Source of the DNA: a phage
Strand: one strand, 5' to 3'
DNA length: 64,000 bases
Sequence record: PZ452594.1
Shown here: positions 1 to 64,000 of the stretch, piece after piece
Layout of the letters: every line of letters starts with the position of its first letter
How positions within the stretch are numbered: position 1 is the first letter of the stretch
Notes under the pieces: generated by a model
Told to the model about the DNA's origin: nothing
Seen by the model: the letters and a program-made list of their open reading frames with translations, nothing else
Databases searched by the model: none
Made by a program: the position numbers and the translations under genes

Positions 1-183
1 CATAAATCCAACCAGTAAAGAAATTATGAACTTGAATTGTAAAGGTGAAATCTGTTCCCATACCTTCTGTTGTTTCTACTTCAATAATATCACCTTCAAC
101 TGCCATTAAAAACCACATAGTTTCATCATATTTACCATTGAAACATTTAGTTTTAACTGTAGCGTTCAGATTAATCGTTTTCA
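1..183 (-). CDS. hypothetical protein, N-terminal part (ORF runs off the window start)
   Basis: ATG at 181-183 (minus) preceded by SD-like GGAG; frame open to position 1; translated start MKTINLNATVKTKCFNGKYDE. Confidence 0.45.
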
Positions 184-211
184 TTTTATTCTCCTTTGTT
201 TGTATAAGATA

Positions 212-241
212 ATACTATCACAAAGGAGCTATACTGTAAAC
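212..241 (-). promoter_or_regulatory. T4-type early promoter (GTTTAC, 18-bp spacer, TAGTAT) upstream of the 1-183 ORF
   Basis: Minus-strand GTTTAC at 236-241 and -10-like hexamer at 212-217, AT-rich upstream. Confidence 0.45.
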
Positions 242-264
242 AACTTTTTATGCAATCTTTGGAA

Positions 265-292
265 AATAAAAAAGGACTCCCGAAGGAGTCCT
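265..292 (-). terminator. intrinsic terminator hairpin after the 297-473 ORF
   Basis: Stem AGGACTCC / loop CGAA / stem GGAGTCCT followed on the minus-strand RNA by a U-run; same hairpin recurs at 53724-53743. Confidence 0.55.
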
Positions 293-296
293 CAAC

Positions 297-473
297 TTAT
301 GCTTTCTGCTTACCAAAACGAGAAGCATCATCTCGAAGAACCGCACGTGCTCGGCGCATAATCTTCTCAACAGTTTGATTGATACGAGAGTTCGACCCAC
401 GCTTGTAGCCAGCGCGTTTAGAATCACCAACTTTCTTTTCAACTGCTTTCTTTGCTTTAACTTGTTTTGCCAT
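297..473 (-). CDS. small basic protein, 58 aa (30.9-like by position)
   Basis: Track ORF 297-515 trimmed to internal ATG at 471-473; lysine/arginine-rich. Confidence 0.5.
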   Translation of the reverse strand: MAKQVKAKKAVEKKVGDSKRAGYKRGSNSRINQTVEKIMRRARAVLRDDASRFGKQKA

Positions 474-718
474 TATAAATTCTCTTTTAAATGAAAATGC
501 AGGACTTATTGGCATTGCCTGCGCAAGCCCTCAAGGGGAACATAGGTTTTTGGATATTTAACGACCAGGATAACCATAAACCCGTCATCATTCACATTCA
601 AGAGGTACACCGTAAAACTGCCGGGGTCTTAAAACTATAATGATTCGCAAATCATTAATCAGACAGTTCGACGGCTCCTCGATTTTAGCTCACACTAAGG
701 CAGTGAATCTCCAATAAA

Positions 719-967
719 TTACTTCAGTGTTACCACAAAGTGACGAACTGCTTTTCGTGCAGCAGAAGCCAGAGGCTTAGCATATTTAAGTTCATCTTTT
801 TCCTGAAGCTCAGCAGCTAATGCAGTTTGAGCAGGATTCAGATGTTTGAAATAACGCAGGATTTCAAGAGCTTCGGCTTCAACATCAATAGATGCGCCAT
901 AGTTTTCGTGACCATTATTCCATGCGTTTCGTTGCAGTTCAAGAGCGTGTTGTAATTGTTTAATCAT
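719..967 (-). CDS. rIII: rIII lysis-inhibition accessory protein
   Basis: 82-aa ORF matching T4 RIII in length, sequence recall and position next to gene 31. Confidence 0.85.
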   Translation of the reverse strand: MIKQLQHALELQRNAWNNGHENYGASIDVEAEALEILRYFKHLNPAQTALAAELQEKDELKYAKPLASAARKAVRHFVVTLK

Positions 968-1106
968 TTAAAAATTCTCGTTAGAGATTAAAACTCGGTA
1001 GTCACGTTCTTCTGAATTTCATCTTCTTTCGACAGATCTCTCAGTTGTAGACTACCACATAGAATTGTTCGGTTAACTTATTATTCCGACACCCAATTCA
1101 TATTAT

Positions 1107-1114
1107 TATTTATA
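1107..1114 (-). promoter_or_regulatory. late-promoter box TATAAATA (minus strand) between 31 and rIII
   Basis: Exact TATAAATA on minus strand; T4 late promoters are defined by this -10 box. Confidence 0.4.
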
Positions 1115-1450
1115 TCACTTATAAAGACACGGAATAGCTTTATAGTGACAAGTAACGAATTTTTGTTTAATTTCTTTTGGCTGCTTAAGACCCAGAGCTA
1201 CAAAAGGATGCGGAACATTTCGAATTTGACCAACTGGAAGAGAAGTCAAATCACCAACTTCGCAGAAACCCTCAGGAACATCAGGACCAACAGAGTGAAC
1301 TACACACAATTCAGGAACTTCACCTTGAACACGTTTACCGATAATAAGTCCTGATTCTGTAACTTCTTCATCACCGGCTTGTGCAGGTTCAGAAACTAAA
1401 ATAACATATTCACCGACAGCACGAATTGGTAGCTGTTGTACTTCAGACAT
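1115..1450 (-). CDS. 31: gp31 co-chaperonin (GroES analogue)
   Basis: 111-aa ORF matching T4 gp31 in length and sequence recall; conserved position between rIII and cd. Confidence 0.9.
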
Positions 1451-1506
1451 CGTTTTTCCTTTTTGCTAACAGATGAATTAATAATAACAAATAATTCTTA
1501 AAGCAT

Positions 1507-1815
1507 TTATTTACCAATAAATTGAAGCAAATGCTCAACTTTCATACCATTAACAGAAATCAATTTGTCAATAGAAAAACCTCGCCAAGCGCCAAGTTCA
1601 ACATCAAATACTGGAATCATATCCGTAGATTCTTTCCGAGTAGATTCAGTCAATTTACCAGTTTGCATGGTTGGCATAAAGTCTGCATCACGAGTACCTT
1701 TCATAGTACGAATAGTACCATCAGACTTTTCAAAAACTATGTTTGAAACACCCATAGACAATTTAGTTTTCAAAATTTCACGAATTGCTACTTTCTGCTC
1801 AGTTGTCAGTTTCAT
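1507..1815 (-). CDS. hypothetical protein (31.1-like)
   Basis: 102-aa ORF in the early-gene orientation. Confidence 0.55.
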   Translation of the reverse strand: MKLTTEQKVAIREILKTKLSMGVSNIVFEKSDGTIRTMKGTRDADFMPTMQTGKLTESTRKESTDMIPVFDVELGAWRGFSIDKLISVNGMKVEHLLQFIGK

Positions 1816-2052
1816 TTATTTACCTATTACAGTTTTAATATGAGTTGTTCCACGTTCTTTAAGGGTGGAAAGTAATTTTTGGCATTTTTCTAAATCAGAT
1901 TTCCAACTATATGGTCTATCAATACTAGTCCAATCAGTTTTATAATACTGTTTCCATTTAGAGAAAAAATATTTCTTATACTCTACAGCAAATGAGATGT
2001 TCTCGTTAGAATAAGAACTAATTGCTGTGAGCTTTACCAAACGAAATTTCAT
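1816..2052 (-). CDS. hypothetical protein (31.2-like)
   Basis: 78-aa ORF; stop overlaps cd-upstream arrangement. Confidence 0.5.
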   Translation of the reverse strand: MKFRLVKLTAISSYSNENISFAVEYKKYFFSKWKQYYKTDWTSIDRPYSWKSDLEKCQKLLSTLKERGTTHIKTVIGK

Positions 2053-2633
2053 TATTCACCACAGAATTCGTTGATATTTTCCCAGTTTAACTTATTCAAG
2101 TTTTTCTTAGGAACATTAAACACTTCAATACCCGCATTTCGCAGAATATCATCCCAGCCAGGTTTATTTTTATCGTATGTTTCGCAATAAACCAGCTTTT
2201 TAATACCAGATTGAGCTATCGCTTTTGCACAATCTGGGCAAGGAGAAAGTGTTACATACATAGTAGCACCTTCAATAGAAGAACCATTTCGTGCAGCAAA
2301 CAAAATTGCATTTAGTTCAGCATGAATTTCATTTTTAGATGACCATTCCGAGTGAGCGCTGCGGTGTTCTTTCGCCAAGACAAAACGATCAGTTGAACCA
2401 AATGATACACATTCAGGCTTATGACCTTGAATGATAGTATGTTTAGGCTTATTCAGTAACCAGCCTTGCTCAGCAGCATAATCACAACAGTTCACACCCC
2501 CTGCGGGTGAACCATTATACCCAGTAGAAATAATACGTCCATTCTTTTCAATTACTGCTCCTACCTTCCAGGAGCAACATTTTGATTCCTGTGATACTAA
2601 ATATGCAATTTGAAGTACTGTACTCGCTTTCAT
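2052..2633 (-). CDS. cd: dCMP deaminase
   Basis: 193 aa; zinc-binding HAE...PCxxC deaminase motifs (HAELNAI, SPCPDCAKAI). Confidence 0.9.
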   Translation of the reverse strand: MKASTVLQIAYLVSQESKCCSWKVGAVIEKNGRIISTGYNGSPAGGVNCCDYAAEQGWLLNKPKHTIIQGHKPECVSFGSTDRFVLAKEHRSAHSEWSSKNEIHAELNAILFAARNGSSIEGATMYVTLSPCPDCAKAIAQSGIKKLVYCETYDKNKPGWDDILRNAGIEVFNVPKKNLNKLNWENINEFCGE

Positions 2634-2968
2634 TTCATAATCACCAGATAAGCAGATTTAGCAGTTTCAACACGATAAATTTCGTGACGAAGTTTAGTTA
2701 TACTTTTAATAACAGAACTAATTATATTCTGCCCATCTTTAAAGCGGTTTTTCTTATCAATAAAAACTGCGCCAGTCATCTTTTTGTGAAGCTCAACCGG
2801 ATACTTCGTCACAATAATAGCATCATACACAGAAGGATGAATACTATTCACCAGAGTATCATTCATTAAAGTTATTCTAATGAACTGTGCTGTTTCAGAA
2901 TCAAGCGCTCTATGATCGCCAGTATCATTTTCAAGACAATTATCAATTATATCAGTTAAATTCATCAT
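2630..2968 (-). CDS. hypothetical protein (cd.1-like)
   Basis: 112-aa ORF, start overlaps next gene stop. Confidence 0.5.
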   Translation of the reverse strand: MMNLTDIIDNCLENDTGDHRALDSETAQFIRITLMNDTLVNSIHPSVYDAIIVTKYPVELHKKMTGAVFIDKKNRFKDGQNIISSVIKSITKLRHEIYRVETAKSAYLVIMK

Positions 2969-3201
2969 AGTACGCCATACACCCTTTGTGCTTCAACTAA
3001 TCCATCAAAATCTAATTTAAGATGCGATATTTGATCGCCATCACCTGGATTCACAATTACTAATACTGAACGAGGGGTTTCAGTAATAACACGAACCGAT
3101 GTTTCAGGAAATCGTTCAGAAACCTTATTTACTAATTCCTGTGCAAATAGTTTAACTTTTTCTTGGAATTCTTTAACAGTAATTGGTTTTTCACTTAGCA
3201 T
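2965..3201 (-). CDS. hypothetical protein
   Basis: 78-aa ORF with SD GAGGAAAACAAA before ATG. Confidence 0.5.
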   Translation of the reverse strand: MLSEKPITVKEFQEKVKLFAQELVNKVSERFPETSVRVITETPRSVLVIVNPGDGDQISHLKLDFDGLVEAQRVYGVL

Positions 3202-3231
3202 TTTGTTTTCCTCATTTGTTTTGGTAGAGCT

Positions 3232-3261
3232 ATAATATCACAACTCTACCGTAAAGTAAAC
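3232..3261 (-). promoter_or_regulatory. T4-type early promoter (GTTTAC-18-TATTAT)
   Basis: GTTTAC at 3256-3261 (minus), -10 at 3232-3237, just upstream of the 2965-3201 ORF. Confidence 0.5.
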
Positions 3262-3263
3262 TA

Positions 3264-3539
3264 TTAAATTGCTTTGAATTCTGATGTCTGTGATTCAAAG
3301 CGAATATCGCCTTTGATGACTAGCTCAGCATCAAGACCGAATACGACAATGATATGCGCTGAACCTGGATACAACGTGATGGCAACAGAATCCACCTGGT
3401 CTGGAAGCAAAGTATTCAATACATGAGTCACTTGAGCATGGATTCGAAGCTCAGCTGCATTATCAAGTTTTTCAAACATATTATTAGCGATAATTTGGCT
3501 AAACACTACTTCTACGATTTTAGAGTAAGTCGGAAACAT
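3264..3539 (-). CDS. hypothetical protein
   Basis: 91-aa ORF. Confidence 0.5.
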   Translation of the reverse strand: MFPTYSKIVEVVFSQIIANNMFEKLDNAAELRIHAQVTHVLNTLLPDQVDSVAITLYPGSAHIIVVFGLDAELVIKGDIRFESQTSEFKAI

Positions 3540-3541
3540 AT

Positions 3542-3734
3542 TTACCTCACATAATTTTCTTCAAGCCAATCAATAACATCCAAAGCGTTATCAAAAGTTG
3601 CGCCATCTACTTTGTCTTCTGTTTCATAATCAAGAACATCTAGGCCTACTCTTCCGTCAACAATAGGCCATAGACAAAATAGATATTTCTTTTCTTTTTC
3701 AATTTTATCACAAAGACGATAAATCTTTTCTAGG

Positions 3735-3742
<8 letters not shown>
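3542..3742 (-). CDS. hypothetical protein
   Basis: 66-aa acidic ORF. Confidence 0.45.
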
Positions 3743-4840
<1,098 letters not shown>

Positions 4841-4936
4841 TTAATCCTATTCCATAGTCCAAATCCATGTATACTGCACCATTGTATACATCGTTGTAAC
4901 GGTATAACGGTCTGAGCATTCTAACATAGTTTTCAT

Positions 4937-5164
4937 TTATTTTTTCTCAACCAATGATTGAATATAATCATGCAGGTCTTTAGATGCTTTACCCCACTTA
5001 TTTTGATATTCATTTTTGAGATTAGCACGTGATTGAGCTAATAAAACATCATTAGTTGGAGGTAAAGATTCTAATCGCTGAATTTGGCGTCCATAAATCA
5101 TTGCAGCCATCTCGGATTCATAAATCAATCCTTTGAGATGTTCAAATTGATGCCATGAAATCAT
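4937..5164 (-). CDS. hypothetical protein (pseT.1-like)
   Basis: 75-aa ORF. Confidence 0.5.
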   Translation of the reverse strand: MISWHQFEHLKGLIYESEMAAMIYGRQIQRLESLPPTNDVLLAQSRANLKNEYQNKWGKASKDLHDYIQSLVEKK

Positions 5165-5460
5165 TTACATTTATCCTCTTTTAACTCTTGACGATAATAA
5201 CATATCATAGTTTTCTGGTCATGTACATATCGTTTTACATCATTAAGCCAAATACGAAATTCCTGAGAATCTTCAAATGGCATACCGACCCAAGCTTTAC
5301 CATCGATAACTTTAACTTGCCAAGATAGTTTAGCTTCGTCATATGACTTTATTTGCACAGGCCAATTAGGATGAACTGTTTCTTTCTTTACTTCTAGAGG
5401 CTTTGTAGAACAACCAACTAGAAGACCAATAGATAATATTACTGCTGATAGTTTAATCAT
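5161..5460 (-). CDS. outer-membrane spanin (lipoprotein), pseT.2-like
   Basis: 99 aa; signal peptide with lipobox LLVGC; directly downstream of a coiled-coil membrane protein. Confidence 0.65.
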   Translation of the reverse strand: MIKLSAVILSIGLLVGCSTKPLEVKKETVHPNWPVQIKSYDEAKLSWQVKVIDGKAWVGMPFEDSQEFRIWLNDVKRYVHDQKTMICYYRQELKEDKCK

Positions 5461-5810
5461 TTAGAAAGGTCCTGGATGTCTTCTGCGAACTTGTTGAAGG
5501 AGTTGTTGATTTGTTTTTCAACCAATCCTGGCTTATGAGCCACCACATCCGCCTTCTTTGCATCTTTGCGCAGTTTTTCATTTTCACGCTCAATAGCAGC
5601 AATTGCCTCACGATTTTTATTATTCATCGCATCAATATAATTATACTGAATTCGCAAATTATTTAATGCTAAGGCGTTTTCATTGGCCGTTTTTGTAATT
5701 TCTACAACAGACGTTTCTAATCTTTCAATTTTATTTTTTAAAATTAAAGAAGTTCCGCCTAATGCAATTACAATTAATAGCAAACCTGCTGTCGTATTAC
5801 TTAATTGCAT
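5457..5810 (-). CDS. inner-membrane spanin, pseT.3-like
   Basis: 117 aa; N-terminal transmembrane anchor followed by coiled-coil-like periplasmic domain. Confidence 0.65.
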   Translation of the reverse strand: MQLSNTTAGLLLIVIALGGTSLILKNKIERLETSVVEITKTANENALALNNLRIQYNYIDAMNNKNREAIAAIERENEKLRKDAKKADVVAHKPGLVEKQINNSFNKFAEDIQDLSK

Positions 5811-6304
5811 AAAGTTTTAATAACCTCTATAATATCGTCTTGAGAAAGACCGTTAATTAAAATATGATGTTCAGCTGGAGATTTAGAAATTTTAAAGCAC
5901 GCCTCAACATCTTCTGCCATATCCGATGCACTACGATTTGGATTACTAATACCAAGGCGGTGTTTTCCCGTCAAAGGATTAACGATGATATAGCATTTGC
6001 AGCTATTGATATGAACATTGGGTTGAGTCTGATTAATGAACACTTCACAATCATACTTAGCGAGTTGATTTTCTAAAAAGACTTTCATCTCCTCAACCGC
6101 ATCAGGAAGCATATCACGGGCTTGCTCAAGACGACGATTTCGATATTCTTTAATGGTCGTTTTCCGCTTGACTTGCTTAGCTAAATCTTTCTTAAGATCG
6201 GTGATATATCCAACTCGACGATTTCCTTTGAATACAGAAATCCCATCTGTAGTATCACCGTATGCTTCAACGACCATTTCAGTAGTAATAAGCTGCAAAT
6301 CCAT
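5801..6304 (-). CDS. alc: Alc-like host transcription inhibitor
   Basis: 167 aa from second ATG; assigned from conserved position between the pseT cluster and rnlA and matching length. Confidence 0.55.
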   Translation of the reverse strand: MDLQLITTEMVVEAYGDTTDGISVFKGNRRVGYITDLKKDLAKQVKRKTTIKEYRNRRLEQARDMLPDAVEEMKVFLENQLAKYDCEVFINQTQPNVHINSCKCYIIVNPLTGKHRLGISNPNRSASDMAEDVEACFKISKSPAEHHILINGLSQDDIIEVIKTLCN

Positions 6305-6335
6305 CATAAAGTCCTCATGTTATGTCAGTAAGATT

Positions 6336-6365
6336 ATTATAACACAACATGAGGGACTTGTAAAC
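6336..6365 (-). promoter_or_regulatory. T4-type early promoter (GTTTAC-18-TATAAT)
   Basis: GTTTAC at 6360-6365 and TATAAT at 6336-6341 (minus strand), just upstream of alc. Confidence 0.55.
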
Positions 6366-6368
6366 AGC

Positions 6369-7956
<1,588 letters not shown>

Positions 7957-7983
7957 AATAAAATGGGCCTTGCGGCCCACTCC

Positions 7984-9162
7984 TTAAAAATATTTTTTAA
8001 AACTCATCATAACTTTATCATCAACATCATTATCAATCTGTGCTACAAGGTAAGATGACAGTTCTACTTCTTGCGGTGCAGATTGAACATTATCAGAATT
8101 AAGATATTCACGAATCCAAGGATATGGATGTTTAACCGGAGCATCGGCAATTGGGCATGGAAGACCGCACTGTTTCATACGAGATACAGTTAAGTAATCA
8201 ATAAAGCTCCACATGCTATTTGTATTTAATCCAGGAACATCGCCATCTTTAAATAAATGAACTGCCCAGTCTTTTTCTTGACGGTTAACTTCCATGAAAA
8301 TATCAACTGCTTCTTGTTCACACTCTTGGGCGATTTTAACCCATTCATCACCATCAGTGCCAAGTTGAAGTTGACGAATAATATATTGGGTGCCTTTAAG
8401 GTGAAGCTGCTCATCACGAGCAATGAACTTCATAATCTTGGCATTACCTTCCATGATTTCCATGTTCTTATGGAAGTTAAAGGTACATGCGAAAGATACA
8501 TAAAAACGAATAGCTTCCAATGCGTTGATTACATGCAAACAGAGGTAAAGAGATTTCATTAGCTCATGCTTCCAATATGTCTCATGCTCAATAGCATCTT
8601 CAATAACGTCTTCGTCTGCATTAATTTCTTTTTGGTATTCGATATCAGCTTTAGCGTTTTCCCAATAACGAGTTTTAATCAGAACATCATCATAATAGCG
8701 TCCAATAGATTCGGCTCGTTTCATAATAGCTTCATCTAATACAATTTCATCAAATACCTTCGATGGATCAGTATAAAGATTTCGCATGATATGAGTATAT
8801 GAACGACTGTGAATAGTTTCACTAAAAGTCCATGTAGCAACCCATGTATCAAGGCTTGGGTCTGAAATTAATGACATAAGTACAGCAGATGGCGCGCGAC
8901 CCTGAATGCTATCTAAAAGTGATTGATACTTCAAGTTGTTAGTAAAAATATTTTGCTGATACTGAGGAAGCTTATTAAACTGTGCAGCATCCATCATCAA
9001 GTTTACTTCTTCAGGACGCCAGAAAAAACTGATCTGCCGCTCAATGAGTTCTTCAAATACTCGATGTCGTTGAATATCATATCGAGCTAAACCTAATCCA
9101 GAACCAAAGAACATCGGTTCATTCAAAACATCAACTGGATTTGTATTAAAAACTGTACTCAT
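7984..9162 (-). CDS. nrdB: ribonucleotide reductase small subunit, uninterrupted
   Basis: 392-aa continuous ORF; di-iron ligand E/H pattern; no intron in the reading frame. Confidence 0.93.
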   Translation of the reverse strand: MSTVFNTNPVDVLNEPMFFGSGLGLARYDIQRHRVFEELIERQISFFWRPEEVNLMMDAAQFNKLPQYQQNIFTNNLKYQSLLDSIQGRAPSAVLMSLISDPSLDTWVATWTFSETIHSRSYTHIMRNLYTDPSKVFDEIVLDEAIMKRAESIGRYYDDVLIKTRYWENAKADIEYQKEINADEDVIEDAIEHETYWKHELMKSLYLCLHVINALEAIRFYVSFACTFNFHKNMEIMEGNAKIMKFIARDEQLHLKGTQYIIRQLQLGTDGDEWVKIAQECEQEAVDIFMEVNRQEKDWAVHLFKDGDVPGLNTNSMWSFIDYLTVSRMKQCGLPCPIADAPVKHPYPWIREYLNSDNVQSAPQEVELSSYLVAQIDNDVDDKVMMSFKKYF

Positions 9163-9857
9163 TTAGAATCCTTAAATTTACATTTATCATAATGCCATCT
9201 TAAAGCATTGCCTTTATTAACTTTCTTACCACAGTGCGGGCAAGGTGGATACTCTGCTCCTTGTTTAGTTCTCAAAGAAATCAAATCACGGGTTTCTTTA
9301 GTATGAGGAACATCTCTTGTCGGAGAAATTGTACCATACATCGGATTAAGCACGCCGACTTTAGCAGCAGCTATATTCTTTTTAGCTTCTTCAGTTTTAG
9401 GCTTTCTCATCTTTTTCTTAGTTTCTTCGCTTTTAGCCCTTCCTTTGGTTGCCGCCGATATTTTGTGTTTGGTTTCTTCTGTTAAACGCAGACCTGTTTT
9501 CGCTTTTGACATTTTCAGTCTCGTTTCTTCAGAAATGACCGTACCTTTGCGAAATTGTGAATTTAACTTCTTTGCATGGGCATATATTTTAGAATGAACT
9601 TTATAATGACGTTTCTTAGTTCCTTTCATATTGCACATCATGAAAAATGCGAATATAACAGATTTTACCGGATAAATCTTTGATAAAATAGCATGCGCTA
9701 TAAAATGTTCTCTAGCTGTTAATTCAACTAAATTTTCTTTATCATCAGAACCTCCCATGCATTTAGGGACTATATGATGTGTCTCTTTATATTCGGATAA
9801 AGGTTCCCGAGCCTGAGCTCGGGAAATTAGGTCGTTATAGATTTTTTGATAATTCAT
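9159..9857 (-). mobile_element. mobE: free-standing HNH homing endonuclease with NUMOD3-type repeats (mobE-like)
   Basis: 232 aa; HNH core HHIVPKCMGGSDDKENLVELTAREHFIAHA; three repeats of the form SEETR/KxKxS..K; sits between nrdA and nrdB. Confidence 0.8.
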
Positions 9858-12121
9858 TACAATTTACACGCTGCACAATCGTCGGCTTTTGGAGTTTCTA
9901 TTTCATAATCATCAGTACCAGAACCATCGCGGGTATTATGATAATAGAAATTTTTTCCGCCAAAATACCAAAAATACAAAAGGTCATCAATCATTATTGA
10001 CATTGGAACCTTTCCTTTAGGGAAGATTTGGGGGTCATAGTATGTATTCGCTGAAGCTGATTGACATACCCATTTCAGCATAATAGCTACCTGCGTAAGA
10101 TAAGGTTTATTACCTTTCTTAGCTAATTTCCATGTATAATCATAGAGGTCTATGTTATGCTCAATATTGGGCACGACTTGATTAAAGGAGCCCTCTTTTG
10201 ATTCTTTAACAGAGACTGGTCCACGTGGAGGCTCGATACCGTTTGTACTGTTAGAAACTTGGGAAGATGACTCACATGGCATAAGTGCTGATAATGTGCT
10301 ATTACGGATGCCAAAGAGCTTAAGGTCTTCCCGCAGCGACGACCAGTCACAAACGTATTTTGGAGCTGCGATTTGGTCAATCTTTTTATTGTACCAGTCG
10401 ATAGGTAATTCGCCTCGAGACCAACGAGTGTCTGAATAATATTCGCAAGGTCCTTTTTCTTTGGCGATCTTAATGGATGCTTTAATGAGTCCATACTGTA
10501 ATCTCTCAAATAGTTCATGTGTTAAATCGTTAGCATCTTCATAAGAAGCAAAGTTACTTGCCAGCCAAGCTGCATAGTTAGTAACACCTACACCAAGGTT
10601 TCGACGCTTTTTAGCTTTTTCTGCTTCAGGAACTGGATATCCTTGGTAATCCAAAAGATTATCAAGAGCACGAACTTGAACTTCTGCTAATTCATTAATT
10701 TTATCTTGGTCTTGCCAATCGAAGTTATCCAGCACAAATGCAGATAACGTGCACAATCCAATTTCAGCATCAGGACTATTCACATCATTTGTTGGAATAG
10801 CAATTTCACAGCACAAGTTACTCTGACGAATAGGTGCCTTTTCACGAATAAACGGAGTGTAGTTATTCGTATTATCAATGAACTGCACATAAATCCTTGC
10901 TGTTCCTGAACGTTCAGTCATGAGCAATTCAAATAGTTCACGGGCTTTAATACGCTTTTTACGAATATTAGGGTCTTTTTCTGCTGCTTCGTATAATTCA
11001 CGGAAACGGTCTTGGTCTTTAAAATAAGAATAATAAAGCTCTCCACCCATTTCATGTGGACTGAACAAAGTAATGTAATCGTTCTTTCCAAAACGTTCCA
11101 TCATTAGATCATTCAGTTGAACACCATAATCCATATGACGAATGCGGTTTTCTTCTACGCCTTTGTTATTTTTTAAAACGAGAAGATTTTCAACTTCCAA
11201 ATGCCAAATAGGATAATAAGCAGTAGCAGCGCCGCCACGAATTCCACCCTGTGAGCATGATTTAACTGCAGTCTGAAAATGTTTCCAAAAAGGAATAACA
11301 CCAGTATGGCGTACTTCACCCATGCCAATCTTAGAACCTTCGGCACGAATCATACCAACGTTAATACCAATTCCAGCGCGTTTAGAGATATATTCAACAA
11401 TTGAAGCGGAAGCCTTATTGATAGACTTTAATGAATCACCTGCCTCAATAACAACACATGAACTAAACTGTCGAGTCGGAGTACGACAACCAGCCATAAT
11501 AGGAGTTGGCAATGAAATCTGTCGAGTAGATACTGCTTCATAAAAACGGATAACATGTTTTAATCTATCAACAGGTTCATCTTGATGCAGTGCCATTCCA
11601 ATAGTCATAAATGCAAACTGTGGAGTTTCATAAATTTGACCAGTGGTTTTATCTTTGACTAGATATTTTTCTTTTAATTGCATCGCCCCGGAATAAGTAA
11701 ATTCCATATCCCGCTCGTGCTTAATTTTTGATTCTAAAAATGTAATTTCTTCTGCTGAATATTTTGACAATAATTCAGGGTCATATTTACCTGCATTTAC
11801 ACAATAAGAAATATGGTCAATAAATGAACGTGGTTCATACTGCCCATAAACATGCTTACGAAGAGAGAACATTAAACAGCGAGCGGCTACATATTGGTAA
11901 TCAGGCTCTTCAACTGAAATAGAATTTGCAGCAGCCTTAATGACAATAGTCTGAATATCATCAGTTGTCATTCCATCACGGAGATAAGATTTAATATTTT
12001 CATATAATTCATAAGGATCTACTGATGTTCCCTCAGCTGCCCAAGATAAAACTTTAATAATTTTTTGTGGGTCAAAGCTCTGAGAAACACCACTACTTTT
12101 GATAACATTAATTAATTGCAT
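9857..12121 (-). CDS. nrdA: ribonucleotide reductase large subunit
   Basis: 754 aa; class I RNR catalytic-site motifs (NLCCEI, PCESSS) and C-terminal CxxC redox pair. Confidence 0.95.
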   Translation of the reverse strand: MQLINVIKSSGVSQSFDPQKIIKVLSWAAEGTSVDPYELYENIKSYLRDGMTTDDIQTIVIKAAANSISVEEPDYQYVAARCLMFSLRKHVYGQYEPRSFIDHISYCVNAGKYDPELLSKYSAEEITFLESKIKHERDMEFTYSGAMQLKEKYLVKDKTTGQIYETPQFAFMTIGMALHQDEPVDRLKHVIRFYEAVSTRQISLPTPIMAGCRTPTRQFSSCVVIEAGDSLKSINKASASIVEYISKRAGIGINVGMIRAEGSKIGMGEVRHTGVIPFWKHFQTAVKSCSQGGIRGGAATAYYPIWHLEVENLLVLKNNKGVEENRIRHMDYGVQLNDLMMERFGKNDYITLFSPHEMGGELYYSYFKDQDRFRELYEAAEKDPNIRKKRIKARELFELLMTERSGTARIYVQFIDNTNNYTPFIREKAPIRQSNLCCEIAIPTNDVNSPDAEIGLCTLSAFVLDNFDWQDQDKINELAEVQVRALDNLLDYQGYPVPEAEKAKKRRNLGVGVTNYAAWLASNFASYEDANDLTHELFERLQYGLIKASIKIAKEKGPCEYYSDTRWSRGELPIDWYNKKIDQIAAPKYVCDWSSLREDLKLFGIRNSTLSALMPCESSSQVSNSTNGIEPPRGPVSVKESKEGSFNQVVPNIEHNIDLYDYTWKLAKKGNKPYLTQVAIMLKWVCQSASANTYYDPQIFPKGKVPMSIMIDDLLYFWYFGGKNFYYHNTRDGSGTDDYEIETPKADDCAACKL

Positions 12122-12438
12122 AAGTCCTCAACTTGAAAATCGTCTTTAAACAATCGGTTAACTATATGAGCTATTATATCACCATGACACGGCTTTGGTT
12201 TACATGTGCATCCTAGCCTCATTCCACGTAAAGGCTCTAAATGTGCTTTAGTTATTTCTCCGGATTTAATTCGACGTATAAAATCTTTTTTGAATAATTC
12301 AATGGCAGCCTCCCGGCTGCCAGCATCTTTACCGACGTAATTTCCCCAAAATGTACCACGGTGAATATTAACATCAAAGTCGGATTTGTATTTATTCACT
12401 ACCCGGCATAGACGGCCCACGCTGGAATAATTCGTCAT
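12112..12438 (-). CDS. hypothetical protein (nrdA.1-like)
   Basis: 108-aa ORF overlapping nrdA start. Confidence 0.5.
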
Positions 12439-12667
12439 ATTGTTTTTCCGTTAATACAGTAATATCATAGTAACAATCGGAAGAAGTTTTAACTGTGGAA
12501 ATTTTATTATCAAAATACTCACGAGTCATTTTATGAGTATAGTATTTTTTACCATAAATGGTAATAGGCTGTTCTGGTCCTGGAACTTCTAACTCGCTTG
12601 GGTTAGGAAGTGTAAAAAGAACAACGCCAGAAGTATCTTTAAATCGTAAAATCATATATCCTCGCAA
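12392..12667 (-). CDS. hypothetical protein (nrdA.2-like)
   Basis: 91-aa ORF. Confidence 0.5.
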
Positions 12668-12675
12668 TAATAAAA

Positions 12676-13536
12676 TTACACCGCCATCTTTCCTTTAATA
12701 GGAGGGTGTGATTCATAGTTGTTAAGAACAAAATTATGCGGCTTTGCGAATTGACTCAACCAAAATACCTGCGATTCTGTGTCCCATTCATCAAATTCAT
12801 CTGGAAATTTTAATTGCAATTCGCATAAATCCATAGGTTCACGACGTAAAATTTCTTTACATTGTTCTACGTGATTCATATAGATATGAGTATTACCGCC
12901 AGAAAATATCAAATCTCCCGGAATAAGATTACACATCTTAGCTACAATATGAACTAACGTAGCATATGATGCAATATTAAATGGAAGACCGAGGAAAACA
13001 TCTACCGAACGTTGATACCACTGGAGGTCAAGGTATCCGTTACGAACATTAAATTGATAGAACATATGACAAGGCGGTAATGCCATATATTTAAGTTCAG
13101 CTGGATTCCATGCAGAAACAATTTGACGCCTATCATTTGGCAGTTTTTTAATACGATCAATAACTTCTATAATTTGGTCTACACCGCCAAAATCACGCCA
13201 CTGTTTTCCATAAATTGGACCAAGTTCACCGCTATGGTATCCTAAATCTTTTGCTTGATTTTCGTAATTTTCATCCCAGACTGTTTTGCCTTGGATTAAC
13301 GAATCATGCTGAATTAATCGTAAATCATTGACATTTGTGCTTCCTGACAAAAACCATATTAACTCAGCAATGCAAGCTTTCCAGGCGAGCTTTTTAGTTG
13401 TTACTGCAGGAAAACCTTTGGTTAAATCCCAACGCAATTTAGTACCAAACAAAGCAATTGTTCCTGTGCCTGTTCGGTCATCGGTTTCATAACCATTTTC
13501 AAAAATGTCTTTAATTAAATCTTGGTATTGTTTCAT
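12676..13536 (-). CDS. td: thymidylate synthase, uninterrupted
   Basis: 286 aa; ThyA active-site region with catalytic Cys (PPCH); no intron. Confidence 0.95.
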
Positions 13537-13580
13537 TTAGTACCTTATATAAATTATAATACATTTTATGAAGCTAATAA

Positions 13581-13940
13581 TCAATACGGTTTAGCATCAA
13601 ATTTTCTCTCAATTTCAGGCGTGAAATATAATTCTTTACCGCGTTTGGAAAAACGACCAATAATATGATAATTATTCTCATCAAACGTGATATTACCAAT
13701 ATTCATAGCTTTCAACCAAATATCGATATTTCTATCCAGCTTTATGTCAAAATTCCAGTACGGAGAACTATTACCGAAAATACTGCAAGCGGATTCAGTG
13801 AAACAACTGCTATAAATCTTGTCCTTAGGAACTACTAATTGATAGACACCTTTAATAAACTGAGGACCCTGCCATTTTGGTTGTTTCGTGTCTTTTTCTA
13901 ATAGAATAGGGTAATAATTAAAATTCATATTTTCCGCCAC
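13581..13940 (-). CDS. hypothetical protein located between frd and td
   Basis: 119-aa ORF with no recognisable motif. Confidence 0.55.
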   Translation of the reverse strand: MAENMNFNYYPILLEKDTKQPKWQGPQFIKGVYQLVVPKDKIYSSCFTESACSIFGNSSPYWNFDIKLDRNIDIWLKAMNIGNITFDENNYHIIGRFSKRGKELYFTPEIERKFDAKPY

Positions 13941-13948
13941 GCGTTATT

Positions 13949-14771
<823 letters not shown>

Positions 14772-14787
<16 letters not shown>

Positions 14788-15131
14788 TGAAAGGGGCCAG
14801 AAGCAAATCCGCTATCTTTAATCATTTTAACTAAAGTTACCATTCCTCTGTTAACTGCTTGCGCGATTTCATCAAAAACTTCATCATTATCACCATAAAG
14901 ATCGCTAAAAAGTTCTAACACATTCTTCTGAACTTTTAATTTACAGCCAACAAATTCGCCTACAGTAAATTCGTTTCCGCCAACTCCAGCGTAAAACGTA
15001 ATTACACCAGTTAATGGTCTTTCACTAGAACATAGGTCGTGTGATAAATTAATATAAGCCGTCCCGGGTACAGTTTTAAGTTGGCAACGAATACTTACTC
15101 GAGCAATTCCAGCTACATGAATGTCAGACAT
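14772..15131 (-). CDS. hypothetical protein
   Basis: 119-aa ORF. Confidence 0.5.
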
Positions 15132-15141
15132 AATATTTTCC

Positions 15142-15384
15142 TCAAATAGACTTTTTCACAATTTTCCAATCAGCTTTAAACTGCTCGACGTCAGAATGAT
15201 AAATCCAGAATCCTGCGCTTTCTCCATCCTCATAAAGAGGGCATCCATCGCATTCATCTTCCCATCCCATGCCACGTAAAAGGTGTTCAGCTTTTTCAAC
15301 AAGTTCAGAATCTTTACCGATGATATTAAAATACCATTTACCTCTAACTTCCGAATCTTTGATGCTCTGACGTTGTAATCTCAT
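15142..15384 (-). CDS. hypothetical protein
   Basis: 80-aa ORF with SD AAGGAGAATAAA before ATG. Confidence 0.5.
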   Translation of the reverse strand: MRLQRQSIKDSEVRGKWYFNIIGKDSELVEKAEHLLRGMGWEDECDGCPLYEDGESAGFWIYHSDVEQFKADWKIVKKSI

Positions 15385-15409
15385 TTTATTCTCCTTAATT
15401 GATAGGGTA

Positions 15410-15439
15410 ATAGTATCACACTACTACCCTTCTGTAAAC
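15410..15439 (-). promoter_or_regulatory. T4-type early promoter (GTTTAC-18-TACTAT)
   Basis: GTTTAC at 15434-15439, -10 at 15410-15415 (minus), upstream of the 15142-15384 ORF. Confidence 0.5.
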
Positions 15440-15804
15440 TACTTTTTGAAAGTTTTTTGCAAAAGTTCAATGATTTCGTCTGCATTGTTTTCGTCAACAA
15501 TGCAGTGAATTTTTGTTACGCCAGAAACCTTGTCTTCGATTTCATCTTCTTCAGAAGTCGGTTCTTTATACTCACGAAAACAATGAAATTCGTCTTCACA
15601 AACGTTAAAGTAAAAATGCTTTCCATTTGCGCATTCAATGTGTTTTATTACTCTAAATCCATCAACAAAGAAAGCTTCTTTAACTTCAAACCATCCGCCA
15701 TTTTCTTGAATAATTTTAACTATTGCTGAATTAGAACGTGGGCGATAATTAATAAATGTATCAATAAGTCTTGGAACAAGTTCATACTTTTTACCGATAT
15801 ACAT
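15439..15804 (-). CDS. hypothetical protein
   Basis: 121-aa ORF. Confidence 0.5.
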   Translation of the reverse strand: MYIGKKYELVPRLIDTFINYRPRSNSAIVKIIQENGGWFEVKEAFFVDGFRVIKHIECANGKHFYFNVCEDEFHCFREYKEPTSEEDEIEDKVSGVTKIHCIVDENNADEIIELLQKTFKK

Positions 15805-15848
15805 TATGTTTTCCTCATTTTAACGGGGCTGTAATAGCCCCTTGATAA

Positions 15849-16076
15849 TTATTGTTCAATCAATCCCATGTAAAATTCTGCGTCTTCAGAATCCATACCA
15901 TCACAATATTCATTAGCCATAAAGCGGGTGAGGTCTTCAAGAGGACCTTCAATAACGATTTGAATACTCCAAAACTTAGAATCTTGCACGCTTGTGATAC
16001 TAAGTTCAGGATAACGATTACGAATAATTTCTTCGATATATTCAAAATCAACGATGTCAATATCAACTTTAGCCAT
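15849..16076 (-). CDS. hypothetical protein, 75 aa
   Basis: Track ORF 15849-16139 trimmed to the internal ATG with SD AAAGAGGAAAATAAT; the extension would overlap the promoter. Confidence 0.5.
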
Positions 16077-16119
16077 ATTATTTTCCTCTTTAATCATCAG
16101 CAGTATTGCCGATAGTTGT

Positions 16120-16149
16120 ATAGTACCATAGAAGGACAAGGATGTAAAC
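16120..16149 (-). promoter_or_regulatory. T4-type early promoter (GTTTAC-18-TACTAT)
   Basis: GTTTAC 16144-16149, -10 16120-16125 (minus); shares the conserved box ATAGTTGTATAGTACCA with other copies. Confidence 0.6.
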
Positions 16150-16173
16150 CGTTTTGTGAAAAAATTTTTTGAA

Positions 16174-16199
16174 ATAAAAAGGGGACCTCTAGGGTCCCC
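16174..16199 (-). terminator. intrinsic terminator after gene 32
   Basis: Hairpin GGGGACC / TCTAG / GGTCCCC followed by U-run on the minus-strand RNA. Confidence 0.6.
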
Positions 16200-16221
16200 A
16201 ATTAATTAGTAATATAATCTA

Positions 16222-17130
16222 TTAAAGGTCATTCAAAAGGTCATCCAGGTCCGTGTCATCAGCACTAGATGAACTACCAGAGCTTGAGCTCATAAAATCA
16301 TCTTCAGTTTTTGTATTGAAGTCATCAACATTGAATGCATCCAAATCATCAGCAACTTTATCAGCTTTCTTAGCAGCAGTTGCAGCGGCACCACCCATAG
16401 CAGCAGTTCCCATAACTTGGCTGAACTTAGTGCTCAGTTCTTCAAATGATTTGAATTTATCTTTAGAAGTCATTTCAGAAAGGTCAACCATTTGTTCGAA
16501 CAGTTCTTTCTGGAAAGATTCATCATCAATGTTTGGAATCGCAGATTGATTCAGGAATTTAGATTCATCGTAGTTACTAAATCCGGAAACTTGTTTAACT
16601 TTCAGTACAAAGTTAGCACCTTCCCACGGACAAGTTACATCAACCGGAGTTTCACCCATTTCAACATCAACTGCAATCATTGCATTGATTTTATCCCAGA
16701 TTTTCTTACCAAAACGGTATTTAAATACTTTACCTTCGTTTTCTGGAGCAGCTGGGTCTTTTACTACAAGAATGTTAGCCCAGTAAGAAGTTTTACGTTT
16801 AACAAGACTGTACTCTTTATTGTCAGTGTTGTACAGATCATTTTTACTGATGTATTGACATACTGGGCAAGAATCGTAATCACCGTGGGTAGATGAACAG
16901 TTTTCAATATACCATTTACCATTTTTCTTGAAACCGTGATTTACAAGAATTGCGAATGGTGCTTGTTCATCATTTTTAGACGGAAGAAAACGAATTACTG
17001 CTTGACCGTTACCCGCATTGTCGAGTTTCAGTTTCCACTCGCCTTTATCTTCAGAAGAAAAACCACCTTTATTTCCAGCCAGTTTAGCCATTTGTGCAGC
17101 GAGTTCAGCAGTAGATTTACGTTTAAACAT
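16222..17130 (-). CDS. 32: gp32 single-stranded DNA-binding protein
   Basis: 302 aa; zinc-ligand region and acidic serine/aspartate-rich C-terminal tail typical of T4 gp32. Confidence 0.95.
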
Positions 17131-17200
17131 TTTTATTTCCTTTTTAATTTAATTAACAGTTGGTGCTATGACGATGTATGACCTCATAGCTGGTCAGTGA
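17131..17200 (-). promoter_or_regulatory. gene 32 autoregulatory translational operator (pseudoknot plus unstructured A/U-rich leader)
   Basis: Minus-strand leader GCTATGAGGTCATACATCGTCATAGCAC followed by AACTGTTAATTAAATTAAAAAGGAAATAAAAATG. Confidence 0.65.
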
Positions 17201-17213
17201 GATAATTATAATC

Positions 17214-17221
17214 TATTTATA
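17214..17221 (-). promoter_or_regulatory. late-promoter box TATAAATA upstream of gene 32
   Basis: Exact TATAAATA on minus strand. Confidence 0.45.
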
Positions 17222-17229
17222 ATAAGCAA

Positions 17230-17883
17230 TTAATACTTGCAAGATTTCACAGTTTCAATGAAAACACTTTTAGCTTTCTGTGAATCAATATTTAAAATTT
17301 TTCTATAAGCCTTTAACTTTATAGAATAATTATTCCAGACTAAATTATCAGTCTGTTCATCGTGTTTATCAATTATATTTAAAAACGAATCAAGCAAGAT
17401 AAACGTTTCAAACGAAATTATATTCGACTGAAGCAGTTTAAAAATATAACTTGATTGAACCTTTGGATTATATTCAAAGATTTCTTTAAAAGCAGAAACT
17501 TCAACTTTTTTACTAAAATAATAAATGTTGCGAATATCTTCTTCAAACTTAAATTTAATTTGCTTTAAGCGTCCGATATATTCACGATAAAACACAAGTG
17601 CATCAGCGTCAGAGATGTCACCAATCCAAGCATCTTGGTTAGCAACCAAATTGCTTATAAAGATTAAAGCAAGTTCCTTTAATTTATATTTTTCTGATAA
17701 CTTCTGGAAAAAATACTTATCCCTTCGCTTTTGATAAGCGGCATCAGACACCCGCATGCACCAATTATACTTAATAACATCATACTTTCCATTCATATGT
17801 TGTTTTATCATTAAGTATAATTTATAAACTGATTTACCATCAATGTATCTTTCACCACCAGCAGGCATGCGGAGTTTAATCAT
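17230..17883 (-). CDS. 59: gp59 helicase-loading protein
   Basis: 217 aa matching T4 gp59 by recall; conserved position after gene 33. Confidence 0.9.
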   Translation of the reverse strand: MIKLRMPAGGERYIDGKSVYKLYLMIKQHMNGKYDVIKYNWCMRVSDAAYQKRRDKYFFQKLSEKYKLKELALIFISNLVANQDAWIGDISDADALVFYREYIGRLKQIKFKFEEDIRNIYYFSKKVEVSAFKEIFEYNPKVQSSYIFKLLQSNIISFETFILLDSFLNIIDKHDEQTDNLVWNNYSIKLKAYRKILNIDSQKAKSVFIETVKSCKY

Positions 17884-18218
17884 AGCAGAAAATCTAATGT
17901 ATTAGTTTTTTCACAACGAACAACAGAAGGACGTAAAAGATTTTCGTCAATAGCTTCTGACTGAATTTTTTCAATTATACCCGAAGGAATAAATTTAGCA
18001 AATTGAGTTTCAGGAATAGAGTTTTCTTCCAAGAATGCTGTCGTAGCTTCAAGATAACTCATTCCAAACTCTTCTACCATTTTTTCAATAATAAATCCAT
18101 TTTCTTGACGATCAAGAAGCTTTGCTATTTCATCCTTTTCTTTTTTGATTGAAAGTTCTTTTTCTGAAAGACCGGTCTCATCGACCGGACGAATATCATT
18201 TAGAGAAAACTGTGTCAT
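17880..18218 (-). CDS. 33: gp33 late-transcription co-activator
   Basis: 112 aa from internal ATG (MTQFSLNDIR...). Confidence 0.85.
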   Translation of the reverse strand: MTQFSLNDIRPVDETGLSEKELSIKKEKDEIAKLLDRQENGFIIEKMVEEFGMSYLEATTAFLEENSIPETQFAKFIPSGIIEKIQSEAIDENLLRPSVVRCEKTNTLDFLL

Positions 18219-18465
18219 AAAGTTCAACTACCTCTTCAGTTTCAGCTTCAAACACATCACGGTTATCTTTATGATACAAAGCTAACAGACGATTAAACAT
18301 CTTGCCATCAACACCAAGTTCATCTTTGGCACGAATTCGAATATCTTTAATCAGTTCATTATAACCGGAAATTTTCAGTTTATGATCAGATGCTTCTTTA
18401 ATAAATTTAGCCAAGTCTTCGCCATGGATAGCTTCATCAAATTCAACCATTTCTTTTTTAGCCAT
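18196..18465 (-). CDS. dsbA: DsbA double-stranded DNA-binding protein
   Basis: 89-aa ORF; position and length as in T4. Confidence 0.8.
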   Translation of the reverse strand: MAKKEMVEFDEAIHGEDLAKFIKEASDHKLKISGYNELIKDIRIRAKDELGVDGKMFNRLLALYHKDNRDVFEAETEEVVELYDTVFSK

Positions 18466-18473
18466 TATTCACC

Positions 18474-19391
18474 TCAAAATTCATTAATGCTATTAGTTAA
18501 TTTAGAAAGACCCGCTTTTACAAAATATGAATAAATTTTGCCACGCGGTGGTAATTTATATGAATTATAGTAATTCACAATGTTTGAAGCAATATTATCA
18601 GGAATATAATCAAAATCAATTAGAACTAAATTTTCTTTATAACGATTATATTCAGATTCTGTGAGAAGCACCTTAGCTTGCTCACGGTCATTAGCAATAG
18701 CTTCAACGATTGAAGTTTTCATTGAAGGAGTTCGTTCACCTTCAACTTTGGTAAACCAAAAGTCAGATCGTACTTTAACTGAAGCAACGTTATCCTTTTT
18801 GTCGCCTTTAAGGATTTTAGTCATACAGTCAATTTCAGCAGAACCGCTTTTAATTTTAACCCATTTCTTATGCATCGGTGACCATTGCTTAACATTTGGA
18901 TATTTGTGAAGTTGAGTAAAGTCACCATCAGATGAAATGATTAAAATCTTGTGTCCTTCTAAAGAGAACTTTTTAACAAGAACAGCAATGTGGTCATCTG
19001 CTTCATACTTATCAATATCCATAACAATGTATGGCATATAAGCTTTCAATTCATCTATGACTTTATGACTGGATTCAAAATAACCTTCCCAGTCCCAAGT
19101 AGATTCTTCTCGTGCTTTTCCGCGGTTTTTCTTGTAATAGTAAGCGAAATCACGACGCCAATATCCAGATTTCGCGTTATCAATACACAGTACAATTTTA
19201 GTGTATCCAAGCGTTTTTGCTTTTTTGACATTAAACTTAATTGAGTTCAATATCAAATGACGAACCATTGATAAATTAATTTTTTCTTTATCTGGGAAGT
19301 TTACCAAAGCAGTTGAAAGCGCAATTTGACTAAAGTCAATAAAGCAAATTCCTTCTTTGTAATCTTCATCCAGCATCATTTCTAAATCCAT
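18474..19391 (-). CDS. rnh: RNase H (5'-3' exonuclease, FEN-1 family)
   Basis: 305 aa from internal ATG (MDLEMMLDEDYKEG...). Confidence 0.92.
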   Translation of the reverse strand: MDLEMMLDEDYKEGICFIDFSQIALSTALVNFPDKEKINLSMVRHLILNSIKFNVKKAKTLGYTKIVLCIDNAKSGYWRRDFAYYYKKNRGKAREESTWDWEGYFESSHKVIDELKAYMPYIVMDIDKYEADDHIAVLVKKFSLEGHKILIISSDGDFTQLHKYPNVKQWSPMHKKWVKIKSGSAEIDCMTKILKGDKKDNVASVKVRSDFWFTKVEGERTPSMKTSIVEAIANDREQAKVLLTESEYNRYKENLVLIDFDYIPDNIASNIVNYYNSYKLPPRGKIYSYFVKAGLSKLTNSINEF

Positions 19392-19453
19392 ATGAACCTC
19401 GTTCAATTAGTGAGATTTCTATTATATACCATCCAAATCTTAAAGTAAACAAG

Positions 19454-19461
19454 TATAAATA
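19454..19461 (+). promoter_or_regulatory. late promoter TATAAATA for gene 34
   Basis: Exact TATAAATA ~35 nt upstream of the gene 34 ATG with SD GGAG. Confidence 0.6.
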
Positions 19462-19495
19462 CTTATTATTGAAAACACAATAGGAGCCCGGGAGA

Positions 19496-22400
19496 ATGGC
19501 CGAGATTAAAAGAAAGTTCAGAGCAGAAGATGGTCTGGACGCAGGTGGTGATAAAATAATCAACGTAGCTTTAGCTGATCGTACCGTAGGAACTGACGGT
19601 GTTAACGTTGATTACTTAATTCAAGAAAACACAGTTCAACAATATGATCCAACTCGTGGATATTTAAAAGATTTTGTAATCATTTATGATAACCGCTTTT
19701 GGGCTGCTATAAATGATATTCCAAAACCGGCAGGAGCTTTTAATAGCGGACGCTGGAGAGCATTACGTACCGATGCTAACTGGATTACGGTTTCATCTGG
19801 TTCATATCAATTAAAATCCGGTGAAGCTATTTCGGTTAACACCGCAGCTGGAAATGACATCACGTTTACTTTACCATCTTCTCCAATTGATGGTGATACT
19901 ATCGTTCTCCAAGATATTGGAGGAAAACCTGGAGTTAACCAAGTTTTAATTGTAGCTCCAGTGCAAAGTATTGTAAACTTCAGAGGCGAGCAAGTACGTT
20001 CAGTACTAATGACTCATCCAAAGTCACAGTTAGTTTTAATTTTTAGTAATCGTCTGTGGCAAATGTATGTTGCTGATTATAGTAGAGAAGCTATAGTTGT
20101 AACACCAGCAAGTCTCTATCAGGCGCAATCTAATGATTTTATCGTACGTAGATTTACTTCTGCTGCACCAATTAATGTTAAACTTCCAAGATTTGCTAAT
20201 CATGGCGATATTATTAATTTCGTTGATTTAGATAAACTGAATCCACTTTATCATACAATTGTTACTACATACGATGAAACGACTTCAGTACAAGAAGTTG
20301 GAACTCATTCCATTGAAGGCCGTACATCGATTGACGGTTTCTTGATGTTTGATGATAATGAGAAATTGTGGAGATTGTTTGACGGGGATAGTAAAGCGCG
20401 TTTACGCATTATAACGACTAATTCTAATATTCGTCCAAACGAAGAAGTTATGGTATTTGGTGCGAATAACGGAACAACTCAAACAATTGAGCTTCAGCTT
20501 CCAACTAATATTTCTGTTGGTGATACTGTTAAAATTTCCATGAATTACATGAGAAAAGGACAAACAGTTAAAATCAAAGCTGCCGGTGAAGATAAAATTG
20601 CTTCTTCAGTTCAATTACTGCAATTCCCAAAACGCTCAGAATATCCGCCTGAAGCTGAATGGGTTACAGTCCAAGAATTAGTTTTTAACGGTGAAACTAA
20701 TTATGTACCAGTTTTAGAACTTGCTTATATTGAAGATTCTGATGGAAAATATTGGGTTGTACAGCAAAACGTTCCAACCGTAGAAAGAGTAGACTCTTTA
20801 AATGATTCTACTAGAGCAAGATTAGGCGTAATTGCTTTAGCTACACAAGCTCAAGCTAATGTCGATTTAGAAAATTCTCCACAAAAAGAATTAGCAATTA
20901 CTCCAGAAACATTAGCTAACCGTACTGCTACTGAAACTCGTAGAGGTATCGCAAGAATAGCAACTACTGCTCAAGTGAATCAGAACACCACATTCTCTTT
21001 TGCTGATGACCTTATCATCACTCCTAAAAAGCTGAATGAAAGAACTGCTACAGAAACTCGCAGAGGTGTCGCAGAAATTGCTACGCAGCAAGAAACTAAT
21101 ACAGGTACTGATGATACTACAATCATTACTCCTAAAAAGCTTCAAGCTCGTCAAGGTTCTGAATCATTATCTGGTATTGTAACTTTTGTATCTACGGCGG
21201 GTGCTACTCCAGCTTCTAGTCGTGAATTAAATGGTACAAATGTTTATAATAAAAACACTAATAACTTAGTTGTTTCACCTAAAGCCTTGGATCAGTATAA
21301 AGCTACTCCAACACAGCAAGGTGCAGTAATTTTAGCAGTTGAAAGTGAAGTAATTGCTGGACAAAGTCAGGAAGGATGGACAAATGCTGTTGTAACGCCA
21401 GAAACGTTACATAAAAAGACATCAACTGATGGAAGAATTGGTTTAATTGAAATTGCTACGCAAAGTGAAGTTAATACAGGAACTGATTATACTCGTGCAG
21501 TCACTCCTAAAACTTTAAATGACCGTAAAGCAACTGAAAGTTTAAGTGGTATAGCTGAAATTGCTACGCAAGTTGAATTCGACGCAGGCGTCGACGATAC
21601 TCGTATCTCTACACCATTAAAAATTAAAACCAGATTTAATAGTACTGATCGTACTTCTGTTGTTGCTCTATCTGGATTAGTTGAATCAGGAACTCTCTGG
21701 GACCATTATACACTTAATATTCTTGAAGCAAATGAGACACAGCGTGGTACACTTCGTATAGCTACACAAGTTGAAGCTGCTGCAGGAACATTAGATAATG
21801 TTTTAATAACTCCTAAAAAGCTTTTAGGTACTAAATCTACTGAAGCACAGGAAGGTGTTATTAAAGTTGCAACCCAGTCTGAAACTGTGACTGGAACGTC
21901 AGCGAACACTGCTGTATCTCCAAAAAATTTAAAATGGATTGTGCAGAGTGAACCTACTTGGGCAGCTACTACTGCGATAAGAGGTTTTGTTAAAACTTCA
22001 TCTGGTTCAATTACATTCGTTGGTAATGATACAGTCGGTTCGACCCAAGATTTAGAACTGTATGAGAAAAATAGCTATGCGGTATCACCATATGAATTAA
22101 ACCGTGTATTAGCAAATTATTTGCCGTTAAAAGCAAAAGCTGCTGATACAAATTTATTGGATGGTCTAGATTCATCTCAGTTCATTCGTAGGGATATTGC
22201 ACAGACGGTTAATGGTTCACTAACCTTAACCCAACAAACGAATCTGAGTGCCCCTCTTGTATCATCTAGTACTGCTACGTTTGGTGGTTCAGTTTCGGCA
22301 AATAGTACATTAACTATTTCTAATACTGGAACGACTTCTTCTCGATTTACATTTGAGAAAGGTCCTGCTTCTGGTAGTAATGCTGATTCTGCATTGTATG

Positions 22401-23368
22401 TTCGTGTATGGGGTAATAAGTACAGCGGCGGTTCTGATGTAACTCGTGCAACGATTATAGAATTCTCTGATGCTACCGGCTCTCATTTCTATTCTCAAAG
22501 AGATACGTCAAATAATGTGTTGTTCAACATTTCAGGTACGATGCAATCAGTCAACGCTAACGTTCGTGGTGTTCTGAACGTTACAGGTGTCTCAACGTTT
22601 AATAGTTCAGTTACAGCCAATGGTGAATTCATTAGCAAGTCTGCAAATGCTTTCAGAGCAATAAATGGTGATTATGGATTCTTTATCAGGAATGATGGCG
22701 GTAGCACATATTTTATGCTTACTGCATCTGGTGATCAGACTGGCGGATTTAATGGATTACGTCCATTATCAATTAATAATGCATCTGGCCAAGTAACGAT
22801 TGGTGAAAGCTTAATCATTGCCAAAGGTGCTACTATAAATTCAGGTGGTTTGACTGTTAACTCGAGAATTCGTTCTCAGGGTACTAAAACATCTGATTTA
22901 TACACCCGTGCACCAACATCTGATACTGTAGGATTCTGGTCAATTGATATTAACGATTCAGCCACTTATAACCAGTTTCCGGGTTATTTTAAAATGGTTG
23001 AAAAAACTAATGAAGTGACTGGGCTTCCATACTTAGAACGTGGAGAAGAAGTTAAATCTCCTGGTACACTGACTCAGTTTGGTAACACACTTGATTCGCT
23101 TTACCAAGATTGGATTACTTATCCAACGACGCCAGAAGCGCGTACCACTCGCTGGACACGTACATGGCAGAAAACCAAAAACTCTTGGTCAAGTTTTGTT
23201 CAGGTATTTGACGGAGGTAACCCTCCTCAACCATCTGATATCGGTGCTTTACCATCTGATAATGCTACAATGGGGAATCTTACTATTCGTGATTTCTTGC
23301 GAATTGGTAATGTTCGCATTGTTCCTGACCCAGTGAATAAAACGGTTAAATTTGAATGGGTTGAATAA
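19496..23368 (+). CDS. 34: gp34 long tail fibre proximal subunit
   Basis: 1290-aa ORF; length, position after rnh and internal repeat architecture match T-even gp34. Confidence 0.93.
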   Translation: MAEIKRKFRAEDGLDAGGDKIINVALADRTVGTDGVNVDYLIQENTVQQYDPTRGYLKDFVIIYDNRFWAAINDIPKPAGAFNSGRWRALRTDANWITVSSGSYQLKSGEAISVNTAAGNDITFTLPSSPIDGDTIVLQDIGGKPGVNQVLIVAPVQSIVNFRGEQVRSVLMTHPKSQLVLIFSNRLWQMYVADYSREAIVVTPASLYQAQSNDFIVRRFTSAAPINVKLPRFANHGDIINFVDLDKLNPLYHTIVTTYDETTSVQEVGTHSIEGRTSIDGFLMFDDNEKLWRLFDGDSKARLRIITTNSNIRPNEEVMVFGANNGTTQTIELQLPTNISVGDTVKISMNYMRKGQTVKIKAAGEDKIASSVQLLQFPKRSEYPPEAEWVTVQELVFNGETNYVPVLELAYIEDSDGKYWVVQQNVPTVERVDSLNDSTRARLGVIALATQAQANVDLENSPQKELAITPETLANRTATETRRGIARIATTAQVNQNTTFSFADDLIITPKKLNERTATETRRGVAEIATQQETNTGTDDTTIITPKKLQARQGSESLSGIVTFVSTAGATPASSRELNGTNVYNKNTNNLVVSPKALDQYKATPTQQGAVILAVESEVIAGQSQEGWTNAVVTPETLHKKTSTDGRIGLIEIATQSEVNTGTDYTRAVTPKTLNDRKATESLSGIAEIATQVEFDAGVDDTRISTPLKIKTRFNSTDRTSVVALSGLVESGTLWDHYTLNILEANETQRGTLRIATQVEAAAGTLDNVLITPKKLLGTKSTEAQEGVIKVATQSETVTGTSANTAVSPKNLKWIVQSEPTWAATTAIRGFVKTSSGSITFVGNDTVGSTQDLELYEKNSYAVSPYELNRVLANYLPLKAKAADTNLLDGLDSSQFIRRDIAQTVNGSLTLTQQTNLSAPLVSSSTATFGGSVSANSTLTISNTGTTSSRFTFEKGPASGSNADSALYVRVWGNKYSGGSDVTRATIIEFSDATGSHFYSQRDTSNNVLFNISGTMQSVNANVRGVLNVTGVSTFNSSVTANGEFISKSANAFRAINGDYGFFIRNDGGSTYFMLTASGDQTGGFNGLRPLSINNASGQVTIGESLIIAKGATINSGGLTVNSRIRSQGTKTSDLYTRAPTSDTVGFWSIDINDSATYNQFPGYFKMVEKTNEVTGLPYLERGEEVKSPGTLTQFGNTLDSLYQDWITYPTTPEARTTRWTRTWQKTKNSWSSFVQVFDGGNPPQPSDIGALPSDNATMGNLTIRDFLRIGNVRIVPDPVNKTVKFEWVE
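20860..21960 (+). repeat. tandem ~30-33-aa coding repeats inside gene 34
   Basis: At least eight units of the form TATETRRG(I/V)A.IAT...N(T)GTD.T.ITPKKL. Confidence 0.7.
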
Positions 23369-23376
23369 GAGGTATT

Positions 23377-24492
23377 ATGGAAAAATTTATGGCAGAGTTT
23401 GGACAAGGATATGTCCAAACGCCATTTTTATCGGAAAGCAATTCAGTAAGATACAAAATAAGCATAGCGGGTTCTTGCCCGCTTTCTACAGCAGGACCAT
23501 ACGTTAAATTTCAGGATAATCCTGTAGGAAGTCAAACATTTAGCGCAGGTCTTCATTTAAGAGTTTTTGACCCTTCCACGGGAGCATTAGTTGATAGTAA
23601 GTCATATTCTTTTTCGACTTCAAATGATACTACATCTGCTGCTTTTGTTAGTTTCATGAATTCTATTTCAAGCAATAGACTTGTTGCTATATTAACTAAC
23701 GGAAAGGTTAATTTTCCTCCTGAAGTAGTATCTTGGTTAAGAACCGCCGGAACGTCTGCCTTTCCATCTGATTCTATATTGTCAAGATTTGACGTATCAT
23801 ATGCTGCTTTTTATACTTCTTCTAAAAGAGCTATTGCATTAGAGCATGTTAAACTGAGTAATAGAAAAAGCACAGATGATTATCAAACTATTTTAGATGT
23901 TGTATTTGACAGTTTAGAAGACGTCGGAGCTACCGGGTTTCCAAGAAGAACGTATGAAAGTGTTGAGCAATTTATGTCGGCAGTCGGTGGAACTAATAAC
24001 GAAATTGCGAGATTGCCAACTTCAGCTGCTATAAGTAAATTATCTGATTATAATTTAATTCCTGGTGATGTTCTTTATCTTAAAGCACAGCTATATGCTG
24101 ATGCTGATTTACTTGCTCTTGGAACTACAAATATATCTATCCGTTTTTATAATGCATCTAATGGATATATTTCCTCGACACAAGCTGAGTTTACTGGGCA
24201 AGCTGGGTCATGGGAATTAAAGGAAGATTATGTAGTTGTTCCAGAAAATGCAGTAGGATTTACGATATATGCACAAAGAACTGCACAAGCTGGTCAAGGC
24301 GGAATGAGGAACTTAAGCTTTTCTGAGGTATCAAGAAATGGCGGTATTTCAAAACCTGCTGAATTTGGCGTCAACGGTATTCGTGTTAATTATATCTGTG
24401 AATCTGCTTCACCTCCGGATATAATGGTACTTCCTACACAAGCATCGTCTAAAACTGGTAAAGTGTTTGGGCAAGAATTTAGAGAAGTTTAA
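23377..24492 (+). CDS. 35: gp35 long tail fibre hinge protein
   Basis: 371-aa ORF immediately after gene 34. Confidence 0.85.
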   Translation: MEKFMAEFGQGYVQTPFLSESNSVRYKISIAGSCPLSTAGPYVKFQDNPVGSQTFSAGLHLRVFDPSTGALVDSKSYSFSTSNDTTSAAFVSFMNSISSNRLVAILTNGKVNFPPEVVSWLRTAGTSAFPSDSILSRFDVSYAAFYTSSKRAIALEHVKLSNRKSTDDYQTILDVVFDSLEDVGATGFPRRTYESVEQFMSAVGGTNNEIARLPTSAAISKLSDYNLIPGDVLYLKAQLYADADLLALGTTNISIRFYNASNGYISSTQAEFTGQAGSWELKEDYVVVPENAVGFTIYAQRTAQAGQGGMRNLSFSEVSRNGGISKPAEFGVNGIRVNYICESASPPDIMVLPTQASSKTGKVFGQEFREV

Positions 24493-24497
24493 ATTGA

Positions 24498-24520
24498 GGG
24501 AGCCTTCGGGTTCCCTTTTT
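24498..24520 (+). terminator. plus-strand intrinsic terminator / stabilising hairpin after gene 35
   Basis: GGGAGCC / TTCG / GGTTCCC followed by TTTTTCTTT. Confidence 0.55.
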
Positions 24521-24523
24521 CTT

Positions 24524-24531
24524 TATAAATA
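24524..24531 (+). promoter_or_regulatory. late promoter TATAAATA for genes 36-37
   Basis: Exact TATAAATA 24 nt upstream of the gene 36 ATG. Confidence 0.6.
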
Positions 24532-24554
24532 CTATTAAAATAAAGGGGCATACA

Positions 24555-25220
24555 ATGGCTGATTTAAAAGTAGGTTCAACAACCGGAGGCTCTGTCATTT
24601 GGCATCAAGGAAATTTTCCATTGAATCCAGCCGGTGACGATGTACTCTATAAATCATTTAAAATATATTCAGAATATAATAAACCACAAGCTGCTGATAA
24701 CGATTTCGTTTCTAAAGCTAATGGTGGTACTTATGCATCAAAGGTAACATTTAACAGTGGCGTGCAAATACCATATGCTGTAAACAATACAAACCAAAGC
24801 GGTATTTATCCTGGCAATGGTGATGCTGCTACTTTTGATACAGCAAATATTGATATTGTTTCATGGTATGGCATTGGTTTTAAATCATCACAAGGATCTG
24901 CAGGTAGAACTGTTGTTGTTAACACTCGTACCGGTGATATCAGCACTAAAGGTGGTATTTATGCAATCGGACCCGTCCGTTCTAACGTTACCGCTCCAGT
25001 TGCAGCAAATGACCTTACTAGAAAGGACTATGTTGATGGAGCAATAAATACTGTTACGGCAAATGCGAACTCTAGAGTGTTGCGTTCTGGCGACACTATG
25101 ACAGGTAATTTAACCGCACCAAACTTTTTCTCGCAGAATCCTGCATCTCAACCTTCACACGTTCCACGATTTGACCAAATCGTAATTAAGGATTCTGTTC
25201 AAGATTTCGGCTATTATTAA
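24555..25220 (+). CDS. 36: gp36 long tail fibre distal connector
   Basis: 221-aa ORF; length and position as in T4. Confidence 0.85.
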
Positions 25221-25228
25221 GAGGACTT

Positions 25229-28200
25229 ATGGCTACTTTAAAACAAATACAATTTAAAAGAAGCAAAACCGCAGGTGCACGTCCTGCTGCTTCAGTATTA
25301 GCCGAAGGTGAATTGGCTATAAACTTAAAAGATAGAACAATTTTTACTAAAGATGATTCAGGAAATATCATTGATCTAGGTATTGCTAAAGGCGGTCAAA
25401 TTGATGGAAATGTAACTATTGATGGAACTTTACGCGTCAATGGACCAATAAACAACTTTGGAAATTTTTCTACAAATGGTACTATTACGGCAAGTAATAT
25501 TGTTTCTGCTACAGTATTCAGATCAACATCCGGTTCATTTTATACAAGAGCAATAAATGATACTGCAAATGCCCATCTTTGGTTTGAAAATACAAATGGC
25601 TCAGAACGTGGCGTTTTATATTCAAAACCGCAGTCTGAAAATGAAGGCGTAATTACAATGCGTGTTCGTCAAGGAACCGCTGCGGGAGCTCAAAATTCAG
25701 AATTTCATTTCATTTCTACTGATGGCGGTATCTTCCAGGCACGTAAGTTAACTGCTTTAACTTCTATTAGTACACCAACTATTAGTGTTAATTTAATTAA
25801 TCATGATTCTAAATCATTTGGACAATACGATTCACAATCTTTGGTTAACTATGTTTATCCTGGAACTGGTGAAACAAATGGCGTAAACTATCTTCGTAAA
25901 GTTCGCGCTAAGTCCGGTGGTACAATTTATCATGAAATTGTTACTGCCCAAACAGGCCTGGCTGATGAAGTTTCTTGGTGGACTGGTAATACACCGTTAT
26001 TTAAACTATATGGTATTCGTAACGACGGTAGAATGATTATTCGCAATAGCTTGGCCATTGGTACTGTGACGCAAGGGTTTCCGTCAAGCGATTATGGAAA
26101 TGTTGGGGCACTAGGAAATATATTTCTTGCTTTAGGTGATAATGGAACTGGTCTAGTTTATAGAAAAACCGGCGTATTTGATTTTGTTGGTTCTGGTTTA
26201 TCTTTGGCATCTATTACACCTGATAGTTTCCGTAGTACCCGTAAAGCAATTTTTGGTCGTTCCGAGGACCAAGGTACAACATGGATTATGCCTGGCACTA
26301 ATGCTGCTTTCTTGTCTGTTCAAACACAAGCTGATACTAACAATGCTGGAGACGGGCAAACTCATATTGGGTACAATGCTGACGGTAAAATGAGTCATTA
26401 TTTCCGCGGTAAAGGCAAAACTAATATTAATACTCAGGAAGGTGTGGACGTTAACCCTGGTATTTTAAAATTGGTAACTGGTTCTAATAACGTACAGTTT
26501 TATGCTAACGGAACAGTATCTTCAATACAAAGAATTAAATTTGATAATGGATTAGTTCTTACTGGTGCTAGACCCGATGGTATTCAACTTGACGCTCCTA
26601 CAACAACAGATGGCACTAAAACTATATTGTGGGCCGGTGGTACTCGCGCAGGTCAGAATAAAAGTTATGTATCTATCAAAGCATGGGGTAATGCCTTTAA
26701 CGCATCTGGCGATCGTTCCCGTGAAACAGTTTTTGAGGTAGGTGATGGGCAAGGTTACCATTTTTATTCTCAACGTGTAGCTCCTGCGCCTGGTTCGACT
26801 GTCGGGCCTATTCAACTACGAGTTAATGGTGGTTTATTAACTTCAGGTAGTATTGTTGCTTCTGGTTCTATTACAACCGAATCTTCTTTGAGTGTTAATA
26901 ATGGCATGTCAGTAAACGGTGAATTAAAGGTTGGTGGTACCGCAGATAACTTCCGTATTTGGAACGCTAAATACGGCGCTATTTTCCGTCGTTCAGAAGA
27001 TTCCTTGTATATAATTCCTACAGCCATTAACCAAGGCGAAAGCGGTGGAATAAGCGATATAAGACCGTTCAGTATTAACCTTGGCACTGGCTCTGTTGTA
27101 ATGGGTAACCATACTCAAGCGGGTAAAAACCTTTTCACGGTTGATAACGTTTCTAAATTAGTACAAACTGATGTTCGTTTCCGTGTTAACATGGATTCCG
27201 ACGGTATTGTTTTGAATGCTTCTTCTCAAGCAGCGTCTAACTTTATCCAAGGACGTAAAGCGGATGTTACAAAATGGTATCTCGGTATTGGCGACGGTGG
27301 TAACGTTGTTCGTTTACATAACTATACCTATTCCCACGGTATTGCATTAAACTCTGATACTGTAGATATTACTAAGCCTCTTAAAATTAATAATATTCGA
27401 ATTGGTACAGATGGCAACATCACAGGTGGTACTGATAATTTTGCCAATTTAAATACAACGTTAAACAATAAAGTCAATGTTGGTGGTTGGTCAGGCGGAG
27501 CTACAACTGGGTGGTATAAGTTTGCGACAGTTAATATTCCTCAATCTACTGGAACAGTATCATTTAAAATATATGGTGGTTCAGGATTTAATTTTAAAAG
27601 TTATGGGCAAGCTTCTGTCGCAGAAATAATTCTTAGAACTGGAAATAATCCTAAAGGACTTAACGCTACATTATGGAACAGAACTTCTGAAGCATTTTCA
27701 CAAATTGCTACAGTTAACACAAGCAATGATACATATGACGTTTATGTTTATGTGGGAGGATATTCAAATGCTTTAGTCGTCGAATATTCATGTACCAGTA
27801 ATAGTACAGTAACTGTTGTTGGTGTTAATGGAGGAATTCAACCTATTGTTGAAACACTTCCAGAAGGTCATGTAGTAGGTAAAACTGTAAGATTATTGAA
27901 TAACATCGATGGAATGTTTGCTGCTGGTGAATCTGATGTTGTTACTCGTGGTGAATTTGTTACCAATAACCAAAAAGGTTTACGCATTAAATCTAGAGGC
28001 AACGATATTGATTCTAATGCTGTTATTATTCGAAATGATGGTGGAAGTTTTTATATTCTAGCTACAGATAAGAATACATCATCAAATCCTGATGCTGCAT
28101 CAGGTAATTGGAATAATTTAAGACCTTTCTCCATTAATATGGCTGATGGTCGCGTTGGTATGAACCATGGTCTAAATATTACCGGCGGTGGCTTGAATGT

Positions 28201-29071
28201 TACTGGTGGCTTGAATGTTACTAGCGGTAATACTAGTTTAGGTAATATCTCGTCTCGTGTAGTAGCAGGTTGGCGAGGAGCGTCTGGTTGGGCTGATAAC
28301 TCGGATACAATGAAATCTAAAATCACCTTTATGGCAGACCATGGGGATTTATCTAATTCAGGCAGTTATTATCCTATTGTAGGTGCATACAGCAACTATG
28401 GTTCAGCAGGTTATCGTCAAACCTTTGAATTTGGATGGGTCGGCTCTGGTACCACCGCTGGGTGGCGAGAAGGTATTATTCGTATTCGCGGAGATAATGC
28501 TAACGGCCAGCAAGCAAGATGGCGCTTTACAATGAACGGTATTTTAGATTGCCCTGGTAAAGTACAGATGCCACAAACAAGCGCATTTGGTGTCAATACA
28601 ACAAATGGATGGGGTGGTAACTCAATTGCGATAGGTGATAGCGATACTGGTTTTAGACAAGTAGGCGATGGGCTTTTAGAAACATGGGCAAACAACGTTA
28701 AGGTCGTTCGTTATACTTCAAGTGAAGTTTATTCCGAGAAAAACGTCAACGCTCCTAACGTTTATATTCGTTCTGATATTCGTTTGAAATCTAATTTCAA
28801 GCCTATTGAAAACGCGCTCGAAAAGGTTGAACAACTTGATGGTTTAATCTATGACAAAGCTGAATATATAGGCGGTGAACCTGTCCAAACAGAAGCAGGT
28901 ATTATAGCTCAAACGTTGCAAGACGTTTTACCAGAAGCCGTCCGTGAAACAGAAGACAGCAAGGGTAATAAAATACTCACTGTTTCTTCTCAAGCCCAGA
29001 TTGCTCTTCTGGTTGAAGCTGTGAAAACACTTTCTTCTCGTGTAAAAGAACTTGAATCTAAACTTATGTAA
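25229..29071 (+). CDS. 37: gp37 long tail fibre distal subunit
   Basis: 1280-aa ORF following 36; C-terminal ~110 aa resemble a fibre chaperone-like domain. Confidence 0.9.
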
Positions 29072-29101
29072 AAGAGGGCTTCGGCCCTCTAAGGATTTTT
29101 A

Positions 29102-29887
29102 ATGGCAATTGTAGGTGTTCCTGGCTGGATTGGCGAATCTGCCGTGAATGAAACTGGACAACGCTGGATGGATGCTGCAATGAGAGCTGTTCGTGTTTCA
29201 GTTCCTGGTTGGATGAGCTCAATGGCTGGACAATCTAAAGAAGTATATTACAGCATTGGTGCTAGTAATTCTTATAATAAAGACACGTTAATAAACTGGA
29301 TAAAAGCCCAAGGCAGTACTCCTGTTGTTATTACTATTACAGGAAATATTGTTTCTCAATCTACTGGTGTTCCATGCTTAGATTTTCCTAGCTCATTAAC
29401 TAATGCATACGTGACACTTAATATCAATTCAGGCGTGCATGTTTGGGGCCGTGGCGGGAATGGCGGAAATAACTCTGCCGGTGGAGCAGGAGGAACTGCA
29501 ATAAATAATGGAATTGGAACTAGATTGCGTATTAACAACAATGGTGTTATCGCAGGAGGCGGTGGCGGCGGTGGAGGCGGATATTATTCTCCTTTTTCAC
29601 AAATGAAATTGACTTTTGGCGGTGGCGGCGGTCGTCCATTTGGTGCTGCTGGCGGGTCTGCTAATATGGAACAGGGCGCTACTGCTGGTACTATTTCTGC
29701 ACCTGGTAAAGGGTCTGTCAATGGTATCTATAATGGCGGGAATGGCGGTGATGCTGGTGCCGCAGGTGGTAAATGTAATATTCGTGGGCAAGGATCAGAA
29801 TATAACGGCGGTGCTGCTGGTAAGGCTGTTACTGGTAATGCTCCAACTTGGACTAAAGTTGGTACAATATATGGTTCAAGAGTATAA
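29102..29887 (+). CDS. 38: gp38 receptor-recognising adhesin (T2 type, glycine-rich)
   Basis: 261 aa with poly-glycine blocks (GGGGGGGGGY, GGGGGRPFGAAGG, NGGNGGDAGAAGG) separated by variable segments. Confidence 0.85.
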   Translation: MAIVGVPGWIGESAVNETGQRWMDAAMRAVRVSVPGWMSSMAGQSKEVYYSIGASNSYNKDTLINWIKAQGSTPVVITITGNIVSQSTGVPCLDFPSSLTNAYVTLNINSGVHVWGRGGNGGNNSAGGAGGTAINNGIGTRLRINNNGVIAGGGGGGGGGYYSPFSQMKLTFGGGGGRPFGAAGGSANMEQGATAGTISAPGKGSVNGIYNGGNGGDAGAAGGKCNIRGQGSEYNGGAAGKAVTGNAPTWTKVGTIYGSRV

Positions 29888-29918
29888 TTTTGAATAAATA
29901 TCCTTAAAAGGAGGGTCT

Positions 29919-30575
29919 ATGGCAGCACCTAGAATATCATTTTCGCCCTCTGATATTCTGTTTGGTGTTCTAGATCGCTTGTTCAAAGATAATGCTACCG
30001 GGAAGGTTCTTGCTTCCCGAGTAGCTGTCGTAATTCTTTTATTTATGATGGCGATTGTTTGGTATAGGGGAGATAGTTTCTTTGAGTACTATAAGCAATC
30101 AAAGTATGAAACATACAGTGAAATTATTGAAAAGGAAAGAAATGCACGCTTTGAATCTGTCGCCCTGGAACAACTCCAGATAGTTCATATATCATCTGAG
30201 GCAGACTTTAGTGCGGTGTATTCTTTCCGCCCTAAAAACTTAAACTATTTTGTTGATATTATAGCATACGAAGGAAGATTACCTTCAACAATAACTGAAA
30301 AATCACTTGGAGGATATCCTGTTGATAAAACTATGGATGAATATACAGTTCATTTAAATGGACGTCATTATTATTCCGATTCAAAATTTGCTTTTTTACC
30401 AACTAAAAAGCCTACTCCCGAAATAAACTACATGTACAGTTGTCCATATTTTAATTTGGATAATATCTATGCTGGAACGATAACCATGTACTGGTATAGA
30501 AATGATCATATAAGTAATGACCGCCTTGAATCAATATGCGCTCAGGCGGCCAGAATATTAGGAAGGGCTAAATAA
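29919..30575 (+). CDS. t: holin
   Basis: 218 aa; single N-terminal transmembrane segment and large periplasmic domain as in T4 T. Confidence 0.92.
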   Translation: MAAPRISFSPSDILFGVLDRLFKDNATGKVLASRVAVVILLFMMAIVWYRGDSFFEYYKQSKYETYSEIIEKERNARFESVALEQLQIVHISSEADFSAVYSFRPKNLNYFVDIIAYEGRLPSTITEKSLGGYPVDKTMDEYTVHLNGRHYYSDSKFAFLPTKKPTPEINYMYSCPYFNLDNIYAGTITMYWYRNDHISNDRLESICAQAARILGRAK

Positions 30576-30848
30576 TTATTTGTTCGTATACATCTCTAGA
30601 TATCGATATACACCCTCAAAACCCTCGTTGAATTCGTCGATGAGGGTTTTCTTATCTTCTTGAGTTAATTCAGAAACAATTTTACGGAATGAATTCTGAT
30701 TTAACTTTCTACCTTCATGCGTTACTCCAATCTCATTCAGAAATGCAATAAAATTAGCACGATTCTCAACAATATCTTCTCTGGAAAATTTAATCAAAAT
30801 AGACGCAACAGTAATAATTTCACGAACTGTATCAATGTTTTTATTCAT
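30576..30848 (-). CDS. asiA: anti-sigma-70 factor
   Basis: 90-aa ORF matching T4 AsiA by recall. Confidence 0.92.
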   Translation of the reverse strand: MNKNIDTVREIITVASILIKFSREDIVENRANFIAFLNEIGVTHEGRKLNQNSFRKIVSELTQEDKKTLIDEFNEGFEGVYRYLEMYTNK

Positions 30849-31009
30849 TAACTATACCACTCAATTAGTTGACTTTGTTATAATATCATCAGACGCTTGA
30901 TTTGTAAACTGGTCTGTGTTATTTTCTTCAAAAATTTTTTCTACGAATTCTTTGAACGACTCACGTTCCTGAGCTACATTATGCTCGATTACCTTTTCAA
31001 GATTATGAC

Positions 31010-31288
31010 TCATTCGAAATAATCTTCAATTTCATAATCATGGACATAAATCATTATAGTTTTTAATACATCATCAATACTTTTTCCTGGAGCTGGAATT
31101 ACGTAAAAATATCCTGCTTTTGAGAGGTCTTTATAAGTTCCAATTAAGAAATCATTATTCTCAAGATGTAGTTCTTCAACTAATTCATTAACAATTGAAT
31201 GGTATAAATTTGGTAGAAACTTATATAGCTTTTCTAGAATATCAATTTTGATTGTGTATTGAACCACGGACTGAGAATCAATAATCAT
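31010..31288 (-). CDS. arn: Arn-like anti-restriction protein (McrBC inhibitor)
   Basis: 92-aa ORF at the expected position. Confidence 0.55.
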   Translation of the reverse strand: MIIDSQSVVQYTIKIDILEKLYKFLPNLYHSIVNELVEELHLENNDFLIGTYKDLSKAGYFYVIPAPGKSIDDVLKTIMIYVHDYEIEDYFE

Positions 31289-31371
31289 AGACCTTCCCCT
31301 TATGTTTCTGTTTGCGATTAGATTCTTTAAACGCTTTCTTCTTATCCTTATGAACAGAAGCTTTATTAAAA

Positions 31372-31584
31372 TTATGTTTTGCGACTAAATTGTTCATAGT
31401 GCTGAATTACCTCTCTCAAACATTTGCATGTGAATGAAAACTTTTTAGCTACACCACATTCAAATATATGTTCTCTTAAATCGCGTGTATCGGTATATCC
31501 CATCTCAACAATAAAATGCCGTATTAGATTTTTATCATTGAGAGAATTAAAATAGTCAGATTTTGAATTAATTTCCCTGGCCAA
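31372..31584 (-). CDS. hypothetical protein
   Basis: 70-aa ORF containing cysteines. Confidence 0.45.
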   Translation of the reverse strand: MAREINSKSDYFNSLNDKNLIRHFIVEMGYTDTRDLREHIFECGVAKKFSFTCKCLREVIQHYEQFSRKT

Positions 31585-31864
31585 ATTGAATCACCTTCAG
31601 TTGACGTTTTAGCTCTTTTATCATTTCTTCGTTCATCGCAATATAAAGATCGCGTAAAGCAGGTTTTAGCATGTCATTTATTATAGAACTAAATGGGCAT
31701 ACATATTCTTTTCCTACAAGCTTTTTGGTGAATTCCATATCACAGAACTTAAATCCCGGCTCATTGGTATAAATTCCCCAATTAGTTGACATCATTTTAT
31801 TGGCATATTCTAGTGCCTGGATTTGATTCATAATTCCATCAATTTGAAACTTTTTAATATTCAT
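31568..31864 (-). CDS. hypothetical protein
   Basis: 98-aa ORF. Confidence 0.5.
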   Translation of the reverse strand: MNIKKFQIDGIMNQIQALEYANKMMSTNWGIYTNEPGFKFCDMEFTKKLVGKEYVCPFSSIINDMLKPALRDLYIAMNEEMIKELKRQLKVIQFGQGN

Positions 31865-32325
31865 TAGTAAAGGTCCTCAGAGTAAAGTTCTTTTTCACTA
31901 CCACCACGTTCAATACGTACTTGTCCAGCGTAAGTTGCAATAATCATTGCTTCTTCACGTGTCCAATAATTACTATATTGGTCAATAAACCCTTGGTCAT
32001 CATCACAAACTTGCTGAGTAACTAATTGAGGTTTAACTACATCTAAAACTTCTGCCATATCTTTAGAATAATGACGAGCACCTGGAATAATAAGAGTTCG
32101 TCCATCTTTTAATTTAAAACGGTTGGCTGCACAGACAATTCGTCGTTGATACTTTTGGTTTTCATCCCAATATGCAGTCTGCCAACAGATTTCAGGAACT
32201 TCTTTCAGAATATCTTCTTCTGTACATTTATAACCATGCGCTTTAAATTTTTCAACAAGACTTTCTGGAGTCTCACGAGATAAAGGCACATTCAGCATTT
32301 TTAAACGATTAATAAATGGGTTCAT
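31864..32325 (-). CDS. hypothetical protein
   Basis: 153-aa ORF. Confidence 0.5.
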
Positions 32326-32651
32326 TTAAACCATCCTTTAATACGTTGCCACAAAGTTTTCTGTTGAGCTTTGTTAACACCAATTGAGCGAATAACTGGT
32401 TGAGATTCCTGGAATTCTTTATAATCAGCAAGGTAAATTTCGTAAGCTGCATCCGTAAATGAACTTATCGCTGCCATAAAATTATTGCGAATACCTACTG
32501 GAGCATCTTTACTTTCACGAATAATCATGTATTTACCAGTCTTAATCTTTACAATAGTTCCAAGATAAGCTCCATGGTACCAAATATCCCAACCCTCTTG
32601 TGTAGGTTCTGCACAACGACGAAGTTCATTAACAATTTCTAACTTGTTCAT
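32322..32651 (-). CDS. hypothetical protein
   Basis: 109-aa ORF. Confidence 0.5.
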
Positions 32652-32661
32652 TATTTATTCC

Positions 32662-33297
32662 TCACAGTTCAGATGCTACAGTGATTACAGCTTCAATGTT
32701 TTCTGCTGAGCGTTTAATGTCAAGATACACATTACCGTTTTTAGCGATTTTACATGACATTCCGATGTCAGTAAATTTCTGAATATGATGTTCCATCATT
32801 TTGTATCCAAAAATTCGCATATTTCCATTATTGTTAATTTCAAAATTGCGAATTCCATGAGTACGTTTTTCTAAAATAGCAAGATAATTACTACGATAAG
32901 TTTCAACCTTTTTAAGAACAAATCCATTTTCATCTAAAAGTTTTAACATGAGGTCTTTATCTTCTTCCATATCGGAAGTAATCTCGCGAGCTTTACGAGT
33001 TGCTCGTTTTTTCAGTAGTTCCGGAGCATTTTCCTGTGCGTATAAAGTTGCTGCGTTTGAAATAATATCCTGAGCTTCACCTGTAATGATTAATCCATCA
33101 CCAGATTTCTCCACCAGGCCTTTTTTAATCAATACCCCAATATTACTATTAACTACTGCGTTACCTAAATCTGGATGCACCTCACGAACTTCTGCAGCTG
33201 TAATGAAATCTTTCTTAGCAATAGTAATTAAAATCGCAGCAGTTTTTTCATTCAGAACATCGTTAGAAGTTTTGATGATGTAAGTTACTTTAGACAT
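32662..33297 (-). CDS. motA: MotA middle-transcription activator
   Basis: 211-aa ORF matching T4 MotA in length and position. Confidence 0.9.
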   Translation of the reverse strand: MSKVTYIIKTSNDVLNEKTAAILITIAKKDFITAAEVREVHPDLGNAVVNSNIGVLIKKGLVEKSGDGLIITGEAQDIISNAATLYAQENAPELLKKRATRKAREITSDMEEDKDLMLKLLDENGFVLKKVETYRSNYLAILEKRTHGIRNFEINNNGNMRIFGYKMMEHHIQKFTDIGMSCKIAKNGNVYLDIKRSAENIEAVITVASEL

Positions 33298-33338
33298 TTT
33301 CTAATCTCCGTAATTCTGTATCAGTAGTTGATAGTTGT

Positions 33339-33368
33339 ATAGTACCACAGTATGCTTTGGTTGTAAAC
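33339..33368 (-). promoter_or_regulatory. T4-type early promoter (GTTTAC-18-TACTAT) upstream of motA
   Basis: GTTTAC 33363-33368, -10 33339-33344, AT-rich UP region; conserved box GTAGTTGATAGTTGTATAGTACCAC. Confidence 0.65.
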
Positions 33369-33391
33369 CGTTTTGTGAAAAAAATTTAAAA

Positions 33392-33418
33392 TAAAAAAGG
33401 GAGAGCCTCGGCTCTCCC
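33392..33418 (-). terminator. intrinsic terminator
   Basis: Hairpin GGGAGAGCC / GAG / GCTCTCCC followed by U-run on the minus-strand RNA. Confidence 0.6.
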
Positions 33419-33423
33419 TAAAA

Positions 33424-33573
33424 TTACTGCTCGAACGCGATAACTATCGTGATAACACGTTGAATTCCGAACGCAAGAAGACCTCCTGCTACGGCTGGAA
33501 CAACGCCTAAACCCGCCAGTAAAATGCTACCAGATACTAATGCAGCGCTTGTAATACCTATGAATGGACTCAT
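33424..33573 (-). CDS. small hydrophobic protein, 49 aa (below track cutoff)
   Basis: ATG overlaps the gene 52 stop (ATGA); predicted membrane peptide MSPFIGITSAALVSGSILLAGLG... Confidence 0.45.
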   Translation of the reverse strand: MSPFIGITSAALVSGSILLAGLGVVPAVAGGLLAFGIQRVITIVIAFEQ

Positions 33574-34898
33574 TTGATTTCCTCTAAATCTTTGGCGTAT
33601 TCTGTAACTACATCAGTAGTTTTCCAATATTCGTTTTCTTCTTTTTTAGCTTTAGCTTCTTCAGCAAGTTTCTTCGCTTCATCGGAAGTCATATGAAAAA
33701 TATTCATTCCAACTAGTTTATCAACATAAGAAGAATACATATCGATTTTCGAAAGTTCTTCGGTCAGTTCTTTACGAGTTTTACCCTGTACAACAATTTC
33801 ACCTGAAATTACTTTCTTAATGAAATGTGCCTTGGCAAAGGCTAAACGAAAAGCTGACTCAGTTTCTTTAATTTTGTTATCAATTCGTTTTTGAACATAA
33901 GTTTTACGAACTTCAACAAAGTCTTTAATTAAATCAACTACGTTATCGTAAACTTGTAGTTTTCCTTTCTCATTAATGACGGTAATATTCTGAGAACGAC
34001 GCTCAATCAACCCGAAGTCTTTCATAATTTTTGCATGGCGTTCTTCTTCGTTATCGCTCAAAGAATATTCTTTACGGAATTTAACTTTGAACCCAAAACC
34101 ATGCTCACCACAAGCATCATCCCACGTAATGAAGCCTTTATCTTCAAGTGGGTCTAAGATTTTACTCACATAAGTTTCACGATCATACTTATACGGAATC
34201 TCAGTGATATGCATTTGAGTTCGTGAAGTAAACTTATATGTTCCACGAATTTCATATTGCCCATCAATTTCAACGACTTCACCACGAAATTCTGGGAATT
34301 CTACCTTCGGTTTAGTTACTTTCTTTCCTTGAAGAGCTTGTAATACAGCTTTCTTAACAGAAGAAACACTATGAGGAAGAATGTAAGTTGCATAACCAGT
34401 TGCAATACCGGAAACGCCATTAAGAAGAACAGTAGGAATAATAGGCAAATAGAAAGCAGGCGGAATGTGTTCTTTATCTTGATGTACCGGAGCATATTCA
34501 GTATCTTTATATACGTTATAGAAATTTTTACTTACACGAGCAAAAATATAACGACTTGCTGCTGCTTTTTGGACGGTACGAGAACCAAAGTTTCCTTGAC
34601 CATCTAACAGAGGAAAGTTATTATTCCAAGTGTTAGCCATCAAAGCACCTGCGTCTTGCGCAGAGTTTTCACCATGATGATATCCAAGGTCCGCTACACC
34701 GCCTGCGATAGAAGCGAGTTTGTGAAACTTATCTTTATTTCCTCGTGCCAAATCAAGAGCTCGAGCAATAACAAATCGTTGAACTGGCTTAAATCCATCA
34801 ATCATATTTGGAATGGCACGATTTTCAACCGTGTACATAGCATAAGCCAATGCTTCATTATCAATGATACTTTTTAAATCGCGATTATTCAGTTGCAT
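33570..34898 (-). CDS. 52: gp52 topoisomerase II medium subunit (GyrA-like)
   Basis: 442-aa ORF; length and position as T4 gp52. Confidence 0.92.
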   Translation of the reverse strand: MQLNNRDLKSIIDNEALAYAMYTVENRAIPNMIDGFKPVQRFVIARALDLARGNKDKFHKLASIAGGVADLGYHHGENSAQDAGALMANTWNNNFPLLDGQGNFGSRTVQKAAASRYIFARVSKNFYNVYKDTEYAPVHQDKEHIPPAFYLPIIPTVLLNGVSGIATGYATYILPHSVSSVKKAVLQALQGKKVTKPKVEFPEFRGEVVEIDGQYEIRGTYKFTSRTQMHITEIPYKYDRETYVSKILDPLEDKGFITWDDACGEHGFGFKVKFRKEYSLSDNEEERHAKIMKDFGLIERRSQNITVINEKGKLQVYDNVVDLIKDFVEVRKTYVQKRIDNKIKETESAFRLAFAKAHFIKKVISGEIVVQGKTRKELTEELSKIDMYSSYVDKLVGMNIFHMTSDEAKKLAEEAKAKKEENEYWKTTDVVTEYAKDLEEIK

Positions 34899-34902
34899 AA
34901 AT

Positions 34903-35043
34903 TTACCATACTAGTGAATGTAGTGCCATAATAACATCAGAAATGAAAAGCACGACTTGAATTAATCCGAACATTACTCCATAATATAGTGCTATTAATA
35001 AAATAGCAAGGGCTAATGAATAGCCCAAGATTTTCTTAATCAT
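34903..35043 (-). CDS. small hydrophobic protein, 46 aa (52.1-like; below track cutoff)
   Basis: ATG overlaps the stop of the next ORF; sequence MIKKILGYSLALAILLIALYYGVMFG... Confidence 0.4.
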   Translation of the reverse strand: MIKKILGYSLALAILLIALYYGVMFGLIQVVLFISDVIMALHSLVW

Positions 35044-35191
35044 TAGATAACAACACAAATGTTAAATATGCACACATACCCTGAGCTAAAGCTTGCGAAA
35101 ACACACTGCTGGCATCAATACAGATAGTTAAAACACATGCTACTATCCAACAAATAAATGAAATAACTCCTAATAATTTTGCAATATTCAT
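35036..35191 (-). CDS. ac: small membrane protein, 51 aa (ac-like; below track cutoff)
   Basis: SD GAGGAAAATA before ATG; 51 aa hydrophobic (MNIAKLLGVISFICWIVACVL...). Confidence 0.5.
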   Translation of the reverse strand: MNIAKLLGVISFICWIVACVLTICIDASSVFSQALAQGMCAYLTFVLLSND

Positions 35192-35198
35192 ATTTTCC

Positions 35199-35279
35199 TC
35201 ACTGGCGTCCGAAGACGCCTTTAGTTTTAAAATTATTACGATAGAACTGCATCACATGTTCGTTATGGAAATTACTCAT
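35199..35279 (-). CDS. stp: Stp peptide, 26 aa (below track cutoff)
   Basis: [29 protein letters not shown]; ATG overlaps ndd stop; matches T4 Stp by recall. Confidence 0.8.
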
Positions 35280-35737
35280 TAATATGCCTGCAAAACAAAT
35301 TTAAAGTTATCAGCCAACATACGGTTCATTTCTTCAAGTGTTTGATACTCAGAATGATGATTACGAGTAAACGCCAAAGCTAACTGACCTTTACCAAATC
35401 CTGTCGTCAGAGGTTTCATCTTAGAAGCAGGCAGATAAAATACTGTGTATGGAACATTGTTATTTGCAATAGTACGTGCAAGCTGAGACCGACGTTGACG
35501 AATATGACTTAGAACTGCACTGAATCCTTGCTTAGAACGCTGATTACCTACATAAAATCGTGCAGACACACATGGATTACTAAATGGACGACCATCTAAT
35601 TTACTTACTAAAAAGTAAAATCCAGGTTTAGATAAAATATCTTTATGCGGAGTTCCCAAAAACCATTCACCACCCTTGATTGTACCAATAACGGTAGCGC
35701 CCGCATTATTCAGATCAGTAACAGTCATGTATTTCAT
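35279..35737 (-). CDS. ndd: Ndd nucleoid disruption protein
   Basis: 152 aa from internal ATG with SD GAGGAAATTAAT. Confidence 0.85.
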
Positions 35738-35797
35738 ATTAATTTCCTCTAAATTATTTTCTACTCCAAGGCCGCATGAATACACACGGCCATTAAA

Positions 35798-36013
35798 TTA
35801 ATCGTCGCAGTCGACGCTCAATTCCCAAAACTCTTCTACGGTATAAGTTTCAGTATCATTTTCAATACAGAAACGTTCATTACTATTGTTTGCTAAAGTA
35901 GCGTTAACTGTCATTTTCTCGCTGGTGCTCTTAAGAGGTGAAATACGAATTAACTGATCGCCGTTATCTAAACAAAAAATTTCACCAACTTTTACATCTT
36001 TAAAGATTTTCAT
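35798..36013 (-). CDS. hypothetical protein (ndd.1-like)
   Basis: 71-aa ORF. Confidence 0.45.
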   Translation of the reverse strand: MKIFKDVKVGEIFCLDNGDQLIRISPLKSTSEKMTVNATLANNSNERFCIENDTETYTVEEFWELSVDCDD

Positions 36014-36128
36014 AATTCACCTCAAGGAGTATAAAATCCAAACGCAGTTGTTGACCATCCCATCCAATACGGGAAATTTGCGCCAATGTAAAACATAAGA
36101 ATATAAAACCAACCGCTCAGCAAATTCA

Positions 36129-36347
36129 TCATTTTACACCATTCCAAATTGTTTCAATCACGGATTTTAAACCATTTTGATGAATATCAATTCCGACAAC
36201 TGCCATCAAATAGATTCCAACTACAACTGAACCCAAGGCGAAAATCAGCATGAAAATGAATAAAGCCGGAAAAATATTATCGAAAAACCATTCAATAAAT
36301 GTAAAAGCACTGCGTTTACGCTTCATATTTTCCTCACATAAATCCAA
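36129..36347 (-). CDS. small membrane protein
   Basis: 72 aa with two hydrophobic segments. Confidence 0.5.
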   Translation of the reverse strand: MDLCEENMKRKRSAFTFIEWFFDNIFPALFIFMLIFALGSVVVGIYLMAVVGIDIHQNGLKSVIETIWNGVK

Positions 36348-36447
36348 AGTAAACGTTTAATACATCAATCATTAAAACGATTGGGAATATACTCAAAACT
36401 ATTAGTATTATAACTACATTCCATATAGCTTTAACAATCTTTTTCAT
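36334..36447 (-). CDS. small membrane peptide, 37 aa
   Basis: Internal ATG with SD GGAGGAACAGAAA; track extension lies in the promoter. Confidence 0.45.
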   Translation of the reverse strand: MKKIVKAIWNVVIILIVLSIFPIVLMIDVLNVYFGFM

Positions 36448-36475
36448 TTTCTGTTCCTCCGTAGTTGATAGGGTA

Positions 36476-36505
36476 ATAGTACTACGGAGGAACAGTCTTG
36501 TAAAC
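36476..36505 (-). promoter_or_regulatory. T4-type early promoter (GTTTAC-18-TACTAT)
   Basis: GTTTAC 36500-36505, -10 36476-36481; 14-bp inverted repeat CTGTTCCTCCGTAG / CTACGGAGGAACAG flanks the -10. Confidence 0.55.
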
Positions 36506-36754
36506 AACTTTTTTAAAAATATTCGTAATAAATGTGAATACCAATCACTACTGCCGAAACCTGTGCAACCCACCACGCACAAGCAATAAGTACAGAATTC
36601 AAAATTTTCATAATAACCTCATCACAAAAGTAAATGTTAAACAAATTACTGGAATACTAATTAACCAAACAAAACACCACCATAATGAACTCATAGTTCA
36701 ATCTCAGCGATTTTCATTTTATTCTCCAAATCTGTATCAGTAGTTGATAGTTGT

Positions 36755-36784
36755 ATAGTACCACGGTCCTTGTGGTATGTAAAC
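36755..36784 (-). promoter_or_regulatory. T4-type early promoter (GTTTAC-18-TACTAT)
   Basis: GTTTAC 36779-36784, -10 36755-36760; conserved box as at 33339 and 62983. Confidence 0.6.
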
Positions 36785-36799
36785 CATTTTGTGAAATTT

Positions 36800-37357
36800 T
36801 TAAATGGAAAGATACCATCCGTTGTAGTTGCTTTTTCTTACAACCTTACGAAGGTCTTCTCTGTCACCGATGAACTTCGGAGTGTACTGGATGACACCTG
36901 GATGAATTTCTTTAGTGTTGAATATAATTATACAGTCAGCGACTTGATGATTCAGAATGGGCCCTAGATTTATTCCAGAACCGTATGGATACTCTCCGCT
37001 GCATCCGGTTGTTACCGAAATCCATCGTGAGTCAGTTTGATGTGTTTTGACTTCTACACGAAGCCCACAGTATTTTGGATGCGCCAATACATCCCATGCA
37101 TATGTATATGGGTCATTAACATCCTCTTGGCCTTTGTTAACATACCCGCTTAGCCAATCTGCTACAAAAAATTCTGCGTACACAGCGATACGACATCTTT
37201 CAATAACTTCTGCTTTATCCTGGTTCGGGTTTTGTTTTAAAGAGTATCTTGCTGTATCAGCAATTTTGGCCTTCATTTCACTAGTCAAGTCACTGTTCGA
37301 TAGGGTAAATGTCGGAATCTGAAATAGTCTCTGCAAACCCGGATTCGTTTTCTGCAT
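36800..37357 (-). CDS. denB: endonuclease IV
   Basis: 185-aa ORF; length and position as T4 DenB. Confidence 0.8.
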   Translation of the reverse strand: MQKTNPGLQRLFQIPTFTLSNSDLTSEMKAKIADTARYSLKQNPNQDKAEVIERCRIAVYAEFFVADWLSGYVNKGQEDVNDPYTYAWDVLAHPKYCGLRVEVKTHQTDSRWISVTTGCSGEYPYGSGINLGPILNHQVADCIIIFNTKEIHPGVIQYTPKFIGDREDLRKVVRKSNYNGWYLSI

Positions 37358-37420
37358 TTAAACTTTCCTTTATGTCGGAATCATAATTTCCCTTAAAACA
37401 AAAGGGCCGAAGCCCTTATT

Positions 37421-37615
37421 TTATTTGAATTGTGCAATTCTTTTTTCTAAACAATCTGCGTAAGATTTCATTGAGATGAACTGTGAAAGCAACAGTTCTT
37501 GCTCAACTGCACTAACCGTTAGAAACTTTGCGCTTTCTAAAAATTTGCTAAGTGCATTAATTTTGAGCATTAATTGATCGTATTCTTCTTTTACTCGTGC
37601 TTGATAACCTAACAT
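37421..37615 (-). CDS. hypothetical protein (rIIB.1-like)
   Basis: 64-aa ORF flanked by GGGC-CGAA-GCCC hairpins. Confidence 0.5.
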   Translation of the reverse strand: MLGYQARVKEEYDQLMLKINALSKFLESAKFLTVSAVEQELLLSQFISMKSYADCLEKRIAQFK

Positions 37616-37643
37616 AATTTTCCTTAGTTAAGGGCCGAAGCCC

Positions 37644-38582
37644 TTATTTAAATTGTTCAGTAACGTCTTCAACTACTTCGTATTGGCAGGTACGCATTTT
37701 AGCATCGTTGTAATCAATCGGAATTGATACTACATCACGCGGATGTACTTTAACTTTTACGACTCGGATGGTTGAACTGCCAAAGTGACGAATATAAGAT
37801 TTAGAACATACATGCAGACCACGAGAACAAGTTTGTGTATCATCGTCATTCACACGAGTACGTGGCATTTTAACTACTTTACCCGGACTGTTATCAAAGG
37901 TGTTTGAGTGACAGTCAAAGTAATTGCTGCGAACTACTTTCCAAGCATAGAAGTAACCATCTTCTGTAATTTCAATATCGTTTGCTACCAAGAAATCAAA
38001 GAGTCGAGATACTGCTTTTTGGCTCGGGTTTTCCAACAGATTTTCCAAGAACGGAAAATAAAATTCAAAGTTTTCGCCTTTTTCCATCGAATCGAGAATA
38101 CGATCAACTAAACCAGACCGCAATTCAATATTTTGATAGAACAAGCTTCCACCTTCAATTCGAACATCACCGGAAATATATTTTTCAACAGCGCGTCGAA
38201 CATTAATTTTTTGTGCAGCTTCTTCTAATTTATCTGCAACAAGCAGATTAAGAATTTCCTGGAAATTTGAATGAGTATTAGGGGTTGCGTTATAAGTTAC
38301 ACCATCAACAGTAATTGAAATGAATTTTTTAGATGCATTCCAAATAATGTCAGATTTAGCAACTGGAGCAATAACTGCATCGCTATTAACTTTAACTGTA
38401 ATATCACCGCTAATAGTAACTTTAGGGTGTTTAGCTTCTTCAGCATTTTTCAAAACACGACGGATTGTGTCAACCGATACACCTTGCCAATCAGCCAATT
38501 CCTGCTGAGTGTAATTACCACTTGAATACAGTTTAACAATTTCAGCTTGTTCGTTTTTGGTCAGGCATTTAATATTGTACAT
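37644..38582 (-). CDS. rIIB: rIIB protein
   Basis: 312-aa ORF directly downstream of rIIA. Confidence 0.9.
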   Translation of the reverse strand: MYNIKCLTKNEQAEIVKLYSSGNYTQQELADWQGVSVDTIRRVLKNAEEAKHPKVTISGDITVKVNSDAVIAPVAKSDIIWNASKKFISITVDGVTYNATPNTHSNFQEILNLLVADKLEEAAQKINVRRAVEKYISGDVRIEGGSLFYQNIELRSGLVDRILDSMEKGENFEFYFPFLENLLENPSQKAVSRLFDFLVANDIEITEDGYFYAWKVVRSNYFDCHSNTFDNSPGKVVKMPRTRVNDDDTQTCSRGLHVCSKSYIRHFGSSTIRVVKVKVHPRDVVSIPIDYNDAKMRTCQYEVVEDVTEQFK

Positions 38583-38593
38583 AATTTTCCTTA

Positions 38594-40771
38594 TTAGGCC
38601 GCAAGGGCCTTCATAGTTTTGGCGATTTGGGAAACTTCATCATCACTTAAAGAGTTGCGATATCCGATGAAGTCGGAAACAATACGGAATTTCTTGGTAA
38701 ACTCAGCAACCATTTTATCACTGTTTTTTGAAGCATTATTTGATAATACATCAAAAAGATTAGTTACTGTCCAGATGTCATGACCGATGGTATCTTTTCC
38801 ACCATTGAAATATACGCCCCGTAATGAACTAACTATATTAGCGAGTCGTGTATATTCTTCAGAAACATCATCTGTACTGAAATACTTCATCATAAAATCT
38901 AGTTCAGGATATTTAATAATTTTATCAATATATCGTTGAGCTGAACTTGAATAACCTACATACTTATCATAATCTACATCATCAAAAGCATCTACATATA
39001 AATCACGCAAAGCTTCAAAAATACATTGGCACTGACCGAGTTCTTTTACCTTTTTCTGTAAAAGCGGACGAATAACATAAAATTCATTAATGCCAATAAG
39101 ATTAGCCATACGAATCAAAATATTCATAGATGGATGACAAAGAGATGTAGTACCATCCATAGAGAAAATATCAGAACGATGCATATACGCTACATAACCA
39201 GTAATTTCATCTGCTTCTGATGTGAGCGTAAATAATTCCTCTTTTTCCCAACGCCCATCTTTAATTTCAAACTTAAACGCTGTAGCAGCTTTAGGACGAG
39301 GAGCTTTACTTTTAACTACCTTTGGAATATAACTTTTTACTAAAGCTTCAATTTCTGACAAATAATGAATGTTAACTTCATCACTTTCAAACATCGCCAT
39401 AATATCAGGGAGTAAATCAATCTGCGATTCTACTTCTGGGTTAATAAACAGAAGGCGTTCGTTATGATGAATATTTAAAGTGTTATTAAATTCACTATCA
39501 TCTAACGCATGTGCTAATCCACGGACAATATTAACACGATTTTTAATATTATCAATAACGATATTAATTTTTGTTGTATTAATACCAAACAGACGATAAC
39601 TTGATGCAACGGCTGAAGTTTCATGACTTTGCTTAATGCGCTTCAGTCGAGGGTCAAGATTTACTTCATACACAACTCCTGCATTGCATAACTTACTATC
39701 AGGTTCAAACATGCTTTGCATCTTCTTATATGACAGATTTTTAGTCGTAAATTTGACTGAATTACTAATCATATAATCTCGAGCAGAATACCCCATCTTC
39801 ATCAATTCACGATATGTATGACGGGGAGATGTGGATTCTTTAAATCGTTTTACATCTTCATTAAATGCTTTCTCACTGAGTTCTTTAACTCGTTCAATAA
39901 TATTTTTACGAGTACGATCATCCAGTGAAAGAGCCTCGCGAGATGGAGCAATATCAAGTGAACCCATTGGAAACTTAATGTAATTCACTTCATTGCGAAT
40001 GCTTAGCCAGTTACGGTCTCTAATAACACCATCGATAGGATAAACAATACCGCCATAGATAGCATATAATCCACCACGATCAGGCCAGTATCTTTCTGGA
40101 TTTACACCATAATAATCATCAAAATCCGGAAAATAATCAATTTCACGGTCAAGACCATTAATGATAGCCAAATCTTTGAACGGTCGCATGATATAAGAAA
40201 CTTCATAAGCAAAGTTTCTAAAGTCTTTTTCTTCAACTGGAACTACGATTTCAATACCAGTTTTATCATCTGGACCCATTTCTTTTACGAATGTAGGTTT
40301 AATCTGTGGACCATCACCATCCATGTAAGCTACATAACCACGAATTTCACCTTTATGATACGAAGTAATACTAAACGTATCAGTATAACTAAATGGAGAT
40401 TTAGAACCTAAACCAAATCCGCCAATAAAGTCATTAGATTCGGCTTTCGATGAACTGAAGTATGAATTATACAACCCAGGAGAATTATCATCACCTTGAA
40501 TATCAAAATCACTCATACCCGGACCAAAATCTCGACAAACAAATCGTGGATCTAATCGTCCTGGAACTTGAATGATAAATTTTTCAGGATTTCCATTGAG
40601 AGCATGGGCATCAATCATGTTGGTAATCAATTCACGGACTACTGCGCGAATCTTGTTTGTATACAAATCAGATGACAGAATTTTAAATACTTTAGGATTT
40701 GCTGCGATGCTAAATGCTTTTGATTTAGCACCATTACCAAGAATTGTTTCTTTTTCAGTGGTGATAATCAT
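38594..40771 (-). CDS. rIIA: rIIA protein
   Basis: 725-aa ORF; matches T4 rIIA in length and N-terminal sequence by recall. Confidence 0.92.
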
Positions 40772-40781
40772 AATTTCCTCA

Positions 40782-40985
40782 TTAATTCATATTGCGTTTA
40801 ATAACTTCAGCAACTTCTAGTAGTTCATCTTTAGTTGCGGTGTCGGATTGAATTTTATCTCTAATATCCTTAAAGCGGTTTTTAAACTCTTCGGCTTCTC
40901 CCATATCGAAAAAGCGTTGAATGATTCTATATTCTCGATGAACTGCTTTATCAAAAAGTTCTAAATTTACTCTGTATGATTTCAT
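40782..40985 (-). CDS. hypothetical protein (rIIA.1-like)
   Basis: 67-aa ORF with SD GAGGATATTGAA. Confidence 0.5.
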
Positions 40986-41010
40986 TTCAATATCCTCATT
41001 TGCCCAATTA

Positions 41011-41040
41011 ATTATACCACATCCTTGTGGTAAAGTAAAC
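41011..41040 (-). promoter_or_regulatory. T4-type early promoter (GTTTAC-18-TATAAT)
   Basis: GTTTAC 41035-41040 and TATAAT 41011-41016; spacer contains the inverted repeat CCACA...TGTGG. Confidence 0.6.
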
Positions 41041-42860
41041 TACTGGCTCATCCATTCTTTGCGAAGGTCAGCATTATCTCCCATGAGCATTTCAAAAAGC
41101 TCTTTCCAGTTCTCAGGAAGTTTAACAACATCATATACTGGGTTTTGAATCATCTCACGATATTCAGATTTTTCTAAAGAGCCAAGTCCCTTAATATAAC
41201 GGATGCTATGTTTAGGTAGAGCATCTTTAGCACTCTCATATTCAGCGACTGTATAAAACCATTCTTGTTTTTTACCGACCTGAGCGATGATTACAGGAGT
41301 TTTGACAAAGCGAATTCTTCCTTGTTCAAACAGTTCTGGCCAATTACTAAAAAATCCGAGCAGAGAAGGATAAATGCTTCCTAGACCATCATGGTCAGCA
41401 TCAGTCATAATAGCAATATTATGATAATTCAAGTTTTCAGCTTTTTCACCGAGAACTAGACCAGTGATTGCGCAAATATCAAATAGTTCTTTGTTTTTAA
41501 GCATATCTGCATAAGACATACCCCAACTGTTGAGAACTTTACCACGTAATGGATAACCACCATGAAGTTCTTTATCACGAACATCAATAAGATATCCGAT
41601 AGCAGAATCACCCTCAGTCAAGAAAAGAGTAGTGTCAGCATCTTTACCACAAAGATTCGCTTTGATATGTTTATGAACCTTAGCTTTAGAAGCCTTTTTA
41701 GCTGCTTTAGTTTCTGCTGCTTTTTCTGCCGCCAATTTACGAGCCAAAGCAGCTTCGATAATCGGCATTAGAATTGCTTCATTATTTAGAATAGCACGTG
41801 AAATCTTTTTAGCATCAAGCTGAATATGACTACGGATTTCACCAAATGGAGAAGTCAAACGCTCTTTAGTTTGAGAATCAAATCGCATGTTTTTCATATC
41901 ACGAACAAACATAACGATAGTCAAACATTCTTTGACACGCGCTTTAGTCACATCAATTTTGAACTTACGTTTGATTTGTGGAATAAGGTCTTCACAAATA
42001 TCATCCATAACACAGTCAATGTGATGGCCACCATTCTTAGTGTGGATGTTATTCACATAAGTTAATTGACGAAATCCATCCGGTGAACGACCAACCGCAA
42101 TAGAACAATTTTCTTGTTCTTGAACGATAGCATGCTCATCATATTGGCGTGCATATTTCTTAAAATTGCCCTGAACCTTTTTACCATTAAAGGTAAATTG
42201 AATATCAGGATAAACAACAGCAAGTGTCTGGAGACGATCTAGTGTAATGTCAAGATAAACTTGGGACAGCTCATTAGTTTCAAATGACATAAAATCAGGA
42301 ATGAAAGTAACACGAGTTCCTTTCCATTTTCCTGGAATAGTTTCCCATGATTTATTTTCCATGCCATTTGAACAACGAACTACAATATTATTTTGACCAT
42401 CGCCAGTTTCACCGACAAACATCACAGAAAAAATGTTAGTTAAACTAGAACCAACACCATTCATACCACCGGTGACACGTTCTTTATCATCACCAAAGTT
42501 ACCACCCGCTTTTGGAATAGTCCAAGCAGCAACTGGACCAGGAATTTCTTCACCGGTAGGTGTTTTAACCATCGCTTGTGGAATACCACGACCGTTATCT
42601 TCAACTGTTACTTGATTGTTTTTGATGGTAACATTAATTTTATTCGCGAATTTAAACTTAGTACGAATACCTTCATCTACTGAGTTATCGATAATTTCAT
42701 CAATAAGCTTAACAAGACCAGGTACATACTGAACACTTTCCCATTTACCAAACAGAAAGCGCTCATGCATTTCATTAGCAGAAGAGCCAATGTACATGCC
42801 ACTACGCTTTTTGATATGTTCAATATCGCTCAGAATTTTAATTTCATTCTTAATCATCAC
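41040..42860 (-). CDS. 39: topoisomerase II large subunit (GyrB-like), single unsplit ORF
   Basis: 606-aa continuous ORF; GHKL ATPase N-terminus and TOPRIM-like region (LTEGDSA). Confidence 0.92.
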   Translation of the reverse strand: MMIKNEIKILSDIEHIKKRSGMYIGSSANEMHERFLFGKWESVQYVPGLVKLIDEIIDNSVDEGIRTKFKFANKINVTIKNNQVTVEDNGRGIPQAMVKTPTGEEIPGPVAAWTIPKAGGNFGDDKERVTGGMNGVGSSLTNIFSVMFVGETGDGQNNIVVRCSNGMENKSWETIPGKWKGTRVTFIPDFMSFETNELSQVYLDITLDRLQTLAVVYPDIQFTFNGKKVQGNFKKYARQYDEHAIVQEQENCSIAVGRSPDGFRQLTYVNNIHTKNGGHHIDCVMDDICEDLIPQIKRKFKIDVTKARVKECLTIVMFVRDMKNMRFDSQTKERLTSPFGEIRSHIQLDAKKISRAILNNEAILMPIIEAALARKLAAEKAAETKAAKKASKAKVHKHIKANLCGKDADTTLFLTEGDSAIGYLIDVRDKELHGGYPLRGKVLNSWGMSYADMLKNKELFDICAITGLVLGEKAENLNYHNIAIMTDADHDGLGSIYPSLLGFFSNWPELFEQGRIRFVKTPVIIAQVGKKQEWFYTVAEYESAKDALPKHSIRYIKGLGSLEKSEYREMIQNPVYDVVKLPENWKELFEMLMGDNADLRKEWMSQ

Positions 42861-42926
42861 TTATCCTCGTTTGGTTTCGGGAATATTATACTCCGGTAAT
42901 CATAAAGCTAAAGGCCCGAAGGCCTT

Positions 42927-43196
42927 TTATTTAAAACGGATAGTCGAATCCTTGAAGAATAGACCAGAACACACGGTTCCTTCTACTTTCTGCCCAGTAG
43001 GTCCAATAGCACGAAATCCAGTATGCTGGAAATCATTTTCAGAGCAACCGAACCAGTTATATCCAGTGATTTCAATATTCGTAAAACCACTTGAAGATAA
43101 AACTTTGGTTGCATTATCAGCATCAGTACATCCTGCTAAAGACACTGCTAATACTAATGCTGCGATAGAACGATTAACATATTTCATAATTTTCAC
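42927..43196 (-). CDS. putative lipoprotein
   Basis: 89 aa; signal peptide with lipobox LAGC. Confidence 0.5.
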   Translation of the reverse strand: MKIMKYVNRSIAALVLAVSLAGCTDADNATKVLSSSGFTNIEITGYNWFGCSENDFQHTGFRAIGPTGQKVEGTVCSGLFFKDSTIRFK

Positions 43197-43564
43197 TTAA
43201 ATTTAATGGCTTGAAGAAGACTAATAACTCTCAAGCGACTTCTTTCATCTTTAACTGTAAAAGAAAGAGGGTCACCAGATTTCATAGTAATGGTACATTC
43301 AAAATCAAAATCTTCTGTAACTTCTTCGAAGAAGTCAAATTCTTCATCATAAATTAGAACATTACTCTGACAACTATGAAGAATTTTTCCATCATTTCCA
43401 GATGCTGTACTAATCATTGTAACATTATGACCTTTCATATCTTCAACGATAAATTCACTAGTCAATATTACAGCATTAATAGAACTATTCCTATTACTAG
43501 CAGAAAGTAGATATTTCTGTTCTTCACCTTCACGAATGCAATATTTCTTACCGATTTTAAACAT
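43193..43564 (-). CDS. hypothetical protein
   Basis: 123-aa ORF. Confidence 0.5.
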   Translation of the reverse strand: MFKIGKKYCIREGEEQKYLLSASNRNSSINAVILTSEFIVEDMKGHNVTMISTASGNDGKILHSCQSNVLIYDEEFDFFEEVTEDFDFECTITMKSGDPLSFTVKDERSRLRVISLLQAIKFK

Positions 43565-43566
43565 AA

Positions 43567-43743
43567 TTACCCTTTAAGTAAGTCGTAAAAACCACCATTC
43601 ACATGCTTAGGAGCAGAAGGCCGACGAGTAGACAAACGATGACATTTAGGGCAAACATCATTTTCTCGTTCAGAAATCTTTTTAATTTTTTCATATTCAT
43701 GCCCGCAATCTTCGGATTGGCATTTATAATCATACATTGGCAT
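43567..43743 (-). CDS. zinc-ribbon protein, 58 aa (FmdB-like; below track cutoff)
   Basis: Hand-translated MPMYDYKCQSEDCGHEYEKIKKISERENDVCPKCHRLSTRRPSAPKHVNGGFYDLLKG; two CxxC-type pairs. Confidence 0.5.
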   Translation of the reverse strand: MPMYDYKCQSEDCGHEYEKIKKISERENDVCPKCHRLSTRRPSAPKHVNGGFYDLLKG

Positions 43744-43745
43744 AA

Positions 43746-44165
43746 TTATTCCTTAAAGTGTGCTTTCAACATCTGATACAAGGACCATGCCTGTTCATTA
43801 TTTTCAATAGTAACTTTCATGACTGGGAATTCTGTGAAATCTTCTATTTGTTCTTGCTCTTTCTCTTCCTGCTCTTCAGCTGCCTGGTATGGATTTTCAA
43901 CTTCATCAAAGAACCCAGCTTCGTTAGTAGAAAGCCAGATAAAGTTTTCGTCAAGGATATCACCATGTGTTGCATATCCAACTGTGCCAGTAGATGTCAC
44001 AATTTTAGTAGGACGACCAAGATGGTCAACATCTAAAATTTTAAAAGGATGCATACCTAAACGGCGTGCATAGATTCCGTTATCAGTATGGTCTTTAATA
44101 AAATTTTCTTGAGCTTGTTTATTTTTAAATTGATACCATTTATTAACTTCAAATTTAATAGCCAT
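43746..44165 (-). CDS. hypothetical protein (possibly goF-like by position and length)
   Basis: 139-aa ORF with acidic central region. Confidence 0.4.
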
Positions 44166-44413
44166 TAATAAATTTCCTTCCAGTAAGTTGTGCCATCTTC
44201 AGTAATTTCACGAAATACACCGTAAATTGGTTGTTTATCACCAACCTTTTCATACACATAAACCGAAGTCAAGTGAGTAAACTTGATGGTGTGTTCCTTT
44301 TGAACTACTACCAAATCTGGATCGAATAATACATCTTCAAATTCGTCATTAGTGCAATTCTGAACAATTTTACGTTTCATTACAATTTCCTCATTAATTG
44401 AACAGTGGAGCAA
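44165..44413 (-). CDS. hypothetical protein
   Basis: 82-aa ORF. Confidence 0.45.
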
Positions 44414-44675
44414 TGCGTTTCAGAAGAGTAGTAGCACCTTTGGCGAATTTTACATCATGAAAAACAGTTTCTTCTTCTGTAACAACTCGAACTTTAATAT
44501 TTTCACAATCCCAATTTTTACGAGCAATCTTCAAAAGCTGCAGTAAATCTTTACATTCAGCAATATCGATAACACATCCACGAGAATCTTCCATTATCGC
44601 ACGATAACCGTAAGCCATACCATAATCGTTGAAAGATTGCTCGATGATAATTAAGTTTTCCATTTTATTCTCCAA
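44394..44675 (-). CDS. hypothetical protein
   Basis: 93-aa ORF. Confidence 0.45.
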   Translation of the reverse strand: MENKMENLIIIEQSFNDYGMAYGYRAIMEDSRGCVIDIAECKDLLQLLKIARKNWDCENIKVRVVTEEETVFHDVKFAKGATTLLKRIAPLFN

Positions 44676-44760
44676 GTTGTTTTCTGTATCAGTAGTTGAT
44701 ATTGATATAGTACCATAATCAACTACTGATGTATATAGTTTTATGAAAAAATTTTAAACT

Positions 44761-45252
44761 TTATGCATAGCGAGCTTTGCTATAGTGTTTAATCCAACTT
44801 TCAGGAATGACTTTGTATGTTCCTAAAAATACCGCGTTGTATAACTTAACGCCATCTTCTACCCATTGATCAGTAATGTATGCACACATGGCGCGAGTAC
44901 GGTTAACAACCCCTTCCTCACCTTCAGTAAATTCAAACTCATAAGGAGCAACGAACTTAATAGCTTGACCGAGTTTCCACTTAAAGTCTACGCCTACATG
45001 CGAAGTATCAATCGTTTCAATTCCTTTAGCGGGAACAGCTTTCAAAAACGCAGGCTCAAGAAATTTCCATCGAACATAACCAAACTGAGGTTTAGACATT
45101 CCATCTTTAGGAATGATACGCACTTTTACTTCAGAATCTTCATCTTTAACACCATGTTTAAGCTGAATGCTTACGACTTCAACCAATTTTCCTGCTGCCT
45201 TAGAACGGGATTTATCAGATACACGAGCAATTTCACCGATATTAATATTCAT
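44761..45252 (-). CDS. motB: MotB-like protein
   Basis: 163-aa ORF; position and length as T4 MotB; C-terminal ITDQWVEDGVKLYNAV. Confidence 0.5.
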   Translation of the reverse strand: MNINIGEIARVSDKSRSKAAGKLVEVVSIQLKHGVKDEDSEVKVRIIPKDGMSKPQFGYVRWKFLEPAFLKAVPAKGIETIDTSHVGVDFKWKLGQAIKFVAPYEFEFTEGEEGVVNRTRAMCAYITDQWVEDGVKLYNAVFLGTYKVIPESWIKHYSKARYA

Positions 45253-45296
45253 AATTATCTCTCACTTGTTAAAAAGATTTTATACTCCGCAGGACC

Positions 45297-45326
45297 ATTA
45301 TACTCTGGTCCCAAGAGTTTGTAAAC
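45297..45326 (-). promoter_or_regulatory. T4-type early promoter (GTTTAC-18-TATAAT)
   Basis: GTTTAC 45321-45326, TATAAT 45297-45302; inverted repeat GGACCA...TGGTCC around the -10. Confidence 0.6.
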
Positions 45327-45826
45327 TAGCTTACACGAACATTAATCACTGCGCTGCGAGGAACTACGGAGTACTCTCCAGCATGAACTACATTAAGAAG
45401 TTCAACGCCATCTTCAATCCACTGGTCAGTTACCCAACCGCCAATCGGATTCGCGAATGGACGACGAATATAAACTGCCTTACACAACAAATCAGTCGGG
45501 TCTTCAATTTTTTCAACTGGTGTTACATACATAGAAACTAAATCCATATCAATATGGGATTTTTCTTGTTCTTCTTTTTCAATTTCTGTCAATAAATTGA
45601 AATCTTCTTCATAGATGATGAATGATGATACCCTTCCATAATAGTTTCTAATTTCCATGTACACTGTACCAATGAGAATTCCGCTATTAACACTAATAAC
45701 AGTAAAAGGATATCCGCCAGTTGTACCAAGAAGTTCCCAAAACTTGCTATCAGTCGTATTCGACATTGTCTGGAAATCAATTTCAGATGGTTTTTTCATT
45801 TGATACGTAGTATTAATTTTAATCAT
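45326..45826 (-). CDS. MotB paralogue (C-terminal domain)
   Basis: 166 aa; C-terminus VTDQWIEDGVELLNVVHAGEYSVVPRS aligns with the upstream MotB-like ORF. Confidence 0.5.
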   Translation of the reverse strand: MIKINTTYQMKKPSEIDFQTMSNTTDSKFWELLGTTGGYPFTVISVNSGILIGTVYMEIRNYYGRVSSFIIYEEDFNLLTEIEKEEQEKSHIDMDLVSMYVTPVEKIEDPTDLLCKAVYIRRPFANPIGGWVTDQWIEDGVELLNVVHAGEYSVVPRSAVINVRVS

Positions 45827-45835
45827 AATTTTCCT

Positions 45836-46348
45836 TTAATCTAAGGTAATAAAGCCTTTTAATTCGGCATGCGATTTGCGAAACATTACTTGATGCCCAC
45901 CAATGATAACTTGATCATCTGGCACTTCATAAATCGCAATGTACATTCCACGATCTTTTAAGTCTTCACGCTCTTCTCGAGTAAACCATCTCATTATATC
46001 ATATTCACTAGCGAAAGCAAAATGATATAATGCAATAAACCACAATGGAATATAATTTTCAATTCGTGAATAATCTTTATTCCATTTAGTTTTAATAGCA
46101 TCATTAGCATTTTCAACTAATAACTTATCATCGTGTGGAATAGGAATACTTTCATGACTTTCATAATCATTGCTATGATGATGAAATGATGATGAATTAA
46201 TACCGCAAAATTTTAGCCAAGTTCGAGTTTTCATAGAATCAAATCCACGATAAGGAGTTGATTGAACACATAACTCTTGCCTAATTTTCATTATACCACT
46301 ATCATCATTTAATGCGCTAAACGATGATTCAACACGATAAATTTTCAT
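45836..46348 (-). CDS. hypothetical protein
   Basis: 170 aa from internal ATG with SD GAGGATAATAAA; the track start lies inside the promoter. Confidence 0.45.
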   Translation of the reverse strand: MKIYRVESSFSALNDDSGIMKIRQELCVQSTPYRGFDSMKTRTWLKFCGINSSSFHHHSNDYESHESIPIPHDDKLLVENANDAIKTKWNKDYSRIENYIPLWFIALYHFAFASEYDIMRWFTREEREDLKDRGMYIAIYEVPDDQVIIGGHQVMFRKSHAELKGFITLD

Positions 46349-46375
46349 TTTATTATCCTCAGTAGCTATGGTGTT

Positions 46376-46405
46376 ATAATACCACAACTAACCGAGGAAG
46401 TAAAC
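46376..46405 (-). promoter_or_regulatory. T4-type early promoter (GTTTAC-18-TATTAT)
   Basis: GTTTAC 46400-46405, -10 46376-46381. Confidence 0.5.
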
Positions 46406-46411
46406 AACTTT

Positions 46412-47095
46412 TTATCGTTTAGTTGGAAGAGATAGAGGATCGCATTCTTCCTCTGATGGAGCGTCTTCAAGACCCATAGCATAGCGCAAAGCATACTTCA
46501 TCATCAGGATGTCTTTCGCACAGTCATGAATAGAATCATGTGCAACGAATCCATCTAAAGTTCCCTTTGGAAGAGGACATGTGGTCATATCACGAACAAG
46601 TAGAAGTGCTTCAATTCTGGTACGAATATCACGCTGATTCCAGAATTTACACGGTTCTAACTTAAATGTATCAAGCTCATTCTCGGAAACGCCATTAAGA
46701 CGTTGAATATCGCGAATGAGATCGACTAAAATTGGAAAATCAAACGACATTCCACGGCACCAGCCTTGAGATTTCCAAGGATCGATATTATGTGCATTGA
46801 TGTAATCGTTGAATTTTGCAATACCATCAATGGTGCTTACATCTTCATCGGATGGTGCAATATTTTTTCGAGCTTCAGGAGACTGATTTTTCCACCATTC
46901 GATAGTGCTTTTAGTAAAAAGACGATGTCCTTTTTGGCTTTTTAAATCAAATTTGATTTTAATGCCACGTGAAACTAATTCATCAAATGTTTCAACAACT
47001 TCTGGGTTAGGGTCAAAGGCAATAACAGCCAAATCAATAACCGCTGCTTTTTCACCGCTTCCCATTGTTTCAAAATCTATAATAAAATCAAACAT
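46412..47095 (-). CDS. dexA: exonuclease A (DEDD 3'-5' exonuclease)
   Basis: 227 aa; N-terminal DxE motif (DFETMG) and later H/D motifs. Confidence 0.85.
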   Translation of the reverse strand: MFDFIIDFETMGSGEKAAVIDLAVIAFDPNPEVVETFDELVSRGIKIKFDLKSQKGHRLFTKSTIEWWKNQSPEARKNIAPSDEDVSTIDGIAKFNDYINAHNIDPWKSQGWCRGMSFDFPILVDLIRDIQRLNGVSENELDTFKLEPCKFWNQRDIRTRIEALLLVRDMTTCPLPKGTLDGFVAHDSIHDCAKDILMMKYALRYAMGLEDAPSEEECDPLSLPTKR

Positions 47096-47352
47096 TAAAT
47101 TTTCCTTGCTAAATCGCGAATTTGACCTACAGTATAGTCTTGAATATAAACTTTATTAATAGGTTCATCAATAAATTTTGCCATAGATTCAATATCTTTT
47201 TGCATCTCTTCAAGACTGTATATTATCTTTAAAGCTTTTTCGCGAATAGTAATATTTTCAGGACCTGGATTTTCTTTAATGACAGCTTTAACATTTGTCA
47301 TAAGAGATTTAAACTGGTACCAACTCAACTCAATCATTAATAATCGCCTCAT
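47095..47352 (-). CDS. hypothetical protein
   Basis: 85 aa; paralogous pattern with the next ORF (MR.L, QF, LEE, DY.G.I). Confidence 0.5.
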   Translation of the reverse strand: MRRLLMIELSWYQFKSLMTNVKAVIKENPGPENITIREKALKIIYSLEEMQKDIESMAKFIDEPINKVYIQDYTVGQIRDLARKI

Positions 47353-47590
47353 AAAGATAGCTAATTTCGCCTAAAACGTAATCATTGATTGTAACAGTTT
47401 TCACTTCACCACAAAAGAATTCTAACGCAATTAAATCTCGTTCAATTTCTTCTAATTGAAGCATCAACTTACTAGATTCAATTTTTACAGTTTCACGATT
47501 TTTACCATGAGCAATTTCATAAATTTCGCTAACTTTATCCTGAAGAAGATAAAACTGATCTTTAGTTATTTCCACGAATAGCTTCCTCAA
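47330..47590 (-). CDS. hypothetical protein
   Basis: 86-aa ORF. Confidence 0.5.
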   Translation of the reverse strand: MRKLFVEITKDQFYLLQDKVSEIYEIAHGKNRETVKIESSKLMLQLEEIERDLIALEFFCGEVKTVTINDYVLGEISYLYEAIIND

Positions 47591-47822
47591 ATTTAATTAG
47601 TAATTTACAGACACTTTCATCTAGTGTAATTACCGTATCTGTATTACTGTGATATGATTGTTTTTCAATTCGTTTAATTGCTAATATAGTATCACTTATA
47701 AGATAAAGCTTATGAAGGAGCTCAGCTCCTGTTACCATAACATCGAGATTATCTTGCTTATTAGTATGCTTCCTTATACCATCTATTAGACGATTTAAAT
47801 ATTTTGAATTGATGTTAATCAT
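47562..47822 (-). CDS. hypothetical protein
   Basis: 86-aa ORF. Confidence 0.5.
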   Translation of the reverse strand: MININSKYLNRLIDGIRKHTNKQDNLDVMVTGAELLHKLYLISDTILAIKRIEKQSYHSNTDTVITLDESVCKLLIKFEEAIRGNN

Positions 47823-47828
47823 ATATCC

Positions 47829-49148
47829 TCACACATAAAATACGTCATAACGACCACGGGTAACACCAACATAAAGAAGTTGTTGAGCTAGTTCAGCATC
47901 TGCATAATGAATACAAGGCGTATAAATGAAAGCACGGTCTACAGACATACCCTGAGCTTTATGGAATGTTGATGCAGGAAGTGCTTTCACTTTACTAAAC
48001 TGTGATTTAGCATCCCAAAAATCACTCCACGGAGCTTTTCCGCCTTTGTTCCAATTTTTATAAGTTTCTGCAGTTTTACCTAAAAATAGGTTAAACTTAT
48101 ATAGCTCTTCATCAGATGAAATTATTTTAATCTTTTCACTATAATATTCATCATCGCCGTAAGTTTCTACTGTTAAATCCCAATGACGAATTAAGTATTC
48201 TCCAGGAACACCACGGGCTTTAACAAACGTCGATGTATACTCTGCTTCTATAATACGAACTAATTGTCCGTTATTAAAAATAATTTCTGACACAGGCTTT
48301 CCATCAATTTTATATGTTTTAATTAATGGTTCCTGCATTACAATAATTTCACCTACAATAAAATCTTTATCAGTTTCAAAAATCTTTTTACGAATAATGC
48401 TATTTAACTTGTCAACAGATTTATTCGTAAATGCCATTACGCGATTTTCAAACAAATCATCTAGAGATTTGACGATTGAAAAATAATTTACCATAAAATC
48501 GCGTAAAGCGGTATCACCTGTAAATCCACGTACTCCATGCCCGTCAACAACTTTATCATAAATCCACTTACCGTTGCGAACATCAGTAGCTACATCAATA
48601 ATAGGAGCATTACTGCGTTTAACTTCAGTAAGTTCACACTGATAAAAATCTTTGTGTGTAAAGAATGGACTGATATAAGCAGTATTTTCTCCTGGATCAA
48701 CAGGTCTAATTTGCTTATTATCACCTATTCCAATTATAGTACACCAAGGTGGAATAGTTGAAAGCAGAATTTTAAATAGCTTTCTATCATACATTGACAC
48801 TTCGTCGCAGATTAATACCCTGCATTTAGCTAAATCTGGTACTTCCTTCTGTTCAAAAAGAACGTTTTCTTCATACGTAACTGGGTTAATTTTAAGAATA
48901 CTGTGAATAGTACTCGCTTCTTTCCCCGACAGTTTTGAAAGAATCTTTTTAGCTGCATGTGTAGGAGCTGCCAAAATGATACCAGTTTCGCCTGTTGATA
49001 TTAAAGCTTCAATGATGAACTTAGTAAGAGTAGTCTTACCAGTACCAGCAGGTCCATTAATAGTTACATGATGTTTCTTTTCTTTAATAGCCCTCATAAC
49101 GATGTTAAAGGCATTTTTCTGGCCTTCTGTCAAATCATCAAATGTCAT
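47829..49148 (-). CDS. dda: Dda DNA helicase (SF1)
   Basis: 439 aa; Walker A GPAGTGKTT and SF1 helicase motifs. Confidence 0.93.
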   Translation of the reverse strand: MTFDDLTEGQKNAFNIVMRAIKEKKHHVTINGPAGTGKTTLTKFIIEALISTGETGIILAAPTHAAKKILSKLSGKEASTIHSILKINPVTYEENVLFEQKEVPDLAKCRVLICDEVSMYDRKLFKILLSTIPPWCTIIGIGDNKQIRPVDPGENTAYISPFFTHKDFYQCELTEVKRSNAPIIDVATDVRNGKWIYDKVVDGHGVRGFTGDTALRDFMVNYFSIVKSLDDLFENRVMAFTNKSVDKLNSIIRKKIFETDKDFIVGEIIVMQEPLIKTYKIDGKPVSEIIFNNGQLVRIIEAEYTSTFVKARGVPGEYLIRHWDLTVETYGDDEYYSEKIKIISSDEELYKFNLFLGKTAETYKNWNKGGKAPWSDFWDAKSQFSKVKALPASTFHKAQGMSVDRAFIYTPCIHYADAELAQQLLYVGVTRGRYDVFYV

Positions 49149-49456
49149 CGGAAAGTCCCTGCAATTGGAATACTAACAATACGCCCAGTATCTAGAATTC
49201 GTTGATATAATCTTTGTGTGTCTATGTCAGGCTTAACATGTTTAACTTCTATTTTATTAAACCAAAATTTACGTGGAGTCTCAACTAATCTTGGAATTCC
49301 CTTACCTAAAGCTAGTCGATACTGCTCTTTAAGAGTAGTAAATACTTTATCAGCAATATTCCATTCAAAAAATACAGCAGGACGATGTTCATCAAGTGGA
49401 ACTGGCGCCGTAAATCCGTCTTTGTCTCGGTAAACTATCGCGTATACATAAACCAT
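49145..49456 (-). CDS. hypothetical protein (dda.1-like)
   Basis: 103-aa ORF. Confidence 0.5.
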   Translation of the reverse strand: MVYVYAIVYRDKDGFTAPVPLDEHRPAVFFEWNIADKVFTTLKEQYRLALGKGIPRLVETPRKFWFNKIEVKHVKPDIDTQRLYQRILDTGRIVSIPIAGTFR

Positions 49457-49457
49457 A

Positions 49458-50204
49458 TTATCCTCGGATAAGTTTAAAAATTGAACAATTTAGCGGATAT
49501 CCTCTTTTCAGTTTAAGTTTATCAATAAAAGACAAATTTTGATACCGCTCTACACCTTGAATAATTTTATCACACATATCATATTGCATTTCTGCTTCTG
49601 ACAACTTTTTCACAATTTTCCAATCCGAGCCTTTAAGAAGAACGTTCAGTTTAACAACTTCAGCGCCTTCTGCTATGCGAGAACCATCAATACGAGCTTT
49701 GAGTGCTATAATCCTTAGCTTAATGTCAGATGTCTGTTTTGATTTAGAAAGCTGAGAAATGTGTTCAATTCGATTTTCACGTTTTTTCTGTATAGCTTTA
49801 ATTTGATTATAAGTCTTTTTGATTTTAGCCCATTTCTTTTCATCTAAATTTAGTTTATGAACTTTTTTCGCAGATGAACGACCAATTCGCAAAGCAAATA
49901 AATCACGCTTTTCAATCAACTCTTCTAAAGTATAATCAGAACGAAATGTATTATACTTTTTCTTTACTGCAATAACATTCCCTTTAATGTATCCAACGTT
50001 ATTATCAAAACGTTCTAATGATAATTTCTCTCCTTCAATACGATTATCAAAAGGTTCTCCCGAGTAAGCGCAAACTTTTTGATCTAAAATGTTCTTAATG
50101 TAATTGAAGTCTAAGTTAAAATCTTTAGAACGTCTTTTTGCAGATGCCTGAGTATGCTCTAGACGACGTTTAATTTTACGAATTTGATTATTAGACAGCT
50201 TCAT
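49458..50204 (-). CDS. basic protein, tentatively Srd-like
   Basis: 248 aa, lysine/arginine-rich; assigned by position only. Confidence 0.35.
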   Translation of the reverse strand: MKLSNNQIRKIKRRLEHTQASAKRRSKDFNLDFNYIKNILDQKVCAYSGEPFDNRIEGEKLSLERFDNNVGYIKGNVIAVKKKYNTFRSDYTLEELIEKRDLFALRIGRSSAKKVHKLNLDEKKWAKIKKTYNQIKAIQKKRENRIEHISQLSKSKQTSDIKLRIIALKARIDGSRIAEGAEVVKLNVLLKGSDWKIVKKLSEAEMQYDMCDKIIQGVERYQNLSFIDKLKLKRGYPLNCSIFKLIRG

Positions 50205-50240
50205 ATTTTTCTCACATCTTACGGACGGTTAACTACTTAT

Positions 50241-50270
50241 ACTATAACATTTTTACTTTAACTTGTAAAC
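50241..50270 (-). promoter_or_regulatory. T4-type early promoter (GTTTAC-18-TATAGT)
   Basis: GTTTAC 50265-50270, -10 50241-50246. Confidence 0.45.
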
Positions 50271-50327
50271 AACTTTATGTAAAAATGCTTTAAAAATTTC
50301 ATGGTATAATGAATCTAAGTCCTTCCA

Positions 50328-50930
50328 TTATAGATTAAATCCTTCAAAATCAAGAGTATAGATAGTGTATGTTGAATACTTTTTGTACTCATATCTATCT
50401 GCAATTTTAAATACACTTCCAGCTGGTATCATTACTTCTTGTTCATCTGAAACTAATTCCATATTACGATAACGATGGCTATCCGGAAACTTAAAGTTTG
50501 GATTGTATTCTTTACAGCGTAGAGCTTTTATAGCATACTCCTGGAAATTGAATACCATAGGAGCTTTGAATTCAAAAATAACCTGTGTGTTATACTCTAA
50601 ACCGGAAGCAAAATGTAGAGCTATATTTTTATCATATGAAGCTGATACGACTTTATCAAATGTAATAATATCAATTCCTTGATTTAACACCTGCTTAGTC
50701 TCAGCTGGAACACCTCTCCAAAGAGGTTTATCGTTTGGAACCAAACGAGATTTGATTATTTCATTTAACCAAGTATGGTCATCTGGTTTGTTGGTAATAC
50801 AATGAATTAAAAGTTCAATTTCAGATAAATTAAACCCTTCAGAAAGTAATTCTTCACGAATAGAAGCACGCACCGATGCATCCATTGATTTTATTTTAAA
50901 ATCTTTTAGTTGCATTACTGAGTATTTCAT
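50328..50930 (-). CDS. modA: ADP-ribosyltransferase ModA
   Basis: 200 aa; R / S.S / E.E signature (LWRGV, SASYD, EQEVMIP). Confidence 0.8.
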   Translation of the reverse strand: MKYSVMQLKDFKIKSMDASVRASIREELLSEGFNLSEIELLIHCITNKPDDHTWLNEIIKSRLVPNDKPLWRGVPAETKQVLNQGIDIITFDKVVSASYDKNIALHFASGLEYNTQVIFEFKAPMVFNFQEYAIKALRCKEYNPNFKFPDSHRYRNMELVSDEQEVMIPAGSVFKIADRYEYKKYSTYTIYTLDFEGFNL

Positions 50931-51562
50931 TCAACTACCTCAATATCATAAACTTTAAATGTTCCAAATGAATCGTGTAATTTTTCTTTTGAAATAGAAG
51001 TTATTCTATACTTTCCAATTGGAATCATCCATTCTTGTTCATGTACAATCATCATTAAGTTATCAGTACGCTCTGAATCTAATCCATCAGTGTCTTCATA
51101 CGTGTACTTAAACTCAGTATTAGGAGAAGAAAGTATAATATCGCTGATATGGTCAGAGTAATTAAAAGCTTTATCAGTTTTTAAACGAAGTATTGTTTCA
51201 GTGAAATATTCAGCATAAGAAAAAGAACACGCTGTATGCAAACTAGTAGTAAATGAATCTACCCTGTTCGTTGAAAACACTTCTCCAACCTGTAAATCTT
51301 TAATAAGTTCTTTTGTCGATTTTGATATACCACGATATAATTGATAAGGTGATTTAGTTAAATGCTTTTTAATGATTTTATTCAATTGCCGATGAAGAGC
51401 TTCATTCTTTTTAGCTTCCATACATTGCCAAAGAACAGACTGCTCAAAGTCAGTAAATTTTTCACAGACTTTTTTATACATATCATATTGAAAATCAACG
51501 CTTTCAGCTTTTATAGATAACTGTTCAACATCTGCAAGATTAATAATCATGATAGCCTCCAT
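50927..51562 (-). CDS. modB: ADP-ribosyltransferase ModB
   Basis: 211 aa paralogue of ModA with EQEWMIP motif. Confidence 0.8.
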   Translation of the reverse strand: MEAIMIINLADVEQLSIKAESVDFQYDMYKKVCEKFTDFEQSVLWQCMEAKKNEALHRQLNKIIKKHLTKSPYQLYRGISKSTKELIKDLQVGEVFSTNRVDSFTTSLHTACSFSYAEYFTETILRLKTDKAFNYSDHISDIILSSPNTEFKYTYEDTDGLDSERTDNLMMIVHEQEWMIPIGKYRITSISKEKLHDSFGTFKVYDIEVVE

Positions 51563-51576
51563 ATACTTCAGAAGCT

Positions 51577-51606
51577 ATCATATCATCGTTAGAAAGGAAA
51601 GTAAAC
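51577..51606 (-). promoter_or_regulatory. T4-type early promoter (GTTTAC-18-TATGAT)
   Basis: GTTTAC 51601-51606, weaker -10 at 51577-51582. Confidence 0.4.
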
Positions 51607-51617
51607 AACTTTTTGAA

Positions 51618-51800
51618 TTATTTTGCCCAGGGAGCCCAAGGCGGAGGGTCAAGATGGTATGAAGCTAGTTCTTCTAGAAGAGCATCTGGGGCTTCAATTC
51701 CATAATTCTGTAATACTATACGGTACTCTTTCTTATAATCGCTAGAATCATTCTGGATATTCGTAGAATGATTATCTTCTAACATCTCAAATAAATCCAT
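51618..51800 (-). CDS. hypothetical protein
   Basis: 60-aa acidic ORF. Confidence 0.4.
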   Translation of the reverse strand: MDLFEMLEDNHSTNIQNDSSDYKKEYRIVLQNYGIEAPDALLEELASYHLDPPPWAPWAK

Positions 51801-51808
51801 ATTAATTC

Positions 51809-52279
51809 CTAGCGATAAAAACCAAATTGACGATTAGCTTCAATAATCTTTCTTTCTTCTTCTGACATTCTCCAGCGTAGTCCAACGTCAAAATGAGCCC
51901 AGACCATCTTAACAAATGCATTTATATCTTTAATATCTTCAATAATGAATGTTTTACTTTTAGAAGGTTGACTCGCTAATTTAACTTTATCATCTTCAAA
52001 CAGGTCAAAAAGACCATATTCGTGAGCTCTTTTATAGCCTTTAATAGTTAAAGCTTCAGAAGAAGAAAATGGTGAATCTGTATTCTGCAAAATATCTTCA
52101 GTATGCTTTATAACTAGAATAACATTTTCTGGATATTTTCTTTCTTTTATATCTTTAATTAAAATATCCGGATTTTCTGCTAAAGGAATAATTAATGAGC
52201 ACTTTTTATCAAGTGTATTTACTGATTTACCTTCTTTAGACATAAATTCTATTGAATAATGTTTTGCTACTTCAATCAT
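51809..52279 (-). CDS. hypothetical protein
   Basis: 156-aa ORF. Confidence 0.5.
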
Positions 52280-52432
52280 GTGATTTCCTCTTGCCTACTA
52301 ATGGGCCGTCAGGAATTTTGTTTTCCTGAATGTATTTCTCATTTTCTTCCATCATTTTAATGCCAATTTTAAGAAGCAAATCCATTGCTTCATTTGCTTT
52401 AGCTTTAGCCTCTTCTAACGTCATATCTCTGT

Positions 52433-52636
52433 TCATGATTTATCCCCATAGATGTCTCTCATCAATTTAAGCGCTGAGCGTTCTAATTTCTTTTCTTTCT
52501 CAACGCTAATCATTGATTTCATCCATTCTTCTGATTCGTTCTGCATTTCTTTATTTGCCTGTTCAACCCAACCATCATCAATGTACATTGAGTTTGGTCT
52601 ATTGAACCATTCAAACATTTTCTTCAGAACTTTCAT
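52433..52636 (-). CDS. hypothetical protein
   Basis: 67-aa ORF. Confidence 0.45.
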
Positions 52637-53108
52637 TTGTTTTACCTAAAACGATAGTATGGACACCGTCAAATTCATGAATTTTTAGCAAATTAGGATT
52701 TAAATTATTCCATAAAGAGGTAATAAAATATGATAGCGCACTTTCGTCCGTAATTATAAATTTATTTCCTTTATCTATTTTCCAATCATATATTGAATCG
52801 TATGAATAGAAGGATAACGGTTTATTATTATAGTATGCTTCAGCAACATCAATATAGTTAGATTTAGTAAATGCTTGAATTGCCATAAATGGAGAATTTT
52901 GTACAGTTTCAATAATTCCGATCTTTTTAAGTTTTATTTCAACATCTTCTGGAACTGGCATTGAAATAAAATCTTCTACTAGATACATGTCATTGTCATA
53001 TCTTTTATCAATCATTACTGCTACTGTAATTGGAACATCCTTGACAAACGCCATACTAATACTATTGATAGACATTTCAAACAAAATCGCTTCCATAATT
53101 TTCCTCAA
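52611..53108 (-). CDS. hypothetical protein
   Basis: 165-aa ORF. Confidence 0.5.
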
Positions 53109-53446
53109 TCACAAGATGTAGATGAACAACTAGAATCACAAGAACTTCCACATGAATCGCCCGTCCATACATGAACAGGAACATTAGTATCATATGAATC
53201 AGAACTAGACTGTGTATTCTGTGCATTAGATGATGTAGTAGGTACTGACCAGCGCCAAGGATTTTTATAATATTCTTGGGCTTCTTCATAAGTCATAGTA
53301 ACTGCTTCTACTGTTCCATCTCCCATATAAACATATTCAACTACAGTTAAAGGAATGTAGTCATTTGAAATAGGAACTACACCTTCTCCGGGAGTTGTAG
53401 AGAAAAAATCCGTAAAGAAACTTTTAAACCAATTAAAGATAAACAT
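53105..53446 (-). CDS. hypothetical protein with Cys/Ser-rich C-terminus
   Basis: 113 aa ending [18 protein letters not shown]. Confidence 0.5.
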
Positions 53447-53652
53447 TACAAAAAGCCTCTTTTGAATTCGACTTGCTTTTCGCCATAATCATATCGAATC
53501 TCTGCATTAAATTCGACAGAACCATCTGCATACATCATAAATGAATGCACAACAACTTCTGTAGACCATGGTTGTAGTTCATATTTCTTCATTACATGTC
53601 GTGAAATGATAATATCTAAATCTTCATTCGGTTTAATCCAACGATTTAACAT
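53446..53652 (-). CDS. hypothetical protein
   Basis: 68-aa ORF with SD GAGGAGAGCGCT. Confidence 0.5.
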   Translation of the reverse strand: MLNRWIKPNEDLDIIISRHVMKKYELQPWSTEVVVHSFMMYADGSVEFNAEIRYDYGEKQVEFKRGFL

Positions 53653-53678
53653 AGCGCTCTCCTCTATAAGATAATTTT

Positions 53679-53708
53679 ATTATACCATACTCATTTTGGA
53701 AAGTAAAC
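53679..53708 (-). promoter_or_regulatory. T4-type early promoter (GTTTAC-18-TATAAT)
   Basis: GTTTAC 53703-53708, TATAAT 53679-53684. Confidence 0.55.
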
Positions 53709-53717
53709 CATTTAAAT

Positions 53718-53743
53718 GAAAAAAGGACTCCCGAAGGAGTCCT
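53718..53743 (-). terminator. intrinsic terminator after soc
   Basis: Hairpin GGACTCC / CGAA / GGAGTCC plus U-run; identical to the hairpin at 273-292. Confidence 0.6.
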
Positions 53744-53748
53744 TGAAT

Positions 53749-53994
53749 TTATTCACCAGTTACTTTCCACAAATCTTCATTTGCAGCAATCCATTCAGTA
53801 CGTTGATTTTCTTCATATACTGTAGAATATGCTGCTTTTTCTGAAGGGAATGTCTGGTAATGTGCACCAGAAATTTTGTGAACGTCAGAATAAAGAGGGA
53901 AAGCTACGGAAATTTCCTTTCCTTCAATTTTCTTATTTCCATCTAATTTCTGCTCAAATGTTTTGATATTAACATAACCGCGAGTACTAGCCAT
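53749..53994 (-). CDS. soc: Soc small outer capsid protein
   Basis: 81-aa ORF MASTRGYVNIKTFEQ... matching T4 Soc by recall. Confidence 0.9.
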   Translation of the reverse strand: MASTRGYVNIKTFEQKLDGNKKIEGKEISVAFPLYSDVHKISGAHYQTFPSEKAAYSTVYEENQRTEWIAANEDLWKVTGE

Positions 53995-54024
53995 GTAATT
54001 CTCCTTTTATTTAAATTACATGAT

Positions 54025-54032
54025 TATTTATA
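54025..54032 (-). promoter_or_regulatory. late promoter TATAAATA for soc
   Basis: Exact TATAAATA (minus) about 30 nt upstream of the soc ATG. Confidence 0.6.
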
Positions 54033-54077
54033 ATAAATTCTCGCGGCTTTTAAGTCGTCGTTTATTTAAACGAGCTA

Positions 54078-54596
54078 TTAATAGCCTCGGTCTTGACGAG
54101 CGAAATTTTCAGCATTTTTCAGATAATAAAGTTTAAATATTTCTTCAGCTGACATTCCAAGAGCAATAAATTTATTCATGAAAAAGTGAAATTGGTCAAT
54201 CAGTTCAAATTTAATTTCAAGCTGATCTTCAGGAGATAAGTCTTGAATTTTCTTGGATTGCATTTCAGAATAACGTTTCTTCCAAGGTTTCCATACGGCA
54301 GAAGCTTCTTTTTCACCATTACTCATACCACCAAGAGAAGTATATAGCTCGCGAGTTTCATCTGCGATATAATCGTCTTGGTTTCGCAACCAAGCAAGAA
54401 CTTCTCCTGCAGTTTCAAGTGAATCAGGATGACGATTTGTTTCTGGTTTATCATTAGCCAAACGAATCTGTAAATGCCGCTGCATATCAAGCATAACCTG
54501 CAGTGGGTCAATATTGTGCATAATATTCTCAGCATATGCACGATTTGCTTTATCAACACCTTCGATCAAATGAGCGCATTCATTAAAGTAAGCCAT
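54078..54596 (-). CDS. 56: dCTPase / dUTPase (gene 56, MazG-like)
   Basis: 172 aa from internal ATG with SD AGGAAAATA; track N-terminal extension rejected. Confidence 0.8.
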   Translation of the reverse strand: MAYFNECAHLIEGVDKANRAYAENIMHNIDPLQVMLDMQRHLQIRLANDKPETNRHPDSLETAGEVLAWLRNQDDYIADETRELYTSLGGMSNGEKEASAVWKPWKKRYSEMQSKKIQDLSPEDQLEIKFELIDQFHFFMNKFIALGMSAEEIFKLYYLKNAENFARQDRGY

Positions 54597-54667
54597 TATT
54601 TTTCCTTTCAATTCATGGGTTAGTAGATTAATTATACAATAAATATATAAAGCAATAAGGAGGACAT

Positions 54668-54868
54668 ATGGTACAAAAATTAATGGCACTTGTTAATGCC
54701 ATAAAAGGTAATAAAAAACGTATAGCTTTTACTATTTCTGCTATGGTAGGAATTTTACTCTGGAACTTTATTCTATCACCTGTTGCAATTGCACATGGTA
54801 TTAATATTCCAGTAGTTACTCTTGATACATTTGTAGATTTAGCATTTGCTTTAGTTGGGTTGATTTAA
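54668..54868 (+). CDS. plus-strand small membrane protein, 66 aa
   Basis: Strong SD AAGGAGG 6 nt before ATG; hydrophobic; stop overlaps the gene 61 stop on the opposite strand. Confidence 0.5.
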   Translation: MVQKLMALVNAIKGNKKRIAFTISAMVGILLWNFILSPVAIAHGINIPVVTLDTFVDLAFALVGLI

Positions 54869-55893
54869 ATCTTAGCATATTTAGATAGCCGCATTTTAGC
54901 CATCAACCCCTGGGCAATATTATTTTTCATATATTCCATAATTTGTTCAGGGGTTGCACCTTCCTTTCTAATCATATCATTAACATCTTTTGATTTCCAG
55001 GGAGATTTATCCCAAAACATAACCCTTTCTCCTGCATCAACTAATTTAGTCATTCGCTTAATAGTGTCAGGATGACGAGGTTCATTATCTAAAACCCACA
55101 CTCGTCTATCTTTAAATGGAACAACTTCTAGGTCTAATTGACCACCCGTAATAGCTATACCATTTTCAATAAAAAGTGAATCTATAGGTCCTTCTAGAAC
55201 ATATACATCACCATCTTTAACTCGTTCGACTCCATAGATTTTTGTTGCTTCAGGATAAGCTTTGATGGTGATATATTTTTGGGGAGCATCTTTCTTTAAT
55301 GCACGTCCTTGAAAAGACTCAGCTTTTCCATTAGCATTATAAATTGGAATAACAAGACGAGGCTCAGGTATTTCCTTTTTATATGTTCCCGGTGCTATGC
55401 TATTAACTAATTTAGGCCATTCAGTTGTAAACCAAAGATATTTCCATTTATCCTTTGGAATACAACGAGCTTTTATATATTTTATAATTGCATGGTCTTC
55501 CGCCAGTTTATCTAATCTAACACATGACGGAAGAGATTTAATTATTTTCTTCTCAGGTTGTTTAGGAAGTTCTTTAGGTTTTTCTACTGGACGACTTTTA
55601 CCTTTTTCTTTTCTTATTTCAAAGATATACTCACGATATAAATCGGGTTCAAACTCCTTTAAATATATTCCGATTGGCGCATGATAGTTGCAGTTATAAC
55701 AATGAATATTTCCTTCATTATTATCACCATAATACCATCCACGGGCTTTATTTTGATCGGTTTTTGAATCTCCACAAACAGGACATCTAAACCGTAATTT
55801 AAAAGTTGAACTATTATTTACTTGCGCGAATTTAGGTAAATGAGCCAATGCACGGTATGCAAACTCATTATCAATCCAAGGTATTGATGACAT
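54865..55893 (-). CDS. 61: gp61 DNA primase
   Basis: 342 aa; N-terminal zinc ribbon (CPVCGDS...CYNC) and TOPRIM-like region. Confidence 0.93.
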   Translation of the reverse strand: MSSIPWIDNEFAYRALAHLPKFAQVNNSSTFKLRFRCPVCGDSKTDQNKARGWYYGDNNEGNIHCYNCNYHAPIGIYLKEFEPDLYREYIFEIRKEKGKSRPVEKPKELPKQPEKKIIKSLPSCVRLDKLAEDHAIIKYIKARCIPKDKWKYLWFTTEWPKLVNSIAPGTYKKEIPEPRLVIPIYNANGKAESFQGRALKKDAPQKYITIKAYPEATKIYGVERVKDGDVYVLEGPIDSLFIENGIAITGGQLDLEVVPFKDRRVWVLDNEPRHPDTIKRMTKLVDAGERVMFWDKSPWKSKDVNDMIRKEGATPEQIMEYMKNNIAQGLMAKMRLSKYAKI

Positions 55894-55895
55894 TT

Positions 55896-56060
55896 TTACT
55901 CTTCTTTTTCTTTAGATTCCTCTTTTTTCTTTTTAGGAATCTGTTCAGGGCCTTTATTTACTACAGCACCTGATGTTGTTCCAGTAGAGATATTTTCAGG
56001 ATTACCACCTGAATCTCCAGCAACCATATCTTCTTTGATAAATTCTTTATATGTTTTCAT
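55896..56060 (-). CDS. small hydrophilic protein, 54 aa (61.1-like; below track cutoff)
   Basis: SD GAGGTTAAT before ATG; MKTYKEFIKEDMVAGDSGGNPEN... Confidence 0.4.
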   Translation of the reverse strand: MKTYKEFIKEDMVAGDSGGNPENISTGTTSGAVVNKGPEQIPKKKKEESKEKEE

Positions 56061-56061
56061 A

Positions 56062-56418
56062 TTAACCTCTATTCATAAAAGCATTAAAAATTTGGTCATC
56101 AATCGATGGAATAGCAACCTTTTCGGCATCATTTAGCAAATCATTAATTTCATCAGATAGCATAACGCATGTACCTTTATTTCCTGTAATTGTTACTGCG
56201 CAATTACGAACGTTTTCTTTATCAAATTTTAGGTTAATATTTTCGTAGTGAAAATCCTTTAATGCCGAATATATTTTTAAAATGAAATTGTCTTTTACTA
56301 CAATAAACCCAACCTCACTATTAAAACGTGGTTCATGGAAACTGTAATAAACCTTTTCATCTATAAAATCGTATGAAATTTTTTCCATTTTTAAATATGA
56401 AAATTCAGAACTATACAT
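56062..56418 (-). CDS. hypothetical protein (61.2-like)
   Basis: 118-aa ORF. Confidence 0.5.
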   Translation of the reverse strand: MYSSEFSYLKMEKISYDFIDEKVYYSFHEPRFNSEVGFIVVKDNFILKIYSALKDFHYENINLKFDKENVRNCAVTITGNKGTCVMLSDEINDLLNDAEKVAIPSIDDQIFNAFMNRG

Positions 56419-56430
56419 ACTAACCTCTAA

Positions 56431-56724
56431 TTACTCACCTACCACTTCAGCGATGATATTTTTATTATTAAAGTTTTTATCACAATACAGAACGTAATTG
56501 TATTGCATTACACCACCAGACTTAAGCTGTTTTTGCACTTCAGCTTTCATTTCAGGGCGATCGCGCTCAACGATATTCATAATATCTGCTTCAATTTGAG
56601 TTTCAACCTCAGTCTGATCAGCAGTCATAGACCACTCACACAAATCTTTATCATAACCTGCCATAGCAGGCTGAGCAGCACAAGAAGCTAAAGCAAAAAT
56701 TGTAGCAAAGATAAATTTTTTCAT
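56431..56724 (-). CDS. sp: Spackle-like periplasmic superinfection-exclusion protein (61.3)
   Basis: 97 aa with cleavable signal peptide MKKFIFATIFALASCAAQPAMA; third ORF after gene 61. Confidence 0.65.
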   Translation of the reverse strand: MKKFIFATIFALASCAAQPAMAGYDKDLCEWSMTADQTEVETQIEADIMNIVERDRPEMKAEVQKQLKSGGVMQYNYVLYCDKNFNNKNIIAEVVGE

Positions 56725-56784
56725 GATAATCTCCTCAGCAGTTTATGTTTATATAGTATCTCAATTTCCAACAAAAGTAAATAG

Positions 56785-57042
56785 TTATTTTAAAACTTCT
56801 GCGTAATCACATGTTACAAACTGTTTCTCTAGCTTGACGATTTTACGAAAGTATCTTTTACATTGACGAATCTGTCGCTTAGTAGGGCGCACAGCAAACT
56901 TAATAAATTCCACTCGACCAAATGGAGGGCTTTCTTCTGATGGAATATCTAACACCAATTCCCACGTATCTGCAATAAGTGCTTTGAATTGAGTATTTTT
57001 CCTAACGTTATACGGAGTAGGTTTAAATAAAACAATATGCAT
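56785..57042 (-). CDS. hypothetical protein (61.4-like)
   Basis: 85 aa from internal ATG adjacent to the dmd stop. Confidence 0.45.
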   Translation of the reverse strand: MHIVLFKPTPYNVRKNTQFKALIADTWELVLDIPSEESPPFGRVEFIKFAVRPTKRQIRQCKRYFRKIVKLEKQFVTCDYAEVLK

Positions 57043-57043
57043 A

Positions 57044-57226
57044 TTATCCTCGGCAATCCACTTCACATACTTTCTTGTCATCAATGAAAGCTTTAACTAA
57101 TGCTTTATTAACTTCAGCATACTGAGTAGTAGCCCATTGAACGTCATCTTTCATCATTGTGGTTTCTTTAGTAAACATGCTTTCATTCTTAAACCACCCC
57201 ATAAAAACTACCTTTACCAATTCCAT
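57044..57226 (-). CDS. dmd: Dmd antitoxin (inhibitor of RnlA/LsoA mRNA endoribonuclease toxins)
   Basis: 60-aa ORF MELVKVVFMGWFKNESMFTKE... matching T4 Dmd by recall. Confidence 0.85.
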   Translation of the reverse strand: MELVKVVFMGWFKNESMFTKETTMMKDDVQWATTQYAEVNKALVKAFIDDKKVCEVDCRG

Positions 57227-57255
57227 AACAATCTCCTCATTTAACCAACAAGACT

Positions 57256-57285
57256 ACTATACCATAGTCTCGTCAGCTTGTAAAC
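57256..57285 (-). promoter_or_regulatory. T4-type early promoter (GTTTAC-18-TATAGT) upstream of dmd
   Basis: GTTTAC 57280-57285, -10 57256-57261. Confidence 0.45.
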
Positions 57286-58712
57286 TAAAATTTTAATTCA
57301 TTTGCCAAAGCATCTAACTGAGCTCGAGTAGATTCATTTCTTTGATAGCGATTCTGTTCAGCCTGAATCTGTTGTGAACCTGCTACTTCACTCACTTCAG
57401 TTGGAGTAGAATCTTGTTCAATTTCTACCCATTTCTGATTTCCCTTTTGAACACCCATCAAAAACTTATTCCATTTATTCTTATCACCATATCGTGATTT
57501 GATTTGCTTAATTAGTTGTTGTTCAGCAGCTGCTAACTCCTCGGTTTCAATGACCGCAAGCATAAAATCGGCTGTTGCTGGAAGACCGGCAGATTCTGCA
57601 ATATCGCTCATGTTAACATCAGAAGAATCCCAAGCTTGCTTACCAACTTGTGCTGCGGTCCAAAGAACAGTTTCGGTTTCAACAGCCAGAGCACGCAATT
57701 CCTCTGCGATAGCTTTAACAGTTGTGTAACTATTTTCTGAATAAACTCTGATGCGACAAGATTTACAAATACCCAGATAGTCAACAATAATGATTGTTGG
57801 AACAAAATTCTTCTTGAGCTTTAATTCATTTAAAAGCGACCGAAATGTATTAGCGTCTGCTCCACCAGTAGGATACTGTTTAACGATTAAACGTCCAAGA
57901 GTAGATTTCTCACGCCATTTTTCCATTTTTCCTTTATATTCAGCGTAAGAAATATGCCCATCATCAATGTCATCAAGAGAAACATCAAGCATGTTAGCGT
58001 CAATACGTTTAGCACAGACTTCTTCTGCCATTTCCATTGAAATGTAAAGAACATTATGACCGAGCTGTAAATAATCTGCTGCCAATGAACACAGACCTAA
58101 TGACTTACCAACGTTAACACCAGCCATTAAAACGTTCAGTGTTCCAGTCTCAGCTCCGCCTTTAGTAATTTTATTTAGAATTTTGAGTTTAAATGGAACC
58201 TTACGAGCTTTATTCATATAAGATAGCCAACGTGCTTCGTAGTCATCCATCCAATCATGACCAACGTAGCTATCAAATGAAATTGATAATGCTTGGCGCA
58301 TGATGTCAGGAATAGCACCTACATCTGGCATTTTCTTATTTCGTTTTTCCGGAGGAAGCTCAGCATTAGTTTGAATTTCAATTATTTTAGATGTGGCGTT
58401 AAACATCGCCCTTTGCTGAACATATTTTTCTGTTTCTTTTACTAACCAGCTATGGTCTTCTGGAGAATCAGCTAGTTTTGAAATAAGTGTTTTTACACCA
58501 GAATATTCTGTTTCAGTAAATGAACTATTTTCTAATGCAACATTTAACGCATTAATAGATGGAACGCTATGGTACTCATTAACATGAGATTTAATTAATT
58601 TGAATGTATTTTTAGCTGGACCACTTTCAAAATATTCTGAATCCATATATGGCCAAACTTTTGAAAAATAAGCTTGATCAAATATAAGATGAGAAAGAAT
58701 AATTTCTACCAC
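57285..58712 (-). CDS. 41: gp41 replicative DNA helicase (DnaB family)
   Basis: 475 aa; Walker A GVNVGKS and DnaB-like motifs. Confidence 0.95.
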   Translation of the reverse strand: MVEIILSHLIFDQAYFSKVWPYMDSEYFESGPAKNTFKLIKSHVNEYHSVPSINALNVALENSSFTETEYSGVKTLISKLADSPEDHSWLVKETEKYVQQRAMFNATSKIIEIQTNAELPPEKRNKKMPDVGAIPDIMRQALSISFDSYVGHDWMDDYEARWLSYMNKARKVPFKLKILNKITKGGAETGTLNVLMAGVNVGKSLGLCSLAADYLQLGHNVLYISMEMAEEVCAKRIDANMLDVSLDDIDDGHISYAEYKGKMEKWREKSTLGRLIVKQYPTGGADANTFRSLLNELKLKKNFVPTIIIVDYLGICKSCRIRVYSENSYTTVKAIAEELRALAVETETVLWTAAQVGKQAWDSSDVNMSDIAESAGLPATADFMLAVIETEELAAAEQQLIKQIKSRYGDKNKWNKFLMGVQKGNQKWVEIEQDSTPTEVSEVAGSQQIQAEQNRYQRNESTRAQLDALANELKF

Positions 58713-58721
58713 ACTTACTCC

Positions 58722-59084
58722 TTAAAAGAATTTAAATTTTTTCTTTGACCTTTTATTAAATGCATCTTGTAGTTGCATTGTAATACATTTTTCTACATGA
58801 GGAGCTAACTCAGCTTTTCTTTCTTGGTCAAGAACAGCAAAGTCCATTACAACCTTTCCATTAACCCAATCTAATTTTGTCACATACACAATGTGTGTAG
58901 AACCATCTTCTAGTTTAATGACAATCTCCTGGATAACATTTTCCATGGCAGATTTAATTATCTTAAGAGATTCATTAAAAAGACGTTCTTTTCTTTCTTC
59001 TTCCCCCTCCGAAGAGGGGGATTCATCGATAATTTCTAGATCTAAATCTAAATCATCTTTATTCATTAAATTCTTCCATATCAC
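58722..59084 (-). CDS. 40: gp40 head-assembly accessory protein
   Basis: 120-aa ORF between 41 and uvsX. Confidence 0.6.
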   Translation of the reverse strand: MIWKNLMNKDDLDLDLEIIDESPSSEGEEERKERLFNESLKIIKSAMENVIQEIVIKLEDGSTHIVYVTKLDWVNGKVVMDFAVLDQERKAELAPHVEKCITMQLQDAFNKRSKKKFKFF

Positions 59085-60240
59085 TTAGCTGATCTAGGTC
59101 AGTTTCTAAATCAGCTGCTGATTTACTTTTACTTTCTGAGGATTTAAATTTTTCAACTTTTGAGTTAATTAATTCATCAACTTCCGCTTCAACAATTTCA
59201 TTACTATCAATAGCACCTAACTGATAAGCACGCTTAATAGCATCACGGAATGGTTGATGCTTAAATAAAGGACCCCAGAATGTAGTGCAGTTGGTATCTT
59301 TTGCACGCCAAGATTTTTCTTCGCGAATCATCTCGCCGGTTTCTTCATCAAGAAATTCACGAGCATACCAACCATTCTTAGGTTTTACTACAAATCCTAA
59401 TTCTAGAGCCATATCTAACAATCCAGAATAAGGATCGATACCGCCGTCAAATTTAACATCAATAAAGAATTTACTTTTTTCTTTAACTGTACGAGATTTT
59501 TCTACATTTAGAACAAATTGATACCCCTGAAGATCAGAACCATCTTTAATCTGACGCTTACCGATAATGAATACAGTATCAGCCGAATACATTACACCTG
59601 TACCGCCTGTCATTACGGTTTTGCTAAACATTTCAATTGTTTCAATTGTATGGTTAACCGCAACACATGGAATATTTTTAATGCTAAAATAAGGAGTAAC
59701 AATACGGAATAATGACTTCAGTGATTTAGCACGAGTCATATCTGCCACAGATTTTTCATTCAAGGCATCTTCCGTTTCTTTCTTAGAAGCCATATTACCG
59801 ATTGAGTCGATGAATACAATAACTTTTTCACCGCGCTCAATAGCTTCAAGCTGATTCACCATATCAATTTTCAGCTGTTCAACTGACTGAATTGGCGTAT
59901 GAATTACTCGTTCCGGGTCAACTCCCATGGATCGCAAATAAGCTGGAGTAATACCAAATTCGCTATCATAGAATAGACAAACCGCGTCAGGATATTTGTT
60001 CAAATACGCCGCAACCATAGTCAAAGACATATTTGATTTAAAGTGTTTAGAAGGCCCTGCGAAAATAGTTAAACCAGACTGCATACCGCCATCAATCGCA
60101 CCAGAAATAGCGATATTAAGCATTGGGATTTTTGTACGGATTACATCCTTTTCATTAAAGAATTTAGATGTAGTCAGTTCAGCAGTCATTTTAGAAGTGG
60201 AAGCTTTAATCAAACGGGATTTTAAATCTGCAATAGACAT
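59059..60240 (-). CDS. uvsX: UvsX recombinase (RecA-like)
   Basis: 393 aa; Walker A GPSKHFKS and RecA-fold motifs. Confidence 0.93.
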   Translation of the reverse strand: MSIADLKSRLIKASTSKMTAELTTSKFFNEKDVIRTKIPMLNIAISGAIDGGMQSGLTIFAGPSKHFKSNMSLTMVAAYLNKYPDAVCLFYDSEFGITPAYLRSMGVDPERVIHTPIQSVEQLKIDMVNQLEAIERGEKVIVFIDSIGNMASKKETEDALNEKSVADMTRAKSLKSLFRIVTPYFSIKNIPCVAVNHTIETIEMFSKTVMTGGTGVMYSADTVFIIGKRQIKDGSDLQGYQFVLNVEKSRTVKEKSKFFIDVKFDGGIDPYSGLLDMALELGFVVKPKNGWYAREFLDEETGEMIREEKSWRAKDTNCTTFWGPLFKHQPFRDAIKRAYQLGAIDSNEIVEAEVDELINSKVEKFKSSESKSKSAADLETDLDQLSDMEEFNE

Positions 60241-60317
60241 TCATTTTTTCCATAGGCATCATTATATTTTCCTCACTGGTTAAAGATAGAGTAATTATAA
60301 CACAATAAATTTAGGCA

Positions 60318-61166
60318 TTAATCAACTGCTATTGGATGAATAGCATTAAACTTATGAAATGCTTCTGATTTTTCTTTACGCGAAACACACATGCGAAGAA
60401 CCTTTAATGGCTCATCTTCTTCACCCAACGATTTTCGTTTTTCAATATTAGAAGTTTTCCAACGAGCTTGCTCTGGAAACTCTCTGTTGATTTGCTCAAG
60501 CGCTCTATTATGTTTAGAATTACTACGAATTGAACTGCACCCGCCAGGAGCTTGTGCTTTTCCAGATACAACCAGATATTTGAACAAGGCCAAATGCGGA
60601 TAACCTTGATTAATTAAATTGAGAAATGCATACATATCTTCGCACAAATCAATTTTTCCATACCCAATTTGTTCTGTCGTAAGTTTTCCAAGGTCATACC
60701 ATGTATTCGTGAATCCATATGAATTTTCACGATAATTACCCCAAGATGAAGTAATTTTAAAAATTGGTAGACGAGCATGGCCATGATAATACCCACAATC
60801 CATGGCATCCTCAACATATTGAATCAATTCATAGAACTGTTCACGGGTTAATTGATTGACTTTATCTACACAGCGACGATCATCTCTTTTTCGCATTGAG
60901 CTCATACGAATCGTAGTATCATCGTCAATCATCCAGATTCGTTGACCTGCATACATATCAGTAATTGCTTTACGAGTACCGGCAATTCCATTTACGTCAT
61001 CAGGAATAGTTATAATTTTAGCTCTAGACCCATAGGCATCATAATAAGCTTTTTCTTCATGTTCACGCACTACAATATGGGGTTCATAATCAGTCGGAAA
61101 CATATCAAGGGCAGAAACTGCCCCGACACGCTGATAACTTGGAATTACGAATTGAATCATTTCCAC
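60318..61166 (-). CDS. putative DNA-modifying glycosyltransferase (non-T4 type, DxD motif)
   Basis: 282-aa ORF at the locus where T4 carries beta-gt; contains WMIDDDTT. Confidence 0.55.
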   Translation of the reverse strand: MEMIQFVIPSYQRVGAVSALDMFPTDYEPHIVVREHEEKAYYDAYGSRAKIITIPDDVNGIAGTRKAITDMYAGQRIWMIDDDTTIRMSSMRKRDDRRCVDKVNQLTREQFYELIQYVEDAMDCGYYHGHARLPIFKITSSWGNYRENSYGFTNTWYDLGKLTTEQIGYGKIDLCEDMYAFLNLINQGYPHLALFKYLVVSGKAQAPGGCSSIRSNSKHNRALEQINREFPEQARWKTSNIEKRKSLGEEDEPLKVLRMCVSRKEKSEAFHKFNAIHPIAVD

Positions 61167-61897
61167 TCACCTTTATAGTCTTTTTTCACAATATGAGTTT
61201 CGCCAGTATTCCACCAATGATCAACCAAGTAAAAATGACGAGAATATACATGAAGACTTCCAACATTCCATATAATAGAACCTGCTTTATACTGACGAGT
61301 TGAATCGCCGGCATTCAAATCAGATACTAATTTATCTAATACGTATTTTTGCCATGCATAATCATTACGGAATCCGAAGACCACGTCATTTGAGCGCATG
61401 TTAACAACCGCATTGACTTTCTTATCACGAATCAGGTACTGTACTGTATTAGTACACATGAAATCTGACATACCATCTTTATTGTAGTCAAATTGCATGG
61501 ATGGACGAGTATAAATCATGATACCACGTCGAGAATCAGGATTTTGACCAAGTTCAGCTAAACACATATCATATTGAGCATAGTTATCTTCTGACCAGAT
61601 AGCCCAACCATAATTCGAGTTAATTTCACCTTTAGAAGATGCTACTTGTTGCCAAATCTTCGGTGTTTCACCCGGAATATCTTTAACGAACAAGCTCTTA
61701 GATTTATACCATTCAAGTTCACGCTGAATGTATTCATCATTAAGAGCGCCAAAAATAAACGGTTCATCTGCTATAAATGATGCGCCAATAATTTCAATAG
61801 TTTTAACGCCAGTTTTATCAACTACGAAATCTTTTTCCTTTAATGCAAGACCCAAATGAAGACGGATTTCTTCAACTGTCATAGAGTCACTAATCAT
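61157..61897 (-). CDS. 42: dCMP hydroxymethylase
   Basis: 246 aa; thymidylate-synthase-like fold, matches T4 gp42 by recall. Confidence 0.93.
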   Translation of the reverse strand: MISDSMTVEEIRLHLGLALKEKDFVVDKTGVKTIEIIGASFIADEPFIFGALNDEYIQRELEWYKSKSLFVKDIPGETPKIWQQVASSKGEINSNYGWAIWSEDNYAQYDMCLAELGQNPDSRRGIMIYTRPSMQFDYNKDGMSDFMCTNTVQYLIRDKKVNAVVNMRSNDVVFGFRNDYAWQKYVLDKLVSDLNAGDSTRQYKAGSIIWNVGSLHVYSRHFYLVDHWWNTGETHIVKKDYKGEWK

Positions 61898-61904
61898 TTA
61901 AACC

Positions 61905-62054
61905 TCAATTGATACATTCATATTTAACTTGTAACAGTAATAAACCCCAACCTATAATAAGTGGCGGAATCATAAGAGGAACTGTTACGCTATAGTATAT
62001 ACTTATTATAACCATCAAGATTAAAAGCAACACTGCTATAATTTTGCTTTTCAT
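61905..62054 (-). CDS. small hydrophobic protein, 49 aa (below track cutoff)
   Basis: ATG overlaps the imm stop (ATGA); MKSKIIAVLLLILMVIISIYYSVTVPLMIPPLIIGWGLLLLQ... Confidence 0.4.
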   Translation of the reverse strand: MKSKIIAVLLLILMVIISIYYSVTVPLMIPPLIIGWGLLLLQVKYECIN

Positions 62055-62302
62055 TCTTTCTCTCTGATGATAATTACCTGATTTGGATGTGCAGACTTTT
62101 TGGTTTCACCCGCAATTGACCAAATGAATGTAATAAACCAACCAATAATTGACCAATTAAACAGTAAAGACGTGAAAAAGATTCCTACTGTCGATTTTGA
62201 CCCACGCATCAAGGCGATGAACCATGGAAGCATGTATATAATAATAGCCAACACACCTGAAACTAAAACCATAAAAATTGAACCTGCTACTAAAGTTTCC
62301 AT
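62051..62302 (-). CDS. imm: Imm immunity-to-superinfection membrane protein
   Basis: 83 aa with two transmembrane segments; length and position as T4 Imm. Confidence 0.65.
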   Translation of the reverse strand: METLVAGSIFMVLVSGVLAIIIYMLPWFIALMRGSKSTVGIFFTSLLFNWSIIGWFITFIWSIAGETKKSAHPNQVIIIREKE

Positions 62303-62309
62303 GTTTTCC

Positions 62310-62690
62310 TCACTTAGTCAAATTTTTTACGCATGAATTATAAGAATTCACTACATACTCCATCGGAGCATTTTTACCGGTACGCCATTGGTAATTATTA
62401 GCCCAATTTGCCCAAAGCTCGGCGCAGTAGTTTTCAATTTTTTCTTCGCGTGTAATTACATCCGAATTACGATATGCTTGAGCAGATTCATCTGGACGAA
62501 TAGCTTCGTCAAAATTCGCCTGCATTTGTTCTACTGTTTGCTTTGGAGCTTCTTTATAACACTTGACATTAGGATTATAAAATTTGCTTGAACAGTTTAC
62601 AATTTTTCCTACATCAGACTGATTTACTACCGGTTCTTGAGCTACACAACCAGTAAGACCTAATGCAATAACCAAAATAGCGATTTTCAT
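62310..62690 (-). CDS. putative lipoprotein
   Basis: 126 aa; signal peptide with lipobox LTGC. Confidence 0.5.
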   Translation of the reverse strand: MKIAILVIALGLTGCVAQEPVVNQSDVGKIVNCSSKFYNPNVKCYKEAPKQTVEQMQANFDEAIRPDESAQAYRNSDVITREEKIENYCAELWANWANNYQWRTGKNAPMEYVVNSYNSCVKNLTK

Positions 62691-62702
62691 AATAATTTCC
62701 TC

Positions 62703-62954
62703 TTAAAACTTAACAAATAACTTTAAAGCATCTTCAATTTTAATTCCTTTTCTTACACCCATAACAGAAATTGGCTGTGACTGAAATTTTCCTTTACCAT
62801 TATAAATTTCTAATCCAGTCACCATTCCATTTTGTTCTATAATACCGTAAGTGTTACCTTCATTTTCAAATTCTTTAACTTTAAAGAGTTTATTAGCTTT
62901 TTCTGCGTTAACAACTTTTAAATTTTGAATAAAATTAGTTTGAATATTTTTCAT
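62703..62954 (-). CDS. hypothetical protein
   Basis: 83-aa ORF with SD GGAGGAACACAAA. Confidence 0.5.
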   Translation of the reverse strand: MKNIQTNFIQNLKVVNAEKANKLFKVKEFENEGNTYGIIEQNGMVTGLEIYNGKGKFQSQPISVMGVRKGIKIEDALKLFVKF

Positions 62955-62982
62955 TTTGTGTTCCTCCGTAGTTGATAGTTGT

Positions 62983-63012
62983 ATAGTACCACAGAGGAAC
63001 AGTCTTGTAAAC
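62983..63012 (-). promoter_or_regulatory. T4-type early promoter (GTTTAC-18-TACTAT)
   Basis: GTTTAC 63007-63012, -10 62983-62988; conserved box CGTAGTTGATAGTTGTATAGTACCACAG. Confidence 0.6.
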
Positions 63013-63094
63013 AGTTTTGTGAAAATTTTTTAGGGAATTCTAAAGGTCCAGAATCATCTGTTTTTCATAAGTATAGATTTATATTACTTGTATG

Positions 63095-63115
63095 AAAAAG
63101 GGACCCGGAGGTCCC
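63095..63115 (-). terminator. intrinsic terminator after gene 43
   Basis: Hairpin GGGACC / CGGA / GGTCCC followed by U-run on the minus-strand RNA. Confidence 0.55.
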
Positions 63116-63128
63116 TAGATTTATTCTA

Positions 63129-64000
63129 TCAGCCAAACAGGAAGTCTAACGAAGCTTTTTCTTCATAGTCCATACCAGCCGATTCACACATGCCTGCAAG
63201 CGGTTTAACAAACGATTTTTGGAACAAAGTTGAGTAGTCAATCCAAGATAGTACATCAGAACGAATTTCTTTTGGAAGTTCTGTACCCGACGGCCAAGCA
63301 ATGCACTTGTCGCCAAATGGATTTCCTTCACGTAATGGAAGAACCATTACCTTATTTCCATCCAAAATTGGAGCTACACCCAAACCACTAACAGCTCGAC
63401 GATAAGTTAGCACACCACGAATATGGAACGGGCATTTAAATCCTGGCCAACCTTTATCATCATATTTCGCTATATCGTTCGCAGTTTTTACTTCAGCAAT
63501 AACTTTATAGTCAAGTTGACGATATTCTTTCTCGAAGTTCTTGTAATATTCTTGGACAGACTCTTCACCTTCCTGAAGAATACGACGAATACTTTCTTCA
63601 AGAGCTTCTTGTACTGCTTTTGGTGTTGAACTTTGCTGAGTTTCCATACCCATGATTTTTAGATGCGGTTCAGCAAATCGCTTATCTTCCATATCATAAA
63701 CGTTCAGAGCATAACGTTTTTTCGCTTTCCAAAATCCACCAACACCCTTTGAACCGAGCGGAGGACAAGAAATAGCTTCACGGTCCATATGCATCAGATG
63801 CTCGCGGTTATTCATATAGTCACATAACTCACGATATGCAACATCAATCATAGGTTCCATCTTTTTCTTACCGAACTGATTCATGAATTCAACTAAATCG
63901 TTCTGCTCTTTGAATCGGTCAAGACCAACTTTTTCAATAACTTTATCTACACAAACATATACCGAATCAGTATCACCTGCTGCGATGAAATCTTCACCAT
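63129..64000 (-). CDS. 43: gp43 DNA polymerase, C-terminal part (gene continues beyond window end)
   Basis: Frame open to the window edge; C-terminal clamp-binding tail ...SLDFLFG. Confidence 0.88.
   Translation of the reverse strand, partial: GEDFIAAGDTDSVYVCVDKVIEKVGLDRFKEQNDLVEFMNQFGKKKMEPMIDVAYRELCDYMNNREHLMHMDREAISCPPLGSKGVGGFWKAKKRYALNVYDMEDKRFAEPHLKIMGMETQQSSTPKAVQEALEESIRRILQEGEESVQEYYKNFEKEYRQLDYKVIAEVKTANDIAKYDDKGWPGFKCPFHIRGVLTYRRAVSGLGVAPILDGNKVMVLPLREGNPFGDKCIAWPSGTELPKEIRSDVLSWIDYSTLFQKSFVKPLAGMCESAGMDYEEKASLDFLFG

Follow-up and report, generated by a model that had tools for sequence, protein, structure and literature searches.

The T4 mobE allele and an intronless nrdB in the T2-like nrd region of a T-even phage

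How does a T-even phage come to carry the homing endonuclease gene of T4 between nrdA and nrdB, together with an nrdB gene that lacks the T4 group I intron? This question is raised by a 64,000-nucleotide stretch of phage DNA (sequence record PZ452594.1; hereafter the window), in which three genes lie end to end:

9857-12121, minus strand: nrdA, large subunit of the aerobic ribonucleotide reductase (754 aa)
9159-9857, minus strand: mobE, free-standing HNH homing (nicking) endonuclease gene, T4 allele (232 aa)
7984-9162, minus strand: nrdB, ribonucleotide reductase small subunit, an uninterrupted ORF (392 aa)

The nrdA product contains the Pfam domains ATP-cone, Ribonuc_red_lgN and Ribonuc_red_lgC (E 4e-135), and the gene can be aligned with nrdA of T4, T2 and T6; the nrdB product contains Ribonuc_red_sm (E 2.8e-36). 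A sequence-only reading of this DNA had put a 232-aa ORF precisely between the two reductase genes, and its coordinates and lengths proved exact: the ORF takes up the nrdA-nrdB gap entirely. As read from the sequence, the mobE ATG has one base in common with the nrdA stop codon (TAATGA), and the mobE TGA overlaps the nrdB ATG (ATGA). The same nrdA/mobE arrangement has been reported for T4 (PMC2988022). Two plus-strand ORFs within mobE (83 aa, 9234-9485; 50 aa, 9445-9597) were set aside as presumably arising from the A-rich sequence that encodes the lysine repeats (AT skew -0.33).

By sequence, the ORF of 232 aa represents the T4 allele of the homing endonuclease gene mobE, in a T-even (Tequatrovirus) phage that is otherwise T2-like in this region. 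It had previously been called mobE-like, and the alignments sharpen that reading. Over its full length (699/699 nt) the DNA matches 12 modern T4-group records (10 of T4, plus RB55 and RB59) at 99.4% identity, and nucleotide and protein alignments agree on four substitutions relative to T4, of which two are synonymous and two produce I30V and R32K, leaving 230 of 232 amino acids identical to T4 MobE. Identity of mobE to ECO4 (NC_054911) is 97.6% and to Mosigvirus mogra (MN850579) 99.0%, and the ORF matches PHROG 655, “homing endonuclease” (E 3e-65). In the old T4 reference (AF158101/NC_000866), the gene is broken up into mobE (141 aa) and nrdB.1 (83 aa) by two extra bases, which are absent from the 12 later records and from the window. 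For annotation, the ORF should be named mobE at its full 232 aa, and the split mobE/nrdB.1 naming should not be propagated.

The MobE protein contains the following motifs:

9693-9797, minus strand: HNH catalytic motif, residues 21-55 (EYKETHHIVPKCMGGSDDKENLVELTAREHFIAH), with H27/H28, N42 and H51/H55
9333-9542, minus strand: NUMOD3 lysine-rich repeat region, residues ~106-175, a presumed DNA-binding linker module
9180-9242, minus strand: putative CCHC zinc knuckle, C206-x2-C209-x12-H222-x3-C226, C-terminal

An HNH core and three NUMOD3-like repeats had been recognized in the ORF beforehand, and both pass their Pfam cut-offs: HNH (PF01844) scored 23.3 bits against 21.4 over residues 21-44, and NUMOD3 (PF07460) 46 bits against 20.4, with residues 106-122 as the best stretch and three stretches at a relaxed threshold. 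The lysine-rich repeats arguably number four or five; Pfam scores three of them as NUMOD3. A PDB sequence search with MobE returned no close solved relative and one weak match, between residues 24-55 and the HNH domain of the group II intron maturase 6me0 (E 0.046). A scan of IMG/VR returned distant relatives only (28-58% identity), so it was unfit for surveying the nick-site allele in close relatives. Alignment of the window MobE with 14 of the distant relatives (28-39% identity) revealed no loss of HNH catalytic residues, since H27, H28, N42, H51 and H55 are all present and invariant in 15/15 sequences. All four CCHC residues occur in 12/15 (the window MobE and 11 of the 14 relatives) and are also kept in the MobE of T4, T6 and ECO4. 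Pfam zinc-finger matches to this region were sub-threshold only; the spacing of the four residues suggests a zinc knuckle of a DNA-binding domain, with putative zinc binding.

These alignments bear on whether the gene still encodes a working endonuclease. Once fixed, homing endonuclease genes often decay, as T4 I-TevIII has done next door, and mobE might be decaying or have been inactivated recently, and kept only because its deletion would take away the promoter and ribosome-binding site of nrdB, which lie in its 3′ end. The embedded promoter has indeed been argued to select against mobE deletion (PMC2790892), and both amino acid differences from T4 fall within the HNH motif. However, both are conservative and lie at variable positions (V30 also occurs in ECO4, and K at residue 32 in many distant relatives), all 232 codons stand in an intact frame with every invariant HNH and CCHC residue in place, and just 4 changes in 699 nt separate the gene from the functional T4 copy; we therefore consider decay very improbable. 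Even less credible, in our opinion, is that another phage nuclease makes the nick and that MobE, as a DNA-binding protein, regulates or targets it. This caveat goes back to Wilson & Edgell, and attempts to obtain MobE nuclease activity in vitro have never succeeded, T4 MobE included (PMC2790892). Yet the HNH motif is complete and invariant across distant relatives, deletion of residues 33-62 of T4 MobE abolished nicking, and the related HNH homing enzyme I-HmuI is a demonstrated nickase (PMC2790892 and its discussion). We infer that the window copy of this endonuclease is active, and likewise infer the order of historical events given below.

T4 MobE is known to nick mobE-less nrdB in a strand-specific manner and to show super-Mendelian inheritance in mixed infection; the nick in T2 nrdB was mapped in vivo to nt 122-126, and a polymorphism at codon 42 was likewise described (PMC2790892). 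The corresponding target in the window is:

9028-9067, minus strand: counterpart of the MobE nick site, nrdB nt 96-135, T4-type sequence

Nucleotides 91-140 of nrdB are identical to those of T4 and ECO4, and the nick-site region (nt 96-135) differs from T2 at about 17 positions, including codon 42, which is CGG at 9037-9039 and AAG in T2. The window's own nrdB is presumably nick-resistant through this T4-type sequence. Strict linkage of the T4-type nick-site allele to mobE was considered and rejected, because the allele also occurs without mobE in 215Ecol030PP, which has the intron, and in Manna and U5, both of which carry hef.

Farther into nrdB, two features distinguish the window from T4:

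8560-8670, minus strand: nrdB hypervariable segment, about nt 495-600, T2-class allele
8486-8487, minus strand: empty group I intron site in nrdB (intron of 598 bp in T4, 1091 bp in KAW3E185)

The gene is 1179 nt long, the same as the intronless nrdB of T2, with which it is colinear; ECO4 nrdB is likewise. The 598-bp intron of T4 is absent exactly after position 8486. At an E-value threshold, Rfam detected Intron_gpI in a T4 control (35.7 bits, E 5.5e-7) and gave no more than a chance-level match in window positions 7984-9900 (E 0.83). A further Rfam search of the whole window at the gathering threshold returned no match, but it also missed the intron of the T4 control, and this negative was discarded. 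The earlier description of nrdB as a continuous 392-aa ORF without a group I intron thus stands, both on colinearity with T2 and on a search with a positive control, and no intron-like structure was found inside nrdB within the range searched. The variable segment of the window is 12 nt longer than that of T4 and T6, and its alleles fall into three classes, one shared by the window and T2, one by T4 and T6, and one found in ECO4; the best database match of nrdB as a whole is only 96.1%. The td gene is intronless, as in T2. The proposal that the mobile-element content is mosaic therefore holds in some detail: a T4-type mobE cassette and nrdB start (~140 nt) are combined with a T2-class variable segment and a td gene that has no intron.

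The intron site lies about 550 nt beyond the MobE nick. Most likely, the mobE cassette would have entered on a co-conversion tract too short to reach the intron site, ending 5′ of it, so that no intron came with it. Crosses of T4 with T2 have yielded progeny that were mobE+ I-TevIII-, their recombination points falling within nt 1-189 of nrdB (PMC2790892). The flanks are 95-99% identical to T4, so that the edges of any conversion tract in the window genome cannot be placed, and nt 1-140 of nrdB are marked as T4-type only by comparison with T2. All four combinations of mobE and intron exist in nature, namely both (T4), mobE only (the window, ECO4, mogra and T6), intron without mobE (215Ecol030PP) and neither (T2).

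Conversely, the full T4 arrangement of mobE and intron could be ancestral, with the intron lost later through recombination with the intronless nrdB of a co-infecting phage or by precise deletion. Both intron states coexist among carriers of T4-type mobE (present in T4, ELT1 and KAW3E185; absent from ECO4 and mogra), the 95-99% identity to T4 extends well past the cassette on both sides, and a lost T4 intron could not be restored, since its I-TevIII is defective and it has no homing of its own (PMC2790892). On the other hand, just 5′ of the intron site nrdB is T2-class: it exceeds T4 by 12 nt there and shares only 65-71% identity with it. Because this segment adjoins the intron site, loss would require that at least about 200 nt of exon be replaced as well. 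Such a loss would just as much be an exchange with a T2-like nrdB; both scenarios end in the same product and differ in the direction of transfer only. We regard intron loss as unlikely, though it is the strongest competitor of entry on a short tract.

For the short-tract entry of mobE, a parallel is offered by Mosigvirus mogra, whose copy delimits the T4-type segment:

9035-9880, minus strand: T4-type cassette as set by the mogra copy (last ~24-35 nt of nrdA, mobE, nrdB nt 1-128)

Inside these limits, mogra shares 98-100% identity with both the window and T4; outside them it is 60-85% identical to these two and 95-100% to RB69. Its T4-type tract ends at nrdB nt 128, 2 nt past the nick positions 122-126 of T2, and short mobE tracts therefore occur in nature. 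With its end at the nick site, the tract resembles a footprint left in nature by homing from one genus to another. We suggest, tentatively, that the T4-type mobE cassette (the final ~24-35 nt of nrdA, mobE and nrdB nt 1-128/140) could be an autonomous unit that at present spreads among T-even phages, and even intergenerically, free of the nrdB intron. If the window copy arrived as in mogra, these genomes would be natural records of essentially one-sided MobE-initiated repair, with the repair tract running from the nick towards mobE, which would bear on how a single-strand nick drives homing. The match between cassette junction and mapped nick site is the sole part of this work that could interest specialists in homing, and it concerns mogra and not the window.

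Expression signals known from T4 were also sought in and around mobE. The clearest is:

9804-9825, minus strand: stem-loop in the 5′ end of mobE, with a 9-bp stem and a UCAG loop, followed by CCUUUAU

Its predicted RNA fold has an energy of -16.7 kcal/mol (z = -3.5), and its sequence is identical to that of T4, where the hairpin is a weak intrinsic terminator with ~30-50% termination (PMC2790892). The window hairpin is thus the counterpart of the T4 terminator, whose function is known from T4. A consensus terminator scan passed over it on account of its short T run. A scan for sigma-70 consensus promoters yielded as many sites as shuffled sequence, with no excess. In T4, nrdA and mobE are co-transcribed, and a middle promoter of nrdB lies inside the 3′ end of mobE (PMC2790892); by analogy, mobE of the window is expected to depend on promoters upstream of nrdA. 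Positions 9023-9557, which cover the 3′ 400 nt of mobE and nt 1-140 of nrdB, show zero mismatches to T4, so that the nrdB middle promoter is retained. The MotA-box pattern TGCTTYA-N11-13-TANNNT had 9 sites in the window against 2 expected, none of them inside mobE; pattern search thus did not place the exact promoter position within this T4-identical stretch. By eye, near-matches were seen at about 9328-9352 (TGCTTAA-N12-TACAAT) and at 9186-9209 (AATGCTTTA-N9-TATGAT), the latter being the counterpart of “potential” promoter elements annotated in X04140.

If the mechanism established by the T4 experiments can be carried over to the 99%-identical window copy, mobE would have no promoter of its own and would be transcribed from the nrdA promoters, its translation being coupled to that of nrdA at the UAAUGA overlap. 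The hairpin terminator, about 30 nt into the coding region, would dampen mobE, and the middle promoter inside its 3′ end would re-supply nrdB with transcripts. Once a rival nrdB had been nicked, repair from the mobE-carrying genome would copy mobE and flanking DNA into the rival, and the carrier's nrdB would be spared by its T4-type polymorphisms in nt ~96-135, including CGG at codon 42. Taken as a whole, a T4 mobE allele in a T2-like nrd region, working by the T4-derived mechanism and acquired on a short tract, is in our judgement a highly probable explanation of the locus.

The closest known system is T4 MobE (Wilson & Edgell 2009, PMC2790892), which is encoded by the same gene in the same place, overlapping nrdA and nrdB as in the window, with the terminator hairpin and next to the same target-site allele of nrdB; unlike in T4, nrdB of the window lacks both the group I intron and any remnant of I-TevIII, and it contains the T2-class variable segment. 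The combination of mobE with an intronless nrdB is real but ordinary: it is already known from ECO4, mogra, T6 (with its own mobE allele) and the T4 x T2 progeny (PMC2790892), and the window adds one genome to this class. ECO4 and mogra have the same architecture of nrdA, a 699-bp mobE and a continuous nrdB, but ECO4 differs from the window in its third class of variable segment and a td intron with I-TevI, and mogra belongs to another genus with an RB69-like backbone. I-TevIII is, like MobE, an HNH-family homing endonuclease that targets nrdB, active in RB3 and defective in T4, but it is intron-encoded and its site of action is the point of intron insertion, about 550 nt away from where MobE nicks; the window has neither its gene nor the intron. 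T6 MobE (213 aa; about 100 records carry the T6-type allele) occupies the same position next to an nrdB that is also intronless, and shares the N-terminal HNH and the C-terminal 80 residues. Its central third (residues ~56-150) is replaced and 19 aa shorter, which leaves 77% aa identity to the window protein; it diverges in the NUMOD3 repeat segment, and its nick-site allele differs as well (nrdB codon 42 is AAA, with neighbouring codons changed). Finally, the same nrdA-nrdB slot is filled in U5 (AY262133) and Salmonella phage Manna by Hef, an unrelated free-standing endonuclease of about 530-545 aa that is not of the mob type; both phages share the T4-like nrdB 5′ region with the window, but their nrdB contains the intron.

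The window is T-even phage (Tequatrovirus) DNA, and the gene order around mobE was the same as in the annotated T4, T2 and T6 records. The best match in the phage collection reached at most 97.3% identity over 5.3 kb around mobE and at most 96.4% over the first 25 kb. The coordinates and lengths given by the sequence-only reading were all exact, and the genes of this region are as follows.

6369-7529, minus strand, rnlA
7546-7980, minus strand, denA (GIY-YIG)
7984-9162, minus strand, nrdB, 392 aa
9159-9857, minus strand, 232-aa ORF (mobE)
9857-12121, minus strand, nrdA, 754 aa
12112-12438, minus strand, nrdA.1
12392-12667, minus strand, nrdA.2
12676-13536, minus strand, td, an intronless, continuous 286-aa ORF
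13949-14530, minus strand, frd

The 232-aa ORF had been placed exactly between nrdA and nrdB, and indeed occupied the entire gap: its start ATG has one base in common with the nrdA stop codon (TAATGA), and its stop TGA overlaps the nrdB start ATG (ATGA). Judged by its sequence, this ORF, previously described as mobE-like, is the T4 allele of mobE. It was 99.4% identical across all 699 nt to 12 modern T4-group records (10 of T4, RB55 and RB59), with four differences from T4, namely two synonymous changes, I30V and R32K. Only 20 of the 131 mobE-matching records carried the T4-type allele over at least 80% of the gene length, and most of the others carried a T6-type allele, in which the central third is replaced. 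In the old T4 reference (AF158101/NC_000866; locus L001, 2846-3546), two extra bases, A and C, which fall after window positions 9420 and 9503, break up the reading frame, leaving a 141-aa “mobE” and an 83-aa “nrdB.1”. Since a single 699-bp ORF is read through in the window and in the 12 later T4-group records, this split probably arose from a sequencing error in the old record.

Pfam detected an HNH domain at residues 21-44 (23.3 bits; curated cut-off, 21.4) and NUMOD3 (46 bits; curated cut-off, 20.4), the latter in three stretches at a relaxed threshold, in agreement with the HNH core and three repeats noted earlier. PHROG 655 (“homing endonuclease”) also matched, with an E-value of 3e-65. 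When the window MobE was aligned with 14 IMG/VR relatives of 28-39% identity, H27, H28, P31, G36, N42, H51 and H55 were invariant in all 15 sequences, indicating that the catalytic HNH residues have not been lost. A C-terminal motif, C206-x2-C209-x12-H222-x3-C226, was present in 12 of the 15 and represents a putative zinc knuckle; Pfam zinc-finger scores for it were sub-threshold only. A PDB sequence search found no close solved structure. By each feature open to in silico testing, the element belongs to the T4 MobE family.

The sequence-only reading had also described nrdB as continuous and free of a group I intron, which was confirmed. The gene is a single ORF equal in length to T2 nrdB and aligned with it without gaps, and the 598-bp T4 intron and the 1091-bp intron of the relative KAW3E185, which contains a 270-aa ORF, both map exactly after window position 8486. 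Rfam searching at the gathering threshold was uninformative, because the T4 control intron was also missed. At an E-value threshold the control was detected (Intron_gpI, 35.7 bits, E 5.5e-7), whereas no intron was found in window 7984-9900, where the only match was at chance level (E 0.83).

The first ~140 nt of nrdB were ~76% identical to T2 versus 99-100% to T4, and the variable segment (~8560-8670, nt ~495-600) was of the T2 class, which exceeds the T4/T6 class by 12 nt. The segment exists in at least three allele classes that do not align with one another (window/T2, T4/T6 and ECO4, NC_054911), and the hypervariable stretch adjoins the intron insertion site on its 5′ side. For nrdB as a whole, the top database match was 96.1%. 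A T4-type mobE and nrdB 5′ end, a T2-class variable segment and an intronless td together uphold the proposal of mosaic mobile-element content.

The nick site of MobE was mapped in T2 to nrdB nt 122-126. In the window, nt 91-140 were the same as in T4 and ECO4 and showed ~17 differences from T2, and codon 42 is CGG versus AAG in T2. Polymorphism of this class has been proposed to shield mobE carriers from self-nicking (PMC2790892). The 65-nt T4-type nick-site sequence was found in only 27 phage records, mostly with T4-type mobE. It was also found in 215Ecol030PP, which has the intron, no mobE and an nrdA-nrdB spacer of only 51 bp, and in Manna and U5, where hef occupies the mobE slot and the intron is present; because these three phages lack mobE, the linkage of this allele to mobE is strong but not absolute. 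All four combinations of mobE and intron occur in nature (T4, T2, the window and 215Ecol030PP).

In the Mosigvirus mogra (MN850579), the rnlA-denA-nrdB-nrdA backbone shared 60-85% identity with the window and 95-100% with RB69, and the T4-type mobE showed 99% identity. The T4-like tract (locus L086 of mogra, 2877-3734, equivalent to window 9035-9880) begins ~35 nt ahead of the mobE start codon and runs on to nrdB nt 128, with the first mismatch at nt 129, so that it ends within a few bases of the MobE nick. This tract resembles a natural footprint left by intergeneric homing, and it delimits the mobile unit. Given the 99% identity, the window mobE would work by the mechanism established in T4. 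The cassette most likely entered together with a co-conversion tract too short to reach the intron site. Progeny of just this kind (mobE+ I-TevIII-), with junctions within the first 189 nt of nrdB, were obtained by Wilson and Edgell (PMC2790892). Alternatively, an intron-bearing nrdB body may later have been replaced by a T2-like one, which would give the same end product as entry on a short tract. The combination of mobE with intronless nrdB is already known: ECO4 and mogra resemble the window in this respect, T6 has an intronless nrdB but its own mobE allele, and experimental recombinants have the combination as well. As a whole, the earlier interpretation (a mobE-like HNH endonuclease beside intronless nrdB) is supported.

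Across the 64 kb, an HMM built for the mob-type HNH domain matched mobE alone, and a pattern search of the same 64 kb found no canonical GIY-YIG motif. The td gene aligned with intronless T2 td, whereas td of T4, T6 and ECO4 carries a group I intron/I-TevI. Two further loci differ from T4.

41040-42860, gene 39, a single 606-aa GyrB-like ORF (HATPase_c, DNA_gyraseB, TOPRIM_C)
59059-60240, uvsX
60318-61166, TAGT-family glycosyltransferase, 282 aa
61157-61897, gene 42

T4 has gene 39, mobA and gene 60 at the first site, whereas the window has neither mobA nor the gene 60 split; the single ORF indicates that the topoisomerase subunit is unsplit. Between uvsX and gene 42, T4 carries segA and beta-gt, whereas the window carries the TAGT glycosyltransferase and no seg gene, an arrangement that resembles the T2/T6-type glucosyltransferase locus. 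The single mob gene, intronless td and unsplit gene 39 point to a T2-like, endonuclease-poor background that carries mobE as a T4-type cassette.

The 3′ end of nrdA (9881-10040) has a pattern of its own, partly common to ECO4 and RB69-like phages. A substitution cluster relative to T4, T2 and T6 alters several C-terminal NrdA residues here, for example DDLLYFWYFGGKN in the window versus DDMLYGWYYGIKN in T4, and could be a remnant of an earlier conversion at an endonuclease hotspot.

In T4, mobE lacks its own promoter and is co-transcribed with nrdA, a hairpin just within mobE stops 30-50% of transcripts, and the nrdB middle promoter sits in the 3′ part of mobE (Wilson and Edgell, PMC2790892). 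The window has the same hairpin as T4 (9804-9825; 9-bp stem, UCAG loop, -16.7 kcal/mol, z = -3.5). The position of the nrdB middle promoter was not found by pattern search; 9023-9557 (the last 400 nt of mobE plus nrdB nt 1-140) showed zero mismatches to T4, and therefore any promoter that T4 has there is also present in the window. The MotA-box-like pattern TGCTTYA-N11-13-TANNNT occurred at nine sites in window 1-64000 versus 2.0 expected from shuffles, an excess consistent with T4-type middle promoters scattered across the window.

Follow-up and report, generated by a model that had tools for sequence, protein, structure and literature searches.

Predicted Tsx-binding long-tail-fibre tip of a T2/T6-like Tequatrovirus, with a Peptidase_S74 chaperone domain in gp37 and a chimeric gp38 adhesin

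In phages T2 and T6, according to PMC3157838 (which cites Drexler 1986), the long-tail-fibre protein gp37 undergoes cleavage, after which gp38 caps it. FadL/OmpF are the receptors of T2, and Tsx is that of T6. T4 gp37 carries its own receptor-binding tip. The gp38 adhesins combine glycine-rich motifs with hypervariable segments (PMC3157838), and the literature assigns receptor specificity to the variable segments (PMC3157838, PMC12032242). In the summary given in PMC12032242, the structure of the homologous adhesin of phage S16 (a member of a different genus, Gelderlandvirus, reported to bind OmpC) explains this design by a polyglycine type II sandwich from which loops protrude. The S16 gp37 chaperone is reported to cut itself at DLNVS^SDRRIKK, exposing the docking surface for gp38, and cleavage at DVYIR^SDGRLKI is predicted for related Yersinia phages (PMC7917993).

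The window analysed here (the whole stretch of 64,000 nucleotides of phage DNA, sequence record PZ452594.1) is a Tequatrovirus long-tail-fibre locus with the gene order gp34-35-36-37-38-t, in which the flanking DNA shows 96-97% identity with many deposited Tequatrovirus genomes (E. coli, Shigella). The module formed by the end of gene 37 and gene 38 is best read, with a probability of about 93%, as the distal long-tail-fibre tip of a T2/T6-like Tequatrovirus that consists of a self-cleaving gp37 chaperone and a gp38 adhesin and uses Tsx. The coordinates and protein lengths given in an earlier note on this DNA are correct, as is the gp37 motif that it quoted. The genes and expression signals of the locus are as follows.

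19496-23368, plus strand: gp34, from the open reading frame list
23377-24492, plus strand: gp35, from the same list
24524..24531, plus strand: T4-type late promoter box TATAAATA, an exact match 31 nt 5' of the gp36 start
24555-25220, plus strand: gp36, an open reading frame with a match to Pfam Phage_T4_gp36
25229-29071, plus strand: gene 37, precursor of the distal long-tail-fibre subunit, 1280 aa, an open reading frame with matches to Pfam gp37_trimer, Gp34_trimer and Peptidase_S74
29073..29090, plus strand: C(UUCG)G tetraloop hairpin in the gap between genes 37 and 38, read from the sequence (fold -13.4 kcal/mol, z -2.07)
29102-29887, plus strand: gene 38, putative tail-fibre tip adhesin, 261 aa (PF05268 and PF21721)
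29919-30575, plus strand: gene t, holin (PF11031, Phage_holin_T, E 1.1e-116), the conserved 3' neighbour that marks where the variable cassette ends

The promoter box in front of gene 36 likely drives gp36, gp37 and gp38 as a single late unit, and its position presumably agrees with that found in the late transcription units of T4. A second TATAAATA box is located 42 nt 5' of gp34; across the whole window, this pattern shows no enrichment. The scan for sigma-70 promoters also reveals no excess, with 24 sites compared to 27 expected from shuffled sequence. The hairpin between genes 37 and 38, which is additionally flagged by a terminator-like scan, is separated from the gp38 start codon by an AAGGA ribosome-binding site, and another C(UUCG)G hairpin is present in the gp35/gp36 gap. 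Scanning the entire window for tRNAs and Rfam families yields no matches.

The gp38 protein matches the complete models of two Pfam families, GP38 (PF05268, model positions 1-218 of 218, E 3.5e-72, 243.2 bits) and Gp38_N (PF21721, 1-40 of 40, E 8.2e-18, 64.6 bits), the cut-off being 25 bits for each, as well as PHROG 2056 (E 2.3e-105). Residues 8-259 align with 6F45_D, the S16 adhesin of known structure (E 2.7e-49, 49% identity), and similarity to the PP01 gp38 construct 9V85 is also detected (E 1e-33). By contrast, BLASTP finds no similarity to T4 gp38 (183 aa; E 19 over 23 residues), a protein with zero Pfam matches. Judging from these comparisons, gp38 is of the adhesin type and distinct from the T4 gp38 chaperone, in agreement with the earlier note, which had described a protein of 261 aa with poly-glycine blocks that is not the T4 chaperone; by analogy with S16, it is predicted to reside at the fibre tip of the virion and to bind an outer-membrane protein. 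The opposite reading, namely, that gp38 is a T4-type assembly chaperone acting outside the virion while receptor binding resides in gp37 itself, could draw on the location of the gene between gene 37 and gene t, the same as that of T4 gene 38 (the order is also common to T2, T6, RB32, S16 and FriedrichMiescher), and on several database records in which identical proteins are called ‘tail assembly protein’ or ‘distal long tail fiber assembly catalyst’. These labels, however, are annotation carried over from T4; the homology with the adhesin seen on the gp37 tip in the S16 crystal structure (6F45) spans the full length of gp38, and the Collar and Phage_fiber tip domains of T4 gp37 are missing from the gp37 studied here. 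Given the BLASTP result with T4 gp38, the assembly chaperone reading was rejected, and its probability is very low.

The C-terminal part of gp37 contains the following elements.

28748..28771, plus strand: NAPNVYIR, residues 1174-1181, the last eight residues of the predicted mature gp37, delimited by the junction alignment
28772..29068, plus strand: Peptidase_S74 intramolecular chaperone (PF13884), gp37 residues 1182-1280, 99 aa
28772-28774, plus strand: predicted catalytic Ser1182 of the SDIRLK motif
28787-28789, plus strand: predicted catalytic Lys1187 of the same motif

A Pfam search identifies Peptidase_S74 (‘chaperone of endosialidase’) at residues 1182-1239 of gp37, with the model covered from 1 to 58 of 58 positions, E 8.4e-15 and 55.2 bits (cut-off 22 bits). 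The earlier note had declared beforehand that its reading would fall if the gp37 C-terminus gave no chaperone hit in such a profile search; the hit is present, and the motif quoted in that note (residues 1207-1238, nt 28847-28942) is located inside it. In the same search, the positive controls T2 gp37 (3.3e-15) and T6 gp37 (6.6e-10) also contain a C-terminal S74 domain, and in T4 gp37, the negative control, no S74 is found and the Collar and Phage_fiber domains are present instead. In 33 PHROG tail-fibre families, the very C-terminal end matches the 99-aa piece, which is what a portable C-terminal module should show. A PDB sequence search started with this piece alone reaches, below E 0.01, only S16 gp37 (6F45_A) and MYRF, with endoNF and T5 pb1 not reached. 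With NCBIfam, a library geared to bacterial and archaeal proteins, neither the two full proteins gp37 and gp38 nor the chaperone piece yields a match.

The Ser1182/Lys1187 dyad is intact, with the lysine five residues after the serine, which is the spacing of endoNF S911/K916 and MyRF S587/K592, for which the Ser-Lys dyad has been defined (PMC8326128). The SDIRLK motif is in register with SDRRIK of S16 gp37 (6F45_A; the shared form is SDxRxK) and with ADLRAK of the MYRF ICA domain (7DC3, an S587A crystal construct), the pattern across all three being S/A-D-x-R-x-K. The S74 domains of endoNF, the T5 L-shaped tail fibre, the GA-1 neck appendage and MYRF belong to the same Pfam family and resemble the gp37 domain in having the dyad residues five positions apart and in occupying the C-terminus of a trimeric beta-helical fibre. 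They are distant in sequence, however, and in the case of gp37, cleavage would also unmask the dock for a separate adhesin.

NAPNVYIR and the junction residues that follow it are identical in T2, IME339, IsaacDaniel, slur02 and FriedrichMiescher. NAPNVYIR aligns with the ...DLNVS segment that precedes the S16 cut site, as it does with the DVYIR sequence in fPS phages. In T2, gene order and cleavage junction are the same as here and the 99-aa S74 chaperone is near-identical, whereas T6 gp37 has a different, 113-aa S74 variant, with SFSDVYIR before and SDSRLKINKEEL after the junction. The gp37 tip and S74 domain of S16 are homologous to those of the present phage (E 1.5e-10), the S16 chaperone being 112 aa long; the gp37 C-terminal tail aligns with that of S16 and looks helical. 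By analogy with these systems, gp37 is predicted to cut itself between R1181 and S1182. The chaperone-like domain proposed in the earlier note is borne out by the full-length S74 match, albeit with a predicted length of 99 aa rather than about 110 for the released piece, and the starting point given there for the module, 28700, corresponds to gp37 residue 1158, which precedes the predicted cleavage site by 24 residues. Alternatively, this domain could be a degenerate S74 that has lost the protease activity and persists as an uncleaved part of the mature tip, a view compatible with the modest E-values obtained with solved S74-type domains other than that of S16 (0.004-0.014 for MYRF) and with the status of gp37 cleavage as a prediction. 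Such degeneration seems very improbable considering that the Pfam match is full-length and well over the threshold, that both dyad residues are present at the right spacing, that junction and domain are near-identical to those of T2, for which processing is reported, and that, in the S16 work, gp38 docking needs an exposed gp37 tip (PMC7917993).

The gp38 protein has the following features.

29102..29227, plus strand: N-terminal attachment domain, gp38 residues 1-42, T2-type, with Trp9, Trp22 and Trp37 (Gp38_N model 1-40 of 40)
29240..29443, plus strand: middle domain, residues 47-114, counterpart of the S16 gp38 beta-helix domain (aligned with 6F45_D)
29447..29836, plus strand: glycine-rich specificity domain, residues 116-245, T6-type by glycine content and alignments
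gp38 residues 116-131, 152-160, 173-185, 212-223 and 236-245: the five glycine blocks
29582-29617, plus strand: variable segment, residues 161-172
29657-29734, plus strand: variable segment, residues 186-211
29771-29806, plus strand: variable segment, residues 224-235

Trp9 and Trp37 are invariant in a 7-way alignment of adhesins; Trp22 is conserved in six of the seven sequences, being replaced by Cys in IsaacDaniel only, and is invariant in a 4-way alignment. The tryptophans of the attachment domain insert into the gp37 tip, according to the account of the S16 structure cited in PMC7917993. The name of the beta-helix domain follows PMC12032242. Glycine accounts for 33% of residues 115-261 compared to 9.6% of residues 1-114, and the block at 152-160 consists of nine glycines in a row. 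When gp38 is compared with its homologs from T2, T6, RB32, IsaacDaniel and S16, the glycine blocks are invariant (those of S16 are in register) and the segments between them are variable; the numbering of segments used here has no one-to-one correspondence to HVS1-4 of PMC3157838. The suggestion in the earlier note that these segments vary and set specificity agrees with the alignments, as far as variability is concerned, and with the published assignments of specificity. The 49% identity to 6F45_D implies that gp38 would adopt the three-layer polyglycine type II sandwich fold; an AlphaFold2 model of gp38, built from the single sequence without an alignment, has pLDDT 29.6 and pTM 0.25 and is too poor to be used.

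Taken in order, the proposed mechanism would start with the synthesis of gp37 as a precursor of 1280 aa, the last 99 residues of which would act as an S74 intramolecular chaperone. On trimerisation, the chaperone would nucleate folding of the upstream trimeric fibre; the Ser1182/Lys1187 dyad would then sever the Arg1181-Ser1182 bond, releasing the chaperone. The new gp37 C-terminus, ...NAPNVYIR, would provide the platform at the tip to which gp38 docks, one gp38 per fibre. Within the C-terminal half of gp38, the five conserved glycine blocks would form a glycine-rich core from which the variable segments may project as loops contacting the receptor. From homology with the described systems, we infer cleavage, the single gp38 per fibre and the contact of loops with the receptor, as well as the use of Tsx. 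No result of the analysis speaks against the architecture as such.

Comparison with T2 and T6 shows that the two parts of gp38 differ in their affinities. Identity to T2 is 98% over residues 1-46, 63% over residues 47-114 and 77% over residues 1-114 as a whole, against 65%, 34% and 47%, respectively, for T6, in which the attachment and middle domains are of a different subtype. Over residues 115-261, the relationship is reversed, with 54% identity to T2 and 78% to T6, and the contrast is sharpest in the variable segments: 0% compared to 85% at 161-172, 19% compared to 74% at 186-211, and 20% compared to 83% at 224-235. The loops of S16 are different (8-22% identity over the variable segments), and in the 7-way alignment, the segments are also unlike those of gp38 from RB32, a phage that was compared in place of K3 and Ox2 and the record of which annotates similarity to Ox2. 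RB32 is reported to use OmpA/LPS. By these alignments, gp38 is a T2/T6 chimera in which a T2-like attachment domain is joined to a T6-like glycine-rich specificity domain. The T2-type attachment domain goes with a T2-type gp37 end, which fits the lock-and-key pairing of gp37 and gp38 subtypes (PMC3157838). The designation ‘T2-type’ in the earlier note therefore applies to the overall architecture, the gp37 chaperone and the gp38 attachment domain, but not to the specificity domain.

The affinity of the specificity domain bears directly on the receptor. The adhesin could be T2-type in specificity too, recognising FadL and/or OmpF (or OmpA, like K3 and Ox2) rather than Tsx, considering the T2-like gp37 chaperone, the T2-like residues 1-114 of gp38, and the observation that few residue changes can alter the choice of receptor in the gp38 family (PMC3157838). 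The variable segments, however, are T6-like at 74-85%, are only 0-20% identical to those of T2, and do not resemble those of the OmpA/LPS binder RB32, and an identical gp38 occurs in a phage listed as Tsx-dependent. A T2-like specificity was rejected as the best reading on the strength of the variable segments, and it is highly unlikely.

Instead, the primary receptor is most likely the nucleoside channel Tsx, as predicted by homology from the T6-like loops and from the identity of the adhesin to that of Tsx-dependent FriedrichMiescher. The gp38 protein is 100% identical in at least 15 deposited phages, among them FriedrichMiescher (BASEL Bas39), slur02, teqhal, teqsoen, JK1 and JK38. The primary receptor of FriedrichMiescher/Bas39 is listed as Tsx in a supplementary table of PMC8594841, an assignment made for one phage that carries the identical adhesin. 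A single set of variable segments is reported to be common to Tsx binders (PMC3157838), the T6-type class to which gp38 belongs, and the same receptor is reported for closely related Gp38 proteins (PMC12032242). With a T6-like specificity domain, Tsx would be expected rather than FadL/OmpF of T2. The term ‘host-range locus’ used in the earlier note is apt in that the primary receptor appears to be set here, but it is overstated: dependence on the LPS core is tied to the short-tail-fibre allele (PMC8594841), phages with identical Gp38 yet different infection patterns have been noted (PMC12032242), and some T-even phages require more than one receptor, with single residue changes capable of shifting specificity (PMC3157838). 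The fibre context, which differs in the gp37 segment just upstream of the dock, may also influence adsorption.

In contrast to gp38, gene 37 in its full length has no close match, the best nucleotide identity to any deposited phage being 87.9%. Only about 80% of gene 37 can be aligned with that of T2, which encodes a longer protein (1341 aa compared to 1280 aa), and the nucleotide identity is then about 83%. In a sliding comparison, the nearest relative switches along the gene. Just 5' of the dock, at 28605-28755, identity to six aligned relatives is about 63%; the records of KFS-EC3, ECO78 and JK1 match at 92-94% from about 28586 onward; phages with the same adhesin are 97-100% identical over the stretch that starts at about 28900 and takes in gp38 and the holin; and from about 29800 onward, all the relatives compared are 95-100% identical. 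FriedrichMiescher and at least 14 other Tequatrovirus phages carry the same gp38 together with an S74 chaperone and holin at 97-100% nucleotide identity, yet the gp37 shaft and the region before the dock in this group differ strongly from the window, as in FriedrichMiescher and slur02, with 28-63% over 28155-28755 and 97-100% from about 28900. By this comparison, gene 37 is a mosaic of segments common to different T-even phages, and exchange is a known behaviour of the T-even fibre locus (PMC3157838). NAPNVYIR, the 99-aa chaperone and gp38 might together be the smallest adhesin unit that can be exchanged, a portable cassette of about 1.1 kb whose left recombination boundary would be no more than about 30-150 nt away from the cleavage site, a tentative proposal that we rate at somewhat below even odds. 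Were it true, docking would need little beyond the terminal beta-strand, and T-even fibres could be retargeted by a practical design rule. A similar proposal has already been made for the fPS phages (PMC7917993).

Architecture and mechanism, the design of glycine blocks with variable loops, and the adhesin itself have already been described or deposited; for the full-length gp37 mosaic alone, no deposited sequence exceeds 88% nucleotide identity. The value of the analysis lies in annotation, that is, in the identification of the determinant of the primary receptor and in the prediction of Tsx as that receptor. Such a prediction can guide the selection of phages for cocktails and help to foresee resistance that arises by loss of tsx.

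The shaft-encoding part of gene 37 (25229-28770, + strand), the gene for the distal subunit of the long tail fibre, is a patchwork in which the nearest relative switches every few hundred bases, from IME339/IsaacDaniel to slur02 and then to T2. Across gene 37 as a whole, nucleotide identity to any deposited phage stays at or below 88%. Gene 36 contains a divergent patch of 300 nt (24705-25005) that is 46-89% identical to the six relatives compared.

The divergence extends to the part of gene 37 that encodes the fibre tip. In the FriedrichMiescher and slur02 phages, both of which encode a gp38 protein identical to the one in the window, the gp37 tip just 5' of the dock, i.e., the predicted mature end of gp37 (NAPNVYIR) that would carry gp38, is only 28-63% identical at the nucleotide level (region compared: 28155-28900). 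Similarity to the gp37 proteins of these two phages returns near the motif GGNSIAxGDxDTG, and the predicted self-cleavage junction, NAPNVYIR followed by SDIRLK, is the same in all three. Public records of proteins 100% identical to gp38 bear discordant names, namely "tail assembly protein", "distal long tail fiber assembly catalyst", "hypothetical protein" and "tail fiber adhesin"; the labels that mention "assembly" were inherited from the unrelated gp38 of T4.

Two stretches of gp37 (25229-29071, + strand; residues 424-447 and 492-616) match the Gp34_trimer domain. gp37 also matches HCBP_related, a haemolysin-type calcium-binding related model, but weakly (22 bits, with a cut-off of 21.4), and no single stretch passes by itself. 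In the hinge protein gp35 (23377-24492, + strand), residues 58-127 match the ILEI domain (PF15711, FAM3/interleukin-like EMT inducer) above the threshold, with an E-value of 1.4e-8. Given that T4 gp35 produces the same match (E-value 1.1e-8), this similarity is a general property of gp35 and is not peculiar to this phage.

Two intercistronic gaps of the locus contain hairpins that are probably stable hairpins of the T4 type:

24496-24517, + strand: C(UUCG)G tetraloop hairpin, gp35/gp36 gap
29073-29090, + strand: C(UUCG)G tetraloop hairpin, gp37/gp38 gap

The gp37/gp38 hairpin has a predicted folding energy of -13.4 kcal/mol (z -2.07) and is directly followed by an AAGGA ribosome-binding site, with the gp38 start codon 11 nt past the hairpin. 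Scans of the whole window (1-64000) detected no tRNA genes and no Rfam families at the gathering threshold.

The T4 late-promoter motif TATAAATA is not enriched across the window (6 occurrences observed, 9 expected). Two exact copies precede fibre genes:

19454-19461, + strand: late-promoter box, 42 nt 5' of the gp34 start
24524-24531, + strand: late-promoter box, 31 nt 5' of the gp36 start

The placement of these boxes suggests that the fibre genes form two late transcription units, 34-35 and 36-37-38.

Follow-up and report, generated by a model that had tools for sequence, protein, structure and literature searches.

The element at 33325-33380 on the minus strand corresponds in sequence to the early promoter of motA, and it is very probably a host-polymerase (sigma-70) early promoter of the TACTAT/ACAACTATCAACTAC (or TACCCTATCAA) subclass, carried on a shuffled cassette of the PeSL (promoter-early stem-loop) type. 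The conserved box that distinguishes it is confirmed as real, but it is ordinary: it marks strong early promoters of T4-like phages, which have already been described as dispersed promoter/stem-loop cassettes. The earlier note had proposed an early-promoter family with a shared leader element or repeated cassette recombination. The reading as a family is correct and recombination is supported; a structured leader is not, and the published description of such elements (PMC4122927, PMC2839356, PMC2988021) had not been recognised.

The window, by which we mean the whole 64,000-nucleotide stretch analysed, is a segment of a Tequatrovirus (T4-like) genome, collinear with T4 130,070→168,903→1→28,068 and 96-98% identical to Tequatroviruses. 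From the -35 through the start codon, the motA promoter is identical in the window and in T4, where it lies at position 163673 upstream of motA, and its activity as a promoter is predicted from orthology to T4. In the record of the Yersinia phage fPS-2 the orthologous element is labelled 'terminator' plus 'predicted early promoter'. T4 makes MotA early in infection, and RegB cuts the T4 motA mRNA inside its Shine-Dalgarno sequence (PMC2988021).

Read 5' to 3', the locus has first an intrinsic terminator, then an A/T-rich UP element and GTTTAC; a spacer of 18 nt with TGTGG separates GTTTAC from TACTAT, and the box, GGAG and ATG follow (Table 1). Within 33325-33380 itself, GTTTAC (33368-33363) and the 18-nt spacer lead to TACTAT (33344-33339) and then to ACAACTATCAACTAC. 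The predicted terminator closes the upstream transcription unit directly before the motA promoter, and the A/T-rich stretch that follows it contains TTTTTTCACAAAACG. Apart from its TGTGG end, the spacer is the hypervariable segment of the cassette, with variable columns between conserved flanks. The +1 is predicted, from spacing only, to be the A at 33332, about 7 nt beyond TACTAT; the A of CTATC likewise gives predicted starts at 36748, 62976 and 36469, among others. The hallmarks of a T4-type early promoter are thus present, namely GTTTAC-N18-TACTAT (33368-33339), TGn and an A/T-rich UP element, and the promoter is co-oriented with and upstream of an early gene and orthologous to a T4 early promoter.

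Table 1. Predicted elements of the motA promoter and of other early promoters in the window; hairpin energies and z-scores are from predicted folds.
Feature	Position	Strand	Detail
motA coding sequence	32662..33297	-	211 aa; driven by box promoter; 100% matches to MotA
Shine-Dalgarno GGAG of motA	33306..33309	-	sequence
25-nt box GTGGTACTATACAACTATCAACTAC	33324..33348	-	extended -10, -10, discriminator ACAA, start-site core CTATC, first ~9 transcribed nt
-10 TACTAT	33339..33344	-	diagnostic of box-bearing subclass
18-nt spacer AACCAAAGCATACTGTGG	33345..33362	-	3' end TGTGG = extended -10 (TGn)
-35 GTTTAC of motA early promoter	33363..33368	-	equivalent to TTTACA plus 17-bp spacer
A/T-rich UP-element region TTTTATTTTAAATTTTTTTCACAAAACG	33369..33397	-	conserved across TACTAT-class copies
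Intrinsic terminator AGGGAGAGCCGAGGCTCTCCCT + T-run	33398..33419	-	9-pair stem, 6 GC, -17.6 kcal/mol; labelled 'terminator' in fPS-2
ndd.6 promoter, exact box	36740..36784	-	-35 36784-36779, -10 36760-36755; spacer-internal hairpin CCACAAGGACCGTGG
83-aa ORF promoter, exact box	62959..63012	-	-35 63012-63007, -10 62988-62983; hairpin arms 63001-62988 / 62972-62959, Shine-Dalgarno GGAGG in 3' arm, -20.2 kcal/mol, z -4.5
83-aa ORF	62703..62954	-	between box promoter and imm.1; in window, absent from T4
ndd.4 promoter, TACCCTATCAA box variant	36451..36505	-	-10 36481-36476; near-perfect inverted repeat, arms 36495-36481 / 36465-36451, buries Shine-Dalgarno GGAGG, -25.7 kcal/mol, z -7.3
Promoter of cef-upstream ORF, diverged box 21/25	44688..44736	-	degenerate -35 ATATAC; -10 44712-44707; spacer is reverse complement of box 3' part, arms 44730-44712 / 44706-44688, -20.2 kcal/mol, z -4.9
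frd.3 promoter, box 20/25	16120..16149	-	shares TACTATACAACTATC; terminator precedes
Promoter upstream of frd.1, TACCCTATCAA box variant	15410..15439	-	sequence
cd.2 early promoter, without box	3205..3261	-	-10 TATTAT 3237-3232; -10-flanking inverted repeat, -18.2 kcal/mol, z -4.5
rIIA.1 early promoter (TATAAT)	41011..41040	-	inverted repeat ACCACAAGGATGTGGT inside spacer
motB early promoter (TATAAT, 45302-45297)	45284..45326	-	arms 45318-45307 / 45296-45284; -21.5 kcal/mol, z -3.5

Exactly three perfect copies of the 25-mer are found in the window (33324-33348, 36740-36764 and 62968-62992, all on the minus strand), compared with none in 100 dinucleotide shuffles. Diverged copies are present at 16120 (frd.3, 20/25), at 36476 (ndd.4, the TACCCTATCAA variant, 20/25) and at 44707 (upstream of cef, 21/25), and a repeat family of 77 nt has five copies. 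The six box positions listed in the earlier note are all correct, each marking the low end of a -10 hexamer, and all six promoters do carry the box, although only half of them exactly. Five also share GTTTAC, as had been claimed for the whole set, the exception being the copy at 44707. Identical -35/-10 spacing is seen in 18/18 intergenic GTTTAC promoters on the minus strand, the copy at 44736 having ATATAC instead. Every box copy is followed by a Shine-Dalgarno sequence and ATG within 27-49 nt of the -10, and the genes driven by box-bearing promoters are unrelated (motA, ndd.6, imm.1, frd.3 and others). The spacer of the frd.3 promoter is unlike that of its T4 orthologue and resembles that of another T4 promoter (70696). 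A generic sigma-70 consensus scan is uninformative in so A/T-rich a window, giving 63 sites where 71 are expected from shuffled sequence.

The box is specific to one class of early promoter. Of the 19 early promoters in the window, 7 are of the TACTAT type, as are 14 of the 36 in T4, and the downstream box sequence is common to every one of them and to them only. Among T4 early promoters, the information content of the 19 nt that follow the -10 is 15.7 bits in the TACTAT class as against 4.1 bits in the rest, so that the box is conserved well beyond the general level of T4 early promoters, as the earlier note had supposed. Upstream of the -35 the corresponding values are 16.8 and 7.0 bits. Cassette matches occur at 3,984 places in 580 phage records of the annotated phage collection, or ~7 per genome; this collection supplied the family-wide counts in place of an exact-box search of IMG/VR viral contigs (only 12 stretches on about 5 contigs) and a MotB.2-based locus search (only 4 loci), both of which returned too little for statistics on the whole family. 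Only Tequatrovirus has the exact box; it is absent from the promoters that Mosigvirus and Dhakavirus have at the same genes. More distant relatives have lineage-specific boxes of their own; those with MotA at 66-69% carry TACCTCATACCAAACAAA, at promoters that vary from genome to genome. The start-site core CTATC(AA) occurs both beyond the TACTAT subclass and beyond the genus.

Comparisons between close relatives place the ends of genetic exchanges at these cassettes. The upstream junction of the 83-aa ORF insertion, present in the window relative to T4, lies exactly at the end of the box. At the frd.1 locus, a 23-codon mini-ORF follows the box in T4 and is missing from the window, and this indel also ends exactly at the box. 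The motA promoter cassette differs among phages whose MotA proteins are 100% identical, and one phage has a chimeric promoter with the crossover inside the box core CTATCAA. These two indels, the motA cassette replacement and the chimera support the repeated cassette recombination proposed earlier, as do the swap of the frd.3 spacer between paralogous promoter types and the shifting positions of TACCTCATACCAAACAAA in the more distant relatives; the count of indel junctions at TACTAT cassettes, taken between the window and T4 only, is borderline (2 observed against 0.38 expected, P about 0.06). As in PeSLs, end points of indels and replacements between close relatives fall at the cassette motif, the early promoter is combined with a stable stem-loop able in principle to terminate or attenuate transcription from upstream, and the motif carries a Shine-Dalgarno sequence and start codon at its 3' end. 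The copies at 36476 and 36755 are the two that flank the ndd.4/.5 exchange described for PeSLs in PST/T4 (PMC4122927). PeSL mini-circles have also been described (PMC2839356), with outward-facing PCR applied to RB49/phi1; in the window the tandem copies at 36784 and 36505, which lie 279 bp apart, are candidates for releasing such circles. Recombination in T4 uses microhomologies of 6-10 bp (PMC9391042).

The cassette measures ~75-100 bp. It runs from the UP element through GTTTAC, a hypervariable spacer, TGG-TACTAT and the box into a short leader without structure, and on to the Shine-Dalgarno sequence and the start codon. Promoter function probably maintains part of its conservation, in the UP element, the -35, TGn, the -10 and the CTATC core, the last being shared more widely among T-even early promoters, and copying and homogenisation best account for the rest of the box. 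As dispersed direct repeats on one strand, the cassettes could recombine with one another by gene conversion, deletion, insertion and replacement, and hence be alike within a lineage and different between lineages; we infer that recombination is the homogenising force. Small early genes would then be acquired, lost or given new promoters at these cassettes, in line with the modular shuffling already published for PeSLs.

Selection on the box sequence itself, for promoter escape or as a protein-binding site, could add to the identity among copies.

The box might instead be a DNA site, acting either on RNA polymerase as a discriminator and initial-transcribed sequence or as an operator for a phage factor in early shut-off. 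Such a site, spanning -15 to about +9, would lie in the range over which polymerase and operators act; in the polymerase version, it would be tuned for open-complex stability, escape or sigma-dependent pausing, and it does reiterate ACTAT / ACTAT / ACTAC. The extra consensus regions of T4 early promoters have no explained role, and the mechanism of early shut-off is likewise unexplained (PMC2988021). The occurrence of the CTATC(AA) core outside both the subclass and the genus is also in keeping with a DNA site. However, only some early promoters have the full box, and those that do drive unrelated genes; moreover, orthologous motA promoters without it work in close relatives with identical MotA. 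The presence of a different box in each lineage is better explained by drift plus homogenisation than by a conserved binding site, and we consider it unlikely that a DNA site accounts for the box.

Inverted repeats around the -10 constitute a second and separate layer, found in all early-promoter types, in which the spacer is complementary to the stretch that immediately follows the -10. They are commoner than the several cases picked out earlier. Hairpins with z < -2.5 and the -10 in or beside the loop are predicted for 12 of the 19 intergenic early promoters in the window. Among the three examples first given, the repeats at 3232 and 45297 do flank the -10, but that at 41011 sits within the spacer. 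No hairpin flanks the -10 in the motA or ndd.6 copy, and the box and hairpin layers are therefore not obligatorily linked. Complementarity between spacers and leaders exceeds that of every permutation of spacers against leaders (0/20,000), both in the window and in T4, with a duplex energy of -12.1 kcal/mol for own pairings and -7.9 kcal/mol for cross pairings. Across 126 unique promoters, energies of -13 kcal/mol or below are reached by 29% of own pairings and by 5.4% of cross pairings.

The predicted hairpins cover the Shine-Dalgarno sequence in 7 of the 12 strong cases (30.8, alc, ndd.4, the 83-aa ORF, motB.2, modB and, partly, mrh.2) and leave it outside in cd.2, frd.1, the cef-upstream ORF, motB and dmd; gating of translation thus cannot be their sole role. 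At motB.2 the predicted pairing of the Shine-Dalgarno sequence is conserved across genera: Tequatro-, Dhaka- and Mosigviruses, the divergent ESCO47 among them, all retain the hairpin, with different arm sequences (CATG/CATG, CTGGTT/AACCAG and CTAG/CTAG). In an Enterobacter phage a promoter hairpin also folds, but its 5' arm overlaps the -10. RNAalifold finds only two compensatory pairs among the motB.2 orthologues and a slightly unfavourable covariation term, MAFFT having set the Tequatrovirus arm one position off register, and the per-sequence folds are the better evidence here. The sense strand is the more stable in 22 of 28 locus groups (null expectation 54%, p = 0.008). Co-variation across genera and this strand preference suggest that the hairpins form in read-through RNA and often bury the Shine-Dalgarno sequence.

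A hairpin that tolerated G.T pairs in the sense strand of DNA would produce the same bias as RNA.

Terminators lie directly upstream of 4 of the 19 window promoters (motA, frd.3, 30.8 and mrh.2). The idea that a hairpin substitutes for such a terminator was rejected: hairpins are found at 1/6 promoters with an upstream terminator and 13/30 others in T4, and at 1/4 and 8/15 in the window, a trend in that direction that is not significant (Fisher p = 0.37 and 0.58).

According to these folding models, a transcript reading through from upstream would form the hairpin with the -10 in its loop and, in about half of the cases, with the Shine-Dalgarno sequence in its 3' arm. Since the predicted +1 falls beyond the 5' arm, on its 3' side, a transcript begun at the gene's own promoter would lack that arm and have a free leader, with a predicted energy of about 0. 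An RNA-level role for the hairpins is what such folds point to. That the -10-flanking repeats act generally as an 'own-promoter-only' gate on the small early genes of T-even phages is a possibility that we put forward tentatively and would not presume correct; the specific complementarity, the G.U bias on the sense strand and the co-variation at motB.2 in three genera speak for it. The spacer, usually taken as sequence-neutral, would here be selected in RNA to pair with the leader or the Shine-Dalgarno sequence. Read-through from the many upstream early and middle promoters would be translationally silent at that gene, attenuated or capped by a protective hairpin, and only transcripts that its own early promoter initiates would be open. 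If this is true, translation of each cassette would be tied to its own promoter, hence to early shut-off, and the cassettes would be insulated in expression and thus freely movable.

The -10 inverted repeats could, alternatively, act in DNA, as cruciforms or single-strand hairpins promoting recombination, for instance as substrates of endonuclease VII, or be simple by-products of template switching at quasi-palindromes. They do coincide with recombination-prone cassettes, DNA hairpins also tolerate G.T wobble, and the authors of the PeSL work speculated that the stems serve DNA binding or recombination (PMC2839356). A cruciform would use both strands equally, whereas the locus groups favour the sense strand by 22 to 6, and mismatched stems with loops of 5-15 nt extrude poorly. 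The Shine-Dalgarno sequence falls repeatedly in the 3' arm, and at motB.2 the arms co-vary around a fixed Shine-Dalgarno sequence, which argues for constraint at the level of mRNA. A role in DNA is accordingly judged improbable.

In a further proposal the box is a functional leader RNA, a 5' structure or a site for a protein or RNase, that controls the stability or translation of a set of early mRNAs. Conservation does continue past the +1 for about 10-20 nt, AUCAACUACUGAU could pair into a 4-bp stem right at the 5' terminus, and early mRNAs are controlled by RegB and RNase E (PMC3014915). The own-transcript leaders of the four ACAACTATCAACTAC-box copies (motA, ndd.6, the cef-upstream ORF and the 83-aa ORF), however, fold at just 0 to -2.5 kcal/mol and are essentially unstructured. 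The small AUCA...UGAU stem is not conserved among box copies, being lost where the box itself is kept, in the 83-aa ORF copy (...CAACTACGGAGG) and in T4 at 55384, with a 3-nt deletion. A scan of the whole window with Rfam covariance models at the gathering threshold gave no matches. Conservation is equally strong upstream of the +1, in DNA that is not transcribed, and in Mosigvirus and Dhakavirus the promoters at these genes lack the exact box. Read as a structured RNA, the shared leader suggested earlier is rejected, on its near-zero folds and non-conserved mini-stem, and a leader RNA of any kind is very improbable as the explanation of the box. Chance similarity of intergenic DNA in a genome of about 65% A+T, to which the sigma-70 scan might seem to point, is refuted by the exact 25-mers, the five-copy 77-nt family, the permutations of arm complementarity and the orthologues in 580 phage records, and is practically excluded.

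The finding mainly confirms textbook T4 biology, in which very strong early promoters are present as repeated cassettes. These cassettes double as recombination linkers, by which T4-like phages swap small accessory genes, often with anti-defence functions, and leave regulation intact. For annotation, the box together with GTTTAC-N18-TAnnnT pinpoints 19 early transcription units in the window and flags accessory ORFs borne on cassettes, such as the 83-aa ORF before imm.1. What forward value the finding has lies in the quantitative evidence that the spacer co-evolves with the downstream leader on the sense strand, which predicts translational or attenuation gating of read-through transcripts.

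The early promoters (Pe) of T4 are of an 'uber' sigma-70 type with UP, -35 GTTTAC, TGn and -10 elements (PMC2988021), known from the work of Liebig & Rüger 1989 and Miller et al. 2003 as cited in PMC9391042 and PMC2988021, and early-promoter logos are available for T4 relatives (PMC1524935). The window promoters share this architecture, with GTTTAC at -36 to -31, a 17 bp spacer, TG before the -10 and A/T-rich sequence upstream; the motA sequence is identical, and all window copies lie on the early-gene strand before early genes. There is no essential difference from T4 Pe. What is added to that picture is that conservation downstream of the -10 is bimodal, between TACTAT promoters and the rest, and that the exact box is genus-specific.

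The likeness to PeSLs (Arbiol et al. 2010, PMC2839356; Comeau et al. 2014, PMC4122927) extends to the combination of a terminator or stem-loop with an early promoter, Shine-Dalgarno sequence and start codon, and to dispersal in plastic regions, before small ORFs and at indel or replacement junctions between close relatives. The consensus of the PST PeSLs, TTTACW-N17-TAYWAT, fits the window copies (PMC4122927). The PST stems are drawn just upstream of the promoter, whereas many of those in the window span the -10, with the spacer paired to the leader, a placement known from RB49/phi1. The window stems are also A/T-rich with G.U pairs, unlike the Gn...Cn of PeSL.

Placement of a promoter inside a hairpin that gates translation is established for T4 e, soc, 49 and I-TevI (PMC3014915). 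As there, long upstream transcripts in the window could bury the Shine-Dalgarno sequence in a helix, and the gene's own transcript, without the 5' arm, would be open. In the literature examined, such gating has been demonstrated for late and middle promoters only, those of e, soc, 49 and I-TevI, where it delays expression; in the window the embedded promoter is early, the effect is predicted, and about half of the hairpins reach the Shine-Dalgarno sequence. With an early promoter embedded rather than a late or middle one, the rule would amount to translation of each gene solely from the early promoter that belongs to it.

We know of no dedicated recombinase or att-type site for T4-like promoter cassettes; general T4 homologous or microhomology recombination is assumed for those in the window, and in this they would differ from Botstein-Campbell linkers and integron-like cassette arrays. 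What they share with both of these systems (as discussed in PMC2839356) is the use of short conserved intergenic crossover points at which an incoming gene stays correctly expressed.

The early promoter studied here is predicted to drive motA, the gene directly downstream on the minus strand, and its parts are listed in the table below; Nolan et al. position GTTTAC at −36 to −31 (PMC1524935). The 3 kb around it are 97–98% identical to many Tequatroviruses (wV7, PST, UAB_60), and the best records for a 25-kb stretch of the window reach ∼96.7%. BLAST against the T4 reference identifies T4 130,070→168,903→1→28,068 as the collinear counterpart of the window, the gaps being the T4 sites of introns and homing-endonuclease genes. 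The nrdB and td introns (I-TevIII, I-TevI), segG and segF, all present in T4, are missing from the window, as is the T4 gene 60/mobA insertion, by which the large subunit of the topoisomerase is split.

Elements of the motA promoter and breaks in collinearity with T4
Feature	Position	Strand or source
Terminator AGGGAGAGCCGAGGCTCTCCCT and T-run	33419-33398	minus
A/T-rich tract TTTTTTTCACAAAACG	between terminator and GTTTAC	minus
GTTTAC	33368-33363	minus
18-nt spacer, 3' end TGTGG	between GTTTAC and TACTAT	minus
TACTAT	33344-33339	minus
ACAACTATCAACTAC TGATACAGAATTAC	directly after TACTAT	minus
GGAG	33309-33306	minus
motA ATG	33297	minus
HSP breaks vs T4 (introns, seg genes, gene 60/mobA)	8486/8489, 12987/12988, 17193-17229, 41375-41440, 54032-54078	BLAST

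A 25-nt box, running from the extended −10 through TACTAT to the first ∼9 nucleotides of the predicted transcript, is repeated in the window. Perfect copies lie at 33324–33348, 36740–36764 and 62968–62992, no perfect copy occurs in 100 dinucleotide-preserving shuffles, and a repeat finder independently returned a 77-nt family of five members. Six copies had been listed in an earlier note; three are these exact ones, and the other three have diverged (20–21 of 25 positions identical). The pattern GTTTAC-N18-TAnnnT occurs at 18 intergenic sites; without exception they lie on the minus strand and have a spacer of exactly 18 nt. Together with the diverged copy upstream of cef, whose −35 element is degenerate (ATATAC), they make up 19 early promoters, each preceding the orthologue of a T4 early gene. 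A perfect minus-strand GTTTAC-N18-TACAAT also lies antisense inside the tail-fibre gene 34 (19949–19978); it is kept in T4 (151291), with no Shine-Dalgarno sequence and ATG evident downstream. At 230–292 and 53681–53743, preceding 30.8 and mrh.2, an early promoter comes after one and the same terminator stem (AAAAAAGGACTCCCGAAGGAGTCCT, plus strand), so that the terminator-promoter composite is itself a repeat.

The box exceeds the general T4 early-promoter consensus. All window promoters with TACTAT as −10 (motA, ndd.6, 83-aa ORF/imm.1, the cef-upstream copy, frd.3, ndd.4 and the frd.1 copy) share a downstream sequence, whereas those with TATAAT, TATTAT or TATAGT have nothing in common there; identities downstream of the −10 are 13–19 of 19 within the core group and 2–10 of 19 among the others. 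T4 has exact copies at motA, ndd.6 and promoter 53943, and two more with one mismatch. T4 has 36 early promoters as defined by the pattern, 14 of them with TACTAT. Over the 19 nt that follow the −10 these 14 have an information content of 15.7 bits and the other 22 one of 4.1 bits; upstream of the −35 the values are 16.8 and 7.0 bits. The box therefore stands against the view that it is no more conserved than T4 early promoters generally. In the cassette alignment 12–15 nt of the mid-spacer are hypervariable, with conserved flanks on both sides.

A shared structured leader, one of two explanations offered originally, is rejected. Transcripts folded from the predicted +1 are essentially unstructured (motA −2.5, ndd.6 −0.6, cef-upstream ORF −0.6 and 83-aa ORF 0.0 kcal/mol), the 4-bp AUCA/UGAU stem is missing from copies that retain the box, and a search of Rfam gave no matches. 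A minor reading is that the box may act at the sequence level, through polymerase kinetics or factor binding. The earlier observation, the promoter family and the cassette recombination hold, but the leader RNA element is wrong or unsupported.

The inverted repeats reported near the −10 are real. When sequences spanning the −35 and the start codon are folded, 12 of the 19 promoters form hairpins of −14 to −26 kcal/mol (z < −2.5), with the −10 in or beside the loop and, in seven, the Shine-Dalgarno sequence in the 3' arm. The repeat at 41011 is present, but lies inside the spacer and not around the −10. The box promoters of motA and ndd.6 have no −10-flanking hairpin, and we conclude that box and hairpins are separate layers.

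Pairing between spacer and leader was assessed from the duplex energy of each spacer with its own 45-nt leader, relative to all cross pairings. Own pairs average −12.1 compared with −7.9 kcal/mol in the window, and −11.8 compared with −7.5 kcal/mol in T4; in neither set is the observed mean reached by any of 20,000 permutations. Over 126 unique promoters from the window, T4, part of RB69 and IMG/VR loci, duplexes of −13 kcal/mol or below form in 29% of own and 5.4% of cross pairings. Of 50 cases, 40 have the sense strand as the more stable one, as do 22 of 28 locus groups taken as approximately independent (p = 0.008 against a composition-matched null of 54%), placing the mismatches as G.U pairs on the mRNA-sense strand; in the ndd.4 stem, all three substitutions between window and T4 turn Watson-Crick into G.U pairs. 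The motB.2 promoter hairpin, predicted to bury the Shine-Dalgarno sequence, is kept in Tequatroviruses, Dhakaviruses and Mosigviruses (the divergent ESCO47 among them), with orthologue folds of −19 to −28 kcal/mol. Its distal arms co-vary (CGGTTAGT/GCTACTG, CATG/CATG, CTGGTT/AACCAG, CTAG/CTAG), and despite a register problem RNAalifold counts double compensatory changes at two pairs. In an Enterobacter phage a promoter hairpin also folds, with its 5' arm over the −10.

Recombination between promoter cassettes, the other explanation, is supported at nucleotide level. In contig L021, one gene upstream of the motA cassette, a promoter is identical to the window motA promoter up to ...ACAACTATCAA and continues with the leader of the other type, ATAAATGAACTGAA; this chimera is a crossover inside the shared core. 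An 83-aa ORF (62703–62954, minus strand; MKNIQTNFIQ...) lies between a box promoter and imm.1, where T4 has no gene, and its insertion junction falls exactly after ...ACAACTATCAACTAC. The T4 imm.1 leader is almost identical to that of ndd.6, and in the T4 imm.1 spacer the arm that pairs with the lost leader persists in decayed form; the 83-aa ORF leader itself resembles that of T4 promoter 53943. At the frd.1 promoter, TACTATTACCCTATCAA is followed in T4, but not in the window (15399), by a hydrophobic mini-ORF of 23 codons (MFAPYIMAAVMLVCLYLLIKAC; T4 ∼146011–146082) that is absent from the T4 annotation table consulted. At frd.3 the spacers of window and T4 differ, each matching a different paralogous promoter. 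Direct evidence of recombination comes from these junctions and from the chimera, despite a borderline junction excess in TACTAT cassettes (P ∼0.06, one genome pair, window vs T4). Since T4 recombines efficiently at microhomologies of 6–10 bp (PMC9391042), repeats of 25–77 bp are ample substrates.

Downstream of the degenerate box promoter, a 93-aa ORF (44394–44675, minus strand) is intact in the window and internally deleted in T4 (6482–6560), where a short remnant precedes cef. MotB.2 (45836–46348) is only ∼65% identical to the T4 protein and 94% to that of T6, and its upstream promoter and hairpin match T4 at every base but one, in the −10 (TATTAT vs TACTAT); here again a mosaic junction coincides with a promoter cassette.

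An 86-nt motA-cassette query matches 3,984 places in 580 phage records, typically 6–9 per genome and almost all in Tequatroviruses of Escherichia, Shigella and Yersinia; the annotation of Yersinia phage fPS-2 labels the orthologous stretch 'terminator' and 'predicted early promoter'. To judge from deeper relatives, the exact box is lineage-specific. In the early promoters of RB69 all that is kept is a short start-site core, (C/T)TATC(AA), four nt after the −10, and phages with MotA 66–69% identical have another recurring box, TAyTAT-TACCTCATACCAAACAAA, which some genomes carry at the motA promoter and others at a promoter next to it. Three contigs, L018 and L019 (MotA 100% identical to that of the window) and L021 (99%), have a completely different motA cassette, GTTTAC-ttctgctttaaacatga-TACTAT-agacctatcaaataaatgaactgaaac-GGAG. 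The motA-promoter spacers of L018 (∼5944–5950), L019, L021 and L022–L028 contain a MotA-box-like TGCTTTA or GCTTCAA, absent from the T4/window cassette and only ∼7 nt from the −10, compared with ∼12 in middle promoters. Because it is kept down to 51% MotA identity, MotA could regulate its own gene through it.

The promoter cassette is a feature already known from T4-type phages. Arbiol et al. defined the PeSL as an early promoter with a stem-loop whose stem may be placed between the boxes, over the −10, or else upstream or downstream. They demonstrated that PeSLs terminate and promote transcription, showed indels at them as well as mini-circles, and noted analogues based on T4 early promoters at internal-protein loci, citing Repoila 1994 (PMC2839356). 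Comeau et al. carried this picture to PST/T4, with the consensus TTTACW-N17-TAYWAT and an ndd.4/.5 exchange between two PeSLs as an example (PMC4122927); that pair corresponds to the copies at 36476 and 36755. Since this literature covers PST/T4, both the feature and its recombination reading are already published, for phages ∼97% identical to the window. Modestly new is the evidence, quantitative and strand-specific, for co-evolution between the spacers of early promoters and the leader downstream.

The hairpins share the geometry of T4 e, soc, 49 and I-TevI, in which the ribosome-binding site is buried in long transcripts and open in the embedded promoter's own transcript (PMC3014915). We infer that they would act in RNA read through from upstream, by silencing translation and/or by attenuation and protection of 3' ends; unlike in those four genes, the embedded promoter here is an early one.

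Follow-up and report, generated by a model that had tools for sequence, protein, structure and literature searches.

The early genes stp, ac and 52.1 in the interval between gene 52 and ndd of a T4-like phage

In phage T4, three very small genes lie between ndd (165585-166040) and gene 52, namely stp (165505-165585), ac (165342-165497) and 52.1 (165209-165349), and the transcripts of all three are classed as early (PMC9697503 Table S2). Activation of PrrC, a latent anticodon nuclease acting on tRNA-Lys, requires Stp, the product of the first gene; Stp alone suffices for it and acts via EcoprrI, the type IC complex that silences PrrC (PMC3014915). It also inhibits EcoR124I, and not type IA enzymes (PMC3014915). 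The cleaved tRNA-Lys is healed by the T4 polynucleotide kinase (Pnk) and sealed by RNA ligase 1 (Rnl1) (PMC3014915). According to the same review, Stp activity is carried by the N-proximal 18 residues, which are almost absolutely conserved among T4 relatives and are implicated in the interaction with EcoprrI. Loss-of-function stp suppressor mutations cluster at residues 4-14, and deletion of the last 8 codons reduces both activities only moderately (PMC3014915). A 2025 review still describes the way in which Stp inhibits EcoprrI as unknown (PMC12707154), and a literature search for recent structural studies of Stp and type IC enzymes gave no result. Stp and PrrC are a textbook example of how a host defence can sense an anti-restriction factor.

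The second gene, ac, encodes 51 aa (156 bp) in T4, and its loss leads to acriflavine resistance (bioRxiv 10.1101/2025.06.30.662393). According to the hypothesis put forward in that 2025 preprint, Ac blocks the AcrAB-TolC efflux pump; the same block appears as an assumption in a PNAS paper of 2026 (PMC13250531). For all three T4 proteins, Stp, Ac and gp52.1, shotgun proteomics gave no detection (Class_P = NA; PMC9697503 Table S2), which is not surprising for products this small or this hydrophobic.

Three short genes between ndd and gene 52

The DNA analysed here, a stretch of 64,000 nucleotides from a phage (further referred to as the window), carries three back-to-back minus-strand ORFs at positions 34903-35279, between gene 52 and ndd. 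Using an ORF list with a 20-aa minimum, these were found to encode 46, 51 and 26 aa (Table 1). The initial annotation had placed three small ORFs here; its coordinates, lengths and peptide sequence proved to be exact, and re-annotation at the 20-aa minimum returned all three. In the same list, no ORF of 60 aa or more is present inside the interval on either strand, so a 60-aa ORF threshold would miss stp, ac and 52.1. The frame of 52.1 also opens at an upstream TTG (34903..35058, 51 aa).

Table 1. Features of the window discussed in the text, with their coordinates and the matches or properties on which each is based
Feature	Position	Strand	Description and evidence
pseT	3932..4837	-	Polynucleotide kinase/3'-phosphatase, 301 aa; PF25109 PNKP phosphatase 2.2e-59, PF13671 AAA_33 kinase 7.8e-23
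rnlA (gene 63)	6369..7493	-	RNA ligase 1, 374 aa; PF09511 RNA_lig_T4_1 2.1e-25, PF20819 T4_Rnl1_C 1.7e-39
motA.1 counterpart	33424..33573	-	49 aa; T4 gene matched by position
gene 52	33570..34898	-	Topoisomerase II medium subunit, downstream neighbour; PF00521 9.4e-77
52.1	34903..35043	-	46 aa from ATG at 35043, MIKKILGYSL...HSLVW (MIKKILGYSLALAILLIALYYGVMFGLIQVVLFISDVIMALHSLVW); PF24129, phrog_3595
Promoter-like site	35009..34981	-	TTGCTA-17-TATTAT; overlaps the second 52.1 hairpin, ~80 nt upstream of gene 52
Second 52.1 hairpin	35008..34990	-	Adjacent to the first
First 52.1 hairpin	35026..35010	-	Terminator-like on both strands
ac	35036..35191	-	51 aa from ATG, MNIAKLLGV...LLSND; ORF, phrog_2501
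stp	35199..35279	-	26 aa; ORF, PF08133, phrog_6763
stp hairpin	35204..35219	- (RNA)	GGCGUC-UUCG-GACGCC; inside stp codons 21-25 (G21-R25), ~14 nt upstream of the ac ATG
ndd	35279..35737 (from its ATG)	-	Nucleoid disruption protein, upstream neighbour; PF06591 1.4e-95
ndd.1 counterpart	35798..36013	-	71 aa; T4 gene matched by position
ndd.2 counterpart and ndd.2a/ndd.3-type ORF	36022..36347	-	36 aa from ATG (ndd.2) and 65 aa; by position

Based on comparison with T4, the names that had been proposed for these ORFs could all be retained. The 26-aa peptide aligns with T4 Stp (UniProt P62765) at 25/26 identical residues, and the same holds for RB27 Stp; residues 1-16 and 18-26 are identical, and L17F is the sole change. 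Ac is identical to T4 Ac (UniProt P18924) over 51/51 residues and has the same place between stp and 52.1, with no difference at the protein level. The 46-aa product matches T4 gp52.1 (UniProt P18922) in 44/46 residues (96%), the differences being A14I and V17I. It is nearly certain that the window comes from a T4-like phage (Tequatrovirus), whose early genes run on the minus strand, and that 34903-35279 on this strand carries its stp, ac and 52.1, T4 early genes that stand here in the run ndd-stp-ac-52.1-52. The biochemical activities attached to these products below are taken over from the T4 literature.

Next, the junctions were read on the minus strand. The stop codon of ndd overlaps the ATG of stp by 1 nt (TAATG), an arrangement also seen in T4, RB27, T2, JS10, YUEEL01 and ESh30. 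Behind the TGA of stp, a 7-nt spacer leads to the ATG of ac (TGAGGAAAATATG), with a strong GAGGA Shine-Dalgarno sequence 5 nt before this ATG; the spacer and its GAGGA are shared with T4. The genes ac and 52.1 share 8 nt (ATGATTAA), the ac stop lying 5 nt inside 52.1, and the TAA of 52.1 is followed by ATTT (4 nt) and the ATG of gene 52. The T4 gene 52.1 likewise overlaps ac by 8 nt and ends 4 nt before gene 52. In this junction read, no recognisable Shine-Dalgarno sequence was found ahead of the 52.1 ATG. With overlaps of 1 nt and 8 nt and gaps of 4 nt and 7 nt, the layout is, by its geometry, compatible with translational coupling.

A search with the 1.2-kb region retrieved 576 phage records, in 494 of which the match covered 80% or more of the region, and the best match in the phage record collection was vB_EcoM_Maryam (98.5%). 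Nine loci were compared, belonging to Tequatrovirus (the window, T4, RB27, T2, YUEEL01 and ESh30), Dhakavirus (JS10) and Gaprivervirus (VR7 and UPEC07). The order ndd, stp, a small hydrophobic protein, 52.1 and gene 52 is kept in all nine loci and thus in all three genera. The T4, RB27 and T2 records annotate stp, ac and 52.1 in the same relative positions, and the T4 reference coordinates give lengths, gaps and overlaps exactly as in the window. In five further IMG/VR loci retrieved with an Ndd query, which are close to the others and add little diversity, the stp, ac and 52.1 ORFs are intact as well. With a 20-kb query (25000-45000), no record of the phage collection exceeded 93-96% identity over 91-94% coverage. 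Because the 20-kb query reaches only these values, the window is read as a mosaic Tequatrovirus, with no collection record closer over the 20 kb queried.

Since stp, ac and 52.1 have been part of the T4 annotation for decades, recognising them here fills a gap in annotation; it is no discovery, and its value in that respect is small. The practical value lies in annotation, as a 60-aa ORF floor systematically misses a known anti-restriction and defence-trigger gene. In most of the matched T4-like records, the position of the Stp match bears no label other than 'ndd' or 'hypothetical protein'. The counterparts of motA.1, ndd.1 and ndd.2 and the 65-aa ORF (Table 1) are further short ORFs in the cluster, so stp, ac and 52.1 are not the sole genes below 60 aa that a length threshold misses.

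Annotation of the locus also varies among the individual records. In YUEEL01 (L006) and ESh30 (L008), stp is left out. In phage G28 (L013), all three genes are without annotation and a 'terminator' is the only feature at the site. The 52-aa ORF called in UPEC07 (L007 1123-1281) consists of Stp and 26 upstream codons, and the ESh30 annotation lengthens 52.1 to 53 aa.

Stp, its F17 allele and the tRNA repair genes

Stp of the window matches PF08133 (anticodon nuclease activator, Nuclease_act) with residues 1-26 on profile positions 1-26 (4.2e-20, 71.2 bits versus a cut-off of 25) and phrog_6763 over its full length (3.8e-20). A GRAVY of -1.07 and a net basic composition, obtained by hydropathy calculation, make it look like a soluble peptide. 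The initial annotation had described Stp as the trigger of the host PrrC anticodon nuclease, which agrees with the textbook account (PMC3014915). One qualification applies: published work presents Stp first and foremost as an inhibitor of type IC restriction enzymes (EcoprrI, EcoR124I), with PrrC activation as the answer of the host.

Both tRNA repair genes, pseT at 3932-4837 and rnlA at 6369-7493, were said to lie in the same window, and domain matches confirmed this (Table 1). The Pnk and Rnl1 pair has the expected domains, i.e. a kinase and a HAD phosphatase in pseT, and an adenylyltransferase and a C-domain in rnlA. All three phage-side components of the T4 Stp / EcoprrI-PrrC / Pnk-Rnl1 circuit (stp, pseT and rnlA) are accordingly in the window. 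The likeness covers the phage side; the EcoprrI hsd genes and prrC belong to the host and not to the phage genome. By the mechanism known from T4, the 26-residue cytoplasmic Stp would block DNA restriction by binding to the type IC restriction-modification complex of the host (EcoprrI and likewise EcoR124I). In prr+ hosts, this binding would unmask the associated PrrC, leading to cutting of the tRNA-Lys anticodon loop, and the polynucleotide kinase/phosphatase of pseT together with the RNA ligase 1 of rnlA would then mend the cut tRNA-Lys. The joint presence of stp, pseT and rnlA suggests that on prr+ hosts the phage would resemble T4 in triggering PrrC and repairing the damage.

The difference from T4 Stp at residue 17 was absent from the initial annotation. 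It leaves 17/18 of the N-proximal residues as in T4, with no change at residues 4-14. A tblastn search of Stp against 50,697 phage records yielded 30 records at 99% identity or more and 423 in the 95-99% band. The F17 allele is also present in Shigella phage ESh30, Escherichia virus CAM-21 and IMG/VR locus L016, and is a minority natural allele that already exists in public phage genomes.

Could F17 Stp be functionally different from T4 Stp? It might, for example, keep its anti-restriction activity and activate PrrC more weakly, or be tuned to another type IC enzyme, in which case the interplay of Stp and PrrC known from T4 would not hold for this phage without modification. Residue 17 does fall within the 18 N-proximal residues that are almost absolutely conserved and implicated in the EcoprrI interaction, the allele is in the minority (30 records versus 423), and it recurs in the independent genomes of ESh30, CAM-21 and L016. 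However, a change from L to F is a conservative hydrophobic one, it lies outside the suppressor cluster at residues 4-14, and the retention of Pnk and Rnl1 is expected if PrrC is still being triggered. The position is also not strictly invariant: divergent Stp peptides keep L, but that of phage Stevie has I alongside many other changes. On balance, we regard such a functional difference as quite improbable. Full activity of F17 Stp is an assumption here.

Stp homologues also exist outside the Straboviridae, as revealed by tblastn and locus comparison. The Kagunavirus siphophages RP180 (a Raoultella phage; L009 1501-1578) and K1ind3 (L010 1501-1578) encode unannotated homologues with 23-24/25 residues identical to T4 Stp, and in both of them stp is the first gene behind a strong promoter-like site. 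More divergent homologues, in which the H-x-x-HVMQ-x-YR core is kept, were found in the Drexlerviridae phages P817 (L011 1483-1575) and Stevie (L012 1501-1581). In these two phages, a polynucleotide kinase gene lies within ~1-1.5 kb of the Stp homologue.

Hairpins within stp and 52.1

The 3' part of stp, where the C-terminal codons are dispensable, contains a hairpin with a perfect six-pair stem closed by a C(UUCG)G tetraloop, which occurs once in the window and lies just ahead of the ribosome-binding site of ac. This hyperstable tetraloop was first described in T4 mRNA (PMC4371310). The hairpin is present in 7/9 of the T4-like phages compared and in the 5 IMG/VR loci; it is kept in T4, RB27, ESh30, JS10, VR7 (with a UUUG loop) and UPEC07 (with one U·G pair). 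Among the nine phages, those lacking it are T2 and YUEEL01, which share an allele with a different C-terminus. Nor does the Kagunavirus stp have it: there, the same GVFG residues are encoded by non-pairing codons. In phage G28, the hairpin carries the 'terminator' annotation. No U-tail follows it on the coding strand, and it is the plus (antisense) strand that has a T-rich tail (TTTAGTTTTA). The motif CTTCGG is about 2-fold over-represented in the window, with 24 occurrences observed versus 12.6 ± 3.7 expected. The 131-nt RNA around stp folds no better than its shuffles (z = -1.25), and the local UUCG hairpin alone stands out.

Two adjacent hairpins span codons 6-18 of 52.1 (34990-35026), within the first third of the gene. 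Across the nine sequences, 99.1% of the cells pair, a value reached by 0/500 shuffles. One C-G to U-A swap links position 2 of codon 14 with position 1 of codon 17, which makes residues 14 and 17 of gp52.1 co-vary (I14/I17 versus T14 or A14 with V17). The I14/I17 pair of the window is also found in T2 and in IMG/VR loci L016-L018. This conservation and covariation is only suggestive, as it comes from nine related sequences and the structure was derived from the same set.

If these elements are functional, the stp and 52.1 hairpins could set transcript ends, mRNA stability or the translation of ndd-stp versus that of ac-52.1-52, and they would also constrain the peptide sequences. A reading by which the stretch from stp to 52.1 doubles as an RNA-structure module and, separately, F17 Stp has an altered specificity is rather unlikely in our estimation.

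Coding evidence and the variable position of ac

For gp52.1, a match to PF24129 (DUF7396) was obtained over residues 1-46 of 46 (1.3e-22, 80.1 bits versus a cut-off of 27), as well as a full-length match to phrog_3595 (2.3e-25). Its GRAVY of 1.80 in the hydropathy calculation is membrane-protein-like; the values for gp52.1, Ac and Stp all fit the way these products are annotated in T4. Selection was analysed as pN/pS from summed pairwise Nei-Gojobori counts over the nine T4-like phages. For 52.1, this resulted in a pS of 0.29, a pN of 0.047 and a pN/pS of 0.16, with 12/4/23 variable sites at the three codon positions. The first 20 codons of stp have a pN/pS of 0.25, and their variable sites are distributed as 5/3/9. 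The 46-codon frame of 52.1 is intact in 14/14 sequences from three genera. Both 52.1 and stp are under coding-type purifying selection. As a protein gp52.1 is predicted, with the coding evidence drawn from the sequence.

An opposing view would be that 52.1 is untranslated and that its conservation reflects RNA or DNA signals serving gene 52, i.e. the hairpins and the promoter-like site inside it. The T4 proteome study detected no protein, the ATG has no recognisable Shine-Dalgarno sequence before it, and two conserved hairpins and the TTGCTA-17-TATTAT site are packed into the 5' third. On the other hand, the frame has exactly 46 codons in all 14 sequences of the three genera, and with a pN/pS of 0.16 the third-position variable sites predominate over the whole length of the gene and not merely in the hairpins. 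Moreover, curated Pfam and PHROG families exist for the product, and whichever allele occupies the position of ac, its stop overlaps the 52.1 start codon (ATGATTAA), a typical coupling arrangement. An untranslated 52.1 is for these reasons very improbable, and a translated gene 52.1 is the reading that we retain.

There is practically no chance that the three ORFs are fortuitous reading frames of an AT-rich intergenic spacer. None of them reaches 60 aa, and short ORFs are common in AT-rich DNA (59 ORFs of at least 20 aa in 4 kb), but their proteins are identical or near-identical to those of genetically defined T4 genes, the synteny is conserved, the selection is purifying, and with family E-values of 1e-20 to 1e-25 this explanation was rejected.

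Ac has a match to phrog_2501 (2.2e-25), and the family search returned no Pfam family for the 51-aa protein. Its GRAVY of 1.46 and its hydrophobic windows at residues 1-32 and 34-48 are membrane-protein-like, as far as a hydropathy calculation goes. Ac, a predicted 51-residue membrane protein of the acriflavine-sensitivity or 'acridine resistance' locus, would make infected cells acriflavine-sensitive. RB27-type phages have a 52-aa version (…LSTND), unlike the 51-aa Ac of T4 and the window.

The slot between stp and 52.1 is polymorphic. In the window and loci L003-L008, at least four dissimilar hydrophobic proteins of 50-55 aa occupy it, which can be grouped into T4, ESh30, JS10/UPEC07 and VR7 types. 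All of these slot proteins have -ND as their last residues, by which the overlap of their genes with the start of 52.1 (ATGATTAA) is maintained. In the T2 reference record, ac is disrupted (truncated).
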